The notes: a model not told the origin generated them from the sequence alone. 64,000 bases of DNA from an uncultured bacterium (GCA_963720265.1 CAVRET010000002.1:814069-878068); one strand, 5' to 3'. Numbered from the stretch's first letter, positions 1-64,000 are shown. Numbers and translations are program-made.

Positions 1-1139
1 TCACGGAAAAAGCCGCTGTCGCCAACACGCGTCTTGGCCTAACGTCCGAGGCATCCGGCCCTGAGCTGTACGACGCGCTCATAAAGCAAGTTGCGGCCCA
101 CGACGCGCACCTGGCCCGCGCCATCGGCGGCACCGAACCCGACAACATCGCCGAAATGATCCCGCTCATCGTGAAGGCCGCTGAATCGGCCCCGTTACCC
201 AAAGACGGTTGGTTCCTCAAAGAGGACAAGGCTAGAGAAATGCTGCGCCGCCAGCCACCGCTCGCCATTATGGACCGCCTTGGTTACCACCTCGTGTCGC
301 GCTTGCTCGAGGCCGAGGACGTAACCGAGCTCATGTTGGCGCTGCGTTTTGTTGAAGCTCCGGATTGGCTCAACAACTTCGACCGCACCTACCTTGATCT
401 CACACCCGCGGATTTCGAAACCCGCACTATCCGCGTGGTGCCGTTTGCGGTCGAAAAATGGGGCGACATTGCCGAACACTTCATCGCCAAGAAGCGCCAC
501 AACATCACGCACTCCAAGGAAATGGGCGCCATCGCGGTTACGCCCATGACCGAAACCCACATGCCCGGCGTTACGCTCAAGGTTATGCCGCTGTTGTTCC
601 ACTATTTCAACGAAATCCGCCTCTACTCCAGCTTTTTCAAGCTTATGCAGACGAAGAAGAATTTCGGCGCCATTGTGTCAGACACCCTCATCGCCGACCC
701 GGCCCACGTCAAACTCACCGATTCGGCCCACATCCACTGGCGTGTCATTCAGCGTTACTTTGGCAAGCTGCCAAACGAACGCCACCCGGAAATCTTCGAA
801 CCGCACGTCCAACCGGAAGACTTACACTGGCGCCGGGCCGAAGAAGTGCTCTACGACATCGATCCTGAGCTCGAATTTTGGCGCGGCCTCGATTATGTTG
901 CTACGCCAAAAGATCCGGCTCACGATACGGTTACGTTCAATCTTATGGACGTCAGTTTAAGCTACTCCAACGGCATTAGTTATGACGATCGCTACCTCTA
1001 TCACTTCCGTGAAGCGCTGTGGAATGAAGTCTTTGCCCGCTACCTGGGTGAGAAGATTCTCGAGCAACAATTGCTCGACAAACTCGACAACGCCGTCATC
1101 AAGCCGGAGACCCTAACGCGCGAGTCCGCCCGTGCCTAA
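1..1139 (+). CDS. hypothetical protein, 5'-truncated at window edge
   Basis: The reading frame is open from nt 3 through the ATG at 156 to the stop at 1139. It overlaps the next gene by 8 nt, suggesting translational coupling. No recognisable motif. Confidence 0.5.
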   Translation, partial: TEKAAVANTRLGLTSEASGPELYDALIKQVAAHDAHLARAIGGTEPDNIAEMIPLIVKAAESAPLPKDGWFLKEDKAREMLRRQPPLAIMDRLGYHLVSRLLEAEDVTELMLALRFVEAPDWLNNFDRTYLDLTPADFETRTIRVVPFAVEKWGDIAEHFIAKKRHNITHSKEMGAIAVTPMTETHMPGVTLKVMPLLFHYFNEIRLYSSFFKLMQTKKNFGAIVSDTLIADPAHVKLTDSAHIHWRVIQRYFGKLPNERHPEIFEPHVQPEDLHWRRAEEVLYDIDPELEFWRGLDYVATPKDPAHDTVTFNLMDVSLSYSNGISYDDRYLYHFREALWNEVFARYLGEKILEQQLLDKLDNAVIKPETLTRESARA

Positions 1140-1722
1140 GGAGCGGCCGCGCTACCAAATCTGCGTGTCCGGCGCGGCCAAAGGTCCCAGCGTGGAGCTC
1201 GCCCACGAGCTGGCCGGCCGGGTCGCCAGAGAGATTGTCCGCCGCGGCCACCTCGTAACTTCCGGTGCCACCCGAGGCCTGCCCTACTATGCCGCGAAAG
1301 CCGCCAAAGCGGAAAACGGATCGCATGTTACATCCATTGGCTTCTCGCCGGCGGCTTCCCGCATTGCACACGTCAAAAAATACCGCCTGCCAATCGACGC
1401 CTTCGACACCATTCTCTACACCGGCTTCGAATACACCGGCCGCAACCTCTTGCTCGTGCGCTCGGCCGACGGTGTCATTATGGTGGGCGGCCGCATCGGC
1501 ACACTCAACGAGCTCACGATCGCCATTGAAGAACGCAAACCAGTCGGTATTTTGCTCGGCTCCGGCGGCATGACCGTTGAGGTCGAGGCGGTGCTCAAAG
1601 CCGCCAAGCGCGCCCGCAACGGCATTATTTTCGGCCACGACCCGGCGCGGCTGGTCGACGATCTCATTGACCTTATCGAGCTCAAAAACCGCAAGCTCCC
1701 CGACCTAACCTCGGAGATCTAG
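1132..1722 (+). CDS. LOG family / TIGR00725-like Rossmann-fold nucleotide-binding protein
   Basis: 196 aa with a GxxxGxM-type N-terminus (VSGAAKGPSVELAHELAGRVAREIVRRGHLVTSGATRG) and VIMVGGRIGTLNELTIAIE, characteristic of the LOG/SLOG fold. Confidence 0.7.
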   Translation: MPKERPRYQICVSGAAKGPSVELAHELAGRVAREIVRRGHLVTSGATRGLPYYAAKAAKAENGSHVTSIGFSPAASRIAHVKKYRLPIDAFDTILYTGFEYTGRNLLLVRSADGVIMVGGRIGTLNELTIAIEERKPVGILLGSGGMTVEVEAVLKAAKRARNGIIFGHDPARLVDDLIDLIELKNRKLPDLTSEI

Positions 1723-1728
1723 CGGAAC

Positions 1729-2379
1729 ATGCGTGTGTCAGGCTGGCGCAAACGCTTCGTTCTAAATCCACACTGGCCGTTTGTTGCGACCGGCATCGTA
1801 CTTGTGCTCATTGGATTAAAATGGCTGTTGTCCGGCCCGGGTACGGCCCAAATCGACTCCTTCAATCAGTGCGCCAACGCCGGTTACCCAATTACCGACA
1901 CCAACCCGCCGGCTTGCGATACTGGCTCCGGGCTATTGCTCGGCCCCGCGGCAACACCCGGCACCACCCCGCCGCCGAGCGTTAACCAGCCGTTTAACCT
2001 ATTGGTTGACGGCGATTCCGGCGGCGCCTATCCCAAAGGTCAGCAAATCATCACGACCCAAACCGGCTGGCAAGCCTATTGGCACGCTGTGCACGCCAGC
2101 CTCCCTGCCATACCCCCAATCCTATCGGTCGACTTCACCTCAGGTAACGTTATCGCCTTAAGTTCCGGCCCCGAAGCCACAAACGGCTACACGCTCGAAG
2201 TGACGGGCGTTAGTGTAAGCTCCGCCGGCTCAGTTGTCGACGCGATTGAATCAATCCCCAGTATTACGTGCAAAGTCGCCGACACCCCAACGAACCGCTA
2301 CTACATCGCCGAAACAGCTAAACTGCCCCAACCGGTGACGTTTAAGGTGACTACGAGCCCGCGCGAATGCCCACAATGA
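1729..2379 (+). CDS. membrane-anchored protein with PrcB-like C-terminal domain
   Basis: N-terminal TM helix (FVATGIVLVLIGLKWLL), a Pro/Thr linker, and a C-terminal region resembling protease-complex subunit PrcB (NGYTLEVTGVS...SIPSITCKVADTP). Confidence 0.45.
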   Translation: MRVSGWRKRFVLNPHWPFVATGIVLVLIGLKWLLSGPGTAQIDSFNQCANAGYPITDTNPPACDTGSGLLLGPAATPGTTPPPSVNQPFNLLVDGDSGGAYPKGQQIITTQTGWQAYWHAVHASLPAIPPILSVDFTSGNVIALSSGPEATNGYTLEVTGVSVSSAGSVVDAIESIPSITCKVADTPTNRYYIAETAKLPQPVTFKVTTSPRECPQ

Positions 2380-2394
2380 CATTGATTGTAAAAC

Positions 2395-2423
2395 TTGCAA
2401 AAACATAAGAATTATGCTATAAT
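2395..2423 (+). promoter_or_regulatory. sigma70-type promoter upstream of whiB-like gene
   Basis: TTGCAA at 2395-2400, a 17-nt spacer, then TATAAT at 2418-2423, about 63 nt upstream of the ATG at 2487, in an AT-rich intergenic stretch. Confidence 0.5.
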
Positions 2424-2486
2424 CTATAACAACCGGTCGTGATAACGCCCGGATCGCAACCCGACAGAAACGCCTAGGAGTGTGAT

Positions 2487-2741
2487 ATGGACTGGCGTCA
2501 CGAAGCCGCCTGCCGCGAGGTCGACCCTGAGCTCTTTTTCCCCATCGGCAATACCGGCCCCGCTTTGCTTCAGATCGACGAAGCTAAGCAGGTCTGCCGG
2601 CGTTGTTCGGTCATGGACGAGTACCTGCGCTGGGCGATCGATTCTGGCCAGGATGCCGGCGTCTGGGGCGGTATGAGCGAGGACGAGCGCCGCGCGCTCA
2701 AGCGCCGCACCGTCAGGCTGCGCGCGCGAGCGCACGCCTGA
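2487..2741 (+). CDS. whiB: WhiB1-like WhiB family transcriptional regulator
   Basis: MDWRHEAACREVDPELFFP...VCRRCSVMDEYLRWAIDSGQDAGVWGGMSEDERRALKRR is nearly colinear with mycobacterial WhiB1. RBS AGGAG lies 7 nt upstream. Confidence 0.85.
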   Translation: MDWRHEAACREVDPELFFPIGNTGPALLQIDEAKQVCRRCSVMDEYLRWAIDSGQDAGVWGGMSEDERRALKRRTVRLRARAHA

Positions 2742-2757
2742 CCGGCCCAACTCCACA

Positions 2758-2796
2758 ACCCCTGCGGTCTTCCGGGTACACCCGGGAGCCGCAGGG
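2758..2796. terminator. bidirectional hairpin between convergent whiB and AKR genes
   Basis: Imperfect inverted repeat CCCTGCGGTCTTCCGGGT / ACCCGGGAGCCGCAGGG, located between the stop of the + gene (2741) and the stop of the - gene (2854). Confidence 0.45.
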
Positions 2797-2853
2797 CATT
2801 CCTGAGTTTCTAACCCACGCGGTTAGAGATTGAGGAATGAACAAACGAAAAAG

Positions 2854-3687
2854 CTATTGCCCGCCGGCCCGCCCCAGTCTGTCCATCGCTTGAAAGTCTT
2901 CATCACTCAACCGAATCGCCGCCGCCCTCAAGTTCTCCTCCAAATGAGTCTTTGATAGCGTGCCCGGAATCGGCAACATCATGGGCGAACGCTTGACTAG
3001 CCACGCCAACGCCACTTGTTGAGCGCTGGCCGAATATTTTGTCGCCAGCTCGCCAAGCAGCGCCACTACCTTTTGTGCGCCCCCGGCCAGTCCGCCCAGC
3101 GGAAACCAGGGGATAAACACAATGCCCTCACTGGTGCAATAATCGACTACCGGTTCGTACTGCCGGACCACAATGTTGTACTGGTTCTGCACACTCACGA
3201 TGCTGGTGATCTTACGCGCCCGCTCAATCTGCTCGACCGTCACTTCGCTTAAGCCTACATAGCGTACCTTGCCTTCGTCCTGGAACTGCTTAAGCGCCCG
3301 TACACTGTCCTCCAGCGGCACCTTCGGATCAACCCGGTGCAGCTGATACAAATCAATCCGCGCAACCCGCAGCCGTTGCAAGCTTTCTTCCAATTCCGCC
3401 CGCAATTCCTCCGGCGCGCTATGCGGCCCGTCGGCGCGCAAACCGCCCTTAGTCGCAACCACCAAGCCGGCCGGATACGGCTCAAACGTCTCGCCAATCG
3501 TGGTTTCGCTCGCCCCATTCGTATACCGGTGGGCGGTGTCAATAAAGTTAACGCCAAGCGCAACCGCATACTCCAGCAGTGCCCTCGCCTCAGGCGTATC
3601 AGTAATGCGGTTCGTGCCAAGCCCGATGCGCCTTACCGCGAGCTCACCAATCTGTAGCGTGCCGGCAGCTGTCAAACCTTCTTCCAT
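2854..3687 (-). CDS. aldo/keto reductase family oxidoreductase
   Basis: LGTNRITDTPEARALLEYAVALGVNFIDTAHRY...IPGTLSKTHLEENL is typical of the AKR family. The true start is the ATG at 3687, preceded by GGAGGA at a 6-nt spacing. The ORF track's upstream start is a TTG. Confidence 0.85.
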   Translation of the reverse strand: MEEGLTAAGTLQIGELAVRRIGLGTNRITDTPEARALLEYAVALGVNFIDTAHRYTNGASETTIGETFEPYPAGLVVATKGGLRADGPHSAPEELRAELEESLQRLRVARIDLYQLHRVDPKVPLEDSVRALKQFQDEGKVRYVGLSEVTVEQIERARKITSIVSVQNQYNIVVRQYEPVVDYCTSEGIVFIPWFPLGGLAGGAQKVVALLGELATKYSASAQQVALAWLVKRSPMMLPIPGTLSKTHLEENLRAAAIRLSDEDFQAMDRLGRAGGQ

Positions 3688-3733
3688 GAAACATCCTCCT
3701 CTCAATCCACAACCAATCGTCTCATAATCGCAA

Positions 3734-3798
3734 AATAAATGGAGCGGCTTGTTTCCAAACCGCTCCGGGGCCGGGGACCCATTGCTGTCCCCGCGCCC
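3734..3798. repeat. 65-bp direct repeat, copy 1 (two GC-rich hairpins)
   Basis: AATAAATGGAGCGGCTTGTTTCCAAACCGCTCCGGGGCCGGGGACCCATTGCTGTCCCCGCGCCC is identical to 4580-4644. It contains GGAGCGG..CCGCTCC and GGGGAC..GTCCCC stems. On the minus strand the first stem is followed by ATTTATT, which is terminator-like, 3' of gene 3813-4490. Confidence 0.8.
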
Positions 3799-3812
3799 AC
3801 TCCCTCTTCAAT

Positions 3813-4490
3813 TTATCCGACGCCCAGTGCCCATTGGACATCCATTCGCAGCGTATCTGACACGGCCCGCGCAGCCATGGCCGCAGCTCTGCGGAAATAC
3901 GCTTCGCACCGCGCCAGGTCAACATCCTGCGGTATCCGTGCGATCACTTCGGGCGCCAGCTCGACCAGGATTACAATGGCCCCGAATGGCACCAGTGCTC
4001 CGGCCCTCTGGTCGTCGCCCATGATGAGCTTAGCCGCTCCCCTGAACCGGTTGTTCGCCATCGGGCCTCGCGCGAACTCGTCATCCACGGACAGCAACGC
4101 TCTAAGCGGCTTGATCACCGGCTCCCATGCGAGGCATCCGATGTCGCCTGCAACCAGCTCCAGCGTCTGGTCCACCGGCCACGCCGAGATGACGGATGCG
4201 GGAGCGAATGCCAGCAGGTCCCGAACCCATTGTTCGCGAAGCTCGGTCACGGTCGTTGCGGTGGCATCGACGAACGGTGCATACCGACCGCCGTCCGGCT
4301 TGAGATACTTGACGAGCATCTGGCCGCAAATTGAAGCGGCCGACACGAGCGCGAACAGATGTGCGAGGTTGTCGGTATCAAACCCGTACCTTAGCAGCGT
4401 CTCTTCGATCCTGTCCGCGTTGGCGTTGTCAGGGTGCGCTGTTTCATCGAGCGGGCACCGCTCAGAAACGCTGTTCCAGTTTATTTGCAC
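3813..4490 (-). CDS. hypothetical protein
   Basis: 225-aa ORF with protein-like composition, running opposite to a low-complexity + strand ORF. No motif recognised with confidence. Confidence 0.45.
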   Translation of the reverse strand: MQINWNSVSERCPLDETAHPDNANADRIEETLLRYGFDTDNLAHLFALVSAASICGQMLVKYLKPDGGRYAPFVDATATTVTELREQWVRDLLAFAPASVISAWPVDQTLELVAGDIGCLAWEPVIKPLRALLSVDDEFARGPMANNRFRGAAKLIMGDDQRAGALVPFGAIVILVELAPEVIARIPQDVDLARCEAYFRRAAAMAARAVSDTLRMDVQWALGVG

Positions 4491-4543
4491 GCTGTCTCAC
4501 CTCCAGAAATTGTGCGTACAAACTATAATAATGCAACATTAAT

Positions 4544-5494
4544 TTAATTTAAGCAACTAATACCGCCTATATGCCGGCCAATAAATGGAGCGGCTTGTTT
4601 CCAAACCGCTCCGGGGCCGGGGACCCATTGCTGTCCCCGCGCCCGTACGTCTCGCAGGCGAGGCCCTGACGGCCTCAACCGTAACCTGCGCTGGGTCAGT
4701 TCCCTCTGGTAGCCGTACGGGAACTGCGCCCGAAGAGCTCGCGCCACCCGGCTACGCCATCTGGCCACCAGCCTCGGGTCTTCGCCGAGTCCGGCCAGAG
4801 GCGCGAGCGCCGCCGCTTCCGGCCCTTGCACTCCGAGATACCCATAGGCTGCTGTTAGTGCCGCGTCCGGATCCGCCACGAGATCCTCGTACTTCAGGTA
4901 CAACGGCATAATCCCGAACCGCTCGATCCAGGTGATCCAGGCCTGGTGTTGGGTTAGGGCCTTCCAGTACTGCTCCAGGATGAGGGGAAGGTTGAAGGTC
5001 GGGCCCTCACCTGTCGATTGGCCTGGGTTCCAGATTCGGCCCTTTTCCAGGACACCCGATACGGCTTGACCGGGCAGATCAGCTCGCCAGACGTAGATGA
5101 AGCTGACATCGATATCTAGCCCTGGGAAGGCCTGTCGCATGAGCCTGAAATCGGACGGCTCCGGCATTTCGTTCGCGGGTTGGTCCGATGCGATCCATTC
5201 CTGCTCAAACTTCAGCCGCAGCTGCCGCAGGAGGTTCGAAAGGTGTTCGGGATAAAGCGTAGCGGCGAACATGCCGTTCGCGGTCGTACCCTGGTCGAGA
5301 ACATATGCCAGATAGGACGGCCAGTCAGCGATACCGCCGACCTCCGCCGACAGCATTTGCTCCATGACCGGGTCGAAGCACTGCACCCATGCGGTGCCGG
5401 CCACTCCTGAACCGCCCAGCAGCTGAGCGAACTGAGTCGCACCAGACCCCGGCAAGCCGAGGACGAATGCGCTGCGCCTGGTAGGCATCTGCAT
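4544..5494 (-). CDS. Stf0-type sulfotransferase family protein
   Basis: N-terminal P-loop-like PAPS-binding motif (SAFVLGLPGSGATQFAQLL) and overall length resemble the Stf0 sulfotransferase family. Start chosen at the ATG at 5494. The C-terminus reads through the 65-bp repeat, so the true end is uncertain. Confidence 0.55.
   Translation of the reverse strand: MQMPTRRSAFVLGLPGSGATQFAQLLGGSGVAGTAWVQCFDPVMEQMLSAEVGGIADWPSYLAYVLDQGTTANGMFAATLYPEHLSNLLRQLRLKFEQEWIASDQPANEMPEPSDFRLMRQAFPGLDIDVSFIYVWRADLPGQAVSGVLEKGRIWNPGQSTGEGPTFNLPLILEQYWKALTQHQAWITWIERFGIMPLYLKYEDLVADPDAALTAAYGYLGVQGPEAAALAPLAGLGEDPRLVARWRSRVARALRAQFPYGYQRELTQRRLRLRPSGPRLRDVRARGQQWVPGPGAVWKQAAPFIGRHIGGISCLN
4580..4644. repeat. 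65-bp direct repeat, copy 2
   Basis: Exact copy of 3734-3798. It lies within the 3' end of the sulfotransferase-like ORF, and the repeat supplies that ORF's C-terminal ~30 codons. Confidence 0.8.
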
Positions 5495-5559
5495 CACCCT
5501 TTCTAGCAGGATTGTGATTTCGGATATGCGCGCTGCACCCAGCACTTTATCACTGCAAC

Positions 5560-7620
5560 TTGATTATGCCAACTCGCCGCAGTCAAAACTTGACCGAGAG
5601 CCCAGTCAACTGCATCATGAAACGACCACGTTTCAGATGTGGCAGTACCTATTCGCCCGAGTGGAAGGTTGTGGTCGAAATGACCGAAACCGAAGTTGAA
5701 GTGCCGCTTGACGCCCAAAACGTGAGGCTCTTGCACGAAGTCGCGCGCGGCCTCAGTAACCCACAAATTGCAGTGCTGTGGGGTCTGACGACCGGCCAGG
5801 TAAACATCATGCTCAAGCAACTCTACAAGTTGCTCGGTGTCCACGACCTTGGCCAGCAAAGCCGGGCGTATGCGCTCGCAATTGCCGCCAGACGTTATGG
5901 ACTTGAGCCGCCCGAGGAGCTTGAGGCAGCCGTTGCCCTGATGCAAAGCGACGACTTTGAGTTTGGGGAGGCGGATGACCCCGCCATCCTCAAGCTAGTC
6001 GCCGAAGGCAACAACATCACAGAGATCGCTGACCAGCTGAGGATGCGGCCCGCCACGGTTCGGACGAGGCTGGCCGAGATGCGGCTCCGGACCGAGCTCA
6101 GACTCTACCCAGCGTTTTGCGTCGCCGTCGCCGCCATCTGGGCCGGCAAGCTCAGAGGGCTAGAACTGGACCGCGAGTACGTACCGGACGCTGACGACCT
6201 TGCGCTCGTTCTCGACATCATCCTGGAGCGTACCCTGGATGAAACGGCTGCTCGGCTACGCGTCAGCCGCTCCACCGCCAAGTATCATTTCAGGGCGCTG
6301 CTATTCCGCATGGGGCTTGTCTCAGAGGAAGAACTGGTCGACCGGTGCGTGCGCAACGGCTGGTTCAAGATGCCAACCTGGGACGAACGGATTACGGGGG
6401 CCGTAGACGTCCTTTCACTAGACCGTCTCAGTGCTCTCGAGCTGGTTGTTGTAGGGCTCCTCGGCCTCGGCCACGATCGGACGACAATCAAGAAGATCCT
6501 GGCAAAAGAGCTGGGAGATTCCGGGCTAAACGAGCTGCTTGGTCTGGGTATCGTACAAAACATCATTCAGACCAAGCCGGTAGGCGACCTCGTGGCTGAA
6601 ATGCAAGCAGAATACGCCGCAACGAGTGTCGACCAACTGCTTCGCAGGCTCTACGGACGCACCGATATCCATGATGCCGCGGCGCTCATTGCCGTAGTGC
6701 ACTGGGCCGGTGAACCGCTGGCGGAACCAGCCGGGCCGGGACCCGCCTTTACGGCCATCGAGATTAAGCAGCTCGTGGGGCTGGCAAGAGGCCTGACCGG
6801 CGTGGAGATCGCCCATACCCTGGGCATTTCTCCTGATGCCTCCAGCAACCGCCTGGGCGACCTCTACCGCAAACTAGGCGCCTCAAGCGCCCAGCAAGCG
6901 GTAGCCCTTGCGGCAAGGGACGGGCTGCTGGATGCATGGTTCGAAACCATCGACCTGCGCCAGGTGACCGCAAGTATGTTCTCGCCGCTCTACATGCGTC
7001 TGCTGACGCTGATCGCGAATGGCTTCACGAGAAAGAGCGCCACACCTCGCCTCGGAGTATCGTCGCTCCACACACTAGGCCGTTGGGTCGCGAATGACGA
7101 CCAACGCATCGCATCGCTGGGCCTGCCGCCAAACACCGTGATCGCGGTCCTGGTGCGCCGAGACGAAATCGAAGTGACCGGGCCGCCGGTCATTCCGCAG
7201 GCAGCGGCGGCTCCGGGTGAGGCCGTGCGCGTTACCACCGTTGTGGCCCGCGCGGCCCAGTTCGTTGCCGGAAACCGGTTTAACGAGCAGGTAATGACAG
7301 GGGAAGCGGCGCTATCCAAGCCTCTGGCCGATCAGCTCAGAGGCAACTTCGCTGAGTGCGTGGAAGCCATCCGGGACCGAACCCTGCCAAGGCCCTGGTG
7401 GCATAGCCGCTACAACCTGAGCGAAACGGTAGTTGACGTCACGCTATTCCTGCAGGCGCTCGCAAACGGCCAGCCGTTGCCCGACTACAGATTGGAGCAC
7501 ACCGAATACATCGAGCAAGAGTTCATCTGGTGGTACGAAGCAGACGTGTGCGCCCCGCTGGGAGCATCTGGGCCACGTCAAGCTGTATGTATCGCTTTGT
7601 GGCTCGGGCTGATCGAGTGA
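5560..7620 (+). CDS. multi-domain LuxR/GerE-family HTH transcriptional regulator (about six tandem HTH_LuxR domains)
   Basis: LuxR-type HTH signatures recur at intervals of about 100 aa: LSNPQIAVLWGLTTGQVNIMLKQL, NNITEIADQLRMRPATVRTRL, LDETAARLRVSRSTAKYHFRAL, RTTIKKILAKELG, LTGVEIAHTLGISPDASSNRLGDLYRKLG, FTRKSATPRLGVSSLHTLGRW. The start is ambiguous (5560, or the ATG near 5680 with a GGAAGG RBS). Confidence 0.65.
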   Translation: MIMPTRRSQNLTESPVNCIMKRPRFRCGSTYSPEWKVVVEMTETEVEVPLDAQNVRLLHEVARGLSNPQIAVLWGLTTGQVNIMLKQLYKLLGVHDLGQQSRAYALAIAARRYGLEPPEELEAAVALMQSDDFEFGEADDPAILKLVAEGNNITEIADQLRMRPATVRTRLAEMRLRTELRLYPAFCVAVAAIWAGKLRGLELDREYVPDADDLALVLDIILERTLDETAARLRVSRSTAKYHFRALLFRMGLVSEEELVDRCVRNGWFKMPTWDERITGAVDVLSLDRLSALELVVVGLLGLGHDRTTIKKILAKELGDSGLNELLGLGIVQNIIQTKPVGDLVAEMQAEYAATSVDQLLRRLYGRTDIHDAAALIAVVHWAGEPLAEPAGPGPAFTAIEIKQLVGLARGLTGVEIAHTLGISPDASSNRLGDLYRKLGASSAQQAVALAARDGLLDAWFETIDLRQVTASMFSPLYMRLLTLIANGFTRKSATPRLGVSSLHTLGRWVANDDQRIASLGLPPNTVIAVLVRRDEIEVTGPPVIPQAAAAPGEAVRVTTVVARAAQFVAGNRFNEQVMTGEAALSKPLADQLRGNFAECVEAIRDRTLPRPWWHSRYNLSETVVDVTLFLQALANGQPLPDYRLEHTEYIEQEFIWWYEADVCAPLGASGPRQAVCIALWLGLIE

Positions 7621-7623
7621 GTG

Positions 7624-7660
7624 GTCGGGGCTGGGGTCATTACGCACCCAGCCCCGACAC
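7624..7660 (+). terminator. intrinsic-terminator-like hairpin after LuxR-multi gene
   Basis: GTCGGGGCTGGG(gtcattacgca)CCCAGCCCCGAC, a 12-bp perfect stem immediately after the stop at 7620. Confidence 0.55.
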
Positions 7661-7881
7661 CACGCAACCTTTGACTAAATCATCACGTGCAAGTTGGCGC
7701 CCGAAAATACGTCACGAGTTCCTGTAGCCGCAGCCGCACCAAGCAATAACTCCATTTATCGCATTGGCAGTCGCTGCACACCGGTGTTATTTCATATCCA
7801 TTAGTGACACCCGGTTGCTCCAGCCGGTACGATTTGCTTATATAACAAACAGGTATTTCGAGGTGAGTATGAAAGGACACG

Positions 7882-10500
7882 ATGCTCACCTCAGATCGCA
7901 CAATGTCCGTTCTGACCGATGTATTGCCCGCATCGCGGGCAGTCGCGTGCCTCGTACTTATAACGGGCGTCTGCACGGTACTGGCTTTAGGCATTCGACG
8001 CATAATCGACTGGATAGTCCAGCTGCGCACCAAAAGAGCATTCCTCGAGGTGCGTCCCTCTGCCGCAACCGACAAGCTGCCGGTCGCAACCAATCAGCTC
8101 TTTAAGGTCGTGCACGGGGCAAACGCTGCCCGGCCCTGGTACCGCAGACTATTCACAAGAGTAACGGTTTCGCTTGAGATCGTATCATCCAAAACCGAAG
8201 GCATTCGTTTCTACATTGGTGCGCCGGTTAGTCAGATGGACATGATACGGCACCATCTCATTGCCTACGTTCCGGAATCAAGGACCGAACTGGTCCGGGC
8301 GCCGGGGCTTAATCTAAAGGGATCCCACGTCAGGGCGGTTGAATTTCGCCAATCCGGTCATTTCGCTTTGCCGTTAGCCCGTAACGACGCGCTTGACGAT
8401 ACCGACCCGGCCGGCTACCTCACCGGGGCTATGACGGGGCTTGGAGACGGTGAGCTTCTGGCCGTCCAACTCATCGCTTCCCCCGTCAAAAGCAAAGCGG
8501 CGGCGGCCATTGCCAGGCGCCTGCTGAGAAACGAAGACGTAGTCGCTGGTCTCACGTCAGGCAAAGGCGCACCGGTAAGGGGAAGTAGTGCACTGGCCAA
8601 ACTGATCGCATCCATCCTGTCACTGCCTGCGGATATCATCTGGGGCCATACGATGCAAAATACCGGAAGCGAACGGCAGCTGACCGGTCATCTGCTCATG
8701 GCGCAAAACCATTTGAAGCCCGAAAGAACGCTGAGTGCTAAAGAAGAGCAGCTGACAAGGGCCATCCACTACAAGGTGACGCAAAGCGTCTTCAGGACGG
8801 ACCTGCGGGCAATCGCCGTATCTCAAAACCGCGCCGGCACCAGGCGCCGCCTGAACGGGATCAAAGCCGTACTCGCTTCATACGGGGATTCGTCGTACCA
8901 GTCGCTTGCCGCAAGGCCGAAGCTCACGGGATCACTTGGGGGCCGTTACCTCATGTCAAAGGTCACGCGCAGGCTGCCAAGTTTCAGGCCAGGGCGGGCA
9001 AATTTGTTTGCCGCATCAGAACTTGCCGGGCTCTTTCATTTCCCGAATTCTACCTCGGCAAAAACCGAAAACGTTATGAAATCCCTAAGCCGGACCCTGC
9101 CGGCGCCCGTCTCTCTCAAACAGTCTATTCCGAATGCCGGCATCACTGTCGGGCGTAATATCTACCACGGCGCCGAAACTGATATTGTCTTAACCCGCAG
9201 GGATCGCGAACGCCATTGTTACATCATCGGCGGGACCGGAAACGGCAAAACCACGCTGCTTGAGAGTTGCATGATCCAGGATGCAAACCTCGGTAACGGA
9301 TTTGCCTTCATCGACCCGCATGGTGACGCCGCCCAAAACCTGTTGCGCCATATCCCAAGCGCGCGTATTGAGGAGGTAGTTTACCTGAATCCGGACGACT
9401 TAAGTTACCCTATCGGGCTCAACCTCCTCGAGCTGCGTGAAGGTCTGGCGGGGGATGAACTGCTGCGCGAAAAGGATCTTATTACTGAAGCCACCGTCTC
9501 AGTCTTTCGTAAGATCTTCTCAGACCAAGACGAAGGCGGCCACCGGATTGAATACGTGCTTAGGAACACTATCCAGACAGCGCTTACCCAAGACGGCGCC
9601 ACCTTATTCACGGTTTTTGACCTTTTAAACGACCCCGTCTACCGCAAGCGCGTCGTATCAACGCTTGGCGACAAGGACTTAAAGAACTTCTGGCAGCAGG
9701 AGCTGGGCAAGGCCGGCAACTTCCAAAGGGTTAAGATGGCCGCCGGCATCACAGCTAAAATCGGCCGCTTCCTGTTCTCGGCATCAGCCAAACGCATGCT
9801 GGAGCAGCCAAGGTCTACCATTAATTTCGATGACATCATAAATTCCGGAAAAATCTTAATCTGCAACGTTTCAAAAGGATTGCTCGGAGAAGATACGGCC
9901 GAACTATTCGGCATCACGATTCTCGCTAAATTGCAGCTGGCCGCCTTAAGAAGGGCCCGGATGGCGCGCGGCAACCGTCGTCCCTTCTACCTCTATGTCG
10001 ACGAGTTCCAAAACTTCGCCACTACCTCGTTCGTGCAAATGCTCTCAGAAGCAAGAAAGTACGAGGTGCTCATGACGCTCGCCCAGCAGTCCACCGCCCA
10101 GCAACCCGACCAGCGCTTAATCAATGTAGTTCTGGCCAACGTCGGCACGCTCATCGCTTTCCGCACCGCCAGCCCCGCTGACGAACGCCTCCTGCTGCCG
10201 TTCTTTGCGCCCTTTATCGAGTCCGGGGAGATCGGCAACCTGCCGTCGTTTAACTTCTACATGCGCATGACAGGTGTTACTGCCCAGGAGCCCTTCTCCG
10301 GCAAGACGGTCCTGCCGGCAAGCGATGGCAGCGACATTACCGCCGCGGCCATTATCGAATACTCAAGAGCCCACTACGCCAAGAGGTTCGAACCGCCGGC
10401 CGCACCCACGGCAAAAAACGCTGCTACGGCCGCAAATTCGCTGGATAAGAAACCCGGCTTTACCCGGCCAAAATCGCACCTGGAAAGTGGCACCTCATGA
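7882..10500 (+). CDS. membrane-anchored FtsK/TraD/VirD4-like P-loop ATPase (putative conjugative DNA-transfer/coupling protein)
   Basis: N-terminal TM helix, then Walker A (IIGGTGNGKTTLLES) followed by IDPHGD, then Walker B (LYVDEFQNF) and LAQQS. This is the architecture of T4SS coupling or TraG/TraD-like ATPases. Confidence 0.55.
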   Translation: MLTSDRTMSVLTDVLPASRAVACLVLITGVCTVLALGIRRIIDWIVQLRTKRAFLEVRPSAATDKLPVATNQLFKVVHGANAARPWYRRLFTRVTVSLEIVSSKTEGIRFYIGAPVSQMDMIRHHLIAYVPESRTELVRAPGLNLKGSHVRAVEFRQSGHFALPLARNDALDDTDPAGYLTGAMTGLGDGELLAVQLIASPVKSKAAAAIARRLLRNEDVVAGLTSGKGAPVRGSSALAKLIASILSLPADIIWGHTMQNTGSERQLTGHLLMAQNHLKPERTLSAKEEQLTRAIHYKVTQSVFRTDLRAIAVSQNRAGTRRRLNGIKAVLASYGDSSYQSLAARPKLTGSLGGRYLMSKVTRRLPSFRPGRANLFAASELAGLFHFPNSTSAKTENVMKSLSRTLPAPVSLKQSIPNAGITVGRNIYHGAETDIVLTRRDRERHCYIIGGTGNGKTTLLESCMIQDANLGNGFAFIDPHGDAAQNLLRHIPSARIEEVVYLNPDDLSYPIGLNLLELREGLAGDELLREKDLITEATVSVFRKIFSDQDEGGHRIEYVLRNTIQTALTQDGATLFTVFDLLNDPVYRKRVVSTLGDKDLKNFWQQELGKAGNFQRVKMAAGITAKIGRFLFSASAKRMLEQPRSTINFDDIINSGKILICNVSKGLLGEDTAELFGITILAKLQLAALRRARMARGNRRPFYLYVDEFQNFATTSFVQMLSEARKYEVLMTLAQQSTAQQPDQRLINVVLANVGTLIAFRTASPADERLLLPFFAPFIESGEIGNLPSFNFYMRMTGVTAQEPFSGKTVLPASDGSDITAAAIIEYSRAHYAKRFEPPAAPTAKNAATAANSLDKKPGFTRPKSHLESGTS

Positions 10501-10566
10501 ATATATCGATTTATTCATATAAATCACTCAATTCCAGATATAAGACTAATATTTTTGTCTCCCCCC

Positions 10567-10583
10567 TATATACATATGTATAT
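10567..10583. promoter_or_regulatory. perfect palindrome upstream of replication-relaxation gene (operator / possible nic-site region)
   Basis: ATATACATATGTATAT is a 16-bp perfect palindrome in a 95-bp AT-rich intergenic stretch, 15 nt upstream of the ATG at 10598. Confidence 0.4.
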
Positions 10584-10597
10584 GGAGACGCGCGCCC

Positions 10598-11389
10598 ATG
10601 ACGAACGCACATCAATCACTAACGAAACAACAAAGCGCAATCCTTACGCTTATAGCAAGATTTAGGTTTATCACAACCAGGCATGTCCAAAAGAAATTGA
10701 AAATCAAATACGTGTCAAACGTTCAGCCGAGACTTAACTGGCTCATAGGACGCGGACTTATCGGTCGTAAGTATGAATCCGAGTTTAAGCTTGCCGGCCG
10801 GCCGGCTGCATATTTCCTCATGCCAAAAGGAATGCGAGCACTCCGTGAGCTTAGGCCCGAAATCGACCGTGCTGCCCTCCACGCCGCCTATAAAGATGTC
10901 GACGCCAGTGACGACTTCATCCGCCGCTGTCTCATGGTAGCGGATACGCACCTGGCACTCTCAACGCGCTTTGGCGGTCAGTTTGAATTTTTTACCAAAA
11001 GTGAATCAAGACCATACGACTACTTCCCGCAGCCCCTTCCGGATGCCTACATCCGCATCCCGGACGAAACAAGATCTGACGACAATCCCGTCCATTTCTT
11101 TCTCGAAGTTTGCCAAACGTCGCGGCCGCCTTTTGCGCTCAGATCACAGCTTAAACGCTATGTCTCGTTTGCCGAAGACGGCCTCTGGCCCGAAACTACC
11201 GGTACGAGGCTGCCGCCGGTCCTCCTGCTTTGTGACACCGATGAACTGGCCAAGAAATTAAAGCGTACGGTCAATGCACTGCTCGAAGACACCTTTGAAG
11301 ACGACCTCGAATTCAAGGTGCTCACCATGTTGGATTTCGCAGCTTGGAACGACAAAATCTTCTTCCCAAAACCAGCCAAAAGTGTCTAA
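10598..11389 (+). CDS. replication-relaxation family protein (plasmid/ICE-associated)
   Basis: N-terminal winged-helix motif LTKQQSAILTLIARFRFITTRHVQKKL matches the replication-relaxation family, and the protein is the expected length. It sits next to the TraD-like ATPase. Confidence 0.65.
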   Translation: MTNAHQSLTKQQSAILTLIARFRFITTRHVQKKLKIKYVSNVQPRLNWLIGRGLIGRKYESEFKLAGRPAAYFLMPKGMRALRELRPEIDRAALHAAYKDVDASDDFIRRCLMVADTHLALSTRFGGQFEFFTKSESRPYDYFPQPLPDAYIRIPDETRSDDNPVHFFLEVCQTSRPPFALRSQLKRYVSFAEDGLWPETTGTRLPPVLLLCDTDELAKKLKRTVNALLEDTFEDDLEFKVLTMLDFAAWNDKIFFPKPAKSV

Positions 11390-11430
11390 ATACAGCCAAG
11401 CACCATGACAACCTAGACGATGGGAGCCAC

Positions 11431-11970
11431 ATGACCACAGCAGTTCTACCTCAAGCGCCTCCGGCGCAAGCGAGTAGGCGTGCCCTCACGTTCTACTCCG
11501 CACAAACCATCTGGGACTATGAATGCCGTGTAGAGCAGCGCCTCCGCCGCCTGATGCGCGGCACAGCCTGTGTCCTGCTGGTTGCAGGCTTTGCCGCCGT
11601 TGGTCTTGGCGTCTACATCATCGTGGCTACGTCCGGTCCCTACACCGACTCGGCCGGCGCTGCCATGCTGGTCACCGGCCTGGCCCTGCTGTTCCTGGGC
11701 CTCCTGTGTGTCTACTCGAGCATCTTCGGCTGCGTCTGGAAACCGGACATCTACGAGCCGGATCGGATCACCCAGCTCCTGGTGAACAACCGCCGCATCC
11801 CAGCGGCGGCCCGTGATGAGATCGCGCTCGCGCACGAACTCCACCCGGACCTGCCCATGATTGTGCGGTCGATCATCCTGGATCCGTCGGCCGCACTCGT
11901 GTTCGGTCCCGGAGACATCCGCACCTTCGAGGTCTGGTGGAGGTTCGGGCGCGTCAACCCAGTCGCCTGA
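11431..11970 (+). CDS. two-TM membrane protein, hypothetical
   Basis: ATG at 11431 with a GGGAG RBS. Two long hydrophobic helices (CVLLVAGFAAVGLGVYIIVA; AAMLVTGLALLFLGLLCVY). Confidence 0.45.
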   Translation: MTTAVLPQAPPAQASRRALTFYSAQTIWDYECRVEQRLRRLMRGTACVLLVAGFAAVGLGVYIIVATSGPYTDSAGAAMLVTGLALLFLGLLCVYSSIFGCVWKPDIYEPDRITQLLVNNRRIPAAARDEIALAHELHPDLPMIVRSIILDPSAALVFGPGDIRTFEVWWRFGRVNPVA

Positions 11971-12188
11971 CTCGCCGCCCACACCCGCCGGCGCTAACTG
12001 CGCCGTCCGCCGCCTAGCGGCGGGGACAAACACCTCCGGTCCCCGCTGCCGGCGGCGTTTGTCGTTTGTGCCGTTGACCCGTTTCGGGCAAGCCAAACTT
12101 ACCGACCGAAGCACGTACCTAGTCTTATATCGAAGCATATGATATAACTACAAAATCCCGTTGTTCGACAAAGTGGAAGGTGGTAGTG

Positions 12189-12770
12189 ATGCCCCAGTTC
12201 GTTGGAATGGGCTGGCCCGATGGGCTCGGCGAAGACCTTCTGGATGATCTCGGTGATCTTCTCGCCCGGCGTTGTGCCGCAATCCCGGCCCTCGGAGTAC
12301 CGGACACCAGGCGCTACTCTCATTTCTGGAGCTGCCAGCGGGGCCGGGGATCGCGCACCCCGCGCATCATGTACACCACCCCCGGGCTCTTCGATCTCCC
12401 GGACCGGACCCCGCAGGTGCTCGAGCTCATGGCCTGTGTCATCGCCGACACGCTCACGCAGTTTTGCCTCACCGACCCGCGGCTGAGGTTTTACTACCTG
12501 CTCGCCATGGCCTATACCCGGTCCAACCCGACCGTCGAGCAATGCATCATCTGGAACCCGCACCGCCTTGCCCTGAACGCGTTCGCTGCGCAGATGGAAG
12601 AAGCCGGGCGCCGGCGTCTCCTCTACGAGGCCGAACGTGATCGCGCCAGGCAGGCGGTAGGCCGCGAGAACGATCTCGCCACCTGGTCAGACCTGCTCGG
12701 CTGGATGGGGAACCTCTTCGACATCTTCGACCAGACGCGGGCAGCGGCCCAGAACCGCGCCCACGGCTGA
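12189..12770 (+). CDS. hypothetical protein
   Basis: ATG at 12189 with GGAAGGTGG upstream. Protein-like composition. The competing minus-strand ORF is low-complexity. Confidence 0.35.
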   Translation: MPQFVGMGWPDGLGEDLLDDLGDLLARRCAAIPALGVPDTRRYSHFWSCQRGRGSRTPRIMYTTPGLFDLPDRTPQVLELMACVIADTLTQFCLTDPRLRFYYLLAMAYTRSNPTVEQCIIWNPHRLALNAFAAQMEEAGRRRLLYEAERDRARQAVGRENDLATWSDLLGWMGNLFDIFDQTRAAAQNRAHG

Positions 12771-12853
12771 CCGGCCGCAAATCAACAAGCGGAGCTCAGG
12801 CTCCCGGCGGGACTCCTGCCGGGAGCCTTCGTCGTGTAATACGTGAAGTAAAC

Positions 12854-14030
12854 CAGCTAAGCTGAACCACCCCACACTCCACTCCAGACGATTTGTCCCG
12901 AGGCCTGCTGCAGTTGCTCGTAGGCCTGGCGGAGCCAGGACGTTTGCTTCTTGGGGTTGGCGCTTGTCACGGTTTGTTTAGTGGGCTTCGTTTCCAGATA
13001 AAGTAGTGCAATGCCAAGGCTGACCAGCCACAAGATGAGCTTTAGGTTATGCGGCTTGGTTAACCTGGTGCGTTTGTACTCAAAGATGTGTTTAATGTCC
13101 CGAAAGGTCTCTTCAATCTCGAATCGGTGGTAGTAAATTCGGATAATCTTAGTTCGACTGCTTCTGAAATCGTTAGTGAGTATGTACCAGGACTCTTTGG
13201 CACGCCGGCTTTTGGGCGAGCGGATAACCCGGAGAGTCAGTCCATATATCTGGACCGTGGTATCCCGGTCTACTAAGGAACTAACCTCGGTCACCTCGCC
13301 GTCACATTCAACATATCGCCCTGCCTTGAGGCGGACATAGAAGGTAGCGTTTGCTGCTGCTAGATGCGTCACAATGGACCGGTTGCCAAAACCGCGGTCA
13401 AAGACCAGTCGGGGCCAGAAGCCGAGCCGGTCAGCCATGGCTTGGAGGCTAGTGACGGTATGCTCGGTAAAAGACTGCTGCCGGCGGGCCGCTTGCATGG
13501 CAGCTCTGAGTTTCTTCCAGTGCGGAGCGGCATTCTCGTGGGCAGGAATATGGTGAGCGTAAGTGGTCTCAACCATACAAGGGAGGGATCTGCCCTTCCG
13601 GGTTTGTACGGCACCTACCAAGGCTGTGAGCCCATGCATGTCCGAGTGATCTACATTTACATAGCTGCGTGGTTTGACGAGCGCCAGCTGGTCAAAAACC
13701 TCTCCGAGCTGGTCGGTAAAGGCGGTGTTTTGGAACATGCGCTCTGCCTTACGCAGACCGGTGTGGGGGTTGGCAACCACCATGCGGGCATTGCCGCTGG
13801 CGCTCTGGAAAGCTCTAAGTCCGTATGCCTGCAGGCCAAACGACAGCTGCGTCCGCCAACGGCTCGGCACACTGGGCATTAATTGCTTTTGTATACGAGT
13901 ACGGATACCCCGTACAATATTGGGTGACGACATATTTGTTTTCCTGTTTGTTTTGAAGTGGACAGAAAACAGTGTGTCGTCTTTTTAGTTGCAGCTCAAG
14001 GAAGTGTGGGGTGGTTCAGCCAGCTAAGCT
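12854..14030. mobile_element. IS4-family insertion sequence with terminal inverted repeats and direct-repeat target duplication
   Basis: An 18-bp inverted repeat, GCTGAACCACCCCACACT (12861-12878), and its reverse complement (14003-14020) flank a single transposase gene. The flanking direct repeat is CAGCTAA(GCT): 12854-12863 on the left, 14021-14030 on the right. Confidence 0.8.
12857..13933 (-). CDS. IS4-family DDE transposase
   Basis: 358 aa with VFDRGFGN and a C-terminal YYHRFEIEETFRDIKH, the IS4/IS5-superfamily Y-x2-R-x3-E-x6-K signature. Confidence 0.85.
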   Translation of the reverse strand: MSSPNIVRGIRTRIQKQLMPSVPSRWRTQLSFGLQAYGLRAFQSASGNARMVVANPHTGLRKAERMFQNTAFTDQLGEVFDQLALVKPRSYVNVDHSDMHGLTALVGAVQTRKGRSLPCMVETTYAHHIPAHENAAPHWKKLRAAMQAARRQQSFTEHTVTSLQAMADRLGFWPRLVFDRGFGNRSIVTHLAAANATFYVRLKAGRYVECDGEVTEVSSLVDRDTTVQIYGLTLRVIRSPKSRRAKESWYILTNDFRSSRTKIIRIYYHRFEIEETFRDIKHIFEYKRTRLTKPHNLKLILWLVSLGIALLYLETKPTKQTVTSANPKKQTSWLRQAYEQLQQASGQIVWSGVWGGSA

Positions 14031-14095
14031 TGCTAATAAATATAATTTATAGTATTCATATATAGTTGGCATCACACCTATCGAGAGAGGCCCAC

Positions 14096-14677
14096 ATGAC
14101 CAGGCGTCACGAGGCGAGCTATAGCGCTGGGAACGGGGATGACACGAGTCGGCTCACCTGTACGTGTAAGCGCTTGACCCTGCTAGGACCCAAGACTCAG
14201 CTAGATCAGGCTTGGTCCATGCACCTTGCCGCAGAACAAACACCGTCGGCCGCCGCCACACCGGCCTTCACGGATCATCACGCGCTGATACTCGCGGCCG
14301 TCTTTCCTCTAATAGCGGACATCCATCTCGACCGAAACCCGGTCGAAGTCGAGCCCCTGACCTCAGGGGACCGGAATGTGTTTCGCTTGGCCGTGGCCAC
14401 GTTGGCGGTAGGCGGACTAACGAGCGATGCCATAAAGGCAGGGGTGGCCGCCCAAGCAAGGGGGAGTGTGTCGGCCGTCTACAGAGCCGTCAAGGCCATG
14501 CCGACACTCCTAGGCGGAAACGAAGAGGCACGCATCCGCTTCCGGCTCGCGGTAGACCGGATCACGCAAGCGATCGAATGCCTCCGTCCGGTACTCCAAA
14601 GGTCCGGCCTCGACTTTACAATCCAGATACCGGCCGACTGGAAAGTAGCGCTTGACCAAGGTGTCGCAGGCGCCTAG
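14096..14677 (+). CDS. hypothetical protein
   Basis: ATG at 14096 with a GAGAGAGG RBS. Followed by the hairpin CCACCGGGCC(gcca)GGCCCGGTGG. Confidence 0.4.
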   Translation: MTRRHEASYSAGNGDDTSRLTCTCKRLTLLGPKTQLDQAWSMHLAAEQTPSAAATPAFTDHHALILAAVFPLIADIHLDRNPVEVEPLTSGDRNVFRLAVATLAVGGLTSDAIKAGVAAQARGSVSAVYRAVKAMPTLLGGNEEARIRFRLAVDRITQAIECLRPVLQRSGLDFTIQIPADWKVALDQGVAGA

Positions 14678-14679
14678 TG

Positions 14680-14705
14680 CCACCGGGCCGCCACGGCCCG
14701 GTGGT
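14680..14705 (+). terminator. GC-rich hairpin after 14096-14677
   Basis: 10-bp perfect stem CCACCGGGCC / GGCCCGGTGG with a 4-nt loop. A second hairpin, AACCCGGGA..TCCCGGGTT, lies at 14752-14785. Confidence 0.45.
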
Positions 14706-14791
14706 GACACCGCACTTATTGCAAAATAAATAAATCATGCTCGACCAAAAAACAACCCGGGACTCTACAAAAGAATCCCGGGTTGCCGTTC

Positions 14792-15106
14792 TTAATACTC
14801 GGACGCAAGCATTACCGTAAGTACCCTCCGGCAACGGCGGCTTAACGGATCCTCCCATCCGCGCAGCTGTACGTCGTAATAATCTATCTTCCACAGCACC
14901 GTCTCGTCATGCCAGACAATACTTCCGAAGTCATGCTCACCGTATGGATCGTTATCTGAAGTAAACGCATCAAACGTGCGCACCGCCCGCATCAGCCCCG
15001 CTACATCATCTATCGCTTGCACGCCGGGCGTAATCACAACACCAAACCCTTTGCGCCGAAACTCGTCGTTCAGCGCAGCCACCACTGATGCTTGTTTGGT
15101 CTTCAC
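14792..15106 (-). CDS. DUF3768 family protein
   Basis: DNDPYGEHDFGSIVW...WKIDYYD matches the conserved DUF3768 core found on plasmids and phages. GTG start at 15106 with AAGGAGG at a 5-nt spacing. Confidence 0.55.
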   Translation of the reverse strand: MKTKQASVVAALNDEFRRKGFGVVITPGVQAIDDVAGLMRAVRTFDAFTSDNDPYGEHDFGSIVWHDETVLWKIDYYDVQLRGWEDPLSRRCRRVLTVMLASEY

Positions 15107-15282
15107 TCGTACCTCCTTAACTCTTACGGACGAGCTGTTCTCTCGCCCTGGACATGCGGCAAAGGACAGCCGCGCAAGCGTCAAGGTGGAGCCTGGGGGA
15201 GGTGAGCTGGGACTACCTTGACGCTTGAAACGAGGCTGGCCTTACGATGGAAAGACAAGGGGAGAGCTACCTCTCGTCCCCA

Positions 15283-15874
15283 TGCAAAAGCGACCCCAAT
15301 TAGGGTCGCTTTGCTTACAGATAATAGCAATGGATCAAGCAAGAGAGCGCCGTATATGCGGCGGCCGGGGGGAGTGGAGCGCCGGCGGCTCCATCTCTCC
15401 CCGGCCGGGTGGCCGTTCGCTAGCGCGGCAGGGGCAGCACACGGGCTGCCCCTCCGGTAGTCGAACGACACTGCGGAATTCCCTTCCGCGGGAGGCGTCT
15501 GCCTTACAGGACCCAAGGGTCCTTACGGCAGGCGAAGGCCCCTTGCGGGGCTGTCACGACTCGTATAGAACCAGCCGCATGGACTGCTCCCTTCTTGTTG
15601 ACGTTCCCGCGCGTACCGCCTGCCCCGCGTGGGGCCGGGGGGCGGTAGCCTGGTGCGTGACGCTTTTACCCTGTAGTAGGGCTCAGCGCCGGCCCCTAAG
15701 GGCAACCGTTAACGGCATGACACCTCACAAGGGTCTAGCAGTGCTACCGGGATGAGGCGATGTACCGCGATGATCAGGCGCGGTTCCCGGTTGTAAAGCT
15801 CTAACGAATGAGGGCCTTGCAACCGGAAACCGACTACTCCCTTGCTTGTAAAGGTTTCTGCTAGAAGCAGAATA
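15283..15874 (-). ncRNA. candidate large (~590 nt) GC-rich structured non-coding RNA, or a very long structured leader of the DUF3768 gene
   Basis: Runs between the consensus promoter (15881-15908, minus strand) and hairpin AAAGCGACCC(caatta)GGGTCGCTTT (15287-15312). The interval has only low-complexity R/G/S-rich ORFs. It carries many nested perfect stems, for example GCCCC-ttgc-GGGGC, GGGGCAGC-acacgg-GCTGCCCC, CTGCC-TTAC-AGGACCC-aa-GGGTCCT-TAC-GGCAG and TACCGCC...GGCGGTA enclosing GCCCC-gcgt-GGGGC. Confidence 0.4.
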
Positions 15875-15880
15875 AAGACA

Positions 15881-15908
15881 ATTATACACAAAAAATAACA
15901 TTTGTCAA
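15881..15908 (-). promoter_or_regulatory. perfect consensus sigma70 promoter (TTGACA-N16-TATAAT) on minus strand
   Basis: Minus-strand TTGACA (rc of 15903-15908), a 16-nt spacer, then TATAAT (rc of 15881-15886). No ORF start lies within about 750 nt downstream. Confidence 0.6.
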
Positions 15909-16130
15909 TATTTGATTCGCGGCATCCCGGTGCCTAGAGCAGTGCTTTCTTAGGAGACATCAGTAAATCTTAGGTAACCGCCCGCCCAAAAGTTCACCTG
16001 GGACGGCACGAGGCCTGAGGCTCCACAACTGACAACGCCTCGCGTTGCAAGCTCTGGGGCCTCCTGCCGTACACATGTTTATGCACGGCAGGAATGTTGG
16101 CTGCGGCCCGCAACAACTTACGTGCAGGCC

Positions 16131-17168
16131 TTAGCCGGGGATCGCAGCCCGGTCGGGCTGCAGCTGCATGAGCTGGGCCAGCTGAACTCCCTCCGTGAAA
16201 GTAAATACCGCGCTGTTGAGCAGCCGTTCGTATGCGCCGGGGAAGCGCAGCTGGAGAGTGAGACTGTCCGCCAGATGCGCGGTAGCTAGCTTGATGAGCA
16301 GGTGCCCCGCCTCGATCTCGTTGCCCGCGTTGTCATCCAGGGCCTTGAGTGCAGTCGCAACGAAAACGGCTGCATCTTCCAGGTCCAGTGTTGAAAGCGT
16401 ACCCACGAAGTGCCCGAGCGGCGGGTTAATGAACGCGCGGGCCACGATCTCATTCCAATCGTCCGGATAGCTGAGCTCAGGACAGCTCCACGGACGGCGG
16501 TGACTGACGTGAGTCGCAGTGTACATTCCCACGATTTTCTTGCGGAGCGTCTCGCGCGCTCCGCGATCCAGCGCCGCTGGATATCTCAACTGCTCCACCA
16601 GGCCGTTGAACAGCTTAAGCCAGAGTGCGGCCACCCGTTCTTCTGCCCCGCCGAGATCGTAGTCCGAATCGCCGATGAGCGTCTCTTGCGCCGTTGTGGT
16701 CAGACAAGCCAGCATGTCCGAAAGCTGAGCTTCAGCTTCGATGATGGCTTCGAGATCCGGTGTGTCCGCGGCCATAAGCTGGCGCCGATGCTCGAGCGCC
16801 GCCGCCGCCCTTTCGGTGTACCGCTCGATCTCTTTCTCACTCCTGACCTCAAGCACGATCTGGTCGAAGTCAGCCGTAAGGCCGAGCGCAATAATACGCG
16901 CCACGAGCTCACTGGCCCAAGCTTCCTTCGAGCGGCTATTGCCGGCCTCTTCGGAGGCGGTGTAGATCCGGTCCCGGGCGTCGTCGTCGCCTTGCCCAGC
17001 CCGCGTCACTAGGTCGCACACCGCCCGGTTTGCCTGGACGCGCTCTTTCGCCCTCCTGTCCGCTGCTTGCTGACGTGCTCTTCGTGACCTGCGTACACAC
17101 ATGACATATATGAGTACGATCACGAGGGCCAGACCGCCGAAGAGGGCCAGCCAGTCCCATCCGTTCAT
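16131..17168 (-). CDS. membrane-anchored hypothetical protein
   Basis: N-terminal TM helix (WLALFGGLALVIVLIYVMCV) followed by an R/K-rich stop-transfer sequence and a 300-aa alpha-helical domain. Confidence 0.5.
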   Translation of the reverse strand: MNGWDWLALFGGLALVIVLIYVMCVRRSRRARQQAADRRAKERVQANRAVCDLVTRAGQGDDDARDRIYTASEEAGNSRSKEAWASELVARIIALGLTADFDQIVLEVRSEKEIERYTERAAAALEHRRQLMAADTPDLEAIIEAEAQLSDMLACLTTTAQETLIGDSDYDLGGAEERVAALWLKLFNGLVEQLRYPAALDRGARETLRKKIVGMYTATHVSHRRPWSCPELSYPDDWNEIVARAFINPPLGHFVGTLSTLDLEDAAVFVATALKALDDNAGNEIEAGHLLIKLATAHLADSLTLQLRFPGAYERLLNSAVFTFTEGVQLAQLMQLQPDRAAIPG

Positions 17169-17333
17169 ATGCTTACTCCTAGCCTGTACTCGGGGATGGA
17201 GATCACTACTTTACAATATGTACTGCAAGACGGCAACTGAGACCACGCCTACCCCGCCAAATATAGACAAAGAGTCAAAATAGTATATAGTAATAATACG
17301 TTTTCGCCGGACCCATTGTGAGAGGAGTATCAC

Positions 17334-17831
17334 GTGGATCTCATTGCACGTTCCGACGTAAATGAGCTATCCGCCCTTGTGGTGGATGCACTCGGACCTG
17401 TGTCCGAGGGCATGGCCGCTGTCTGGGCAGGAAACCTCAGGGCTGCCGCCAAGCGTGTCTGCCCGGATCAGCCCATGCCCGGATTCACACACTACACGGC
17501 CTGCGGCGCCCAGTGGTTCGGGTGCAGACTAGACGTCCCCGGAACCTACTGCGGCGATACCGGGGTCGGTTTCAAGAACGGCCACTGCCTGATTCGCGTC
17601 AGCACGGCCTACGCCGGGCCCTCCCGGCAGCGCTGGAACGGGTTCATGGGCCTGCTTAGCGGCAAGATCGGAGCGGGACGGCCCGACTGGTACTTCGGCT
17701 ACGACAAAACCGGCTACCTAGTCATCTCTCAGGGCGGTCATGTTCGTAATAGATATGGGGAAGTCGGCGGCTACCCGGCTATAACAGCCGCCATCGCAGA
17801 CCTGTTCGCAAACACCCTGCCCCACTTCTAA
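17334..17831 (+). CDS. hypothetical protein
   Basis: GTG start with GAGAGGAG at a 6-nt spacing. Cys/Gly/Trp-rich 165-aa product. Confidence 0.45.
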   Translation: MDLIARSDVNELSALVVDALGPVSEGMAAVWAGNLRAAAKRVCPDQPMPGFTHYTACGAQWFGCRLDVPGTYCGDTGVGFKNGHCLIRVSTAYAGPSRQRWNGFMGLLSGKIGAGRPDWYFGYDKTGYLVISQGGHVRNRYGEVGGYPAITAAIADLFANTLPHF

Positions 17832-18144
17832 GAGTCGGTCGACCGCCCCAACTCACTCCATCCATATCCCCAAAACCGTCCACCGTGGGCAGCCAGCTCA
17901 CGGTGGGGCGACCCGAGCGTTCAATACCCATTGAACCTTCAGGTAGCCGCGCATTATCAATTTCGGCCCAGGGTCGACCTCCTGTCCTGGCCTTACGATA
18001 GAAAAGACAACCGCTATGCCCCTGCCGCCGGCCGCGATGCGTCTGTCGCGAGCCTGCTTTGACATCGCCCCGGCGGTCGTATATACCGAGCGTATGCCGT
18101 CGGGCCATATCCCATGGCTCTTGAAAACCGATTCTGGAGGCACC

Positions 18145-19296
18145 GTGACAGATTCATCCGCCGTTTTGCCCGCAACCAACCCCGTCCTCGATCCGCCCGC
18201 CTGGGTTAGGGTCGGGCTTAGTGGCCCTCCGCTGCCCATCGGGGAGAAAGACATCGAGGCTTGGAGCCGTCTCGTCCATGACGGCAATCTGACACTCGAA
18301 GGTGTGGTCTCTCTCGCCATGGGGCGCGTCGCCCCCGGCCGCGGCGGTGCAGAGCCGTTCGCTCCGTCTCCGACGCTCCAGCTCATGGCATTCCTGGCGC
18401 TTCTCGCCTGCGAGACTATCGGCGTAGTACCTGTTCCTATCGGAGAGTTCGCCTGGAAGGACCGTTACCAGGCGCTCGAGGCACCGGGCATGCTCGCAAA
18501 CGTTGGCCCGGAGCTGCGTATCGAGCTCGTCCAGATCCTCACCGCCGCACTCCCAGAGGCCAGGTTGTATATGTCCGTTGGTGATGCGGACATGGACCTC
18601 GAAGTGGGTGCAGCCATCTTCTGCTATCAGCGGCTGCTGGTCAGGCTCTTCCTGACTCTATTGGGCTTCGGTCCGCAGCAGTTCGATCAGGAGAACGAGG
18701 CGTCGCTGACGAGCTTGTTTGGCTGGATGTTCGGCGTCCAGCGCACCTCCGCCTACTGGCTTGGACTCGCTCACGGCTCACTCGCTCAGCAGCTGACAAC
18801 TGCTGCTGGCATGAAGGCCGGTCTCGGCTCAGGCGGCAATTGGTATGCAGCGCAGGTAGCGGCCGCGCTGAACCGTCGCCCCGACGACTACGACCCTGCA
18901 CTGCTGGCAGTTCAGATCCGCTTCCTGCGCGACCATCTCACCGATTTCGGCATTAGGGCGCTTGGCGTAGCTGTCCGCCGCCTGCAGTCGGTTACCACCG
19001 GCCCGAACGAAGCCATCGAGCTGCTTGTCAGGGGTGTAGCAACGGGATCACCGATTACCACTCGCCAGCGTCTGAAAGTTACGTCCCAAGCTGAACTTTC
19101 TGTGCTGCGGCTCGTCCGGGATGTGATTGCAGCCGACGACTCGCCCGGAATGGGCGGAGTGCTCTCAACGCTCGATGACATCATCGAGGAGGGCGTAGAA
19201 TACATCGCGCATGAAGCCGAAGTCGCTGAGGCAGCGGACCAGGCCAGTCGCACCGCCTGGGTCCAGGCGTCCAGCATCGGCAGCAACATCGCTTAG
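18145..19296 (+). CDS. hypothetical protein
   Basis: GTG at 18145 with a GGAGG RBS at a 5-nt spacing. A 383-aa protein-like ORF. The longer 18016 start lacks an RBS. Confidence 0.45.
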   Translation: MTDSSAVLPATNPVLDPPAWVRVGLSGPPLPIGEKDIEAWSRLVHDGNLTLEGVVSLAMGRVAPGRGGAEPFAPSPTLQLMAFLALLACETIGVVPVPIGEFAWKDRYQALEAPGMLANVGPELRIELVQILTAALPEARLYMSVGDADMDLEVGAAIFCYQRLLVRLFLTLLGFGPQQFDQENEASLTSLFGWMFGVQRTSAYWLGLAHGSLAQQLTTAAGMKAGLGSGGNWYAAQVAAALNRRPDDYDPALLAVQIRFLRDHLTDFGIRALGVAVRRLQSVTTGPNEAIELLVRGVATGSPITTRQRLKVTSQAELSVLRLVRDVIAADDSPGMGGVLSTLDDIIEEGVEYIAHEAEVAEAADQASRTAWVQASSIGSNIA

Positions 19297-19504
19297 ACGC
19301 CGCTTGCTGCGGCATCCTATCCGGCTCCCAACAGCCATTCGTATTACCTACCGAAGCTGTTGGGAGCTTCGAAAGAACTTATCAAAAAAGCCAAAGCCAA
19401 GCCCGTAGAAGACGTTAGCGACTCCCAGGCCTCTTAAAAAAATTAACTCAGATTACGAATACCGGCCCGGGCGCATCGCGCACCCGGGCCGGTCATCTCG
19501 CACG

Positions 19505-20215
19505 TCAGTTCGGGGACCACCCAGAGCCGGGACCTCCTTCAGGCTCCTCATAGGTCAGTACCACCAGGCCCTTACTGTGCGCTGCCTCTTGGGCAGTGGG
19601 CGTAAAGACCTCCATCGCCTGGTCGAGCTGGATAGTCACGGATGGCGCCGCCAGATCCACCGCGACGATTCGAAACATGGGGACCAGCTCATTACTCGCA
19701 AGCCCCCGCCTAACGACGATTCCATCAGCCTTGTCGATTTCGCGGGCAACTTGGGCCAGGGTCTTTTGGCGCATCCAGTTCATCGGAATGATGAGTGACT
19801 CGACCAGCGGGTCAATCACCTCCACCAGGGAGTCTTGAAGACCAGGAATGCCGCTCAAAACATGGACCCGTTCGAGCGCGGTCATGTTTTGGCTGCCGCG
19901 AGTCTTGAGATGAACCGGCGCGCCGGCGTAAACCGTAACAAACGGCTCGCCCGACGCCATGAATGGCTGACGTATCCCGGACGGCTCGATAAACACTGCC
20001 GAGTTGTCCTCTCGCGCGGTTATACCGCGCTCCAGGATGTACCGCCACAGTCGTTCATCGTCGCCACGCTCATCCGGTAGCCGCACCCATACCCGGTGTT
20101 GGAGCTTCGCACGTTTGCGAATTATGACCAGGCAGGCCTCGAGGTACCGGGGATCCGCCGGATCAGTCCTAGGATCCATGACCAACCTCAAAGCTTCCAT
20201 CAGTGACAGCGCCAC
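19505..20215 (-). CDS. hypothetical protein
   Basis: Protein-like 237-aa ORF. Start assigned to the GTG at 20215 preceded by AAGGGGG. Upstream ATGs lack an RBS, so the start is uncertain. Confidence 0.4.
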   Translation of the reverse strand: MALSLMEALRLVMDPRTDPADPRYLEACLVIIRKRAKLQHRVWVRLPDERGDDERLWRYILERGITAREDNSAVFIEPSGIRQPFMASGEPFVTVYAGAPVHLKTRGSQNMTALERVHVLSGIPGLQDSLVEVIDPLVESLIIPMNWMRQKTLAQVAREIDKADGIVVRRGLASNELVPMFRIVAVDLAAPSVTIQLDQAMEVFTPTAQEAAHSKGLVVLTYEEPEGGPGSGWSPN

Positions 20216-20471
20216 AGCGCCCCCTTGTTGTGTTGTGAAGGCACAGATGCCAGAAACGGTGTCCCATATCATACACTGTTTTATGATCACGCCAGTAAGT
20301 AATCGTAATACCCAGATACGTTTTCTATACTAATCATGGTATTATTTTGACCTCGACGTTATCGAGGTCGCTCCTGAACAAGGTGCTAAGAGTTTACGTT
20401 GTGTTTTGGCTACCGTGATTTACCCAAATCTGCAAAAGCTCCAATCCGAAACAACCACGTAGGAGGTCGCA

Positions 20472-20867
20472 GTGGCGTCCCCAAACGATTCGAAACCCGA
20501 CCCCAGGCTGGTCCGAAGCATGGAGACATGGCCCAGAAAAATCAGGCGAAAAGTGGCGATGATCGTGCTCGGACGTCGTTTTCGCGCCCAGCAAAGGGCT
20601 AGCGCGTCACCACTACTGCTGCCGCACTTCTGGTGGGTACGAATATTCCTGCCGGTTGCGTATCTAGTGATCCCGGCCGCCATCGGCGGAGTCATTGGGG
20701 CGATCCACCTCGGTATCCCTATAAGGGAGCTATTCTCGTTCAACTCGAAAGCCAACAATGCCCTAGCCCCATGGACAATCGGGTCCGGCCTGATCGGCCT
20801 AACGTGCTGCATGATGGTGGAAGGTTTCGTCTTCCGGCGCCGGAGGCACAGCGACACCCCTGAGTGA
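20472..20867 (+). CDS. small membrane protein, hypothetical
   Basis: GTG start with AGGAGG at a 5-nt spacing. Two predicted TM helices. Confidence 0.45.
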   Translation: MASPNDSKPDPRLVRSMETWPRKIRRKVAMIVLGRRFRAQQRASASPLLLPHFWWVRIFLPVAYLVIPAAIGGVIGAIHLGIPIRELFSFNSKANNALAPWTIGSGLIGLTCCMMVEGFVFRRRRHSDTPE

Positions 20868-21249
20868 GTGCCGGATGCCACAACACCCGATGAACGAGAT
20901 TCGGCCCAGGTCCGAGTCATGCTCGCAGCCGCTGACCCCAAGGACGACAGACGCCGCCGCCTCAGGGTCGGCGGCGTCTGTCGTTTAGCCGCACCATAAG
21001 TGTCCAAATAAACGGCAATGCATCGGGCAAATCAGTTGGAGCCACTCCGCCACAAGTGGCTGGAGCCACCTTGACGGTACAAGCATGAATGGTGTCTCTA
21101 CCTAAGCCAGCAACGAATCGAATCAGTTATTATTGATGATAACAGCATTTATGTAATAATAATCGCGTCTCACTCCAGCCCTTAGCGTGGCCCTACCCAC
21201 GCTTGTGAGATAACGAGGCATGGCACTTCGACTAGGAAAGGTGGAATGC

Positions 21250-21993
21250 GTGCCCAATATCCTTGGCCGCAGGCGCACCCCAGCAGCGTGCGCACTAGCA
21301 GTCGCCAGTATGGTCGCACTCGCCGCCTGTAGCAGCGCGTCAAGTTCGGCCGCCCAGTCCGCAAGCCCGTCCGCGCGGCCGAGTGCGACAGCCGTTCCGC
21401 GCTTGACCAACGCCCAGGCCAATGACGCTGTCAAGGTGGTCACAAATATGTGCACCACCAAGGCCCCCTGGACAACGCAAATTGTTGCAGCCGGGCCTCA
21501 GCAGTCCGCCGGAGCGCAGATCGACGAGGCGACCGGCTACGCCCTGGGCTGCCGCTTCATCTTCTTCTCGGACTCGGACACCATCGGCTACACGGTCACG
21601 TACCTGTCTCAGCGCGTGGGTGTAAGCACTGCGCCGGGCCAGCCAGTGATGGAGATGGCACCGGCCGTTGCCATCCTGCTCCACACGGCAGCATCAGCCT
21701 CAATTTCGGTCAGCGACCAGTGGTTGGCGCCAGGCGTTGCGCTTCGGTACGAGGGCGAACAGTACGGTCGAGCCGTGTTCGAAGCCGTCCTGCTGGACAC
21801 CGCCCAGAACCTGGGCTACCAGGTACGCCAGTTCACCGTTCCCGGGTATCAGGGAACCATACTCGCAGTCGTGTTCCAGGCGGCGGCAACCACCCAGCCG
21901 ACCGCCGGCACTCAAGACACATGGAGGGCCGTGGCATCCGCCACGGCCCTCGGGCCCTTCCTTATGGAACTTTTCAGCTGCCCAAAGTCCTGA
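21250..21993 (+). CDS. secreted lipoprotein, hypothetical
   Basis: Signal peptide with an RRR n-region and lipobox LAAC (ALAVASMVALAACSS). GTG start at 21250 after AGGAAAGGTGG. An alternative ATG lies at 21220. Confidence 0.5.
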   Translation: MPNILGRRRTPAACALAVASMVALAACSSASSSAAQSASPSARPSATAVPRLTNAQANDAVKVVTNMCTTKAPWTTQIVAAGPQQSAGAQIDEATGYALGCRFIFFSDSDTIGYTVTYLSQRVGVSTAPGQPVMEMAPAVAILLHTAASASISVSDQWLAPGVALRYEGEQYGRAVFEAVLLDTAQNLGYQVRQFTVPGYQGTILAVVFQAAATTQPTAGTQDTWRAVASATALGPFLMELFSCPKS

Positions 21994-22062
21994 TTACATA
22001 ACAAAGACGGGCCAGAATACATGATCTCGCTACTATGAGAAAATCGGCTCCCAGGCGCCGGC

Positions 22063-22494
22063 ATGGAGTATTATCAGATCATGAAAGTATTATTTATCGC
22101 CGGCTTTGGACCAATCATCACTGACATAGACAAAAGCCGGGACCTATACGTTAAGACACTCGAGCTACCGCTCAAGGAAGAAGACAACCACTACTTCCAC
22201 ACGGGAGAGTTAGGTGGTGCGAAACACTTTGCATTGTGGCCTCTCTCACAAGCAGCCGAATCATGTTTTGGGACGGATAAATGGCCTGAAGATATCCCGG
22301 CCCCGACATCATGGGTAGAGTTTGATGTTGCAGATATTGACGCTGCAACAAAGGAGCTGGAAGCCGCAGGTTACAAACTCCTCGTTGCTTCGCGTAAAGA
22401 ACCTTGGGAGCAGATTGTCACACGGTTTTTAAGTCCGGAAGGTATATTGACCGGCTTAACCTACACGCCGTGGATGAGGGAGGAAAAGAAATGA
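22063..22494 (+). CDS. VOC (glyoxalase/bleomycin-resistance) family protein
   Basis: About 140 aa with a paired beta-alpha-beta-beta-beta VOC-fold pattern (KVLFIAGFGPIITDIDKSRDLYVKTLEL...). An alternative start lies at 22081. Confidence 0.6.
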   Translation: MEYYQIMKVLFIAGFGPIITDIDKSRDLYVKTLELPLKEEDNHYFHTGELGGAKHFALWPLSQAAESCFGTDKWPEDIPAPTSWVEFDVADIDAATKELEAAGYKLLVASRKEPWEQIVTRFLSPEGILTGLTYTPWMREEKK

Positions 22495-23210
22495 GCCAGC
22501 GACCATATACCACGCTCTTTCTTCTTCAATCACTTGACGGTAAGATATCCACCGGCGACGTTGACGAACGGGATATTGATGCCGACTTCCCCAAGTTACC
22601 AGGTATCAAAGAAGGCTTACACCATTATTACGAAATAGAAGGCGAAACCGATCCATTCTCACTTGTGACCGGCCGGTCAATGGCCAAGATCGGCGCAAAT
22701 ACCAAATCCTTCGATAATATAGACCCAATCCCCATAACCTCCATTGTCATAGACAATAAGCCTCACTTAACTGCGCATGGCGTCCAATTTCTGGCACATA
22801 AATTCGAAGATCTCATCGTCGTAACGACCGACAATGCTCATCCTGCTCACGATTTGAGCAACAAACGCTCCAATGTCGTCGTGCTGCAATACGACAACGC
22901 TATAGATTTTATTGACCTGTTCGCAAAGCTTAAGACTGAGTATGAAGCCAAGCGAGTGACCATCCAATCGGGTGGTGAGTTGAATGCTATCCTTCTTCGT
23001 GCGGGCCTCATTGATGAAATATTGCTCGTTATTGCGCCTTGTCTCATTGGCGGACGTAGCACGTCGACATTGGTAGACGGAGAATCGCTACGAACCGTAG
23101 AAGATCTCGCAAAGATCAGATCACTGAAGCTTAAAGCCTGTAAGCCACTGGATGATTCGTATCTGCGTGTGGAGTATGAAGTATTGAATGAAGAACGAAG
23201 TAACGTATGA
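22491..23210 (+). CDS. dihydrofolate reductase family protein (RibD C-terminal-like)
   Basis: MSQRPYTTLFLLQSLDGKIS...IQSGGELNAILLRAGLIDEILLVIAPCLIGG matches the RibD_C/DHFR-like family. ATG at 22491 with a GAGGGAGG RBS, overlapping the upstream stop by 4 nt (ATGA). Confidence 0.7.
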   Translation: MSQRPYTTLFLLQSLDGKISTGDVDERDIDADFPKLPGIKEGLHHYYEIEGETDPFSLVTGRSMAKIGANTKSFDNIDPIPITSIVIDNKPHLTAHGVQFLAHKFEDLIVVTTDNAHPAHDLSNKRSNVVVLQYDNAIDFIDLFAKLKTEYEAKRVTIQSGGELNAILLRAGLIDEILLVIAPCLIGGRSTSTLVDGESLRTVEDLAKIRSLKLKACKPLDDSYLRVEYEVLNEERSNV

Positions 23211-24580
23211 GGACCATCTCAACCAACCCTTCCCGAAATTACGAAACCATCGGCGAAGTTGAGACCTCCACCGAGCAAGAAATCAAAGACGCCGTCACGA
23301 GAGCACGGGCAGCTCAACCTGCCTGGGCGGCGCTCGCACAAGCCGAACGCAATGCCGCCATCGAATCCTTCGTCGAAGCCTGCAGCCAACACGCCGAAGA
23401 ACTTGCCCGCCTGATGAGCCAAGAAATGGGCAAGCCCATCACTCAGGCCCGCGCACAGATTGACGAGAGTGCCGCTCATTTCCACGCCCACATAGACATC
23501 GTCGAAAAAGCCCTCACCCCGGAAATAGTTTTTGAAAACAACACCGAGCGCCACCACCTCACTCGCGAACCACTCGGCGTGGTCGCTTGCATCGGTCCAT
23601 GGAACTTTCCTTTACTCAATATCCCGTGGCAAGCCGGTCAGGCACTGCTCGCCGGCAATACCGTAGTATTCAAGCAATCTGAAGAGATTATCCTGTTTTC
23701 GGCACTAGTAGCTAAGATTTCGGCTAAATCAAAACTGCCTGAAGGCGTATTTACCATGGTCTTCGGCGACGGCTCGGTTGGCGAAATACTCGTTGCTCAG
23801 CCGGTTGATGCCATTGCTTTCACCGGCAGCACCCACACCGGTCAACGCATCACTGAACTGGCCGCCAAACGCTCTACTAAAGTGCTGACCGAAATGGGCG
23901 GCTCAGCTCCGGGCATCGTGTTTGAAGATGCCGACGTACCAGCCATTATCGATACGCTCTACGCAGTGCGTTTTGACAACACTGGACAGTTTTGCGACGG
24001 CCTAAAACGCCTCATTGTTCACGAAAGCAAACTCGATGAAGTCCTCGCCGAGCTTAAAAAAGTTAACGACAAGCACAAGGTGGGCGACGCACTGGATGAA
24101 ACAACCAATCTCGGACCACTAGTGGCTGAGCGTCAGCTCAACTTGCTTCAAGCGCAAATGCAAGACGCTATCGACAAAGGCGCGCAGATAGTCTTTGGCG
24201 GGAAGCAGCCCGATGGCCTTACGGGCGCCTACTATGAGCCAACCGTCCTCACGAATATCACTTTTGATATGCGTGTTTGGCGGGAAGAAATCTTTGGGCC
24301 GGTACTGCCGGTGGTTACTTTTAAGACCGAAGAAGAATCCATACGGCTCGCCAACGACACGATATATGGCCTCGGGGCTTATGTTTACACCACTGACAAA
24401 GAGCGTTATTTCCGCGTAGCGCGGCAGCTACAAAGCGGCATAGTCGCACATAACAATGCACTATATTTCAGTCCCGTGACACCATTTGGAGGCTATAAAG
24501 CTTCAGGCAATAGTCGTTCACTCGGTATCGAGGGATTCCATGAAATGACTCAAATTAAGATTGTGAGTGAGGAGAAATAG
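23207..24580 (+). CDS. NAD(P)-dependent aldehyde dehydrogenase
   Basis: GPWNFPL, the catalytic Glu context EMGGSAP, and the catalytic Cys context GQFCDGLKR. 457 aa. ATGA overlap with the upstream gene. Confidence 0.9.
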   Translation: MRTISTNPSRNYETIGEVETSTEQEIKDAVTRARAAQPAWAALAQAERNAAIESFVEACSQHAEELARLMSQEMGKPITQARAQIDESAAHFHAHIDIVEKALTPEIVFENNTERHHLTREPLGVVACIGPWNFPLLNIPWQAGQALLAGNTVVFKQSEEIILFSALVAKISAKSKLPEGVFTMVFGDGSVGEILVAQPVDAIAFTGSTHTGQRITELAAKRSTKVLTEMGGSAPGIVFEDADVPAIIDTLYAVRFDNTGQFCDGLKRLIVHESKLDEVLAELKKVNDKHKVGDALDETTNLGPLVAERQLNLLQAQMQDAIDKGAQIVFGGKQPDGLTGAYYEPTVLTNITFDMRVWREEIFGPVLPVVTFKTEEESIRLANDTIYGLGAYVYTTDKERYFRVARQLQSGIVAHNNALYFSPVTPFGGYKASGNSRSLGIEGFHEMTQIKIVSEEK

Positions 24581-24582
24581 CC

Positions 24583-24957
24583 ATGAAACAATCAGCATCA
24601 ACCACTGAAGCGCCGGATGCGCCATTCCTGGCACAAGCAATCACAAATGGTGACACCATCTATCTATCCGGACAGATTCATGGCCTGCCCGACAATACAC
24701 TCGTCGGCGACACCACCGAAGAAAAGGTAGCCCAAATAATGAAAAATATTGAGGCTATCTTAAAAGCTGCCGGCGCCGGCTTGAACGATATCGTAAAGGT
24801 CGTCATCTACGTCACCGACATGTCGATCATGCCCGAACTGAACAAAGTCTATTCAACCTACTTCAGCGAACCGTTCCCGGTCCGTGAGGCCGTCTGCGTC
24901 GCAGCCCTGCCGCTCGGTGCCAGCATCGAAATGAGCGTGGTGGCGGTAAAAGGCTAA
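24583..24957 (+). CDS. RidA (YjgF/TdcF) family protein
   Basis: 124 aa with YLSGQI...VKVVIYVTDMS...PVREAVCVAALPLGASIEMSVVA, the typical Rid-family C-terminus. Confidence 0.8.
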   Translation: MKQSASTTEAPDAPFLAQAITNGDTIYLSGQIHGLPDNTLVGDTTEEKVAQIMKNIEAILKAAGAGLNDIVKVVIYVTDMSIMPELNKVYSTYFSEPFPVREAVCVAALPLGASIEMSVVAVKG

Positions 24958-24960
24958 AAT

Positions 24961-25284
24961 ATGCAGTTCGTAGTCATTGGCCTTGATGGGACGGATAGTG
25001 AGGCTCCTGCCCGCCGGCAGAAAGTGCGTCAAGACCATATCGCTATGGGCGAGAAGCTCTTGGCGTCCCGCAATCTCTGGTACGGCGCCGCGCTGCTTGG
25101 TGACGATGGCTCGATGAAAGGCACGATGTACGTTGTCAGCTTCCCATCCGAGAGAGAACTGCACGAATGGTTGGATAAAGAGCCGATCCCCGAATCCAGT
25201 AATGACTGTGAATACTGCAAGTTTATCAACGCCAGGATCAAAGCCGGCCAGGAAACCACCCATGAAACTGATCTGGTATCGTAA
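24961..25284 (+). CDS. YciI-like protein
   Basis: 107 aa. MQFVVIGLDGTDSEAPARRQKVRQDHIAMGEKLL has the size and N-terminal pattern of the YciI family. Confidence 0.5.
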   Translation: MQFVVIGLDGTDSEAPARRQKVRQDHIAMGEKLLASRNLWYGAALLGDDGSMKGTMYVVSFPSERELHEWLDKEPIPESSNDCEYCKFINARIKAGQETTHETDLVS

Positions 25285-25390
25285 GCCGTCCACCAGCACT
25301 CTGCTTGGTATGATAAAAGCCAAGTACTAAATATTTGCCTAACAACGGCTGTTTCCTTCATAATGACCTCAAGAATTAAGGTGGTCTCGC

Positions 25391-26131
25391 ATGGACCCAA
25401 TGACCCGACGCCCCCAGAGCTCTCACTCGAGAAAGGTATCGCGTCCGGCAGTTCATACCTCGTCCCAGGCAGATAGGGTATATTGTAGTAATTGCGGATC
25501 GCCTATGAGCAGGCAGGCACTCGTCTGTGCGCGATGCGGGTCGCCTTCCAATCGCCCAGTCCGTAATCGGCAACAGCTACGGCCTGTCGAAGAACCACAA
25601 CAAAGGCGTAGCCAAACCGAGCGGCCCGAATATGCTGACTTTGGCAGCCGGCTAGCGGCCTACCTGATTGACTTGCTGGCGGTCGGCATACCATATGTCA
25701 TTATCTACATCATCCTAATAGCTATTGCAGGCGCGATTTCCACGCACTTGTTAACTTCATCCCTCAGCTCACCCGGCTACTCCTCTGCTGTTGCAGGAGC
25801 GGCGCTCGGCCTTACGTTCTGGGTCATGCTCATACTTGATATCCTTTCCCCGATTGTCTTCGTTTTCTACTGGGCAATTATGGAAAGCTCGCCGTGGCAG
25901 GCAACACTTGGAAAGCGGGTGCTAGGTCTCGTGGTAACAGATATGTACGGCGACCGTCTGATTTTTGGTCAATCAATGAAGCGTGCATGGGGTAAGCTCT
26001 TGAGCATCATCATATTCTATGTCGGTTTCTTCCTTATGCTGGGCAGCCCGCACCGACAAACAATGCACGATTCGATGGCCAGTACAGTGGTTCTAAAAGG
26101 TCGACGGCCAGATGATTCTGTCAATAATTAG
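25391..26131 (+). CDS. RDD family membrane protein with N-terminal zinc-ribbon
   Basis: CSNCGSPMSRQALVCARCGSP zinc ribbon, then ADFGSRLAAYLIDLL, three TM helices and LGKRVLGLVVTD (the RDD motif pattern). Confidence 0.65.
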   Translation: MDPMTRRPQSSHSRKVSRPAVHTSSQADRVYCSNCGSPMSRQALVCARCGSPSNRPVRNRQQLRPVEEPQQRRSQTERPEYADFGSRLAAYLIDLLAVGIPYVIIYIILIAIAGAISTHLLTSSLSSPGYSSAVAGAALGLTFWVMLILDILSPIVFVFYWAIMESSPWQATLGKRVLGLVVTDMYGDRLIFGQSMKRAWGKLLSIIIFYVGFFLMLGSPHRQTMHDSMASTVVLKGRRPDDSVNN

Positions 26132-26182
26132 TGGTATGAACGGTTAAAGCACAATAGCTTTAGCGTATTTATCCGGACGACC

Positions 26183-27118
26183 ATGATGAATAACTCAGAA
26201 GATTCTACGCCAGACCATCGCAAGAGAATCCCACCAGTAGGCGTAGAGCAAGGTGGGACAGCCCCACAAAAGGAACCCGCCCCCAAGCATGACGGTTACG
26301 TGGCCACAAGCGGTTACGCCATCGCGTCCTTAACGCTTGGCATTCTCGGCTTCATCTTACTGCCCGTTATTGGCTCAATACTTGCGGTAGTATTCGGCAT
26401 ACTCGGTCTGCGCAGGATTAAACGATCGAACGGGCAAGTAACAGGAAGAGGTCTCGCCAAGGCCGGCCTATGGCTGGGATTTGTTCCCCTAGCAGGCGGT
26501 TTATTGGCCGTATGTGTCATATATGGCATGCGTCTTACTGGCTATGTCGAATTAAAGTCGGCATCGGCCAAGGCGTATAGCGCTGCCGCCGTCAAAGCTC
26601 CGTCAGGGAGTTTGGCCATATCATCCTCGCAGGCGCCCGCACCGACACCGACACCGGCCGTCACGCAGGGTGCGAGCGAAGCCTCCGTGGCGAACCAACT
26701 AAACACGCTTCTTGCCCAATCAGCTCAAGGACGAAAAATTTCCGTCAACACAGTTGCCCAACTAGCCAACTGTTCAATTACGCCTCAACAAGCAGAGCAA
26801 GAATTTAACCAAACCATTTCGATACGACAACAGGTTGAATCCCAACTTCAGACCCTAGCCCAATCGGGCTACCTAGGAACTGTCATTCAGACCGCAGAAT
26901 CGGCCATGAACATCTCGATTACTGCAAATACCGATTATCTTAGCTGGGCCGAGGACATGGATGCTTCCGGATGTACGACTAATTCCGGTGACACAAATTA
27001 CACGGCCGGCAATACGGCCTCGGATCAAGCTACCACGATAAAAGCGACGCTGGCCGGGCAATGGCTGCCGTTCGCCAAAGAGTACAACCTGACCCAGTGG
27101 TCGGGCGACCAAATATAG
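26183..27118 (+). CDS. DUF4190 domain membrane protein with Ser/Thr/Gln-rich extracellular domain
   Basis: AIASLTLGILGFILLPVIGSILAVVFGILGLRRIKRSNGQVTGRGLAKAGLWLG is the DUF4190 signature. Confidence 0.6.
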   Translation: MMNNSEDSTPDHRKRIPPVGVEQGGTAPQKEPAPKHDGYVATSGYAIASLTLGILGFILLPVIGSILAVVFGILGLRRIKRSNGQVTGRGLAKAGLWLGFVPLAGGLLAVCVIYGMRLTGYVELKSASAKAYSAAAVKAPSGSLAISSSQAPAPTPTPAVTQGASEASVANQLNTLLAQSAQGRKISVNTVAQLANCSITPQQAEQEFNQTISIRQQVESQLQTLAQSGYLGTVIQTAESAMNISITANTDYLSWAEDMDASGCTTNSGDTNYTAGNTASDQATTIKATLAGQWLPFAKEYNLTQWSGDQI

Positions 27119-27136
27119 CCAAGAGCGGCCGTGTAG

Positions 27137-29590
27137 TTATCGTAGGTCTGCCACGATCTGCTGGCCACTCGGGCTAAGGTAGGGTCGAAGAGAATCCCAG
27201 CTAATAGTAGTCGCGTGCTCGCCGCATGCCACATCTGCGACTTGTCCGGTCACAAATCCTATGACAATGCCCTCGGTCGTCAGCGCAAAGTAGTTATAAT
27301 TTTGCTCAGTAGGTGCGAACTGTGCAGCTTCTACGGGCCCAGACATCGGATCGCTTAATCCCTGCGCTACACATCCAACGCTATTGGTAAGCTGATTTCG
27401 GGCAATTGCAGAGATTACCGATAAGGCTTGAGACTGGTTTGTAAACAGATTCGACAACTTTATTGGCTGCGCAGACGGCACCTTGAGCGTGACCGGTATC
27501 CACCATACGTCATGCTCGCCGCCATTTTCGTTGCTTACGGGTATCAATACACTCACTACAGCCGTGCTAGCTGACACGACAAGTTCGGCATCGGGGTCAT
27601 TGACCTGCGCGCTGGGTCCCGAGTAGTAGAAGCATCCTCCGTCGCTGCAGCCAGGGTTGCTTGGCTGCAGTTTTGCTACTCCGGTACTAAGTTGATCCTC
27701 ATCTTTCTTTGAAGCTTCGTAAAGCGCTTTATTCACAGCTTCTAGGTTAGAAGCTCCGGTTATCTGAACATAGTTAGCATTAATTGAGTATTGCCCATTT
27801 GGGAACTTAACCGAATTATCGTGAACAAACTTGTATCCTAACTTCCGAACGCTGGTACTGGCATTATTGTTATTTGTTGACCCCAGCGAGTAATCATCCA
27901 CCACGCCATAATCCCATGAGTCTTGATATAACTGGACAACATTGAGGCTCAGATTTATAGCCGGGACCCCCTCGTCAATGGCAAGCTTTACCGCAGCGAC
28001 CGGTGCCGCAAGCGAATCCAACAGAATATTCGTCGTAGCGCTTGAAATAATATCCGTTGCGTTGTCGGCCAAATTATTAAAGGCATATTTAATCATGGCG
28101 GAGCGCATCCCTTTATCTGTCAGCGTTTCACCACTCAGTTGTGCAAGATATTGAGCTACCAGCGCTGCGCGCTGGGATGCCGAGAGCTGACTAGCGTTTG
28201 TCATGGCAGTGGTGAGCTGCCCAATGGCTTGTTGGTTGTTCTGGACAAAATCGAGTACAGCCTGCACCAATCCCTCCTGCTGGCTGGGATCAGCCGAATC
28301 ACTCTTGGTATCAAGTGCCATACTTATGAGAGGAATAGCGACTTGAGTTGCAATGGTCATAACTGTCGAGCCACCAAATCTCACAGCCGTCAGCCCTTGG
28401 ACGGACTCATCCGATCTGGGGAATCCGGTGGATACTTCGCTCAACGTGCGCTGACTGGAGCTATCAGGCAAAACAGCGGTGACCTGAGTATTTTGGTCCC
28501 AAGCTTTCATCGCATCCATAAGCTGTTGTTGTATCGGTTCCGGGTTGGATTGTACCTTTAGGCCGATAAGGCTCCCCAGTTGCCCTACGCTTTGGAGAGC
28601 ACTTTGCGCTGACAGTTTCGTAATAGTTTCCACTAATTGTTCGACCGTTGGTAAAGCCCATGTTTTGGGCGCGGCAATAGCTGCGGGAACCAGATCCGAA
28701 CTGCCCAAGTAATAAAGCCCCCAGCGTTCAGTGTGATTCGTCAGCTGCAAAATATTACTGCCGGTAAGTTTGAGGCACACCCCGTCAATCTCTTTGTCAT
28801 ACACCTCTTTAAGGTGCGAATCGTTTTCGTCACAGGACGAACCAAACGCCGGCCGCGACGAATCCGATGATGTCGAAGTCGATGAGTCACTGTCGGCATA
28901 GGCATCAGGAACCAAAGTATCAAGCCAGCTGGACTTTGGCGCTAAGCTAACCTGGTGACTTGTGATGTAGTTATTAGCCTGGACGATAAAAGCTCCTTCA
29001 ACCGCGTCCAGGTCGGAAACTACTGTGGCATCCGGATGGGCAAGATATGACGGATCCGCGGCGGCCTGCGCTGCCAAGTCATTGGTAAGCGTAACAAGTT
29101 CTGGAGTTTTGGCCACCAAACCTAGCTCAACCGTAGCGACAATGGGATTAGGTTGACTCATGCCCGGGCTTGAAGCTACCAGCGCCAGCGCAGTACTACG
29201 GAAGTCAATAGATACCGGCGTCGTCTTAAATGCCTGAGCGTCTTTCGGCACTACCGTCATGCCGACTAACTGCCCTTGCGGCGTCACGGCTGTAGCAATA
29301 CCTGTTGTGATGGTGCTAGCAGGTACGGAAAATCCTTGAGATCCGTGAACCGTTTGGCGCGAACGATCGCCAAAACCAATGCTCAGATCCGCTTGGCTGT
29401 AGCGGCCCAGGCTGACACTACCGTGATAAAGGGCCGTGGGATCAGGATTGCGATGAAACCACAGCACAATCCCCCAAACCATTGTCAGCCCCATAATGCT
29501 CACGACTGCAAGAAAGCCTTTTGACTTTAGGAAAGGCTTCAGTCGCGAACCGTGCCATTTCGATGGGCTGTCTTGTGGTTGCATATTCAT
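27137..29590 (-). CDS. large (817 aa) membrane-anchored extracellular protein, hypothetical
   Basis: Single N-terminal TM helix (FLAVVSIMGLTMVWGIVLWF), then a roughly 770-aa polar extracellular region. Confidence 0.55.
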   Translation of the reverse strand: MNMQPQDSPSKWHGSRLKPFLKSKGFLAVVSIMGLTMVWGIVLWFHRNPDPTALYHGSVSLGRYSQADLSIGFGDRSRQTVHGSQGFSVPASTITTGIATAVTPQGQLVGMTVVPKDAQAFKTTPVSIDFRSTALALVASSPGMSQPNPIVATVELGLVAKTPELVTLTNDLAAQAAADPSYLAHPDATVVSDLDAVEGAFIVQANNYITSHQVSLAPKSSWLDTLVPDAYADSDSSTSTSSDSSRPAFGSSCDENDSHLKEVYDKEIDGVCLKLTGSNILQLTNHTERWGLYYLGSSDLVPAAIAAPKTWALPTVEQLVETITKLSAQSALQSVGQLGSLIGLKVQSNPEPIQQQLMDAMKAWDQNTQVTAVLPDSSSQRTLSEVSTGFPRSDESVQGLTAVRFGGSTVMTIATQVAIPLISMALDTKSDSADPSQQEGLVQAVLDFVQNNQQAIGQLTTAMTNASQLSASQRAALVAQYLAQLSGETLTDKGMRSAMIKYAFNNLADNATDIISSATTNILLDSLAAPVAAVKLAIDEGVPAINLSLNVVQLYQDSWDYGVVDDYSLGSTNNNNASTSVRKLGYKFVHDNSVKFPNGQYSINANYVQITGASNLEAVNKALYEASKKDEDQLSTGVAKLQPSNPGCSDGGCFYYSGPSAQVNDPDAELVVSASTAVVSVLIPVSNENGGEHDVWWIPVTLKVPSAQPIKLSNLFTNQSQALSVISAIARNQLTNSVGCVAQGLSDPMSGPVEAAQFAPTEQNYNYFALTTEGIVIGFVTGQVADVACGEHATTISWDSLRPYLSPSGQQIVADLR

Positions 29591-29746
29591 GGTTATGAAG
29601 ATAAAAGCCAGCTCCTTTTAAGAATCATACCGCCTTAGCTTCGGCGCATAAACGGCTCTTGGCTTCATAAGAGGATAGCGTGTAGCATAAGGACAAGAAA
29701 AACAAAAGTGTTTTCGCACAGCAGGTATCACGAGAAAGAGTAGTTT

Positions 29747-30538
29747 ATGGACAACCGTCAGGACAGGCCACACCGCCAGCCTCTTCCACCAGCGACAACC
29801 GCCGACTATGCTTCGACGCGACACCATGGACCTTCGGATGACCACCAGCGGCCTGCAAATACTACTACCAATGCGCTTGCCATCACGTCACTGACTGTCG
29901 GCATTATCGGCTCGTTAGTGCTACCGGTGGTTGGACCCATTCTCGCAATAGTCTTTGGGGCAATTGCTTTAACCCAAATCCGCCAATCAGGCCAGCCAGG
30001 GCGTAACCTAGCAAAATGGGGACTTGGTTTAGGCATTTTCTCGCTATCAATGACAATAATTGCCATTTCAGCTGCCATCTTCTTCTTTGTTAAAGGTCAC
30101 TCCAGTAAGCCGCACCCTACGGCAAATGCGGCCACCTCAACCTCGGTAAACTCGGGCTCCCAGGCGTCGACCTCAACCGATGACTCGTCTACTACCATTA
30201 ATCAGGCAGAGGAGAGCGTACGAGACTCACAACGCTCAACGGATCTGAACACGATTCAAAAGGGCCTTGAAGAATACTTCGTCGATAACAATCAGTACCC
30301 GGACACCCTGTCCGAACTGACCATCGGCGATACCCCGATCATGGATTCCATCCCAACCGACCCCCTCAACAGCGGCCCATATGTCTACATCTACACGCCA
30401 GCTAACTCAAATACCACGTATACGCTTGATGCATGTCTGGAGAACTCACAGGATGCCGCTTCGATAGACAGTAGCGATCTCACGTCCGCTGTGCCGCCGT
30501 GCACTACGGAAACTATTCAGCTAGTAAATCAAAACTAA
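29747..30538 (+). CDS. DUF4190 domain protein fused to pseudopilin (GspG/type IV pilin)-like C-terminal domain
   Basis: N-terminal DUF4190 (ALAITSLTVGIIGSLVLPVVGPILAIVFGAIALTQIRQSG). The C-terminus has RSTDLNTIQKGLEEYFVDNNQYPDTL...DPLNSGPYVYIYTP, resembling the conserved pilin and pseudopilin globular head. Confidence 0.55.
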   Translation: MDNRQDRPHRQPLPPATTADYASTRHHGPSDDHQRPANTTTNALAITSLTVGIIGSLVLPVVGPILAIVFGAIALTQIRQSGQPGRNLAKWGLGLGIFSLSMTIIAISAAIFFFVKGHSSKPHPTANAATSTSVNSGSQASTSTDDSSTTINQAEESVRDSQRSTDLNTIQKGLEEYFVDNNQYPDTLSELTIGDTPIMDSIPTDPLNSGPYVYIYTPANSNTTYTLDACLENSQDAASIDSSDLTSAVPPCTTETIQLVNQN

Positions 30539-30636
30539 ACCGCTTACCGATTGAAGCCGTCTACACCCATGCCAGGAATACGGGCCTGTCCTTTTGAGCT
30601 TGTGCTAAATCTCGTATAATCGCCGTAGAGGACAGC

Positions 30637-31734
30637 GTGAGCAAGAAAAATGATGATTCGCCTTGGCTTGCAGTGGCCATTCTATGCTTTATAGTTTTGC
30701 CCATTTTTGTGATGTTGATGACATCATCGAACAACCCGAAGGTTCAAAATGCCAGACTCGACCTGGCGGGGATAATCTTATTAGTAATTCTGATTATAGC
30801 GGTCATAATATGGTTGTCGTATCTTGTGTACGTGAAGCGAGAATTTCTCAAAAAGCTAGCCGTATATTCCTACAGACAGCTCATGAGTGTCAGAACTGAA
30901 GGGTTGGCAGAAGTATTAACTACCAAGGACAATCTTCGTGCATTTTGTGTAGTCCTGGCGATAGTAGTATTTCTTCCCGTTAGTCTTTTATTGTCATTAT
31001 TCATTCCGGCCCACCTCTGGATTCTCAGCTGCCTACTCGTCCTCGTTGTTGTTGTACCCGCCGCGAGTATCGCCGCGGCCAAATATGAGCCGTTAGTAGA
31101 GTATTTTGCTGCTAACGGCTTCAAGCAGCGAATACGCTTCGAAAAAACCTATAAAGTCAGATGGCTTAGCAAAGAGTTCGATGAATTTGTAGGCCAGGAC
31201 CTCATAGATCTCAGAAACGATGCTTATGCGCTAGCAAGCCTCTGGCAATCTAGTCCCAGCGTTCCAACGGTACATGATTATTCATTCATCGTCGTGCCAA
31301 TGTCAAAAGCATATGAAGGATTCTTAAAAAAAATACTCATGCGTTATGGCGTGGTAGAGGAACTTAAGTTCGCAGAAAAGCCAGACGAAAGCATTAACAA
31401 GTACTTTAACCCAAAAGACGGAACCAGCGAGAAAATCTATATACACCTCCGCGATGCACGTCGCGACAAGGCCGTTCCGCATGAGATCTTCGCCACGTAT
31501 CAGGAGTATCGCAATCAGTTAGTGCACTATGACACGCATCGTGACACGCGCGTATCCACGGCCGATGATGCTAAATTTATGATACGAAGGATAGAAACGG
31601 TGATACTTAGAACATATGCGGCATTAAACCCACCAGGCGATCCTCAAGCTCTACAAAGCGCACCTGCGGGATCAAGTACTGTGGCGATACCGGAATCGCT
31701 GCCTAATGAGGCAAAAAACACACAACGTGCCTAA
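30637..31734 (+). CDS. polytopic membrane protein, hypothetical
   Basis: GTG start. A TATAAT at 30615-30620 lies 17 nt upstream. Four N-terminal TM helices and a 200-aa cytoplasmic domain. Confidence 0.5.
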   Translation: MSKKNDDSPWLAVAILCFIVLPIFVMLMTSSNNPKVQNARLDLAGIILLVILIIAVIIWLSYLVYVKREFLKKLAVYSYRQLMSVRTEGLAEVLTTKDNLRAFCVVLAIVVFLPVSLLLSLFIPAHLWILSCLLVLVVVVPAASIAAAKYEPLVEYFAANGFKQRIRFEKTYKVRWLSKEFDEFVGQDLIDLRNDAYALASLWQSSPSVPTVHDYSFIVVPMSKAYEGFLKKILMRYGVVEELKFAEKPDESINKYFNPKDGTSEKIYIHLRDARRDKAVPHEIFATYQEYRNQLVHYDTHRDTRVSTADDAKFMIRRIETVILRTYAALNPPGDPQALQSAPAGSSTVAIPESLPNEAKNTQRA

Positions 31735-31784
31735 GGGGCGCATGTGTGTGTTTTTTGCTGGTCACTACAGCTATCCATGCACTT

Positions 31785-31973
31785 TCAGCCCAACCACCGA
31801 GTCATAGTGTAGGTAATGTACAGAGCCACAAAGAACCCTGACATTATCAGCCAAAACGGCCAATCTATAACTAGTTCCCAGGTGATAGAGCCTCTAATAA
31901 CTTTGGATCGCTGCGCGTCCGGTTTTGGCCTGCGCACCCTCGCATTACCATTAGTTGAGTTCAATCGAGTCAT
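31785..31973 (-). CDS. small (62 aa) membrane protein, hypothetical
   Basis: ATG at 31973 with GGAAGGAG at an 8-nt spacing. C-terminal hydrophobic helix WPFWLIMSGFFVALYITY. Confidence 0.35.
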   Translation of the reverse strand: MTRLNSTNGNARVRRPKPDAQRSKVIRGSITWELVIDWPFWLIMSGFFVALYITYTMTRWLG

Positions 31974-32400
31974 TTTTGACTCTCCTTCCTCTAACCATTT
32001 AGTGTGAAGTCGGTTAGAAAACCTGATCACATAGAAATGGCTCACTTCAGGCGCGCATTATGAAAGAACGTTTGCTCTTCCTGCCCGACAGGCGTCGCCG
32101 CATGTCACATGCATATTAACATAATCATTTCAGCACACCCGCAACGCAGAAGCTATATCAGTCGGCCCCCAAATCATCCTCATTAATGGCCAAGCTCTCG
32201 CTGACCACATGATAAATCTCTGCTTAGGTGTTTCCATCCCAGACACCTACAATGTTTACAAAGTTGACGCCGATTTCTTCAGCGAATCGTAGCCTATTTT
32301 TTAGTTTGCTTGCTCGGAGTCACCGGCTTCAAAGTGGCAGACGGTAACACCTGGTGGTACCGGATTGCGTCCGGTCCTTGGAATAACGCCTACTACGAAC

Positions 32401-33210
32401 TCATTGCATATCTCCAACCCGCCGCAAACAGATAAGCAGACAGGCCAGATCAACAAAGGCCTGAAACATGCTTTTCTTTCGTTCCCACCGGTAACGTAAC
32501 TTACGGAAGTATTTTAGCCAGGCATTAGTGCGCTCGACAAAGGCCCGGAATTTGGCCGTTGCTTTGTCGTAACTGGGCTTGCGGCCGCGTTTGCGCCGCT
32601 TCTTGAATATGCGCTCAGGGATATTGGCCTTAATGCCGCGCTTACGTAAGGCAGTCCGGAAGGTACGAGAGTCGTACCCTTTGTCGGCGTTGAGTTGTTT
32701 AACCCGCCGCTTAGCACCCACGCGAATCTTCCGGATAGTGGCCTCGGCATTGGTCGGGTCATGACGGTTGCCTTTAGCCAGGACGTTGGCCAGTGGCAAG
32801 CCTTGTTTGTCAGTCACAAGCGAAATATTGGTGCCAGTCCGGTGGTGTTTGCCGGAGTAACCAGTGCCATCCTTAAAAGCCGGTGACTGGACGAGCGAAC
32901 CATCTAACGCGCCGAGTGACAGGTCGACTTTGCCTTGCCGGTCGAGCAGTCCGAGAACCTCACGCCAAGTCCCGACCAGCGCTCCTCGGCCACGCCAAAA
33001 GCTGAGTCGGCGCCAGCAGGTGCTGGGGTCATGCGGACAGATGGTAGTTGGGATATCCTGCCACCGGCTGCCAGTTTTGAGCACAAACAAAATACCACCG
33101 AGTAGCTCTTCGTTTGCCACCGGCGGCTTGGTCTTGGCTACGGGCGCAGGTAGTGCCTGGGATAGCCATTGGTATTGTTGCGGTACCAAGTAGAAGGTAC
33201 GCTTTGACAT
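32401..33210 (-). CDS. IS5-family (IS427/IS1031-group-like) DDE transposase, apparently intact single ORF
   Basis: N-terminal DUF4096-like helix region, LNADKGYDS, and C-terminal ERTNAWLKYFRKLRYRWERKKSMFQAFVDLACLLICLRR, which is diagnostic of the IS5 family. Element ends not resolved by eye. Confidence 0.8.
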   Translation of the reverse strand: MSKRTFYLVPQQYQWLSQALPAPVAKTKPPVANEELLGGILFVLKTGSRWQDIPTTICPHDPSTCWRRLSFWRGRGALVGTWREVLGLLDRQGKVDLSLGALDGSLVQSPAFKDGTGYSGKHHRTGTNISLVTDKQGLPLANVLAKGNRHDPTNAEATIRKIRVGAKRRVKQLNADKGYDSRTFRTALRKRGIKANIPERIFKKRRKRGRKPSYDKATAKFRAFVERTNAWLKYFRKLRYRWERKKSMFQAFVDLACLLICLRRVGDMQ

Positions 33211-33392
33211 GGGTAGTTTTTCCTTTTGTTTTCCTTAAGAGGAATACTACCCGCTGAAATTATTGGAACTCAAGAACTCGGTTCAAACCTAATCATCGCC
33301 GCCCTTGCGGACCCTCATTATGGCTAAACTATGCGCTAGCCCAGGACGTGCCGCAAGGGTGAAAGATATGCAATGGGTTCTACAAAAGTCGC

Positions 33393-33659
33393 TCAATATA
33401 CCTGATTATGCGAGCCAATATCTAGCAGCAAGTAATGATCTTCGGTCTCCTGATATACAACGCGCACATCTCCTCCTACTGAAAAAGCTCGAAGCCCTTG
33501 GAGCTTTCCCGTGAGTGGATGATCATTCAATGGCTCGCGTCTCACTCCATGGCGGAATAGCTCCAGGTGTTGTTTAAAACGATCTATCATTTTTGGCTGG
33601 CGAGCGTAACGCAGCTTGAGATGCTTTTGGAATTGCCGGGAATATTCAATTGGCTTCAT
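33393..33659 (-). CDS. type II toxin RelE/ParE family
   Basis: 88 aa basic protein (KLQGLRAFSVGGDVRVVYQETEDHYLLLDIGSHNQVY), overlapping the upstream antitoxin ORF by 14 nt. Confidence 0.75.
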   Translation of the reverse strand: MKPIEYSRQFQKHLKLRYARQPKMIDRFKQHLELFRHGVRREPLNDHPLTGKLQGLRAFSVGGDVRVVYQETEDHYLLLDIGSHNQVY

Positions 33660-33948
33660 CCGACAGCAGATCTTTCATGAAGTCGTCGACATCGTCGTAG
33701 ATCTTTACCTTGCCTTGACGGCGGAGGTCTTCATGTTCACTAATCTGCTGAGCATATCGGGCTTCGGCTTCAGGGCTGAGTCGCACCGATTCCTCGAGAT
33801 TGACCCTCCTGCCATCGACGTCGGCCTTGGCCAAGAAGCGAATATAGGCCTGGAGTGAGTCAAAGCCATTGCGGTGGGCGAAGTTTTCCCACTCATCGCG
33901 AATATCTTTATCTAGTGGTACTTGTAATTTAACTGTACTCATGCTCAT
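33646..33948 (-). CDS. cognate antitoxin (RelB/DinJ-like)
   Basis: 100-aa acidic protein immediately upstream of and overlapping the RelE-like gene. A promoter-like TTGACA lies at 33975-33980 (minus strand). Confidence 0.55.
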   Translation of the reverse strand: MSMSTVKLQVPLDKDIRDEWENFAHRNGFDSLQAYIRFLAKADVDGRRVNLEESVRLSPEAEARYAQQISEHEDLRRQGKVKIYDDVDDFMKDLLSDEAN

Positions 33949-33968
33949 AGAGTATCAAAGAAGTATAA

Positions 33969-34133
33969 TTATGTCAATGCCGTGCCTAAACTTTGTATAA
34001 AGCAAGCATAAGTGCCTTGGTGGGGCGTGAGGATAAGATGGCTGCCTCTTTGCCTAAGCTCGACGAAGCCACATTTCTTTAAGACTTTAACGACTTGGTC
34101 GGGCGATAGACTTGGTAGTGAGCCGTCGGGCAT
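33969..34133 (-). pseudogene. hicA toxin, 3'-truncated (diverges after SHLIL at the conserved-motif junction)
   Basis: The first 35 aa, MPDGSLPSLSPDQVVKVLKKCGFVELRQRGSHLIL, are about 85% identical to intact hicA at 43324-43560. The C-terminus is replaced by the antisense translation of the recurring motif AGCATAAGTGCCTTGGTGG (34005-34025). Confidence 0.6.
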
Positions 34134-34357
34134 TAAATAGCAACCTGGACACGGCCCTGCCAAATGTGGTCTTGGGGTAGTTCCTTGTGTTCGCTCTTCA
34201 ACGACTCAAGATATAGTTCGATAGCTTCGGTAATATTGATCTCGGCTTCTTCAAGGGTATTACCCTGGCTATAGCAGCCAGGCAGCGCAGGTACAGATGC
34301 CACAAAGCCACCTTCTGGATCGGCCTCATATATAACTGTGTAAACTTGAGTTTTCAT
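34133..34357 (-). CDS. HicB family antitoxin
   Basis: 74 aa, MKTQVYTVIYEADPEGGFVASVPALPGCYSQGNTLEEA. It is 90% identical to 43560-43784. The stop overlaps the hicA start by 1 nt. Confidence 0.8.
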   Translation of the reverse strand: MKTQVYTVIYEADPEGGFVASVPALPGCYSQGNTLEEAEINITEAIELYLESLKSEHKELPQDHIWQGRVQVAI

Positions 34358-34488
34358 AGATATATTTTACCATAGCAATGGTGGCTCGCCCGACTATTTC
34401 TGATTCAATTTTTTGGCTCCTTAAGGGGATAATTCCTGGTGGGGCGTAGTAGGTTCTGTTAGAACTGCGATTATGAATTCTGCGAGAC

Positions 34489-35538
34489 CTATTTGATCGA
34501 TACCCAATCATGAGTTTGGCTGCGGTGTTTTTCGGCCAAACCATGAATAAAAATGTTGAGTTTCAGCCTGGGCGTGAGCTGACCTTCCCTATCGCGATCG
34601 AACTCAATACCCCAGATTCTTGCACTGACATAATCATCGGCAACCTGGAGTTCTTCTCGTAACACCCTTTTAAGTGCATCGTCCAAAGCTTCTCCCTTGC
34701 GGACTTTGTCCATCAAATGGAGGCCGTTTTTTACGTTACGATAGAATTTGCGTTCGTGTTCGTCATCGAAGTCCCAGACATAGGGGTCAATGAAAACTTT
34801 ACGCTTGATATGGAGAGCATCGAATTGTGTATCGTTTACGAGCTTAGTTGATAGGCCATAAGATTGGTAGAAGCTTCTGGGTATAAGTCCAAGGTCGTAT
34901 TTGCGAGCAAAGTCCGCCATGGAGTCAGCGACAAGGTAGGAGAATTCTGGATTTGTCTGCTGGTTGTCTTTATCAACCACAAAGTCGAGCATAGCGTTGT
35001 TGAGGATATGGATCGACCCGTCACGCTTATGTTCTGCATAATAAGGGCTATAAATAACCAGCGCTTCGCGGCCATCACCGATTACTTCAAGACCTTCCGG
35101 GGCGAATCGAGGCGTGAAGTCAGATTGATTAAAGAACTCTGCGAGCGGTCGACTACGTCGAAAGTAACTGTGATCGAATGACAATCCAGGGTCTTGTGGT
35201 AGCCGGGCGCCGCTATGAAGATTTGAGTAGACGGCGAGCGACAACCGATTGGCGGCATAGCGGATTGAGTACATGATGTCGTCATGGCGCGGAATATCGT
35301 CTTCGTTTGATTTAAGATGAAGCATTTTGTCTTCAATCTTGAGTGCAACAAGAGCCCGTTCGTCGTAGATAAGCTGAGCCGTATCACCCTCAGATATTTT
35401 TGAGACAGACCAACGAGCTTCAATGTGACGATCCACCGGAAAGCTATTTAAAACATCGGCGAGCACGGACTTGAACTCCTCTAGCGCAGTTTCGGTGCTA
35501 GTTTCGAGCCAGTTTTGCTTAACCATAAGGTCAATCAT
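34489..35538 (-). CDS. hypothetical protein (349 aa)
   Basis: Long protein-like ORF with 42% GC. No family recognised by eye. Confidence 0.5.
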   Translation of the reverse strand: MIDLMVKQNWLETSTETALEEFKSVLADVLNSFPVDRHIEARWSVSKISEGDTAQLIYDERALVALKIEDKMLHLKSNEDDIPRHDDIMYSIRYAANRLSLAVYSNLHSGARLPQDPGLSFDHSYFRRSRPLAEFFNQSDFTPRFAPEGLEVIGDGREALVIYSPYYAEHKRDGSIHILNNAMLDFVVDKDNQQTNPEFSYLVADSMADFARKYDLGLIPRSFYQSYGLSTKLVNDTQFDALHIKRKVFIDPYVWDFDDEHERKFYRNVKNGLHLMDKVRKGEALDDALKRVLREELQVADDYVSARIWGIEFDRDREGQLTPRLKLNIFIHGLAEKHRSQTHDWVSIK

Positions 35539-35603
35539 AGAGATATTGTAGCAGGCCTTAGTATAATCTTGAGGCTACGAGCAGTAAAATAATCATAAGT
35601 GCC

Positions 35604-35909
35604 TTGGTGGGCAATGAGGCACGGCATCAGAACTTTTTGGGCGCCTCGAATGTTACCGAATTATACAATGCTTTGCAGGATTTTAAACCCAGGACCAAAA
35701 CTGAGACACGGAGGGTGCCGGCATTACAGCTATCCCCTGCTCGGCGTGGCCTCAATGTAGATAACTTGGTTGCCGACTATAATGCTGGCTGGTCTCTGCG
35801 GCAGCTGACAGACAAGCATGGTATTTGCCGGGAGACAGTGACGTTGCAGCTGCGGAAAGCCGGGGTGACAATACGACTGCGAGGTAGCAATATGCACCAT
35901 GAATGGTAA
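35604..35909 (+). CDS. repeated small HTH protein, intact copy B (101 aa)
   Basis: TTG/GTG start embedded in the conserved motif. Product ends GWSLRQLTDKHGICRETVTLQLRKAGVTIRLRG (HTH). Paralogous to 41873-42190 and to decayed copies at 38289-, 39410- and 53011-. Confidence 0.5.
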   Translation: MVGNEARHQNFLGASNVTELYNALQDFKPRTKTETRRVPALQLSPARRGLNVDNLVADYNAGWSLRQLTDKHGICRETVTLQLRKAGVTIRLRGSNMHHEW

Positions 35910-35925
35910 TTATATGTTGGTCGGA

Positions 35926-36408
35926 TTACTTGACGACTTTGGACATTCGAATGAGGTCGATTGATCCCCAAGGTGTCACCTGTCCAGTTTCGTTGAACCC
36001 GTGGTGCTCATAATACTTTTTTAGCCAGGGCGCTAGCGACATGTAGTCTAACTCTAAGAGGTTGACTTTAAGGCGTTTGGCATAGGCTTCAAGCGCGTTT
36101 ATTAGGGCGGTTCCGAGTCCGATTCCGCGGAATTGCTGTACGACCGTAAGCAATCCGAAGTGCAGACTCGACCCGTCCCGCTGCACATAGACGCAACCGA
36201 CAACTTGCATGCCGCGTTTTGCGATGTAGAATTCGCTTTCACTAATTCTTTGGCTTAGATGCTCACGGTCGGTGCGCGGCCCACCCTTGGCGGCGTCTTG
36301 GTATGCATAGGCCGCATTGATCATCGTCACGGTATCATCGATGTCTGCAGTTGTGATACGTCTTAAAGCGATGTCTTTGAACTCAAACAAGTTGGATAAT
36401 GTTGTCAC
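35926..36408 (-). CDS. GNAT family N-acetyltransferase
   Basis: VQQFRGIGLGTALINALEAYAKRLKVNLLELDY is the acetyl-CoA-binding motif A, Q/RxxGxG/A. Confidence 0.8.
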   Translation of the reverse strand: MTTLSNLFEFKDIALRRITTADIDDTVTMINAAYAYQDAAKGGPRTDREHLSQRISESEFYIAKRGMQVVGCVYVQRDGSSLHFGLLTVVQQFRGIGLGTALINALEAYAKRLKVNLLELDYMSLAPWLKKYYEHHGFNETGQVTPWGSIDLIRMSKVVK

Positions 36409-36419
36409 GAGTTCTAGGC

Positions 36420-36680
36420 TTATTTTGTGGACGCTTTATGGATTATTGACGCGGCAAGAGTCTGATAAGGTATTCCCTCTTCTATCGCCTTGGACTTGAG
36501 TCTGTAGAGATCACGCTCGGAGAGACGGATGTTTATATTTTTTGTCTTGTTGAGGGTGTTCCTGGCATAAGATTGCAGGAGCTTCTTACGTTTCTCAAGA
36601 TCTGGCGCGCTCGCGAGTTCACCGTTTTCGAACTCATCAAGAAGTTTTTGCTCTTCGTCTGATAGTTCATAGTAGTTCAT
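36420..36680 (-). CDS. BrnA-type antitoxin
   Basis: 86 aa with C-terminal NINIRLSERDLYRLKSKAIEEGIPYQTLAASIIHKAS, the BrnA/CopG-like pattern. Lies downstream of and overlaps the BrnT-like gene by 4 nt. Confidence 0.6.
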   Translation of the reverse strand: MNYYELSDEEQKLLDEFENGELASAPDLEKRKKLLQSYARNTLNKTKNINIRLSERDLYRLKSKAIEEGIPYQTLAASIIHKASTK

Positions 36681-36958
36681 GATTTATCTCCTTTTAAGTA
36701 TTGCTTGGTGGCTTTTCGTGATGGAATTATAGTTTTTAAGAATATCTTTTCGTTATCTTCGACGTATGGCACTAAGTAAACGTAATTATCTAAATTGACT
36801 ACTAGCTCTCGTTGCCCGGGGTATCTACCTTTATTGGGGTGTTCTAGGTCATCAAGTAACCTGTTGTCATCGATAGCAGCCAACACATCTTCGAACGAGA
36901 CTCCTCGTTCAGTCTTAAGCCGACTATTTTTAAACTCATCCCAGTCGTAGTATTTCAC
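36677..36958 (-). CDS. BrnT (DUF497) family toxin
   Basis: YDWDEFKNSRLKTERGVSFEDVLAAIDD matches the DUF497/BrnT N-terminal signature FEWDxxKxxxNxxKHGVSFEEA. Confidence 0.7.
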   Translation of the reverse strand: MKYYDWDEFKNSRLKTERGVSFEDVLAAIDDNRLLDDLEHPNKGRYPGQRELVVNLDNYVYLVPYVEDNEKIFLKTIIPSRKATKQYLKGDKS

Positions 36959-37046
36959 GATCCTATATTATGACAAAGCATATGGTTTGTAAATGTTCGA
37001 CAGACAAAAAAGAGACCCATGAGGATCTCCTTTTAGCATAAGTTCT

Positions 37047-37343
37047 TTGGTGGAGCTTGTCCGCCGTTACTCGAACCGCTACGACCTGCAGGAACGACTA
37101 TCAGATGCCAGGTCGGAGGCCAATCAACCGGCTGGACGAGAGCACGACGGCGACCAACCCGTCGTCAGCGGTCGAGTTCCAGGCACCTGGCGGGTGAGTG
37201 ACCGGCTGACGGACGCTGACATCCAGGTGCTCATCCGTGAGTTCCTGGCCGGTACGTCCAAGCGGGAACTAGCGGAACGATACGCAATCAGTGTGACCTC
37301 CGCGAAGAACATCCTGAGACAGCATGGCGTGAGACGCGCCTAA
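37047..37343 (+). CDS. small protein with resolvase/Hin-type C-terminal HTH (second motif-associated family)
   Basis: Starts at the TTG GTG inside a motif copy (37035-37053). The C-terminus, LTDADIQVLIREFLAGTSKRELAERYAISVTSAKNILRQHGV, is HTH_7-like. A truncated paralogue lies at 43834-43960. Confidence 0.45.
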   Translation: MVELVRRYSNRYDLQERLSDARSEANQPAGREHDGDQPVVSGRVPGTWRVSDRLTDADIQVLIREFLAGTSKRELAERYAISVTSAKNILRQHGVRRA

Positions 37344-37522
37344 CTCACGCTGGGGCCTTGACCTCGGCGTTTCGTGTCTCGGCCTGGATTCCGGGCCGGG
37401 GCACACCTCACTGGATCTGTGCGGGGCAACGCAACCTGGCCGAGCAAATGCTCCGGCGAGAACTGTCATTGCGGACTCTGAGTGCCTATACTGATGCTAA
37501 TAGATGGATAAAAAGGAACGCG

Positions 37523-38146
37523 ATGGGCATCGACAGTCTACCGAAATGGAAGATTACTACTGCAAGATATGTGGTTGACGACAAGTGGCTAAAAGTGCGC
37601 GCAGATACATGCCTTACTCCAGACGGCAAGACGCTGGACCCTTGGTATGTCATCGAATATCCGGAATGGATAAACTGTGTCGCGGTGGACAACGAATTTA
37701 ACGTGGCTTTGCTACGTCATTACCGGCATGGCGCCGATGAGTATGTGGAAGAGATTGTCGCTGGGACCGTTGAAAAAGATGATACCCCGATGGCCTCTAT
37801 AAGGAGGGAATTAGTTGAAGAAATAGGCTACCAGGGCGGTAATGTCTACCAAACCGGTGTTTCTTTTGCTAATCCGTCAAGCCAGAACAATAGGGTGTAC
37901 TCTTTTCTTGCCGCAGGCGGCACTTTTTCGAAATCGACATACAAAGAGACTGGTGCTGATTTCGTGATTGAAAAGCCTAAGTTTACAGATTTTGTCCAAG
38001 CCGTCACGCGCCTGGATTCAAGCGTCACATATCAGAGTCTGCATCTTACGGCCATATTCTTTGCGCTCAACTACATTAGGTATTCGAATGACCCAGGCCT
38101 TTTGGCGTTACGTAATGAGCTTTTGGCGATAAGCACTGAGCCTTAA
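37523..38146 (+). CDS. NUDIX hydrolase
   Basis: Nudix box GTVEKDDTPMASIRRELVEEIGY. ATG at 37523 with an AAAAGGAA RBS. The longer 37358 start adds an Arg/Trp-rich, non-homologous extension. Confidence 0.7.
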   Translation: MGIDSLPKWKITTARYVVDDKWLKVRADTCLTPDGKTLDPWYVIEYPEWINCVAVDNEFNVALLRHYRHGADEYVEEIVAGTVEKDDTPMASIRRELVEEIGYQGGNVYQTGVSFANPSSQNNRVYSFLAAGGTFSKSTYKETGADFVIEKPKFTDFVQAVTRLDSSVTYQSLHLTAIFFALNYIRYSNDPGLLALRNELLAISTEP

Positions 38147-38288
38147 CCTACTGTAAAAGTCTAGGTACCAAACGGGATTCGAACCGAGCGAATCCCGTGG
38201 CAGAGCCAAAAACTGATGATAAGCTGTCGGATAAAGCGTGGGTTCTTTCGGCCTAATTTTTGGCTTAGAGACGGTTGAACATTCAAAT

Positions 38289-38629
38289 TTGGTGGGCAAT
38301 GAGGGTTGGTATCAGAAGTTTTTGTGTGCCTCGAATGTTAGAGAATTGTACGATGCTCTGCAGGGCTTTAAGCCCCGGGCCACAAGCGAGGCACGGCGGG
38401 TGCCAGCATTGCAGCTCTCTCCCGCCCGGCGTGCACTTGATACCGACAAACTCGTCCGTGATTACAATGACGGTTGGTCACTGCGGCAGCTGGCCCGACA
38501 GAATGGGATCTGCCGAGATACGTGACGCTACAGCTCCGAAAGGCCGGGGTTAAGATTCGACCGCGAGGTAGCAATGTGAGCATAAAACAAGCAAAGAGCC
38601 GCCAGGTGGCAACTCAATGCTCCACCTAA
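38289..38629 (+). pseudogene. repeated small HTH gene, copy D, with a +1 frameshift
   Basis: Colinear with copy B, but GATACGTGACG replaces GACAGTGACG (a 1-nt insertion). This causes a premature TGA at 38525, while the HTH region continues in another frame to 38629. The 5' motif is partly deleted. Confidence 0.55.
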
Positions 38630-38633
38630 CGGC

Positions 38634-39260
38634 TCATGACGTAGGAGTGGGGTTCGAATACCGGATTGTGCGCATATGCCGTAGCACTTTGCGCATGTTG
38701 AGAGCGGGCTTAGCATCTGGATCAACCAGCAGTTCGAATGGGCGGACGGACAAGACGATAATCCGGCCATCTCGAAGCGCGTAGCGATTGCGCCGAAGGC
38801 GATCGATTGCGGCTTGCAGGTTCCAAGCTGAATGCAGAGCGATGCAGCCGTAGAGATTGTAGAAAACTACAGCTGGAATCAGGAACAGCAGACCGCTGGC
38901 AAATCTCAATTCCCATCGATGCTTCTGGACGAAGCTCGCATCTGACTTGCTGGTTGCCATAATGTCACGGTCCCGGTGGGCGGCCATAAAAGCGACGTTC
39001 ATGCTCACCAGAATGCACGCCAGCCATAGCCGGTTGGAGGTGATTAGCATGGGGACGCCCCGCACGCCTGCCTCCTCCATCGCAGGAAAGAGCATGGAGT
39101 AGCCAAGCAGGTGAATCGTTCGCCGGCGATTGTGGCGAATGAGCCATTCAGCTCCATGGCGCTCAAATCCGCGAGCCGTGACAAGCGTCTCGTAGGTCAG
39201 GCAGTACGTGAACCCCACGAAGCCAATCACAATCGCGACATAGATCTGGTGAAGGATCAC
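38634..39260 (-). CDS. CPBP (CAAX protease / Abi) family intramembrane metalloprotease
   Basis: Motifs EEAGVR (EExxxR), FMAAH (FxxxH) and HSAWN (HxxxN), in order, within a polytopic membrane protein. Confidence 0.65.
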   Translation of the reverse strand: MILHQIYVAIVIGFVGFTYCLTYETLVTARGFERHGAEWLIRHNRRRTIHLLGYSMLFPAMEEAGVRGVPMLITSNRLWLACILVSMNVAFMAAHRDRDIMATSKSDASFVQKHRWELRFASGLLFLIPAVVFYNLYGCIALHSAWNLQAAIDRLRRNRYALRDGRIIVLSVRPFELLVDPDAKPALNMRKVLRHMRTIRYSNPTPTS

Positions 39261-39409
39261 GGTGACCTCTTCCGGTATAGGAACTTCCTTACGGTTTGAG
39301 TATATTATAACATCGATTTTATAGAAACGTCAATTTCTATTCTTCATATCTGTACTCGAAAGGACCTTTTCGTCAAAAAGGAGAAAATACTAATTTAAAC
39401 ATAAGGGCC

Positions 39410-39731
39410 TTGGTGGGCAATGAGGCGCGGCATCAGAACTTTTGGATACCGAGACGGTCGCTGAATTATACCATGCACTGCAGAAATTTAAGCACCGGCC
39501 AATAGTGAGACGCGACGGATACCGGCTTTGCGGCTCTCCCCTGCCCGACGTGCATTAGATATTGGCAAACTCGCCGACGACTATAAAGCCGGCTGGTCTT
39601 TGCGACAGTTGGCCGATAAGAACGGTATCCACATGGAGACAGTGACACTACAACTGCGCAAAGTCGGTGTTGAGATTCGACCGCACGGATGTAGCGTACG
39701 GATTAACTCAATTAACTTAGCTCGCCGTTAA
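39410..39731 (+). pseudogene. repeated small HTH gene, copy E, with two 1-nt deletions
   Basis: The motif is intact (ACATAAGGGCCTTGGTGGG). The N-terminal third is disrupted by two single-base deletions relative to copy B. The C-terminal HTH, GWSLRQLADKNGIHMETVTLQLRKVGVEIRPHG, is still readable in ORF 39528-39731. Confidence 0.5.
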
Positions 39732-40343
39732 GAGCCCTATATTGCTCCCGACAAATTGCATCAACGGTTGTCCGATCGCATGTTGCCAAAATTGGGCCTG
39801 CTCTGCGGCGGTCATATCGGCGATACACTTACCGCTCGCCGGATCGATCTGAATTGACTCTATGGGATAGCCTTCAACAATATGCTGACTTCGGATGGCA
39901 GTGAATTGGCGCGGCGAGCGAATAGTTGCTTCCGCTATCCCTCCCTCAGGAGCTGCAATCGTAACGGCAAATTCCCAATGGCCCTTCATAGAACCGCCAT
40001 GACTTTCGACTAATTTGGCATAATAATTAAGCATTTCCCGGTCGCTCGGACGACCGGTACTACCGGGAATTCGACGCACATGCAGACCAGGCTGTTCGTC
40101 GTCTGGCAGACCATCCAGGTAGAGAGCATTGTCCATAGAGAAAACCGGCCTACCAGCTGCCCGGGCGTAGGCTCGGGCCTTGGCGCGAGCGTTCTCTGCG
40201 GCGGTCACTCCGTCTTCCGGTACTTCTAGGTTAATACCTAATTCGTTAATCCCACGCACAAGTACACCTAATGGTTCGAGTGTACCCTGCACTTGGTCGA
40301 TCTTGGCTTTGTTCTCAGTTCCAAATAGTAGCTCAACCGCCAT
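39717..40343 (-). CDS. Ham1/ITPase (non-canonical purine NTP pyrophosphatase)-like protein
   Basis: N-terminal LLFGTENKAKIDQVQ and a central SMDNALYLDGLPDDEQPGLHVRRIPG resemble RdgB/Ham1-family motifs. Assigned by pattern only. Confidence 0.45.
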   Translation of the reverse strand: MAVELLFGTENKAKIDQVQGTLEPLGVLVRGINELGINLEVPEDGVTAAENARAKARAYARAAGRPVFSMDNALYLDGLPDDEQPGLHVRRIPGSTGRPSDREMLNYYAKLVESHGGSMKGHWEFAVTIAAPEGGIAEATIRSPRQFTAIRSQHIVEGYPIESIQIDPASGKCIADMTAAEQAQFWQHAIGQPLMQFVGSNIGLLTAS

Positions 40344-40383
40344 GGGGCCTCCTTATTCCGCCGGACTAGCATATCCTATCAGC

Positions 40384-41118
40384 CTACACCTCAGGCTGAA
40401 ACTTGTTGCGACTCCAGTTCCACAAAACCGGATGGACTTGAGAAGGATTGATACCACTTCCCGTTAAAAGCTTCTCCCAGGCAGCTTCAACTACCAATGG
40501 GCTTGCTCCGGTAGGCACCAGCCCGAGTTGGACGCTGGACTGTATGACGTGAGTATCGGGAATAATTGAGATTTCTTGCGGATTGGTGAACTCGACATCC
40601 GTGTAACGTGATAGGATGAACGGCCAATAGTTTGATAATTTAGGGCCCGACAAATAGGGAAATCGCTTGCGATGAGTAACCTGTAGCAATTGGATCAGCT
40701 GGCCAGCATCATGGTGCGCTTCAGCAATAATGCGTCGGGGATCGTCTTCATAGAAATCATGCAGTGTCTGGGCAATAGTGGTCCAGATCAACGTGTGCTT
40801 GTTGGGCTGGAGGGCTAAGCGATATTTACCGAGGTCATCTCGGACTTGCTTAAGAGGTGCGTCCCCGAGTTTTTCAGGAAAGAAAACGTAGCGGGTGGTC
40901 TCGTCCTCGTAGGTTTTGAGCGCTGACGCCCACATGGCCGGAGAATTTCGTTGAAAGTTGATGCAGACAGGAAGCGTGAAGTAAAGATAGTTTTCGCGAC
41001 TGTTCAAATGTACGTTTGGATGGACTTCGTGCTGAGCAAGTGTTGGGATTAAGTGCTGGTCGTAGGAGGCCATTAGGCGCTTCACTCGACCTAATAGAAT
41101 GACTTGATCTTCTTCCAC
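40384..41118 (-). CDS. HhH-GPD superfamily DNA-glycosylase-like protein
   Basis: Helix-hairpin-helix FPYLSGPKLSNYWPFIL, followed by IPDTHVIQSSVQLGLV (cf. endonuclease III VDTHVFRVSNRLGL). Confidence 0.45.
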   Translation of the reverse strand: MEEDQVILLGRVKRLMASYDQHLIPTLAQHEVHPNVHLNSRENYLYFTLPVCINFQRNSPAMWASALKTYEDETTRYVFFPEKLGDAPLKQVRDDLGKYRLALQPNKHTLIWTTIAQTLHDFYEDDPRRIIAEAHHDAGQLIQLLQVTHRKRFPYLSGPKLSNYWPFILSRYTDVEFTNPQEISIIPDTHVIQSSVQLGLVPTGASPLVVEAAWEKLLTGSGINPSQVHPVLWNWSRNKFQPEV

Positions 41119-41160
41119 CGATTCATCATACCAAAAGGTGTAATCTTGGACCTGGTCGCG

Positions 41161-41523
41161 CTATTTAGTCAAAGGATTATGAAGCCGGAGCCCTTCAATT
41201 TTCTCGAAGTCTTCTGTATTGGCAGTCCAAAGCTCACAGTCCTGCTCTAGAGCTGTTGCCGCGATAATGGCATCCCCCAGACTCATTTTGCCTTGTTGCC
41301 GTAATTTAATAGCGCGTTGAATAGTGGCTTCATCAAGCTCAAGCTGCTCGCATTCGACAAAGAGTGCTTCAAGGTAGCTTTGCTCGGCCACGGTGATCTG
41401 CGCATAGCCCAAAGCTTCGATCTTGGTAATACTTCCGTAGGCAATGTCGGTGTCACCTAAGACGTCTGGGGCGATCCTGCCGTTGGCAAGGTAAATAAAA
41501 GTATTGGTGTCGAGTAGAATCAT
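41161..41523 (-). CDS. VapC (PIN domain) toxin
   Basis: MILLDTNTFIY...D at position 5, and the conserved acidic residues of the PIN fold. 120 aa. Confidence 0.8.
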   Translation of the reverse strand: MILLDTNTFIYLANGRIAPDVLGDTDIAYGSITKIEALGYAQITVAEQSYLEALFVECEQLELDEATIQRAIKLRQQGKMSLGDAIIAATALEQDCELWTANTEDFEKIEGLRLHNPLTK

Positions 41524-41526
41524 GGC

Positions 41527-41790
41527 TTACGGCCGGCCCGGCAGCGAGCGGTCTTGGCGTATATCCTTTTGCCAGCTCACCGGATTGGCAATAGTGTCAT
41601 AAGCGTTCAGTGTTTGCAGCTTTGCAATGAGACGTTTAATCTTCGCGTGATCTTGTTCTTTTTGCTTAACCGGTAAGCTTAGACTAACTTTATCGCCGGG
41701 AGTTAATTTGGCGGCGTCAGCATATTGCTTGGGCACACGGAGCGCGACGGAGTTCCCGGTTTTGATGACGGTAGCAGTGTATATATTCAT
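41527..41790 (-). CDS. AbrB/MazE/SpoVT-family antitoxin (VapB)
   Basis: MNIYTATVIKTGNSVALRVPKQYADAAKLTPGDKVSLSL is a swapped-hairpin beta-barrel motif. Stop lies 4 nt before the vapC start. ATG at 41790. Confidence 0.7.
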   Translation of the reverse strand: MNIYTATVIKTGNSVALRVPKQYADAAKLTPGDKVSLSLPVKQKEQDHAKIKRLIAKLQTLNAYDTIANPVSWQKDIRQDRSLPGRP

Positions 41791-41872
41791 GTATCTATTA
41801 TTGTATATATAATTTTGCGAGTCAACAATTACAACAAAAACGGCAACGAGGCCGTTTTTAAGCATAAGTTCT

Positions 41873-42190
41873 TTGGTGGGCAATGAGGCACGGTATCAGA
41901 ACATCTTGGGTGCCTCGAATGTTACCGAATTATACAATGCCTTGCAGGATTTCAAACTTCGGCCCAAGGGAGAGACGCGTAGGATTCCGGCGTTACAGCT
42001 GTCCCCTGCTCGACGTGCTCTGGATGTCAGCAAGCTGGCTAACGACTACCGGGATGGCTGGTCGCTACGGCAGCTGTCCCAAAAGAACGGTATTTGTAGA
42101 GATACTGTAAGATTGCAATTGCGCAAGGTCGGGGTACGTATTCGAGCTCGAGGCAGCAATGTCCGGATTAAGCAAGTGCCAATAAGGTAG
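41873..42190 (+). CDS. repeated small HTH protein, intact copy F (105 aa)
   Basis: About 75% identical to copy B. Preceded by the motif TAAGCATAAGTTCTTTGGTGGG and the hairpin AAAAACGGC(aacgag)GCCGTTTTT at 41836-41859. Confidence 0.5.
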   Translation: MVGNEARYQNILGASNVTELYNALQDFKLRPKGETRRIPALQLSPARRALDVSKLANDYRDGWSLRQLSQKNGICRDTVRLQLRKVGVRIRARGSNVRIKQVPIR

Positions 42191-42433
42191 CTCGGACAAA
42201 GACGAGGAGCGGGGGCTTTACTACAGCTGCGACTCGGCAAGTGCGACTATGCGATTAGCAATGTTTTCAACTGATTGATTGCCATCTATTGCCTTATCGA
42301 CTAGTCCGCTACGCCTTAATCGTTCGAACGTGTCAAGCTGCCGTTGGAGCCATGGCGTAGCGTCTTGGTAATTCTCGATTCGCATGCGCTGCTCATTGCG
42401 TTGGGCGAGCTGTTCGATAGTAAGTTGTGAACC

Positions 42434-42960
42434 ACCTCGGGCTAAAGCCCGAGGCTTCCTTGGGGCGGCATGCTGGGTTTAGCTTTCCATTGATTTTCGA
42501 TATACCGTTTAATCGCCTGCTCCGTGTTACGACCAACACTCTCGGCGAAGTAGCCATCCGCCCAGAAGCTATCTCCCCATAACCATTCTTCCAGTTCAGG
42601 ATGCGTCTGGCGGATAGCCCGACTTGATCCGCCCTTGAAGATTTGTACTACCTGTGACACCGAGATGCTGGGAGGTAGTTCAATAAGCATATGAATGTGG
42701 TCGGGCATCACTGCCAGCCGCTCAATCCACCAGTCGTTCATCTCTGCGCACTGAAAGAATAATCGCTTCAGGTCAGTGGCGACTTCGCCCCGCAGGATGC
42801 TTTTGCGGTACTTGGGTATCCAGACGATATGAAATTGCAGGCGATATAGCGTATGCGCACCGGAATAATATTTTTTACCTGACTTCACATACCCAGCATG
42901 CCAGACTGTCGGCGCCAGCGCCAAGGTTGGACGTCACCCGGTTTTGCCTTGGCGCTACCG
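42434..42960. mobile_element. IS200/IS605-family element (tnpA only) bounded by subterminal hairpins
   Basis: Hairpin CCTCGGGCT(aaa)GCCCGAGG at 42434-42453 and the GCGCCAAGG...CCTTGGCGC palindrome at about 42915-42960 flank a single Y1 transposase gene. Confidence 0.65.
42442..42924 (-). CDS. IS200/IS605 family Y1 (HUH) transposase TnpA
   Basis: HUH motif PDHIHMLIE and catalytic Tyr context KRYIENQ. YRLQFHIVWIPKYRKSIL is the typical N-terminus. Confidence 0.8.
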   Translation of the reverse strand: MALAPTVWHAGYVKSGKKYYSGAHTLYRLQFHIVWIPKYRKSILRGEVATDLKRLFFQCAEMNDWWIERLAVMPDHIHMLIELPPSISVSQVVQIFKGGSSRAIRQTHPELEEWLWGDSFWADGYFAESVGRNTEQAIKRYIENQWKAKPSMPPQGSLGL

Positions 42961-42976
42961 CCTTAAGCGGACCCAT

Positions 42977-43300
42977 TCATCCCTGGCCTAAAGGCCCAGG
43001 GGTCTCTGGGAGGGTTACGAGAAGGATTATCCTGAAACCGTTACTCCGAGCAGATTTAATTAGCTCTTCAGGAATGTAACTTGCAAAATAGACTACGGCA
43101 GGCCGGGAAATGATTTCTTTGGTGGTTTGCGGCACCAGTATTTCGTTCTTTAGCTTGTCGTCGGGCCATTCTCCCATATTGGCCTTCATGACCTCTTCAT
43201 CGGTTTCAGCGATATTGAGGTCTGTATGTTCGCGGAGGTAACGCAGAAGCGTCGATTTACCACCGGCGGAGGGCGCGAGAATGAGTAACTTGTATGCCAT
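42977..43300 (-). pseudogene. P-loop nucleoside/nucleotide kinase, N-terminal fragment split by the IS200 insertion
   Basis: Walker A LILAPSAGGKSTLL. The ORF ends abruptly (PETPGPLGQG) at the IS edge. A matching ~70-codon C-terminal remnant is readable on the minus strand at about 42228-42430, on the other side of the IS. Confidence 0.45.
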
Positions 43301-43323
43301 GCGTTAAGTGTAGCAAAGGGGAG

Positions 43324-43560
43324 TTATAGAAATTTTAAGAATTCGTCGATCGTTAGTTGCGCTTCCAATTCAATAATCTTTCTAAGCAATGGCTTTTTGA
43401 TGTCTTTGCCCCGGTGCATCGGCACGACCACCCGCTTGCCGGACTGTTCACTGAATAATATCAGGTGGCTGCCTTTTTGCCTGAGCTCAACAAATCCACA
43501 TTTTTTCAGAGCCTTCACGACCTTCTCAGGCGACAGGCTTGGTAATGGGCTTTCCGGCAT
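43324..43560 (-). CDS. HicA family toxin (intact)
   Basis: LPSLSPEKVVKALKKCGFVELRQKGSHLILFSEQSGKRVVVPMHRGKDIKKPLLRKII is full length with a conserved His. Confidence 0.85.
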   Translation of the reverse strand: MPESPLPSLSPEKVVKALKKCGFVELRQKGSHLILFSEQSGKRVVVPMHRGKDIKKPLLRKIIELEAQLTIDEFLKFL

Positions 43561-43784
43561 TAAATTGCAACCTGAACACGACCTTGCCAGATATGATCTT
43601 GTGGCAAATCCTTGTGCTCACTCTTCAGTGACTCAAGGTAGAGTTCGATGGCTTCGGTAATATTGACTTCTGCCTCCTCAAGTGTCTCGCCTTGACTGTA
43701 ACAGCCCGGCAAGGATGGAACAGAAGCGACAAATCCGCCTTCCGGGTCGGCTTCGTATATGACTGTATAAACCTGGGTATTCAT
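43560..43784 (-). CDS. HicB family antitoxin
   Basis: 74 aa, paralogue of 34133-34357. 1-nt overlap with the hicA start. Confidence 0.85.
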   Translation of the reverse strand: MNTQVYTVIYEADPEGGFVASVPSLPGCYSQGETLEEAEVNITEAIELYLESLKSEHKDLPQDHIWQGRVQVAI

Positions 43785-44055
43785 AGATCGATTTTACCAT
43801 AATGTGCAGCTTAGGGCCTTCATATAGCTATTAAGCATAAGTGCTTTGGTGGAGCTCGTCTGCCGTTACTGCAACCGTTACGACCTGCAGGAGCGGCTAA
43901 CGAAAGCCCGATTCAGAACGGCCAACGGCGAGAAGCGGGGCAGGTTAGTTAGGCCTTCAGTGTGAGCTCTAGGGTATCTTCCCCAGTCCGAAAATATGGC
44001 CGGGAAAATAAGCTGTCAGTACTTTAGTTCGAGCACTTACTGTAATCTTTGATTA

Positions 44056-44718
44056 ATGGCATCTTTTTTTGAGCTAATACGAGATGTGAGGCGCGGACGG
44101 CTTGTTGGCTGGACGCTCATAGCAATCGGGATATCGGGACTCTTCGGTACGAGGCTATACGCTCCCGCAACCCATGTACGAGCGCATATCGTTGAAAGCC
44201 AGGTTGTGACAAAGTCAGCGCCGAAACCAACTGTAAAGGAGGTGGCGGCTTATGCAGTGCCTCCATCTGATCCTAAGTTTATAGCGATCCCAGCGATCGA
44301 TTTAGGCAATACGCCGATACTGGCCTTTGGATTATCAGCAACCGGTACGATCGCGACCCCGAATTCGATTTATGAAACTGGTTGGTTTGACGGGAGTAGT
44401 AAACCCGGACAGGCCGGAGTGATGTTTATTTATGGACACATAGCGAGCTTTACGCCGTATAGCGTGTTTGCAAAGTTGCATATGCTCAGGCCGGGCGACG
44501 AGGTGATTATAACCAGGGGGGATAATACGATATTTCGCTACCAGGTTACAGGGTCTGAAACATACCCGTACAATGCGGTCGATATGAGCAGGGTGTTAAC
44601 TCCCGCAAGTGCGGGCATTCCAGCCTTAAACCTTATGACGTGTGCAGGGCAAATTATTACGGTTGGCGGGGTTAAAGAATACAGCCAGCGGCTAGTTATA
44701 TTTACGCAGCAGATTTAG
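44056..44718 (+). CDS. sortase (class E/F-like)
   Basis: N-terminal TM anchor. Catalytic His (MFIYGHIASF) and the Cys motif LNLMTCAG (TLxTC). Confidence 0.75.
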   Translation: MASFFELIRDVRRGRLVGWTLIAIGISGLFGTRLYAPATHVRAHIVESQVVTKSAPKPTVKEVAAYAVPPSDPKFIAIPAIDLGNTPILAFGLSATGTIATPNSIYETGWFDGSSKPGQAGVMFIYGHIASFTPYSVFAKLHMLRPGDEVIITRGDNTIFRYQVTGSETYPYNAVDMSRVLTPASAGIPALNLMTCAGQIITVGGVKEYSQRLVIFTQQI

Positions 44719-45892
44719 GCCGACGTCCGCGCACAATGGCGCATCCCGCAATAAAGCTGATTAGAGACAGGGTGGCAAGTGGAATGTTGGGATGTTGCTT
44801 TGAGACAGCGATTAGGCCAGTATCTGGAGCTTTGGGTGAGTTCGTGCCGGATGAACCAGAATTGCCAGAGCTACTACTAGCTAATACACCGGTAGTCGTC
44901 CATATGTCGCCGCCACTGACAGTCGCCGCCAGGTGGCTGCCGTCACTGGATGAAGCTATGGCGTCCCAGTTAGGTGCGCTTACTGCGGCAGTTTCGGTTT
45001 GGTCCGCCCAGGTCACCCCACCGTCGGTAGATACGTATATGTCGGTATCGATGCCTACAGCCGCTAGATGGCTGCCGTCGCTGGATGAAGCTATGGCCGA
45101 CCAGTTGGGTGAGCCAGCTGCTGTTTGATCTGTCCAGGTCGCGCCTCCATCGATGGAGGTGTAGATGTCGCCGCCACTGACAGTCGCTGCAAGGTGGCTT
45201 CCGTCGCTGGATGAGGCAATGTCCGTCCAGCTGCGCGTCCCGGCTGCAGCTTGGTCCGTCCAGGTAGCCCCGCCGTCGGTGGAGGTATAAATATCGCCAC
45301 CATTGACAGTCGCTGCTAAGTGGCTGCCGTCGCTGGACGAAGCTATGGCCGACCAGTTGCGTGTGCCAGCTGCACTTTGATCTGTCCAAGTCACACCTCC
45401 ATCGGTTGAGGTATAGATGTCGCCTCCACCAACCCCAACGGCAGTCGCTGCCAAGTGGCTGCCGTCGCTGGATGAGGCTATTGCTTGCCAGAAGCGTGAG
45501 CCAGCTGCGGCTTGATCGGTCCAGGTCACGCCTCCGTCGATGGAAGTGTAGATGTCGCCTCCGTGGACCTCAGCCGCTAAGTGGCTGCCGTCGCTGGATG
45601 AGGCTATTTCTTGCCAGCTGCGAGAGCCAGCTGCAGCTTGATCGGTCCAGATCACACCTCCATTGGTGGAGGTGTATATGTCGCCGGCACCGGAAGCATT
45701 GACGGTCGCTGCCAAGTGGCTGCCGTCACTGGATGAGGCTATGTCCGTCCAGTTGCGTGAGCCAGCTGCGGTTTGATCGGTCCAGGTATAGCCGCCGGTT
45801 GCAAGTATATTCGACGTCGATGCAAAGCTAGCAGTTAAGACACAGGCCGACAGAAAGACTCTTCGTATAATCCGATGTGGTACATGTTTCAT
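44702..45892 (-). CDS. secreted BNR/Asp-box repeat protein with C-terminal sortase sorting signal
   Basis: Signal peptide. About eight tandem ~40-aa repeats, each with IYTSTDGGVTWTDQ (SxDxGxTW BNR motif) and IASSSDGSHLAATV. C-terminal KAPDTG, a hydrophobic stretch, then RGRRPK. Confidence 0.65.
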   Translation of the reverse strand: MKHVPHRIIRRVFLSACVLTASFASTSNILATGGYTWTDQTAAGSRNWTDIASSSDGSHLAATVNASGAGDIYTSTNGGVIWTDQAAAGSRSWQEIASSSDGSHLAAEVHGGDIYTSIDGGVTWTDQAAAGSRFWQAIASSSDGSHLAATAVGVGGGDIYTSTDGGVTWTDQSAAGTRNWSAIASSSDGSHLAATVNGGDIYTSTDGGATWTDQAAAGTRSWTDIASSSDGSHLAATVSGGDIYTSIDGGATWTDQTAAGSPNWSAIASSSDGSHLAAVGIDTDIYVSTDGGVTWADQTETAAVSAPNWDAIASSSDGSHLAATVSGGDIWTTTGVLASSSSGNSGSSGTNSPKAPDTGLIAVSKQHPNIPLATLSLISFIAGCAIVRGRRPKSAA

Positions 45893-46331
45893 TTTTGTAC
45901 AAATGGTCTCCCGATAAACACTTATGGTAATTACTATAACTAAGTCCCATGGCCAGGCAAATAGGGACCGGTCCTCGCTGGCGTCTAGATGAAGCGGCTC
46001 GTTTGTCAGGACCGGCTACAGGGCCCGAGCGGCAGCGTTGCGGTCGCGTCGAGTAGAGTTTGGCGTTTTGCCTGATCTGAGGGCTCAAACGTACAGTTTT
46101 GCCAGGGAAACTCTGTGCTTTGATGCCACTGATTACGCAAAGATCCCGCCTGCTTGGGGCGGGATCTTTGGAGATACATCAAATTGGAGCGAACTTTATT
46201 TGCGTAGGGAGACGATTACGAGACCCGCAACCAGCGCGTGGCCAAGAGCTTTGAATCGCGGTTGCACGCGTTTGCGTGCCAGATAGGCATAAGTGCTTTA
46301 TTTGAGACGCCGTTTGTTTTAAGCTTGAGGC

Positions 46332-46649
46332 ATGAAATCGCAGAAGAATACAAATAGAATATTGCTATCACTCGCAGCCTTTGTGGTTACTTACGTGTTA
46401 CTAGTCCAAGATGTCAGGCTGTTGGGCTGGGGATATGTCCCGTTCGGCCTTAGCTCGACCCCATTGCATTCGAGCCTTCAAGTGGTTGTCCTCCTGGTTG
46501 TGATGGGACTCTTGACCATTAGCGTTTTTGGATTTTGCGTCTTTACCATTATTCGAAATAAGAGCGTTGCTGCTGTAGTCACGATACTGGGCATATTGGT
46601 ACTGAGCTTTGCGGTATTTGCGGGGTCATTTGCTGCCCTGACGTTCTAG
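46332..46649 (+). CDS. small polytopic membrane protein, hypothetical
   Basis: 105 aa with three hydrophobic helices. Confidence 0.35.
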   Translation: MKSQKNTNRILLSLAAFVVTYVLLVQDVRLLGWGYVPFGLSSTPLHSSLQVVVLLVVMGLLTISVFGFCVFTIIRNKSVAAVVTILGILVLSFAVFAGSFAALTF

Positions 46650-46682
46650 CGGCTCAGGAAATGACTTATCAAGGGCGGGAAC

Positions 46683-47344
46683 TAAGGAGCGGGCCTGGTC
46701 AACGTTGCCGTCGACCAGGCCCTCGCATCCTTTGCTAAGTTGTCATACCCCCCTACGGTGCCGTTGGATTACTGGCGAGGTACTCATTGATCAGAGCAGC
46801 GTACGCTGCCTGACCTTCTGCGTTGGGATGGAAGGAGTACTTCGGGTGGTCCACGTCGACATCGTTGAAGTACCCATCATCGCTACACAGGGTGTGGCCG
46901 ATGAATGGTGATCCATCCGCGTTCGCGTCTACGAACTCGAACGGAGCGCCGTACGTGCTCACTGCGCCTGAGACTGCCGCGTTGATGTCACTCTCGACGG
47001 TCTTGGCAGCATCCTGACTGGCGGTCGTTAGGTCGCCAGCGCAGGAGTTTGGCCATCCGACATCTGTAGCGGGCAGAATGTTCGGATAACCCACGACCAG
47101 GACGCGGGTGCCTGCTGACACATCCCCAGCTATGTCACCGAATAGTGTCGCCAGATCGCCAGGCAGGTAGTCATCGATGGCCGTCGTGATGTCCGCGTAG
47201 GCTGTGGTATCGGTACCACAGCCAACCTCAGGATCTACACACGAGGCGGCGAAGTCGCTGAAACCAACGTCGTCGCCGCCGACCGTCAGGATTACGTAGT
47301 CGTCACTGCTCGTGATGCCGTCGAGCTGGGTGGGCTCATCGTCC
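46683..47344. repeat. ~660-bp direct duplication, copy 1 (3' end and terminator hairpin of the SGNH-hydrolase gene)
   Basis: Identical, as far as inspected, to 50040-50701, including the hairpin GGCCTGGTCAAC(gttgcc)GTCGACCAGGCC and 197 codons. Confidence 0.75.
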
Positions 47345-47346
47345 AT
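46753..47346 (-). pseudogene. 5'-truncated duplicate of the C-terminal SGNH/GDSL domain of gene 50110-51855
   Basis: The 197-aa ORF is identical to the last 197 aa of the 581-aa protein. The N-terminal 384 codons are absent, replaced at 47345 by the IS5-fragment junction. Confidence 0.7.
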
Positions 47347-47955
47347 CCTGGGTCTTGGGCCTCACCCGGTTACGGCGGTGGGGTGAAATAAGGTCAATGC
47401 CAAGTTCTGCCAGTTTGGCGTCCAAGGGATCCGAATCATACGCCCGGTCGGCTACCAGACGTTTTGGAGTAGCTCGGGTAAGTTTGTGGGCAAGCGTTTG
47501 TTCCACCAGGGTGACTTCATGCGGAGAAGCAGAGCCCACAGTGACGGCGAGCGGAAGAGACTCTCGGTCGCAGATAACCATGAGCTTGGTACCCTTGCCG
47601 CGTTTCGTGGGGCCAACCCCAAGGCCCCCTTTTTAGCCGAAGCGAACGTACCGTCAATGAAGCACTCTTCCAGGGAGATGCCACCACGCTCTTCCATGTC
47701 CTGAGCGAGGATCTGGAGAATGGTGGCAAAGGTGCCGGAGTTAGTCCACTCCTGGAACCGCCGGTGACAGGTCTGGTAAGGTGGGTACTTGTCCGGTAGT
47801 TCATTCCACTGGGCGCCGGTCTTGAGCACCCACAGAATACCGTCAAGCACTGGTCGGTCCGGTACCCGAGGACGACCTCGTCCTGGTTTAGCTGGTTTGG
47901 GCTGTTCCAGCAGTGAAGTCAGTAACTCCCATTGCTGGTCAGTCAGTTTTTGCAT
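47336..47955 (-). pseudogene. IS5-family transposase, 3'-truncated copy with a -1 frameshift site
   Basis: OrfA-like 47452-47955 (LDGILWVLKTGAQWNELP). Continuation in the -1 frame from GCTAAAAAGGGG (about 47628-47639) gives KGGLGVGPTKRGKGTKLMVICDRESLPLAVTVGSASPHEV...ADRAYDSD. The ORF stops after PHRRNRVRPKTQDGR, without the C-terminal ~70 aa seen in copy 32401-33210. Confidence 0.7.
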
Positions 47956-47974
47956 TATTTATTTTCCTGCTTCT

Positions 47975-48172
47975 TTAGCTAGATGGTAGCAGGGTTTTTG
48001 AGATGGGTTCTAATGACATTATGATCGTCAAGATCCAACTTGGTAGCCACAGTGCCGCGACCCATCTTGATAGGGTCGATACTCCAGCATGTCTAAGGGC
48101 CAAAACTAGGCCGCAGACAAATATCAAGCCGAATACTGTTGGGAGTGCGTCAACGATCTTCTTATGCTTCAT
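47975..48172 (-). CDS. small two-TM membrane protein, hypothetical
   Basis: 65-aa hydrophobic ORF with a 4-nt overlap with the upstream membrane-protein gene. Confidence 0.3.
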   Translation of the reverse strand: MKHKKIVDALPTVFGLIFVCGLVLALRHAGVSTLSRWVAALWLPSWILTIIMSLEPISKTLLPSS

Positions 48173-48753
48173 GACCGAGCCTGTTTTGGCTTGTAAGCCA
48201 GCAGGCTAAAGCCGACGCCTACTTGCCACACGGTGAACGCAGCGGCAAATTTGACGATAGATGTGGAACTGTCTCCGTTAAGTTGTGTCCCAGCGCCGGA
48301 GGCGAGGATCCAATTCATTACGGCGGCTAAAGCTAAACCGCTTATAGCCGTGACACCAATCGCCATCAAGTTAATCTTTCGCGTGAGGAGGGAGAAGACT
48401 AGTGCCAGCACGAGCGCACCAACGACACCTGCCCGCAGCATATTACTTAGATCAGAACCGTTAGTACTATCTGATCCGTTTATGTGCATCGTGTAGGAAT
48501 GAAACGCTAAGTACCAGGCCCCAGTTGAAGCAATCAACCAAATAAATCCTTGAACTGCATCAAGCCATTTGCTTGTCACAAAGACCCAGCCTGTAGCCAC
48601 GCCAAAGAGAATCCCGGGCCCAATCCACCAAGCCCCTGGAATCATCAGGAAGGTAACCCCTGATAGTATCCCAGACGCTAAAGTGGCAACAAAGACTCTA
48701 TTGGACAGTGGATCCTTGGTAAAATGCGGCACTTTGGCTCTGGCCCGGCTCAT
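48169..48753 (-). CDS. polytopic membrane protein, hypothetical
   Basis: 194 aa with five or six hydrophobic helices. Confidence 0.45.
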   Translation of the reverse strand: MSRARAKVPHFTKDPLSNRVFVATLASGILSGVTFLMIPGAWWIGPGILFGVATGWVFVTSKWLDAVQGFIWLIASTGAWYLAFHSYTMHINGSDSTNGSDLSNMLRAGVVGALVLALVFSLLTRKINLMAIGVTAISGLALAAVMNWILASGAGTQLNGDSSTSIVKFAAAFTVWQVGVGFSLLAYKPKQARS

Positions 48754-48930
48754 AGACGAATTCTAGCATAAGGATTATAAATTCCTGGCTATTCAACTTA
48801 AGCTTATCACTCTGCTGCATGCAGCGTTATGCCCAAAACTCGTGGGGAAGAATAGCGGCTTTCTGCTCTGGAAAGAACCTGCCGCCGTTTCCGTACCAGA
48901 ATATGCAGGTTTGCCCGCGTGTCTCGGTGG

Positions 48931-49416
48931 TCATGGCCTCCGCGCGAGCGGCGAGTACATCTGGGAATGCTTCACACAGGCGGCTTCTTCGCCGTGCTTG
49001 TCAAAGCCGCACTCCGTGGCCCCGTGCCCAAAGCCGTCATGGACGGCGCGGAAGGCATCGTTGTCATCGTTGCTCAGGACGGGATGCGCGTTATCGCCCG
49101 CGGCCGTTGCCCACACCCGCAGCCGGCCTTCGCGCAGCTCGGCCAGGAGTTCGGTCACATGCCGGTACGGACCCTCGGGGGTAACCTCGACCTCGATGTA
49201 CTTGGAGAGCTGCTCGAACTGACGCCAGGTTTCCTCACGCAGTGCCTTGTATGCCGGGAGCGCCGCGCGGTCGATAATCGGAGCCGCTTGGTAGGCCCTG
49301 GCTATCGCCGCGCCGGTTGCATCACCACAACGCACCGCCGCATAGTTGATGCAGCGTACAGCCAGATTGTTCCGAATGCAGTAGTTCTCGGCTGCTATCT
49401 CAACTCGCTTGACCAT
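48931..49416 (-). CDS. hypothetical protein
   Basis: More protein-like than the overlapping + strand ORF. No RBS. Low confidence. Confidence 0.3.
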   Translation of the reverse strand: MVKRVEIAAENYCIRNNLAVRCINYAAVRCGDATGAAIARAYQAAPIIDRAALPAYKALREETWRQFEQLSKYIEVEVTPEGPYRHVTELLAELREGRLRVWATAAGDNAHPVLSNDDNDAFRAVHDGFGHGATECGFDKHGEEAACVKHSQMYSPLARRP

Positions 49417-49626
49417 GATCCGAGCTTGCGACGAGGAAAGCTCCGGCTATGGCTGACATTTGGTGCAGTGGTTGACTGGCTTAATGGTGACCGTAGAGCG
49501 GCGGCCTAAAGCAATGGGCCTAGGGGGCGTTTGAGTTCTTTGCCTCGTAGACCTCGATATCAATTGGATCATCATTCTCTTGGAGGACCCAGGCCCTCCT
49601 CGTTGGCTGGAGCCGAACTCAAATAT

Positions 49627-50034
49627 CTAGAAAGTGAATTCTCGGGAAAAATCCGCGAAGAAAGTTACCGCGAAGAACAATACGAAAATAAGAGCTGCGC
49701 ATACTAATATCCAGGCCCAGCGCTGCCAGCCTTTGAGTTTCGAAGGTGTTGATCTCGCAGCTACTATAAGTGCGCCAATAAGCGTTGATGCTGATTTCAA
49801 AATGAAGGGTATCGGTACGCCATGGCCATTGCAAAGGTTAGGGCATAGCCAAGACCCCAAAGAGTCCGCATCAACAAATATGGGCCAGGCGAGCAACACA
49901 ATGGCCAAGCACATAAATGACACTGTTTCTAGTTTATTGGGGTTCTTGCCAGGCATTCTGAGTACGAGTGTAGCATACATAAGCATTTCTTGAGGACACC
50001 GTTTGTTTAGCTCCCATGATATGAGGCTAGCCAT
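49627..50034 (-). CDS. membrane protein, hypothetical
   Basis: 135 aa with three hydrophobic helices. Confidence 0.35.
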   Translation of the reverse strand: MASLISWELNKRCPQEMLMYATLVLRMPGKNPNKLETVSFMCLAIVLLAWPIFVDADSLGSWLCPNLCNGHGVPIPFILKSASTLIGALIVAARSTPSKLKGWQRWAWILVCAALIFVLFFAVTFFADFSREFTF

Positions 50035-50039
50035 GAATT

Positions 50040-50701
50040 TAAGGAGCGGGCCTGGTCAACGTTGCCGTCGACCAGGCCCTCGCATCCTTTGCTAAGTTGT
50101 CATACCCCCCTACGGTGCCGTTGGATTACTGGCGAGGTACTCATTGATCAGAGCAGCGTACGCTGCCTGACCTTCTGCGTTGGGATGGAAGGAGTACTTC
50201 GGGTGGTCCACGTCGACATCGTTGAAGTACCCATCATCGCTACACAGGGTGTGGCCGATGAATGGTGATCCATCCGCGTTCGCGTCTACGAACTCGAACG
50301 GAGCGCCGTACGTGCTCACTGCGCCTGAGACTGCCGCGTTGATGTCACTCTCGACGGTCTTGGCAGCATCCTGACTGGCGGTCGTTAGGTCGCCAGCGCA
50401 GGAGTTTGGCCATCCGACATCTGTAGCGGGCAGAATGTTCGGATAACCCACGACCAGGACGCGGGTGCCTGCTGACACATCCCCAGCTATGTCACCGAAT
50501 AGTGTCGCCAGATCGCCAGGCAGGTAGTCATCGATGGCCGTCGTGATGTCCGCGTAGGCTGTGGTATCGGTACCACAGCCAACCTCAGGATCTACACACG
50601 AGGCGGCGAAGTCGCTGAAACCAACGTCGTCGCCGCCGACCGTCAGGATTACGTAGTCGTCACTGCTCGTGATGCCGTCGAGCTGGGTGGGCTCATCGTC
50701 C
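50040..50701. repeat. ~660-bp direct duplication, copy 2
   Basis: See 46683-47344. Confidence 0.75.
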
Positions 50702-51855
50702 ATCCCGACGATCATGTCTGCGGTCGTTGCGCCCGAGCAGGCTCTGAAGGTCGTCAGCGACAAGCCGTCGGGGCTGCCGGCGATGTCTTCGGCGTACGAC
50801 TCAGTACTGCGATCGCAGCCATCGGTGTCGGACGGTGGAATGAACCCACTTGCGGGGACACCCTCGCCTGACGAGAACGAATCGCCAAGCACCACGAATT
50901 GCTTGATTGACCAATCTGCACTCGCCACTGACGGTTCGGTGTTCGGACCAGTTGCAGTGGTGAGCTGCGTCGAACCGCCACTACTTGTCGGTATCGAGTA
51001 CACCTGCTCACCGTCGTCGTAATACAAGGTTGAACCATCCGACGACAGCCTGAGGTCGCTACCAGGGACGTCGCTGTCGTCGAGGTAATTCAGCGTTGCG
51101 TCGGTGCCGCTGAAACCGTCCGATGTGGTGTAGTACTGAATCTCGTTTGCGTACCCGGTGAAGTAGATACGAGATCCATCCGGTGACCAGACCGGATTTA
51201 TCTGGTTCTCACTATTACTGTCATCAACGACGTGGGCATTACTGCCGTCCGCGTCCATGATGTACAGCTGGTTGTTGCCGCCGGTGTTCGTTGAGTAAAC
51301 AATCTTCGAGCCGTCTGGAGACCAGCTCGGGAAATTGTTGCTCACGGAGCCCGTGCTGTCGGTGAGATCTGTCAGGTCGGAGCCGTCTGGGTGGACCTTG
51401 AAGATCTGGATGTTACCGTCAGGCCACTCGTAAGTCTCGTCCTTGGCGAAGACGATCCATTGTCCGTCTGGAGACCAGCGCGGCACGTAGTCAACCACGG
51501 AATCGTCGCCATTGTCGGTCGATGGGAAGTCGACCTGTGTCACTGCCGAACCGTCGCTGTTCATAACCTCGACAGGCTCGCTACTGCCGACGGTGCCGAC
51601 GAACGCGATCTTACTACCGTCCGGTGAGACGTCCGGATACTGGCCGGGGCCTATGTCGGTGACGGTATCGCCGGACAGCTGCTCGATCTCAGGGTTGGCG
51701 CCGGAGTAGTTCTGGAAGAACACGTCTCCGGAACTGACCGAGGCTTGGGCCGAGCCTGAAATGGCTAGGCCCGGAAGCAAGGTCAAGACTACTGACAGGG
51801 CCGCGAGCACGGCCAGGCGCAAGCGCAAGCGCCATGCTCTGGGTGTCGATGGCAC
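50110..51855 (-). CDS. secreted TolB-like beta-propeller / SGNH (GDSL) hydrolase fusion protein
   Basis: Signal peptide. Repeated SPDGSKIAF / SPDGQWIVF / SPDGSKIVYS / SPDGSRIYF (PD40-type propeller blades). C-terminal VVLGDSFSSGEG (GDSL block I) and SFHPNAEGQ (block V, DxxH). Confidence 0.7.
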   Translation of the reverse strand: MPSTPRAWRLRLRLAVLAALSVVLTLLPGLAISGSAQASVSSGDVFFQNYSGANPEIEQLSGDTVTDIGPGQYPDVSPDGSKIAFVGTVGSSEPVEVMNSDGSAVTQVDFPSTDNGDDSVVDYVPRWSPDGQWIVFAKDETYEWPDGNIQIFKVHPDGSDLTDLTDSTGSVSNNFPSWSPDGSKIVYSTNTGGNNQLYIMDADGSNAHVVDDSNSENQINPVWSPDGSRIYFTGYANEIQYYTTSDGFSGTDATLNYLDDSDVPGSDLRLSSDGSTLYYDDGEQVYSIPTSSGGSTQLTTATGPNTEPSVASADWSIKQFVVLGDSFSSGEGVPASGFIPPSDTDGCDRSTESYAEDIAGSPDGLSLTTFRACSGATTADMIVGMDDEPTQLDGITSSDDYVILTVGGDDVGFSDFAASCVDPEVGCGTDTTAYADITTAIDDYLPGDLATLFGDIAGDVSAGTRVLVVGYPNILPATDVGWPNSCAGDLTTASQDAAKTVESDINAAVSGAVSTYGAPFEFVDANADGSPFIGHTLCSDDGYFNDVDVDHPKYSFHPNAEGQAAYAALINEYLASNPTAP

Positions 51856-51960
51856 GACAATCCCTTCTCGGATTTGGTACTGCGTTTCCCAAACCCGGCT
51901 CGTGGCTCATAAATAAAGTACCGAGCCGGATATGGGAGCGCCATATGTAAGATACCAATA

Positions 51961-53373
51961 GTGCTTATCTTTATTCAAGATAAGAGCGGATCGTGGATTA
52001 CTGCAGCCTCAGGGCGTTCGTGCTCAGCAACTTGCGTTGTTCGCTTGACAATCTCCGGCCACAAGCTCGGAGACCTGCTCAGGGACCGCTACTACCTGGG
52101 TTACGTCGAGTATGACGGAATCGAGTACGCGGGCAGGCATGAGGCGCTCATCAGCCCAGAGCTGTTTGAGCGCGTCCAGAAGGTGCTGGACTCCCACTCG
52201 GGCACGGGTACGCGGACGCGGACGCATAACCACTACCTCAAGGGCGTGCTCTGGTGCGCTCGGTGTGAGCACCGCTTCATCGTGCAGCGGGCCCGCGGCA
52301 ACGGTGGCGAGTACTTCTACTTCTTCTGCCGGGGACGACAAGAGGGGCTGTGCGATGCACCGTACGTCAACGTCCATGCGGTAGAGCAAGCCGTAATCGA
52401 CCACTACGCCGCGGTCACACTCTCAGACGAGTTCAAGGAGGCTGTACGGGCAAGGCTCGATGGCGCGCTTGCCCATGATCTAGGGAGCACTCAAGCAGTC
52501 CGTGACCGGCTGGAGGCCCGGCTTGCCGCACTCGACACCAAGGAAGACAACCTGCTTGACCTGGCCGCGGACGGCGAGCTACCGAAGGAGAAGATCAGGG
52601 AGAAGCTGCGTACGATCCGAGACGAGCGTGCCAGCATTCGGCGCGATATCGAACGGCTCGACGCTGAGCTTGAGACTGGCCGTGCCGTGTTCGGGCTCGC
52701 GCTCTACCTGCTCGACGAACCGCAGGAGCTGTACCGGCAGGCCGGGCCAGCCCTGCGGAAGGCGATGAACCAAGCGATCTTTACCAGGCTCAAGCTAGAC
52801 GGCCGTGCAGTTACAGCTGATGAACTGGCTGAGCCGTTCGACGTGATCGTGCCTGCTGGTCGGGCCTACGACCGACGCACCTACCAACGTAAAAGACCAC
52901 CCGCACCGTTGAGCGGAGTGGTCTTCCACGAAGGCATCTTGGCCTATGATCTAACCTCGGCTGATCTGCTAGAACTTGGCCTAGGGGGCATTGGTTCTAG
53001 TAAGTCCGCCATGGTGGTCTTAACGATTGCTCTTCAGAACATTTCGGCCACTCAGAGGATCACTGAATTATACGATGCAGTCAAGAATTGTAAATCCCGG
53101 TCCCAGAATAAGACTCGACGAGTGCCGGCGCTTCAGCTCTCCCCTGCCCGCCGAGGACTTGATATTGATCGGCTGGCTACCGACTACCGGGCCGGCTGGA
53201 CGTTGCAACAGCTGGCCGACAAGAACGGCATCCATAAGGATACGGTAACACTGCAACTCAAGAAGGCGGGAGTCAATATTCGGCCAAGAGGAAGCAATAT
53301 GCGCGGAAAGTTAAGTTATTTTATTCCGCCGCGTAACTCCTCGGGCCGTTTTACCAGTACTACCAGTTGTTAG
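51961..53373 (+). pseudogene. large serine recombinase lacking the N-terminal catalytic domain, fused in frame to a copy of the small HTH gene
   Basis: Starts inside the recombinase domain (RDRYYLGYVEYDGIEYAGRHEALISPELF). Zinc ribbon CARCEHRF...YFFCRGRQEGLC and a coiled-coil region follow. From about 53011 (CCATGGTGG, a motif variant) the frame continues into ...RRVPALQLSPARRGLDIDRLATDYRAGWTLQQLADKNGIHKDTVTLQLKKAGVNIRPRG. Confidence 0.5.
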
Positions 53374-53383
53374 GTCCAGGACC

Positions 53384-53893
53384 TTACAGGCCTGCGTCAC
53401 GAGCTATAAACTTTACTGTTTGCTCAAGCGAGTATTCTTCTAGGATGATCTTTTCACCCTCGAAACTGGTGAGGTCGCGGTGCCGATACCACTCCGTCAT
53501 TTCCTTCTCGCCAAAACCGGAGCGAATGTGAGGCGGCTTGGTAGCGTGTCTCCTAAGAGTCTCTTCGAGTGAGACATCAAAATAGTAAACGTAGTGCTCC
53601 GGACATTGGCCCAGCAGTTTCGTGAGCATCCCACCGTAGCGCCTAAAGCTCAGAATACCTTCAAGGATAACATCGTACTCACGAGCCAGGGCAAACTCAA
53701 CAATCTGCGCTATTAACGCAATGTTCGCGCCATCGTCAGTTTCTTTCTCCTTGAGAATAGTGCGGCGGATGTTGTCTTGCTCAACATAGGCGATCTTGCG
53801 AGAGCTAACTTCTCTCAGTTGTTTGGCAACTGAACTTTTTCCTGACCCGGAGTTACCACGGAGGATAATGAGTTTTGAGTGGTGAATGGCCAT
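53384..53893 (-). CDS. P-loop kinase (AAA_33-like)
   Basis: Walker A LRGNSGSGKSSVAKQL. 169 aa, typical of small nucleotide or antibiotic kinases. Confidence 0.6.
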   Translation of the reverse strand: MAIHHSKLIILRGNSGSGKSSVAKQLREVSSRKIAYVEQDNIRRTILKEKETDDGANIALIAQIVEFALAREYDVILEGILSFRRYGGMLTKLLGQCPEHYVYYFDVSLEETLRRHATKPPHIRSGFGEKEMTEWYRHRDLTSFEGEKIILEEYSLEQTVKFIARDAGL

Positions 53894-53904
53894 TGGTAGA
53901 AATC

Positions 53905-54585
53905 TTAGTTCTTTGTTGGTGCGAAGAAATGGGGCTTTGAATTGTAAATGTCGTACAGATCATCAAATAGTGCGAGTAGCCGCGGATAGCGAGCAATCTT
54001 GTCTCTTGCTACCTGCATCTTCTCTTCGTAGACGGCTTTGCTTGGTGGGAATGGCTGGTGATCGATTGCGGCCATAACAAGATATGGCATGATCTTATCA
54101 AGTGCATAGACAAAACAACTTTCGGCATCTTCCAGCTGCTCGTAACCCTCAATGGTTTGTGTAATCCAGGGAAAGGCCTTCCCAAATCGTCGCTCAATGA
54201 CCTTGAGTGCTTCGGCCTCGCGGTTGGCCTTACTCGCAAGTTTCTCCGCCGATGACCAGATTGTGGTATCGCCAGCATGCACTTCGACGAGATCGTGAAC
54301 GAGTGCGTACTGGCTCACTTTGCCCAAATCGAGCGATTGATCCAGTTCATGGGCTATGGCGCATCCTAGGGTGGCAAGCAAAAAGCTGTGCTCGGCATCA
54401 TTCTCGAAGCGGTCAAGTTCCGGCTGAACTTTAATGGTTCGGAACGTAGTGGCCGCCGGAATTAGCAGTTCAGAGACTAGGGCAACGGTGTTTTGAGTAG
54501 TCTGTCTTGGCTCGATTGGAGTTTTATTTTTGGAGTCCATATTTTCAGGTCCAGGATCGCTTACGGTTCTTGGACTCTTTAGCAA
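53905..54585 (-). CDS. HD-domain phosphohydrolase (YfbR-like 5'-deoxynucleotidase family)
   Basis: H...HD...E...D pattern: AEHSFLLATLG...ALVHDLVEVHAGD. Confidence 0.6.
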   Translation of the reverse strand: MLKSPRTVSDPGPENMDSKNKTPIEPRQTTQNTVALVSELLIPAATTFRTIKVQPELDRFENDAEHSFLLATLGCAIAHELDQSLDLGKVSQYALVHDLVEVHAGDTTIWSSAEKLASKANREAEALKVIERRFGKAFPWITQTIEGYEQLEDAESCFVYALDKIMPYLVMAAIDHQPFPPSKAVYEEKMQVARDKIARYPRLLALFDDLYDIYNSKPHFFAPTKN

Positions 54586-54859
54586 TCACGGCATCATACA
54601 TATCAATATCCATCAAGCTTGCGAGGCCTAGAAGTACGATCTGAACGTCGGCAAGCTCCTCAATGAGGTCAGTTTGGCGGGTAGTATCAGTGAATTTTAG
54701 GCCAATGGTTTTGCGAACCGCCTTGGCCAGTTCACCAACTTCCTCCATGAGCATGACTAGTTTTTTGCTCGGGTCTTCGGTGTTGAACTTGCGCTCAATA
54801 TTCATTTGCCAGACATAGGCTTGCAGCTTCTTTAATGAGTCATCGGCTGGTAGCTCCAC
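54545..54859 (-). CDS. MazG-like nucleotide pyrophosphohydrolase
   Basis: EEVGELAKAVRK and EELADVQIVLLGLA are the two MazG EExxE/D metal-binding helices. Confidence 0.65.
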   Translation of the reverse strand: MELPADDSLKKLQAYVWQMNIERKFNTEDPSKKLVMLMEEVGELAKAVRKTIGLKFTDTTRQTDLIEELADVQIVLLGLASLMDIDMYDAVIAKESKNRKRSWT

Positions 54860-54861
54860 AA

Positions 54862-55812
54862 CTATGCTCCTCCTATCATTGAATATACAATTCCCTCGGC
54901 CACGTTGGAATTACTCGGGATGATGTAAGGGCTGCCCAAGCGCTCGGCCAGTATCGCAATATTTACAAACGCTTTATCAATACCCCACATGTAACCCTTC
55001 TGAAACTCGTATTTGGCCTCACGCTCCGCAAAGGTTAGTGGCAGTACTTGAGCGACAAACTCATTAAGATACCTCGTATAGGTTTTATACGGGTGAGAGG
55101 CGGAATCGGTGTGCTCGTCCAGTGGTAAGCCAATGGCTTTCATCATATCGATCACATTGGTGGATCCATAGATTATCGGTAAGCCCTCGGCTGGCGCTAC
55201 TCCAACTAGCTGTTCCAGAATGAAGTTCTTCATCCGGTCGATATCTTCAGGTGTGTTGAAGCTGTTCTCGTCCAATGAATTATGCGTAAACTTCTCATGC
55301 AGGGTGGCAGAGCCAATTGGTAGGAGATGCATTTGCTCGGGGGTACCCTGGCGGCCGACGATTACCTGGACACTGCCCCCACCCACATCGACTAGGGCGT
55401 ATGGGCGATCTGCCGGGAAGTCCCTTAAAACTGCCTTAAAGAACAAGGTCGCCTCTTCCTCTGAGCTGATATTCTCAACCGAGAATCCAGTCTCTTTGAG
55501 AATGCGATCCATTACATAGGCACGGTTCTTGGCTCGGCGCATGGCGTGTGTCGAGACTACCCGGTACGATTCAACGTCAAATTCAGTCAGCTTATCCCGA
55601 CATCGCTTAAGCTCGGTAATTGTGCGCACCAAGTAGTCGTCCCGCACGTTATCGTCCAACATGTCGCAACCGAAACAAGTTAGAGTATTCGATGCATACT
55701 GCTTCACCAAACTTCCGTTGGGTGACATCGACGCGATGAGGCACTTAACTTTGAGCGTACCAATATCGACTACGGCATAGTTTTCGGATTTACTCACAAC
55801 ATGCTTATCCAT
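54862..55812 (-). CDS. Ppx/GppA family phosphatase (exopolyphosphatase / pppGpp phosphohydrolase fold)
   Basis: ASKHA-fold motifs AVVDIGTLKVKCLIA (phosphate-1) and ALVDVGGGSVQV (phosphate-2). Confidence 0.7.
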   Translation of the reverse strand: MDKHVVSKSENYAVVDIGTLKVKCLIASMSPNGSLVKQYASNTLTCFGCDMLDDNVRDDYLVRTITELKRCRDKLTEFDVESYRVVSTHAMRRAKNRAYVMDRILKETGFSVENISSEEEATLFFKAVLRDFPADRPYALVDVGGGSVQVIVGRQGTPEQMHLLPIGSATLHEKFTHNSLDENSFNTPEDIDRMKNFILEQLVGVAPAEGLPIIYGSTNVIDMMKAIGLPLDEHTDSASHPYKTYTRYLNEFVAQVLPLTFAEREAKYEFQKGYMWGIDKAFVNIAILAERLGSPYIIPSNSNVAEGIVYSMIGGA

Positions 55813-55819
55813 AGTTTGA

Positions 55820-56437
55820 TTATACCGTCATTCCCGACGTACGAAGTACGGTCCGTAATTTGCGTACAAACCGATGCATTTGTGGGTCTAACTTTGTCTG
55901 ATCAATCGCCAAGACTTCGTCAAAGGTGAGCCACCGCATGCCAGCAAACTCTCGCTCGTCGTAGTCGAGTTTATCTGTTTTTGAGCCCTCCAGTACATAC
56001 CAAAGACTCACATCAGTGTGACCGGCGGTCCGGCCAACAGTAGCTGTAGAGGTGATAAAGATTGGCTTATTTCCAACAGGCGTCGTGAACTTGGCTGGTA
56101 TACCAAGCTCTTCGATTGCTTCACGTTCTACCGTTGCCCGAGGGTCTTCGTTTGGTTCAATGTGGCCGCCGGTTGGTAGTAATAATTCGGCATTGCGGTG
56201 GTCAACCAGAAGCATCGAAGACTCGGCAAGATCTACGAGGACGAAATATGACACAAGGTGGCGCGGTGGCTTGTCAGGTTTAGCGACTCGGAATATGGGT
56301 GCCCCCGATTTTATCCATGCAATCACGTCTGATTGATGCTGACGTTCAAGGTCATCAAAGGGCTCTATCCCGGAGACCGCATCAAGAACTATCTTCCGAC
56401 TCGGCTCCATCCCCATTCGTTCCACTACTTGCAACAC
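55820..56437 (-). CDS. NUDIX hydrolase
   Basis: Nudix box GGHIEPNEDPRATVEREAIEELGI. Confidence 0.7.
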   Translation of the reverse strand: MLQVVERMGMEPSRKIVLDAVSGIEPFDDLERQHQSDVIAWIKSGAPIFRVAKPDKPPRHLVSYFVLVDLAESSMLLVDHRNAELLLPTGGHIEPNEDPRATVEREAIEELGIPAKFTTPVGNKPIFITSTATVGRTAGHTDVSLWYVLEGSKTDKLDYDEREFAGMRWLTFDEVLAIDQTKLDPQMHRFVRKLRTVLRTSGMTV

Positions 56438-56506
56438 TCAAACCCTCCCTGAAGTATGACTACTTCGTATATGGTAATTGTTCGGTTGGATGATGTACAG
56501 GGTGGC

Positions 56507-56932
56507 TTAAACTTCCTCAGCGATATTCCTACGATGGGCGTTCACAGCTAATGGCTCCGTTTTGAATCTGAGTAATTCCGGCGACACTTCCAAATTGTAC
56601 AGACTGAGTTGGCCTTTGACAGGAAACGGGTCTTCAAGAACCCGCAAGTTGCTCAGTCCCCACACTTGGGCCCGAGGGTACAACTCAACGCACGCATCTT
56701 CGATGTCGGCCTGCGTCATGGGTCGGATATAGTCAATGGTAACCAGGCAGAGCGCAACGCCTTTGGGCTCGCCCACTCCACTCATTGAGGCACAGATAAG
56801 AATATCGCCCCGATATTTGGTGGTCCAGGTGCGGGTTTCTAGGGTCTTTTTGCCTGAGGCTACAAGATTTGCGTATGGTTGCTGGAGTGATAAGGCTTTA
56901 ACTAACATTGCATCATTATAGGCTGCCATCAC
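56507..56932 (-). CDS. ASCH domain protein
   Basis: ALSLQQPYANLVASGKKTLETR matches the ASCH/PUA-like N-terminal strand-helix pattern. Confidence 0.6.
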   Translation of the reverse strand: MMAAYNDAMLVKALSLQQPYANLVASGKKTLETRTWTTKYRGDILICASMSGVGEPKGVALCLVTIDYIRPMTQADIEDACVELYPRAQVWGLSNLRVLEDPFPVKGQLSLYNLEVSPELLRFKTEPLAVNAHRRNIAEEV

Positions 56933-57020
56933 TCAACAGGCCTACCAGCCATGAACCGCCCACGAGCTGAAGACATAATGAAGGTTCCACCATCTACGCA
57001 GCCAGTTGTAAAATACGGGT

Positions 57021-57836
57021 ATGAAAACCTTTAACGACATGGTCGGCTGGTACGCCCAACACCAGAATGACATTAATTTTGTTAAGGATGTCATTTTTGC
57101 TATTGGCGTACTAGCGACTTTTTATGGCTATATCAAGTTTCTGAAATTCCTCACGCAGCGGAAGATGCTAAACAAAAGACAGGAAATGGAAAATGACGCC
57201 AAGTTATACTATGAGGTCCATGACAAGTTAAAGGAGTACGTTGAAGATTTTGGTGCGACGCCGACAAACCTAAGAGACATTGGCATCAGGCTGCTTTATA
57301 TCAAGAATTACCCTTATAACCTTGATAACGACGGCTTTAGGTTCATGCTTTATTACTATTTTATGACCGAGCGTCATAAACCAAGCGGCTACATTTCCGG
57401 CAAAGGCTTGTACGTGCTTGATTACATAAGATATTTCAGCTCCAGCTTTTATGTTAATCCCAAAAACGGTAAGTGGTTTATCGATAAGCAAGGACGTTCG
57501 TTTAAGAAATATCGCGAGCTTACCCACGAACAGCTACTGAAGCGTATCCCCTTTGAAAATATATTTGGCTACGACTTTAATTCTGACTGGTCAGATAAAG
57601 GTGAGCCGGTTTTCTATACCAAGTACAAATATACCGACTGGAAATTATTTGCGGACGATTTAGAGGCCGTTACCATGAAAAATGGAGACTACCCGCTCGA
57701 TAGAGTGACCCTTCAAAAAAATAAGCGGGTACGGTCCAGAATTCTATTTCGCAGGCTCGAAAATGTCATTCGTAAGTACTTTAGAAGCAGAAAGGCAAAG
57801 AAGCGCATCAAACAGGCGAGAGTTCCTGATCGTTAG
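57021..57836 (+). CDS. hypothetical membrane-anchored protein (low-GC orphan)
   Basis: About 38% GC versus 45-60% in its neighbours. One N-terminal TM helix. Lys/Tyr/Phe-rich. C-terminal basic tail. Confidence 0.45.
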   Translation: MKTFNDMVGWYAQHQNDINFVKDVIFAIGVLATFYGYIKFLKFLTQRKMLNKRQEMENDAKLYYEVHDKLKEYVEDFGATPTNLRDIGIRLLYIKNYPYNLDNDGFRFMLYYYFMTERHKPSGYISGKGLYVLDYIRYFSSSFYVNPKNGKWFIDKQGRSFKKYRELTHEQLLKRIPFENIFGYDFNSDWSDKGEPVFYTKYKYTDWKLFADDLEAVTMKNGDYPLDRVTLQKNKRVRSRILFRRLENVIRKYFRSRKAKKRIKQARVPDR

Positions 57837-57896
57837 AGCTAGCTTCGATCCCGGTTTGGCGAGCCCACGGTGGCGCTTTCCACTGCCTAGCAAAAG

Positions 57897-60062
57897 TTAT
57901 GCTTGATCCGGCAAACCCGATCTCATGGATAGTATGCGTTGTCCATGCTCGGCCAAAAAAGTGTTAGTATCGTCCACCGCGAAGTGGTTGCTCACCAGAT
58001 AATCAATTTGTAGCACCTTTGGAAGCAAGCTTAGATATTTGGTACCGATTAGCAAGTCGCTGAGCTCTTTTTCGTTATCGCCGAACCAATCGCCTAAGGC
58101 CTGTGATGTAATGGGTTCGTTCCGTAACGATGATAAATAGGTAACAAGATTTGGGCACGATATTGACGACTCAAAATCATCAAGTGTGATCTCCTCGCTA
58201 GTATCAGCCTTATTCCTCATCTTGAGAAAGAGACGCAGGGTTCTGTTAATTTTAGAGCCTGCAAACGTCATTAGGGTCTGCTTTTGGCCAGACGGGTTTT
58301 GTATCAAGAAGTCATCGCCGTTCGCTGTTAGGTTCTCCTTGCTCAACTTTGACAAAGCATCCTGTATAACGGGGTCGAAATAGGAGTTTATCTCCTCGAC
58401 TTCTTGGAGGCAGTGCAACATTTCGCGCCGCACTACGTGTGATATATCCCCAGCGCCCCCTCCAAATATTGGCGCTTTGCCGTCAGTCGCCGGCGTGACG
58501 TGCATCTTCTTGCTATAGGTATCAATATCTGTGATTGTCCAAACGCGAGCCGCTAAGTATACGTTCGCCCCTATGGTTGTCGCCATCGTAAGGGGCATTT
58601 CACCAATATGTTCATGGTTATTAATAACTTGGAATTCCATCTTTGCCTCAAAGTGCGCATAAAAGTCTCTTGATTCAATCGATTTTTCAGCCGCTAGTCC
58701 GGTGACATACGAGCCATCAACATCTTCAATGAAATCAATTTCCATCAAATGATCGATGACTTGCTTGATTTGGTCTCCACTTATGTCTCCCCAACAATCC
58801 AACGCATTTAGCTGCACTAATAAGTCTTGGCGAGATAGGCCGCTGTACTGTAATAGAAGAGATAGCGCTTGCTGGACGAGCACGTTATATGGCTTCTTTA
58901 TGGGCACAACCTGCTCTATAGTGCCGCGCTTGTGAAGTTCCAGGGTCGCAATGCTCTGCAATAACGACCATTCTTTGGAAGCGTACAGATGAAGGATGCT
59001 GTGATGCTTCTGTCGGCCACTTCGTCCCAGTCTCTGGGTTAACGACGCTACGGAAGGTGCGCCTTCAACTTGGGCAATGCTGTCAACTGCCCCAATATCA
59101 ATTCCTAGCTCTAAGGTCGAAGTGCAGCAGATTGTGAACAGCTGTTGTTTGGATGTTTTTGCGAACTCCTCCGCTTCCAAACGTAAATCCTTGTCTACAG
59201 ATGCGTGGTGAGCAAAGTATCTAACGTTGTTTTTCGTCCGTTTTGCCCGACGTTTCAGGCCCACCGCTATTTCTTCCACTCGACCCCGAGCGTTTGGGAA
59301 CACTAGCATGCTTTCCCTGCACGAGTAGTCGAAGATGTCATCGATAATGCCAGACGAGGTGGTGGGCCCGTCAGATTGCTCATACAGGATAGTTGTTGTT
59401 AGTTCGTTTCTGCTACTGTCGAGGAGAACACTGGCATCACGCTCGGCACCAAAAAAGTGCTTTGCGATAACATAAGAATCACGATTGAGCGTGGCGGTCA
59501 TACCAATGTAGCGCGGAGACCGTTTAGCAAGTTTACGAATTCGCCCAAGTAAAGACTTAACATGAACGCCTCTAGACGTATCCAAGAAGCTATGCAGTTC
59601 GTCAACAATGACCCACTCGGTATCGCCAAACAGAGACTGTGCCTCGCCGGGGCGACGAGTAAGCATTGCCTCAAGCGACTCAGGGGTTATTAGCAGTATC
59701 CCCTTGGGGTCTTTGAGTAAGCTCTGTTTCCGTGATCTAGACGACTCACCGTGCCAGCTTGTTACCGGGATATCTAAGTAAGCACATAATTCCGTTATCC
59801 TATCAAATTGGTCATTTATGAGCGCGATCAACGGTGATACGTAGACTATTTTTACGCCACGCGACCAGTCCTCGACCGCATTGATGGCAGGAATAAATGC
59901 AGCTTCTGTTTTTCCTGATGCAGTTGGTGCAGCTAATATTAAGTTGTTACTGCCGTCATGCGCGTGTTGGATGGCCGATTCTTGAATCTTCCGGAGCTCC
60001 GGCCACCCCTGGTCGTAGATGTACTTAACAATGTCTCGTTTGAGGAGATCTAAAACACCCAA
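57897..60062 (-). CDS. Lhr-like DEAD/DEAH-box SF2 helicase (SngC-like)
   Basis: Motif I AAPTASGKTEAA, motif II VIVDELHSF, SAT-like MTATL, motif VI QRLGRSGRQ. A long C-terminal extension of about 330 aa follows the helicase core. Confidence 0.75.
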   Translation of the reverse strand: MGVLDLLKRDIVKYIYDQGWPELRKIQESAIQHAHDGSNNLILAAPTASGKTEAAFIPAINAVEDWSRGVKIVYVSPLIALINDQFDRITELCAYLDIPVTSWHGESSRSRKQSLLKDPKGILLITPESLEAMLTRRPGEAQSLFGDTEWVIVDELHSFLDTSRGVHVKSLLGRIRKLAKRSPRYIGMTATLNRDSYVIAKHFFGAERDASVLLDSSRNELTTTILYEQSDGPTTSSGIIDDIFDYSCRESMLVFPNARGRVEEIAVGLKRRAKRTKNNVRYFAHHASVDKDLRLEAEEFAKTSKQQLFTICCTSTLELGIDIGAVDSIAQVEGAPSVASLTQRLGRSGRQKHHSILHLYASKEWSLLQSIATLELHKRGTIEQVVPIKKPYNVLVQQALSLLLQYSGLSRQDLLVQLNALDCWGDISGDQIKQVIDHLMEIDFIEDVDGSYVTGLAAEKSIESRDFYAHFEAKMEFQVINNHEHIGEMPLTMATTIGANVYLAARVWTITDIDTYSKKMHVTPATDGKAPIFGGGAGDISHVVRREMLHCLQEVEEINSYFDPVIQDALSKLSKENLTANGDDFLIQNPSGQKQTLMTFAGSKINRTLRLFLKMRNKADTSEEITLDDFESSISCPNLVTYLSSLRNEPITSQALGDWFGDNEKELSDLLIGTKYLSLLPKVLQIDYLVSNHFAVDDTNTFLAEHGQRILSMRSGLPDQA

Positions 60063-61391
60063 TCACAAGACCTCAATGTCGTCGTCGTGGTTGTCGGCGT
60101 CTTTCTGTAATGACACATTGCTGGTTGTACCAAAGGTCTTGTCGAGCAGTTCGTTTATGGACGTTTCTGGATTCTGACGCGCGACGCTGAGAATTTGAAG
60201 ATATTCCCTAATGACTGTTCGTGGCGTCAGGAATTCGGCCGCGCCAGGACGGTTTAGCTGGCCTTCCATGTATTTGGTGATATTTTCGCTGTTACACGGA
60301 ATGCTTACGCTATAGTGCTGTTCAAAAATTGTCTTAAGTTTACTCAACAGGGTAAAAATATCTTCTTGGGATAGCGGCCTGAGATAGACTACAGGTTGGG
60401 ATAGGTCTACATATTGGTTATCATCAAACTTTCCGAATGAGAGTCTTCCTTTAAGTGCTTCGTAACTGAAGAGCCCGCGACGTTCATCCTCCAGGAACCT
60501 CCGCGTACCACCGAAGTTAACAAACATATTCTTGGCTCGGCCCTGAAGGCAGTCATTATATATGCTCATGATCCGTTCATAATTCTTATCGCGAGTCTGA
60601 CTCTGAGCGATTTTGTACAAGTTGATCGCTTCATCTAAGTTGATCACGAAGCCCTGATAACCGACGGCTATGAACAGTTCGGCGAGGTTTTTTAGCATGT
60701 CATAGTAATTGCTATCGGTAATGATTTCGCGAACACCAATCTCGCGGAGGGAATCAGTCTTGGCCGTATACTGCCCTTTAAGCCAACGAAGTGCACTTTC
60801 TTGCAGTTCGACGCTTCCAATTGCATAGCCCTCAAAGTACTTCGCAATGGCCTGGCCAAATTCGAAACCGCCTGGAGCGCTGAACTTTCGCGTGGTTTCG
60901 ATTATTTTGTCGACAACAAGTTTACGGTTGTCCTTAACCAGAGAATCAAAATCAACCTGAGCGGCTTCAATCACTTCGTTCATCAAGGATTCGATCCATT
61001 GATCAAGAATGCTACTTAAGGCGTTGCCGTCCTGATTTGTCTGCGTAACTAAGTTGCTAACTATTTCGGAGTATAGTGCTCGGGCCTTACCGTCACTTGC
61101 ATACAATCTGTTGACTGGCGTGAAGTCAACCTTGGACACAACAAAATTGGTCTTTAGGGCCAGCGACTCGATGAGCTGCAACATAAAACTTTTACCGCTT
61201 CCAAAGTCACCTATCCAGAATCGAACTTCGCTGTTGCCCTTTGCAACGTTCTCTAGTGAGCTAATGATGGCATCTGTTTCTTTGCCGCGACCCACCAGCA
61301 TATGCTGGATGCCGGTACTTGGCACGACGCCACCTTGCAGGGCGTTAATAATACTTGAAGATTCTTTTGCCTTTAACCCTACAAGTTCCAT
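60063..61391 (-). CDS. P-loop ATPase (SngB-like / DUF2791-type)
   Basis: Walker A WIGDFGSGKSFML, Walker B-like VINLDEA. 442 aa. Stop is adjacent to the helicase start, and it overlaps the upstream gene by 1 nt. Confidence 0.65.
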   Translation of the reverse strand: MELVGLKAKESSSIINALQGGVVPSTGIQHMLVGRGKETDAIISSLENVAKGNSEVRFWIGDFGSGKSFMLQLIESLALKTNFVVSKVDFTPVNRLYASDGKARALYSEIVSNLVTQTNQDGNALSSILDQWIESLMNEVIEAAQVDFDSLVKDNRKLVVDKIIETTRKFSAPGGFEFGQAIAKYFEGYAIGSVELQESALRWLKGQYTAKTDSLREIGVREIITDSNYYDMLKNLAELFIAVGYQGFVINLDEAINLYKIAQSQTRDKNYERIMSIYNDCLQGRAKNMFVNFGGTRRFLEDERRGLFSYEALKGRLSFGKFDDNQYVDLSQPVVYLRPLSQEDIFTLLSKLKTIFEQHYSVSIPCNSENITKYMEGQLNRPGAAEFLTPRTVIREYLQILSVARQNPETSINELLDKTFGTTSNVSLQKDADNHDDDIEVL

Positions 61392-63592
61392 TAGATCATT
61401 TCCTTTACAGCGTCACTGTATTCTTGTTCTAGTATAATTTTACCATCAACTTGCCGTATTACCTGATCTTCGAATAAACCGTAGAGTACCTTATTTACAG
61501 CTTGAATGTAGGCATTTATAAGTTTGCCGCGAGATTTAGCAAAGGTGGCACCATCGCCGATCGCGTATCCGTCTTGTGTTTCACAGATCTGCCGCAAGAA
61601 TTCTTTTTGATCATCGGAAAGCGTTTCAATGACGGTGGGCGTGACGGCATCGGACTTGGTATCCGGTGCCGAGGCGGACCGGGCTATTTCGATGGTAGTA
61701 ATGGGCGCGAGAGGCTTTTCGTCTGAGACCTCGTCATCATCGTCTCCAAGGTAGCCAGCGACGCTTCGTACGGCGTGATTGTGATCCTCGTATGCCATTC
61801 GTACTTTGCCCTCATCTAACACAACATGCCGAAGAGGCGGCTTCGTAAACGAGGCTAACTCTTCTGCTACCTCAGCGGTCACCGGCTGTTTGCTCGCGAC
61901 GAGAGCTTGATACGATCCAAGTTGATCCGGGTGAATCAGCTTCACTAATTGCCTGGTCGTCCAGTCGTCGAGCGTACCGACCTTGATGTTCATCGCATAG
62001 ATGGAAACCAGCTGCACTTTCTTGTCCGGGTGAGATCTAAGTATCTCTCGTGTCAGCCTGCTTGTAACTGAGCCATCATCGTACTTGTGTAAGATAGCTA
62101 AAACATCAGCGAGCGATTTGTTCTCCACCCCTGCAATATCCGATTTCCACGCCGAGGGATTCTGCGAGATTAACTTCTCCATGGTTTCGCTGGACAGACT
62201 AATTGGCTCTTGCACATCTTGAGCAGCAGCGATAACCGCATTCGCCGCGTCTCTTGGGATAGCTCGCCGTATCAAGTCGAGCTCCTTGTCTACGGCCAGC
62301 TGTCGAACGTAAGGTAATTTCTCGCGAATAGCTTCTTCGCACAATTTGAGGATATGATTGAGCAGCATGAATTGATACGGATCATTGACATAGCGACTGG
62401 TTCCTCCAAAAACTGCATCCAGGTACTTACTGATGCGGACCTTCCAGCCATCAGACGTTGACCGTTGCTTATTTAGAACGTCAAGAACTCGTAGATAATG
62501 GCGATATATGAGTACGCGGACTGCGGGTATCTCGAAGATCCGAGTCGAGCGAGGAGGCGTGATGTTGAGCAGCCTCTGCTGCGATTCGCTCAATTTATAG
62601 TATTTTCGTAATAACCCGTCGGTATCCCACCAAACTATCGGGAAGCCGCTTGGTGTTAGGCCGAACGCGCGCTTAATATCATTGTTAGCGGGTGGCAGTT
62701 CCTCACAGAGTTTTAGCGCGTAGGCTCTTGTACTCGTGACTAACTGTATGCCGGTACTTCTTTCCAATAACTGGTATGAGAATGAATTATCGTAAGCACG
62801 ACTACCCGTATAATGCTCTGTCACATGTCCTTCCGCGATGCAGAAGATTGTGTACAGAAGATTATTGTAGTGTGAATACTGATCTTGTGGCATGTGAGTC
62901 CTTAGGTATTCCAGTGACGATCCGCTCTTGCTAAGCTCAGTATCTATATATTTTGCTAACTGCTCGTAAAGCTCGTAAACAGCTTCCCGTAACTGCGGGA
63001 TTCTGAGATTGTTGCGCTCGTAAGGGATATCGAGCCGAGACACCCAATCTGTATGTGTCGGCGTCAGCTGCTGTGGTTGCGATACTGGCGCCAAAATTGC
63101 GGTTGGTTTGAGGTTCGAAACATCGTAAATTTTGATGTCATGCTCAGGTCTTACAACTGTGTGAGGCCGCGCTGGAGTAGTGGAGAGCCGTACAATATCG
63201 GAGAATTTCGGTTGAGGGCGTTGAGGTGCGGCAACCACCGTCTGGCTTTGCGCCACGCTAGTATCGGGTGGACGTGGCACGTCATGAGGGCTTGCACTAC
63301 TACGATCTGGCAACCTCGATTCGATCACACCTGGATTTGGCGGTGCCACACGAGGTCTGGGCTTGTATTTACTCAGAAGTATTAGGCCCTCGATAAGCGT
63401 AAACGGGATCCAAAACAAGATGGCCATACCAAAGGTCAAGATCGTTGAGAGTAAGATTAAAGTGCCGCTCAGTTTTCGGCCTAGGTAGTATCGGTGCAGG
63501 CCGAGCGAGCCAAAGAATATGCTGAGTAAACTAGCTACTAAAGCATTTTTTCGGTTCTTGGTGAGTTCAGACGCACTTACAAAATATTTCAT
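61391..63592 (-). CDS. TM2-domain membrane protein with large cytoplasmic domain (position and size of SngA/TerB-like component)
   Basis: N-terminal TM2 domain (KNRKNALVASLLSIFFGSLGLHRYYLGRKLSGTLILLSTILTFGMAILFWIPFTLIEGLILL), then about 640 aa. First gene of a tightly packed three-gene operon with overlapping stops and starts. Confidence 0.55.
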   Translation of the reverse strand: MKYFVSASELTKNRKNALVASLLSIFFGSLGLHRYYLGRKLSGTLILLSTILTFGMAILFWIPFTLIEGLILLSKYKPRPRVAPPNPGVIESRLPDRSSASPHDVPRPPDTSVAQSQTVVAAPQRPQPKFSDIVRLSTTPARPHTVVRPEHDIKIYDVSNLKPTAILAPVSQPQQLTPTHTDWVSRLDIPYERNNLRIPQLREAVYELYEQLAKYIDTELSKSGSSLEYLRTHMPQDQYSHYNNLLYTIFCIAEGHVTEHYTGSRAYDNSFSYQLLERSTGIQLVTSTRAYALKLCEELPPANNDIKRAFGLTPSGFPIVWWDTDGLLRKYYKLSESQQRLLNITPPRSTRIFEIPAVRVLIYRHYLRVLDVLNKQRSTSDGWKVRISKYLDAVFGGTSRYVNDPYQFMLLNHILKLCEEAIREKLPYVRQLAVDKELDLIRRAIPRDAANAVIAAAQDVQEPISLSSETMEKLISQNPSAWKSDIAGVENKSLADVLAILHKYDDGSVTSRLTREILRSHPDKKVQLVSIYAMNIKVGTLDDWTTRQLVKLIHPDQLGSYQALVASKQPVTAEVAEELASFTKPPLRHVVLDEGKVRMAYEDHNHAVRSVAGYLGDDDDEVSDEKPLAPITTIEIARSASAPDTKSDAVTPTVIETLSDDQKEFLRQICETQDGYAIGDGATFAKSRGKLINAYIQAVNKVLYGLFEDQVIRQVDGKIILEQEYSDAVKEMI

Positions 63593-63805
63593 GACTTGAG
63601 ATTACAGAACATTGTTACTACCAGGTGAAAGGCGAGTTAAACAAAGACGGGCACTCCCATGCCACCAATGTGTATCGCCAATCGTAAACGGGTTGATATC
63701 CCGTCGGTATAATTGTGACATCAAGCTCTATTTTACGCCAATAGTTGCTTCTTGAACCGGAATGTCATGATCGATTGTGCGGATGGTGCCACCGTCGATC
63801 GGAAC

Positions 63806-64000
63806 TCAGGATGCCAAGAGTGTTGAGCCCGACGAGACTTCGATCTGTTTTGATTTATTGATTAGGTCATCTTCAAACTGCTTGATTCCGGCAACTGATG
63901 GCTCGTAATCACTCGTGTCGGGAAAGTCCAGTGACATTATTGATTGCCAGACGGCTTGAATGATGAGCGATAACCGTTCAACATCAGCATCAGAGATTTC
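63806..64000 (-). CDS. hypothetical protein, 3' end only (start beyond window)
   Basis: The minus-strand frame is open from the window edge to the TGA at 63806-63808 (65 codons). Absent from the ORF track because there is no Met in the window. Confidence 0.25.
   Translation of the reverse strand, partial: EISDADVERLSLIIQAVWQSIMSLDFPDTSDYEPSVAGIKQFEDDLINKSKQIEVSSGSTLLAS

Follow-up and report, generated by a model that had tools for sequence, protein, structure and literature searches.

A divergent Shango operon (sngABC) with a predicted membrane-anchored SngA in an uncultured bacterium

In E. coli and in P. aeruginosa PA14, homologues of Shango protected their hosts from phages (Millman et al. 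2022, bioRxiv 10.1101/2022.05.11.491447; Johnson et al. 2022/2023, bioRxiv 10.1101/2022.11.11.516204), and the validated systems share one plan: a TerB-family protein, an ATPase and a DEAD/DEAH helicase, in the same operon order as in the locus described here. They are described with a TerB domain (PF05099, which is also listed for Shango in PMC10952713), and the descriptions do not mention transmembrane (TM) segments. Our literature search brought up no paper on how a Shango system works; the sole published mechanistic idea that it yielded is that TerB hints at "membrane surveillance," TerB having been reported, in a second-hand citation, as membrane associated.

What does a Shango operon look like when its first protein appears to carry a membrane anchor of its own? 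The window (that is, the whole stretch of DNA that was analysed, 64,000 nucleotides from an uncultured bacterium) holds three minus-strand open reading frames (ORFs), preceded by one candidate terminator:

61391 to 63592, minus strand: sngA, 733 aa, ATG start; SngA-like protein with a predicted membrane anchor (TM2), a linker, a helical core and TerB_C, from the ORF listing
60063 to 61391, minus strand: sngB, 442 aa, ATG start; BrxD-like P-loop ATPase, from the ORF listing
57897 to 60062, minus strand: sngC, 721 aa, TTG start; SF2 DExH helicase (Lhr/BrxHI-like), from the ORF listing
63650 to 63663, minus strand: hairpin resembling a terminator, in the spacer of 213 nt that lies 5' of sngA, from a consensus scan only

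A preliminary description of this DNA had pointed to three large co-oriented genes with overlapping or abutting stops and starts, and exactly those ORFs and junctions are what we find. At the first junction (...ATC TAA TGG...), the last A of the sngA stop codon TAA is the A of the sngB ATG, at 61391; at the second (...TTG TGA TTG GGT...), the last base of the sngB stop is 60063 and sngC begins on the very next base, 60062, with TTG, an abutment also present in the relatives L001, L003 and L009. Read in this way, the junctions couple all three genes translationally, and SD-like purine-rich motifs (AAGGAAA, GAGG) lie 8-9 nt 5' of the sngB and sngC starts. The ATG start of sngA is supported, because the N-terminus MxYFV is conserved in 12 homologues; residue 5 of SngC aligns to position 7 of the SngC profile, which is compatible with the TTG start. 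The hairpin probably closes the transcription unit that comes before sngA and would thus mark where the operon begins on its 5' side, with the proviso that promoter and terminator consensus scans gave sites no more numerous than in shuffled sequence.

Judged by PADLOC's profile models, Pfam and NCBIfam (used apart from the coverage cut-offs of the PADLOC and DefenseFinder pipelines), the three genes are intact and a genuine instance of Shango, a known anti-phage system. PADLOC's SngA, SngB and SngC are the best model matches of the respective proteins, with E-values of 1.8e-14, 3e-150 and 3e-186. SngB is aligned over profile positions 6-422 of 439 and SngC over 7-717 of 720; the SngA match covers residues 320-732, or profile positions 189-526 of 528 (64% of the profile). 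Because the HMM E-values reach down to 1e-186, the observation lies far beyond chance. The preliminary description had read the gene order as that of Shango (TerB-type protein, ATPase, SF2 helicase) and had proposed these domain scans and PADLOC models, whose outcomes favour that reading. The operon is recognisable by the existing SngA, SngB and SngC models and, as genome annotation, it is routine.

The DUF2791-type P-loop ATPase proposed at the outset is readily seen: SngB matches Pfam PF10923 (BrxC_BrxD, which we take to be the former DUF2791) with an E-value of 8e-132 and carries Walker A (GDFGSGKS, residue 61) and Walker B (FVINLDE, residue 248) motifs. SngC matches the Pfam families DEAD and Helicase_C, with motifs APTASGKT, DELH at 154, TAT and QRLGRSGR at 343. 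All copies compared have kept intact Walker A and B motifs in SngB as well as helicase motifs I, II, III and VI in SngC. The label "Lhr-like," also given to the helicase earlier, holds in part: DEAD, Helicase_C and a weak WH_Lhr match speak for it, but the WH_Lhr score of 21.7 bits is below the threshold of 27. A ligase-associated DEXH helicase model gives 218 bits, below 850. On these scores, SngC resembles Lhr, yet is no Lhr equivalog.

SngA runs from a TM2 hairpin through a disordered Pro-rich linker of ~100 aa and an all-helical core (residues 181-604) to TerB_C, and its parts can be laid out as follows:

63368 to 63553, minus strand: TM2 two-helix membrane hairpin, residues 14-75 (Pfam PF05154, AF2, hydrophobicity)
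63053 to 63367, minus strand: Pro-rich disordered tether, residues 76-180 (composition, AF2, alignment)
62198 to 63052, minus strand: conserved all-helical core, residues 181-465, in place of TerB_N (AF2 pLDDT >90)
61835 to 62197, minus strand: helical "mid" domain, residues 466-586, inserted with respect to Bacillota SngA (a gap when aligned by hhalign to the Bacillota profile)
61406 to 61834, minus strand: TerB_C domain, residues 587-729, with a long helix, an acidic disordered linker and a putative winged-helix-like end (Pfam, AF2)

That the first protein begins with a TM2 domain had been suggested before, and both lines of evidence agree: residues 14-61 match PF05154 (E 1e-9; 38.9 bits vs. 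a gathering score of 27.9), and the AF2 model (mean pLDDT 84, with the TM helices and the body confident) places helices at 17-36 and 40-75 with pLDDT 93-96. The hydrophobic window spans residues 41-74, no second hydrophobic segment is seen elsewhere in SngA, and I62, P63 and E68 of the TM2 region are invariant in the clade. Although K/R residues lie at both flanks of the hairpin, the positive-inside rule is not decisive for its topology, because the loop between the helices (HRYYLGRK) is positively charged too. The tether that follows has 20 Pro in 105 residues, varies in length and sequence among homologues and is disordered in the AF2 model (pLDDT <50 over residues 83-149).

Beyond the tether, the core (residues 181-465) carries WWDxDGxLR and LKLxExxxR motifs, with D323, E419 and R423 invariant in 61 sequences, and the "mid" domain occupies the position where proteobacterial SngA has TerB. 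The C-terminal part matches TerB_C (Pfam PF15615; E 2.4e-8; 34.8 bits vs. a cutoff of 26.3), and AF2 gives it a helix at 594-615, disorder at 616-653 and the order H-H-H-E-E-H over 660-732. This order of secondary structure, together with weak, non-significant Foldseek matches to wHTH folds (E above 4), suggests that TerB_C ends in a winged-helix-like fold.

TerB-N and TerB-C, reportedly defined by Anantharaman et al. in 2012, had both been proposed for the first protein, and only TerB_C is there to be found. TerB_N (PF13208) has no Pfam match in window SngA at E-values up to 1 and none in any of the 61 clade members at E-values up to 0.1; hmmsearch with two TerB_N models returns ~0 bits on clade SngA, with positive cross-clade controls. 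TerB (PF05099) likewise has no Pfam match in window SngA or in the 61 clade members, and a custom TerB HMM gives none either. We had considered the "mid" domain as a diverged TerB and rejected this, the domain having no TerB similarity and no support from hmmsearch with TerB models. Local hhalign of the core and "mid" domain against TerB_N and TerB alignments also gave no match, as did its positive control (Bacillota vs. proteobacterial TerB_N), and the absence of the two domains therefore rests on Pfam and hmmsearch, whose controls worked. A remote structural kinship between the core and TerB_N may exist, both regions being helical. Because TerB_N and TerB are absent, window SngA may work unlike the SngA of validated systems. 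The preliminary description had also envisaged that scans might find no TerB-like domain in 61391-63592 and might assign the ATPase and helicase to unrelated families; this is not what we see, with TerB_C present and the Sng models the best matches.

How common is an anchored SngA? Our census comprises 288 SngA sequences from three clades. TM2 stands together with TerB_N and TerB_C in ~85 of 107 Bacillota SngA clusters, including one from a RefSeq B. cereus plasmid. The proteobacterial proteins sampled are TerB_N+TerB+TerB_C, with TerB in all 120 and TM2 in none. Within the window's own clade, TM2 is found in 27 of 61 members (44%) and a receiver domain in 3, and others have none; a receiver-domain member also lies within an SngABC operon, and the N-terminal module of relatives can be a receiver domain, FtsK-gamma or nothing. 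By predicted domains, then, SngA falls into three classes: TerB_N-TerB-TerB_C; TM2-TerB_N-TerB_C; and TM2, receiver domain or none followed by a helical core and TerB_C. TerB is not universal in Shango, because the sampled Bacillota SngA proteins also lack it. TM2 and TerB occur together in 0 of the 288 sequences, a mutual exclusion that, given three clades, could be plain inheritance. The TM2-fused SngA, first put forward as a variant worth documenting, proves to be less of a rarity than that, being already the majority form in Bacillota RefSeq SngA as well as nearly half of its own clade. On this domain evidence, the window operon is a divergent Shango subtype, and membrane-anchored SngA forms are already common in public genomes.

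We think it likely that the locus is a complete, probably functional, divergent SngABC anti-phage operon in which SngA acts as a membrane-leashed scaffold or sensor for SngB and SngC. The hairpin would lie N-in/C-in, leaving the body in the cytoplasm, flexibly leashed to the inner face of the membrane, from which SngA could recruit the SngB ATPase and the SngC helicase to the membrane, the site of phage DNA entry. Upon a trigger, the ATPase might license the helicase or load it onto invading DNA, and unwinding or translocation would block establishment. Because the sngABC operon encodes no nuclease, interference would come from helicase action or from nucleases of the host or of neighbouring genes. 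The module at the N-terminus of SngA would be a swappable localisation or input module and not the effector.

A broader idea is possible, if doubtful: that membrane attachment is a core requirement of Shango, supplied in Proteobacteria by an amphitropic TerB and in Bacillota and the window clade by a hard-wired TM2, with the window clade, free of TerB_N and TerB, as a distinct subtype. If it were true, a new helical sensor body, leashed to the membrane, would bring the BrxD-like ATPase and the Lhr-like helicase to where DNA enters, and the sensing of infection by Shango would for the first time have a concrete point of attack. The locus and the census, in which an integral anchor and TerB never share a sampled SngA, turn a vague membrane idea into a testable one.

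Could the TM2 hairpin itself be the weapon? Activated by SngB and SngC, SngA would then oligomerise, and a pore formed by its TM2 helices would depolarise the membrane in an abortive infection. TM2 domains have no assigned function, the second TM helix has an invariant acidic residue (E68 in the window clade and D51 in the Bacillota clade), and membrane-disrupting effectors are common in defence, such as the pore-forming DinC with its TerB partner in Dionysus. However, TM2 is absent or replaced by a receiver domain in close relatives that have the same core, SngB and SngC, and the descriptions of validated Shango are without TM segments, so the effector must belong to what all of them have in common. 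With only two helices in each chain, on a floppy 100-residue linker, the AF2 model also looks more like a tether, and we regard a TM2 effector as unlikely.

The operon recurs in five unrelated contexts, and the order SngA-SngB-SngC, co-directional and tightly linked, is found in eight other loci. Order and coupling are kept in L001, L002/L003, L004 and L008, where the flanks differ and are mostly mobile-element genes; identity to these loci is 40-46% for SngA, 72-80% for SngB and 67-70% for SngC, and the greater divergence of SngA suggests sensor-like evolution. We also find sngABC on annotated Hymenobacter, B. cereus and Sulfitobacter plasmids. A scan of species-representative genome contigs and viral contigs (IMG/VR) with the SngA alignment found no relatives, so the window clade is rare among species-representative genomes. 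The window also contains a TraD/VirB4-like gene and an IS4 transposase, and the island carrying sngABC is lower in GC than its surroundings. An aldehyde dehydrogenase in the window is 73% identical to one from a Candidatus Saccharimonadia MAG; the flanks share nothing.

Perhaps the operon works for its mobile carrier and not against phages, for instance by acting at the membrane on incoming conjugative or plasmid DNA, or by helping to maintain the element. All relatives adjoin serine recombinase, Replic_Relax, TrwB/DUF87-type or transposase genes, the window's own transfer gene, transposase and low-GC island would fit, and conjugative DNA would run into a helicase held at the membrane just as easily as the DNA of a phage. 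Such a context does not discriminate, however, because defence systems typically ride mobile elements; Shango homologues give phage protection in E. coli and P. aeruginosa, and the operon has other neighbours in each context, which is what an autonomous defence cassette would lead one to expect. Service to the element is, to us, quite improbable. It is highly improbable that sngB and sngC are the BrxD and BrxHI genes of a BREX type 2 (or DISARM-like) system, left stranded by the loss of their partners beside an unrelated membrane protein, and we rejected this: in PADLOC, SngB also matches BrxD (3e-48) and SngC BrxHI (6e-122), and the Pfam family of SngB bears the name BrxC_BrxD, but the Sng models win (499 vs. 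163 bits for SngB and 619 vs. 406 for SngC), the NCBIfam BrxD model gives SngB 167 bits against a cutoff of 350, the first protein, whose gene is coupled in translation to sngB, carries TerB_C and matches the SngA model, and neither PglX/PglZ-type genes nor PglW are found among the genes called within 7.6 kb upstream (L009; Pfam) or the ORFs scanned within 6 kb downstream, PglX/PglZ-type genes being likewise absent around relatives of the operon.

We return to the divergent Shango operon and to how it compares with named systems. Its ATPase belongs to the same family, PF10923, as that of BREX type 2, and its helicase is an Lhr-like relative of the BREX one (secondary PADLOC matches), but SngB and SngC score well below Sng-model level on Brx models and have no PglX, PglZ or PglW nearby. 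Bunzi (BnzA, with predicted TM helices) and Dionysus (DinB, a proposed membrane surveyor) likewise join a Ter-family protein to membrane association, but they have a true TerB domain, which window SngA lacks, and other partners, with no BrxD-like ATPase or helicase. Next to validated Shango, the window's SngB and SngC match the profiles nearly end to end and SngA shares the TerB_C end; the validated SngA has TerB, whereas window SngA has neither TerB_N nor TerB and instead has TM2, a Pro-rich tether and a different helical core, a difference that rests on the published descriptions of the E. coli and PA14 proteins and on the proteobacterial SngA sampled.

Two plasmid-borne systems complete the comparison. 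In Hymenobacter monticola (NZ_CP094535.1), SngB is 51% identical (one of the two nearest in the plasmid collection, and the nearer one with annotation) and SngC 43%; its SngA, WP_243520316.1, has 505 aa and the annotation "TerB C-terminal domain-containing protein"; it can be aligned to residues 325-727 of window SngA, the "mid" domain included (probability 99.3%), and both proteins lack TerB_N and TerB, but it is a short, soluble form without TM2, tether or the first half of the core. The Bacillota SngA profile is homologous to window residues 257-733 (profile-profile probability 98.4%), with no detectable similarity before 257; window residues 257-465 align to the region after the TerB_N start (hhalign), and Bacillota SngA has a clear TerB_N (1e-27) and a beta-hairpin insert but not the "mid" domain (466-586). 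The Bacillota example, plasmid p1 of Bacillus cereus SB1 (NZ_CP045607.2, WP_153218510.1), has an SngB 46% and an SngC 31% identical to the window proteins, both encoded 3' of SngA, and its SngA has the same overall plan in AF2: first a TM2 hairpin, a disordered linker and a helical body, then a long helix, an acidic linker and a winged-helix-like TerB_C.

Exactly three long minus-strand ORFs are listed in the region of the candidate Shango (SngABC) operon, and their junctions leave no space between one gene and the next.

61391-63592, minus strand: sngA, 733 aa, ATG start
60063-61391, minus strand: sngB, 442 aa, ATG start
57897-60062, minus strand: sngC, 721 aa, TTG start

The last base of the sngA stop TAA is the first of the sngB ATG (TAATG), the sngB stop TGA directly abuts the sngC TTG, and SD-like purine runs stand 5' of the sngB and sngC starts. 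The preliminary description, which gave these coordinates and spoke of three co-oriented, overlapping or abutting genes, was right on both counts.

What do the three genes encode? In Pfam, SngA matches TM2 (PF05154; residues 14-61, E 1e-9) and TerB_C (PF15615; residues 587-729, E 2.4e-8), each above the gathering score; SngB matches PF10923, BrxC_BrxD (E 8e-132), which we take to be the former DUF2791; and SngC matches DEAD, Helicase_C and ResIII, with an Lhr winged helix below threshold. The PADLOC models name the same three proteins: SngA (E 1.8e-14, only over profile positions 189-526 of 528), SngB (3e-150, against 3e-48 for BrxD) and SngC (3e-186, against 6e-122 for BrxHI). An NCBIfam model scan returned no Shango-specific match for the operon proteins, and it placed SngB below the BrxD cutoff and SngC below the Lhr-like cutoffs. 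The catalytic motifs are intact in SngB (Walker A GDFGSGKS, Walker B FVINLDE) and in SngC (APTASGKT, DELH, TAT, QRLGRSGR). These Pfam and PADLOC matches, NCBIfam scores and motifs identify the operon as a Shango system. Thus, the Shango interpretation of the gene order and the DUF2791-type ATPase proposed earlier are both borne out. The Lhr-like helicase proposed with them stands as to its helicase domains and sub-threshold winged helix but not as to the NCBIfam cutoffs, and of the TerB-N/TerB-C pair expected in the first protein, only TerB_C was detected, TerB_N being absent from Pfam matches at E up to 1.

The membrane hairpin said to open that first protein is there. An AlphaFold2 model of SngA (61-sequence alignment, mean pLDDT 84) has confident helices at residues 17-36 and 40-75, then a 105-residue linker with 20 prolines (disordered over 83-149), an almost wholly helical body (181-615, pLDDT mostly >90), an acidic, disordered stretch (616-653) and a terminal H-H-H-E-E-H unit (660-732) that resembles a winged helix. 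Foldseek of this model against the PDB gave no significant match; the weak ones, over ~75 residues, were to LysR-HTH, MotA and ScpB-type folds. Since SngA has no further hydrophobic segment, the hairpin is flanked at both ends by basic residues and the partner enzymes are cytoplasmic and act on nucleic acid, we infer that the hairpin is N-in/C-in and that the body is cytoplasmic, on a flexible leash; this is a predicted topology, as the inter-helix loop is basic too.

Neither TerB_N (PF13208) nor TerB (PF05099) was found in this SngA by Pfam at E up to 1, nor in any of the 61 full-length relatives that share its core (the window clade) at E up to 0.1; those 61 have TerB_C (58), TM2 (27), Response_reg (3) and DUF2510 (2). 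Custom TerB_N HMMs, built on SngA proteins of the Bacillota and of proteobacteria, weakly match one another (E 3e-6 to 1e-2) and score ~0 bits on the window clade, where a custom TerB HMM found nothing; a local hhalign comparison with TerB_N and TerB was negative, but its positive control failed too, and it carries no weight. Full-length profile-profile comparison with Bacillota SngA gives homology over residues 257-733 (probability 98.4%, E 4.5e-15), the probability going down to 58% when the comparison is limited to the core. A Bacillota SngA modelled with AF2 matches it in overall plan, with TM2 hairpin, linker, helical region, the conserved helix 'LxRLSENVxR', long helix, acidic linker and winged-helix-like end. 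Profile match and shared plan together make the two proteins homologous, and the N-terminal half of our SngA's core was either exchanged for another sequence or has changed too far to be recognised by sequence. Compared with the Bacillota proteins, residues 466-586 (the 'mid' domain) are inserted, at the position where proteobacterial SngA has TerB.

A TM2-fused SngA had been thought a variant worth documenting, and here, the databases were ahead of us. SngA of a Bacillus cereus plasmid (NZ_CP045607.2, WP_153218510.1), which RefSeq names 'TerB N-terminal domain-containing protein,' has TM2 (3-53), TerB_N and TerB_C, matches the SngA model at E 8e-54 and is followed by ATPase and then helicase genes; Shango is among the systems labelled in a survey of defence systems in the B. 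cereus group. Its homologues form 107 clusters from Bacillus, Peribacillus, Sporosarcina, Clostridium and others, ~85 of them with TM2, TerB_N and TerB_C and some annotated 'NINE protein' or 'TM2 domain-containing membrane protein YozV.' The fusion is therefore not new, and membrane anchoring, as predicted from these domains, is widespread, although the literature searched held no remark on a membrane-anchored SngA.

The N-terminal module is also variable. An exhaustive HMMER search with the window-clade profile (188 cluster representatives at E <= 1e-10) returned proteins with TM2, TM2 + bPH, SH3 + TM2, a receiver domain, FtsK-gamma or none; relatives with modules other than TM2 alone include P0030, P0038, P0046, P0132, P0159, P0102 and P0016. 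The receiver-domain protein P0030 (L008:6001-8298), the only one of its kind checked, heads a full SngABC operon. On this evidence, phosphorylation or DNA motifs may be inputs to some Shango systems, and the existence of members with a receiver domain, or with nothing at the N-terminus, speaks against membrane attachment as a requirement for SngA.

Membrane association has been reported for TerB, and from it came the proposal that Shango acts in 'membrane surveillance.' A proteobacterial SngA gave 1333 homologues; the best 120 all have TerB, except the truncated P0328 (TerB_N only), and none has TM2; among the sampled Bacillota (107) and window-clade (61) sequences, most or many have TM2 and none has TerB. 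The two occur together in 0 of the 288 SngA sequences sampled, which represent three clades only. TM2 could stand in for TerB as a hard-wired hairpin, or the exclusion, seen in so few clades, may reflect descent and not function.

A word-indexed search with SngA gave only 12 close relatives (39-45% identity), all with TM2 and TerB_C. Contigs were recovered for three of these (L001, L002/L003 and L004), and in each the operon recurs, in A-B-C order and coupled as here, adjoining serine recombinases, Replic_Relax, TrwB/DUF87-like genes or transposases, the other flanking genes differing at each. Identity to these loci is 72-80% for SngB and 67-70% for SngC but only 40-46% for SngA. SngA is thus the component that evolves fast, which fits a sensor or specificity subunit. 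In a Sulfitobacter plasmid Shango (L007:6015-7727), a PD-(D/E)XK nuclease gene lies 2 nt after sngC; a fourth, nuclease gene may belong to some Shango loci.

The window has these other features around the operon and farther off.

7882-10500, plus strand: TraD/VirB4-like coupling-protein ATPase
12857-13933, minus strand: IS4-family transposase
23207-24580, plus strand: aldehyde dehydrogenase
51961-53373, plus strand: serine-recombinase-like ORF, 470 aa, Recombinase and Zn_ribbon_recom matches
53384-56932, minus strand: six-gene nucleotide-metabolising cluster (ASCH, NUDIX, Ppx/GppA, MazG, HD_3, AAA_33-type kinase)
57021-57836, plus strand: orphan ORF, 271 aa, membrane protein, convergent with sngC
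63806-64000, minus strand, and L009:2736-7586 (L009 being an identical metagenomic contig): two upstream genes co-oriented with sngA, from L009 gene calls

A block of 45-50% GC, starting near 53.4 kb, contains the operon; the 8 kb before it is mostly 53-62% GC. GC falls from ~0.6 to ~0.49 at the 3' end of the recombinase-like ORF, about 53400, likely the island boundary; that ORF is probably truncated, since a domain scan found no Resolvase catalytic domain. With the coupling-protein and transposase genes, signs of mobile elements extend well beyond the Shango block. The aldehyde dehydrogenase has its closest species-representative relative (73% identical; the next, 38%) in a Candidatus Saccharimonadia MAG, with unrelated flanks. 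The tight six-gene cluster, in the same low-GC block downstream of sngC beyond the orphan ORF, may serve to deplete or sanitise nucleotides; PADLOC gave nothing convincing for it, the one match, PDC-S07 on the NUDIX gene, being marginal. In the relative L001, a different cluster of similar theme (nucleotidyltransferase, kinase, isochorismatase, pP_pnuc_1) is found at the opposite side of the Shango operon. The orphan ORF, also called in L009, has one N-terminal hydrophobic helix, a very basic C-terminus and no Pfam, PADLOC or NCBIfam match. Upstream, 213 nt with a terminator-like hairpin separate sngA from an SbcB-like exonuclease I (PADLOC RTasSbcB, 4e-53) and a 1126-aa UvrD-helicase/PD-(D/E)XK nuclease (GajB, 2e-78; RTasHel, 1.5e-70), of which only the last 64 codons fall in the window. 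Neither a reverse transcriptase nor GajA can be seen in the neighbourhood. The pair is not conserved near the operon's relatives and is therefore probably a separate module; it may be a defence module of its own or a nuclease supplier for a nuclease-less Shango.

We found no mechanistic study of Shango in the literature searched. The reading we favour is that SngA is a membrane-tethered scaffold or sensor that would hold the SngB ATPase and SngC helicase near a DNA-entry site, where ATP-dependent loading of the helicase on invading DNA would block establishment, the variable N-terminal module perhaps setting localisation or input. The proposal that TM2 is a pore-forming effector and not an anchor is weakened by relatives that have no TM2 although their SngB and SngC are the same. 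The alternative of a stranded remnant of BREX or DISARM is ruled out, the Sng models outscoring the Brx models and SngB falling short of NCBIfam BrxD.

Existing HMMs already recognise the operon as Shango, and what it chiefly offers is a connection of SngA with the membrane that can be tested. By its domains, it is a divergent Shango subtype, with a TM2 anchor, a new helical core and neither TerB_N nor TerB. BrxD and BrxHI of BREX are secondary PADLOC matches of SngB and SngC, weaker than the Sng models. Among plasmid-borne SngB proteins, the nearest with annotation, from Hymenobacter, is 51% identical, and the Hymenobacter SngA is short, soluble and TerB_C-only, aligning to residues 325-727 of ours. 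Bacillota SngA shares the TM2, linker, helical body and winged-helix-like end but has TerB_N and lacks residues 466-586.
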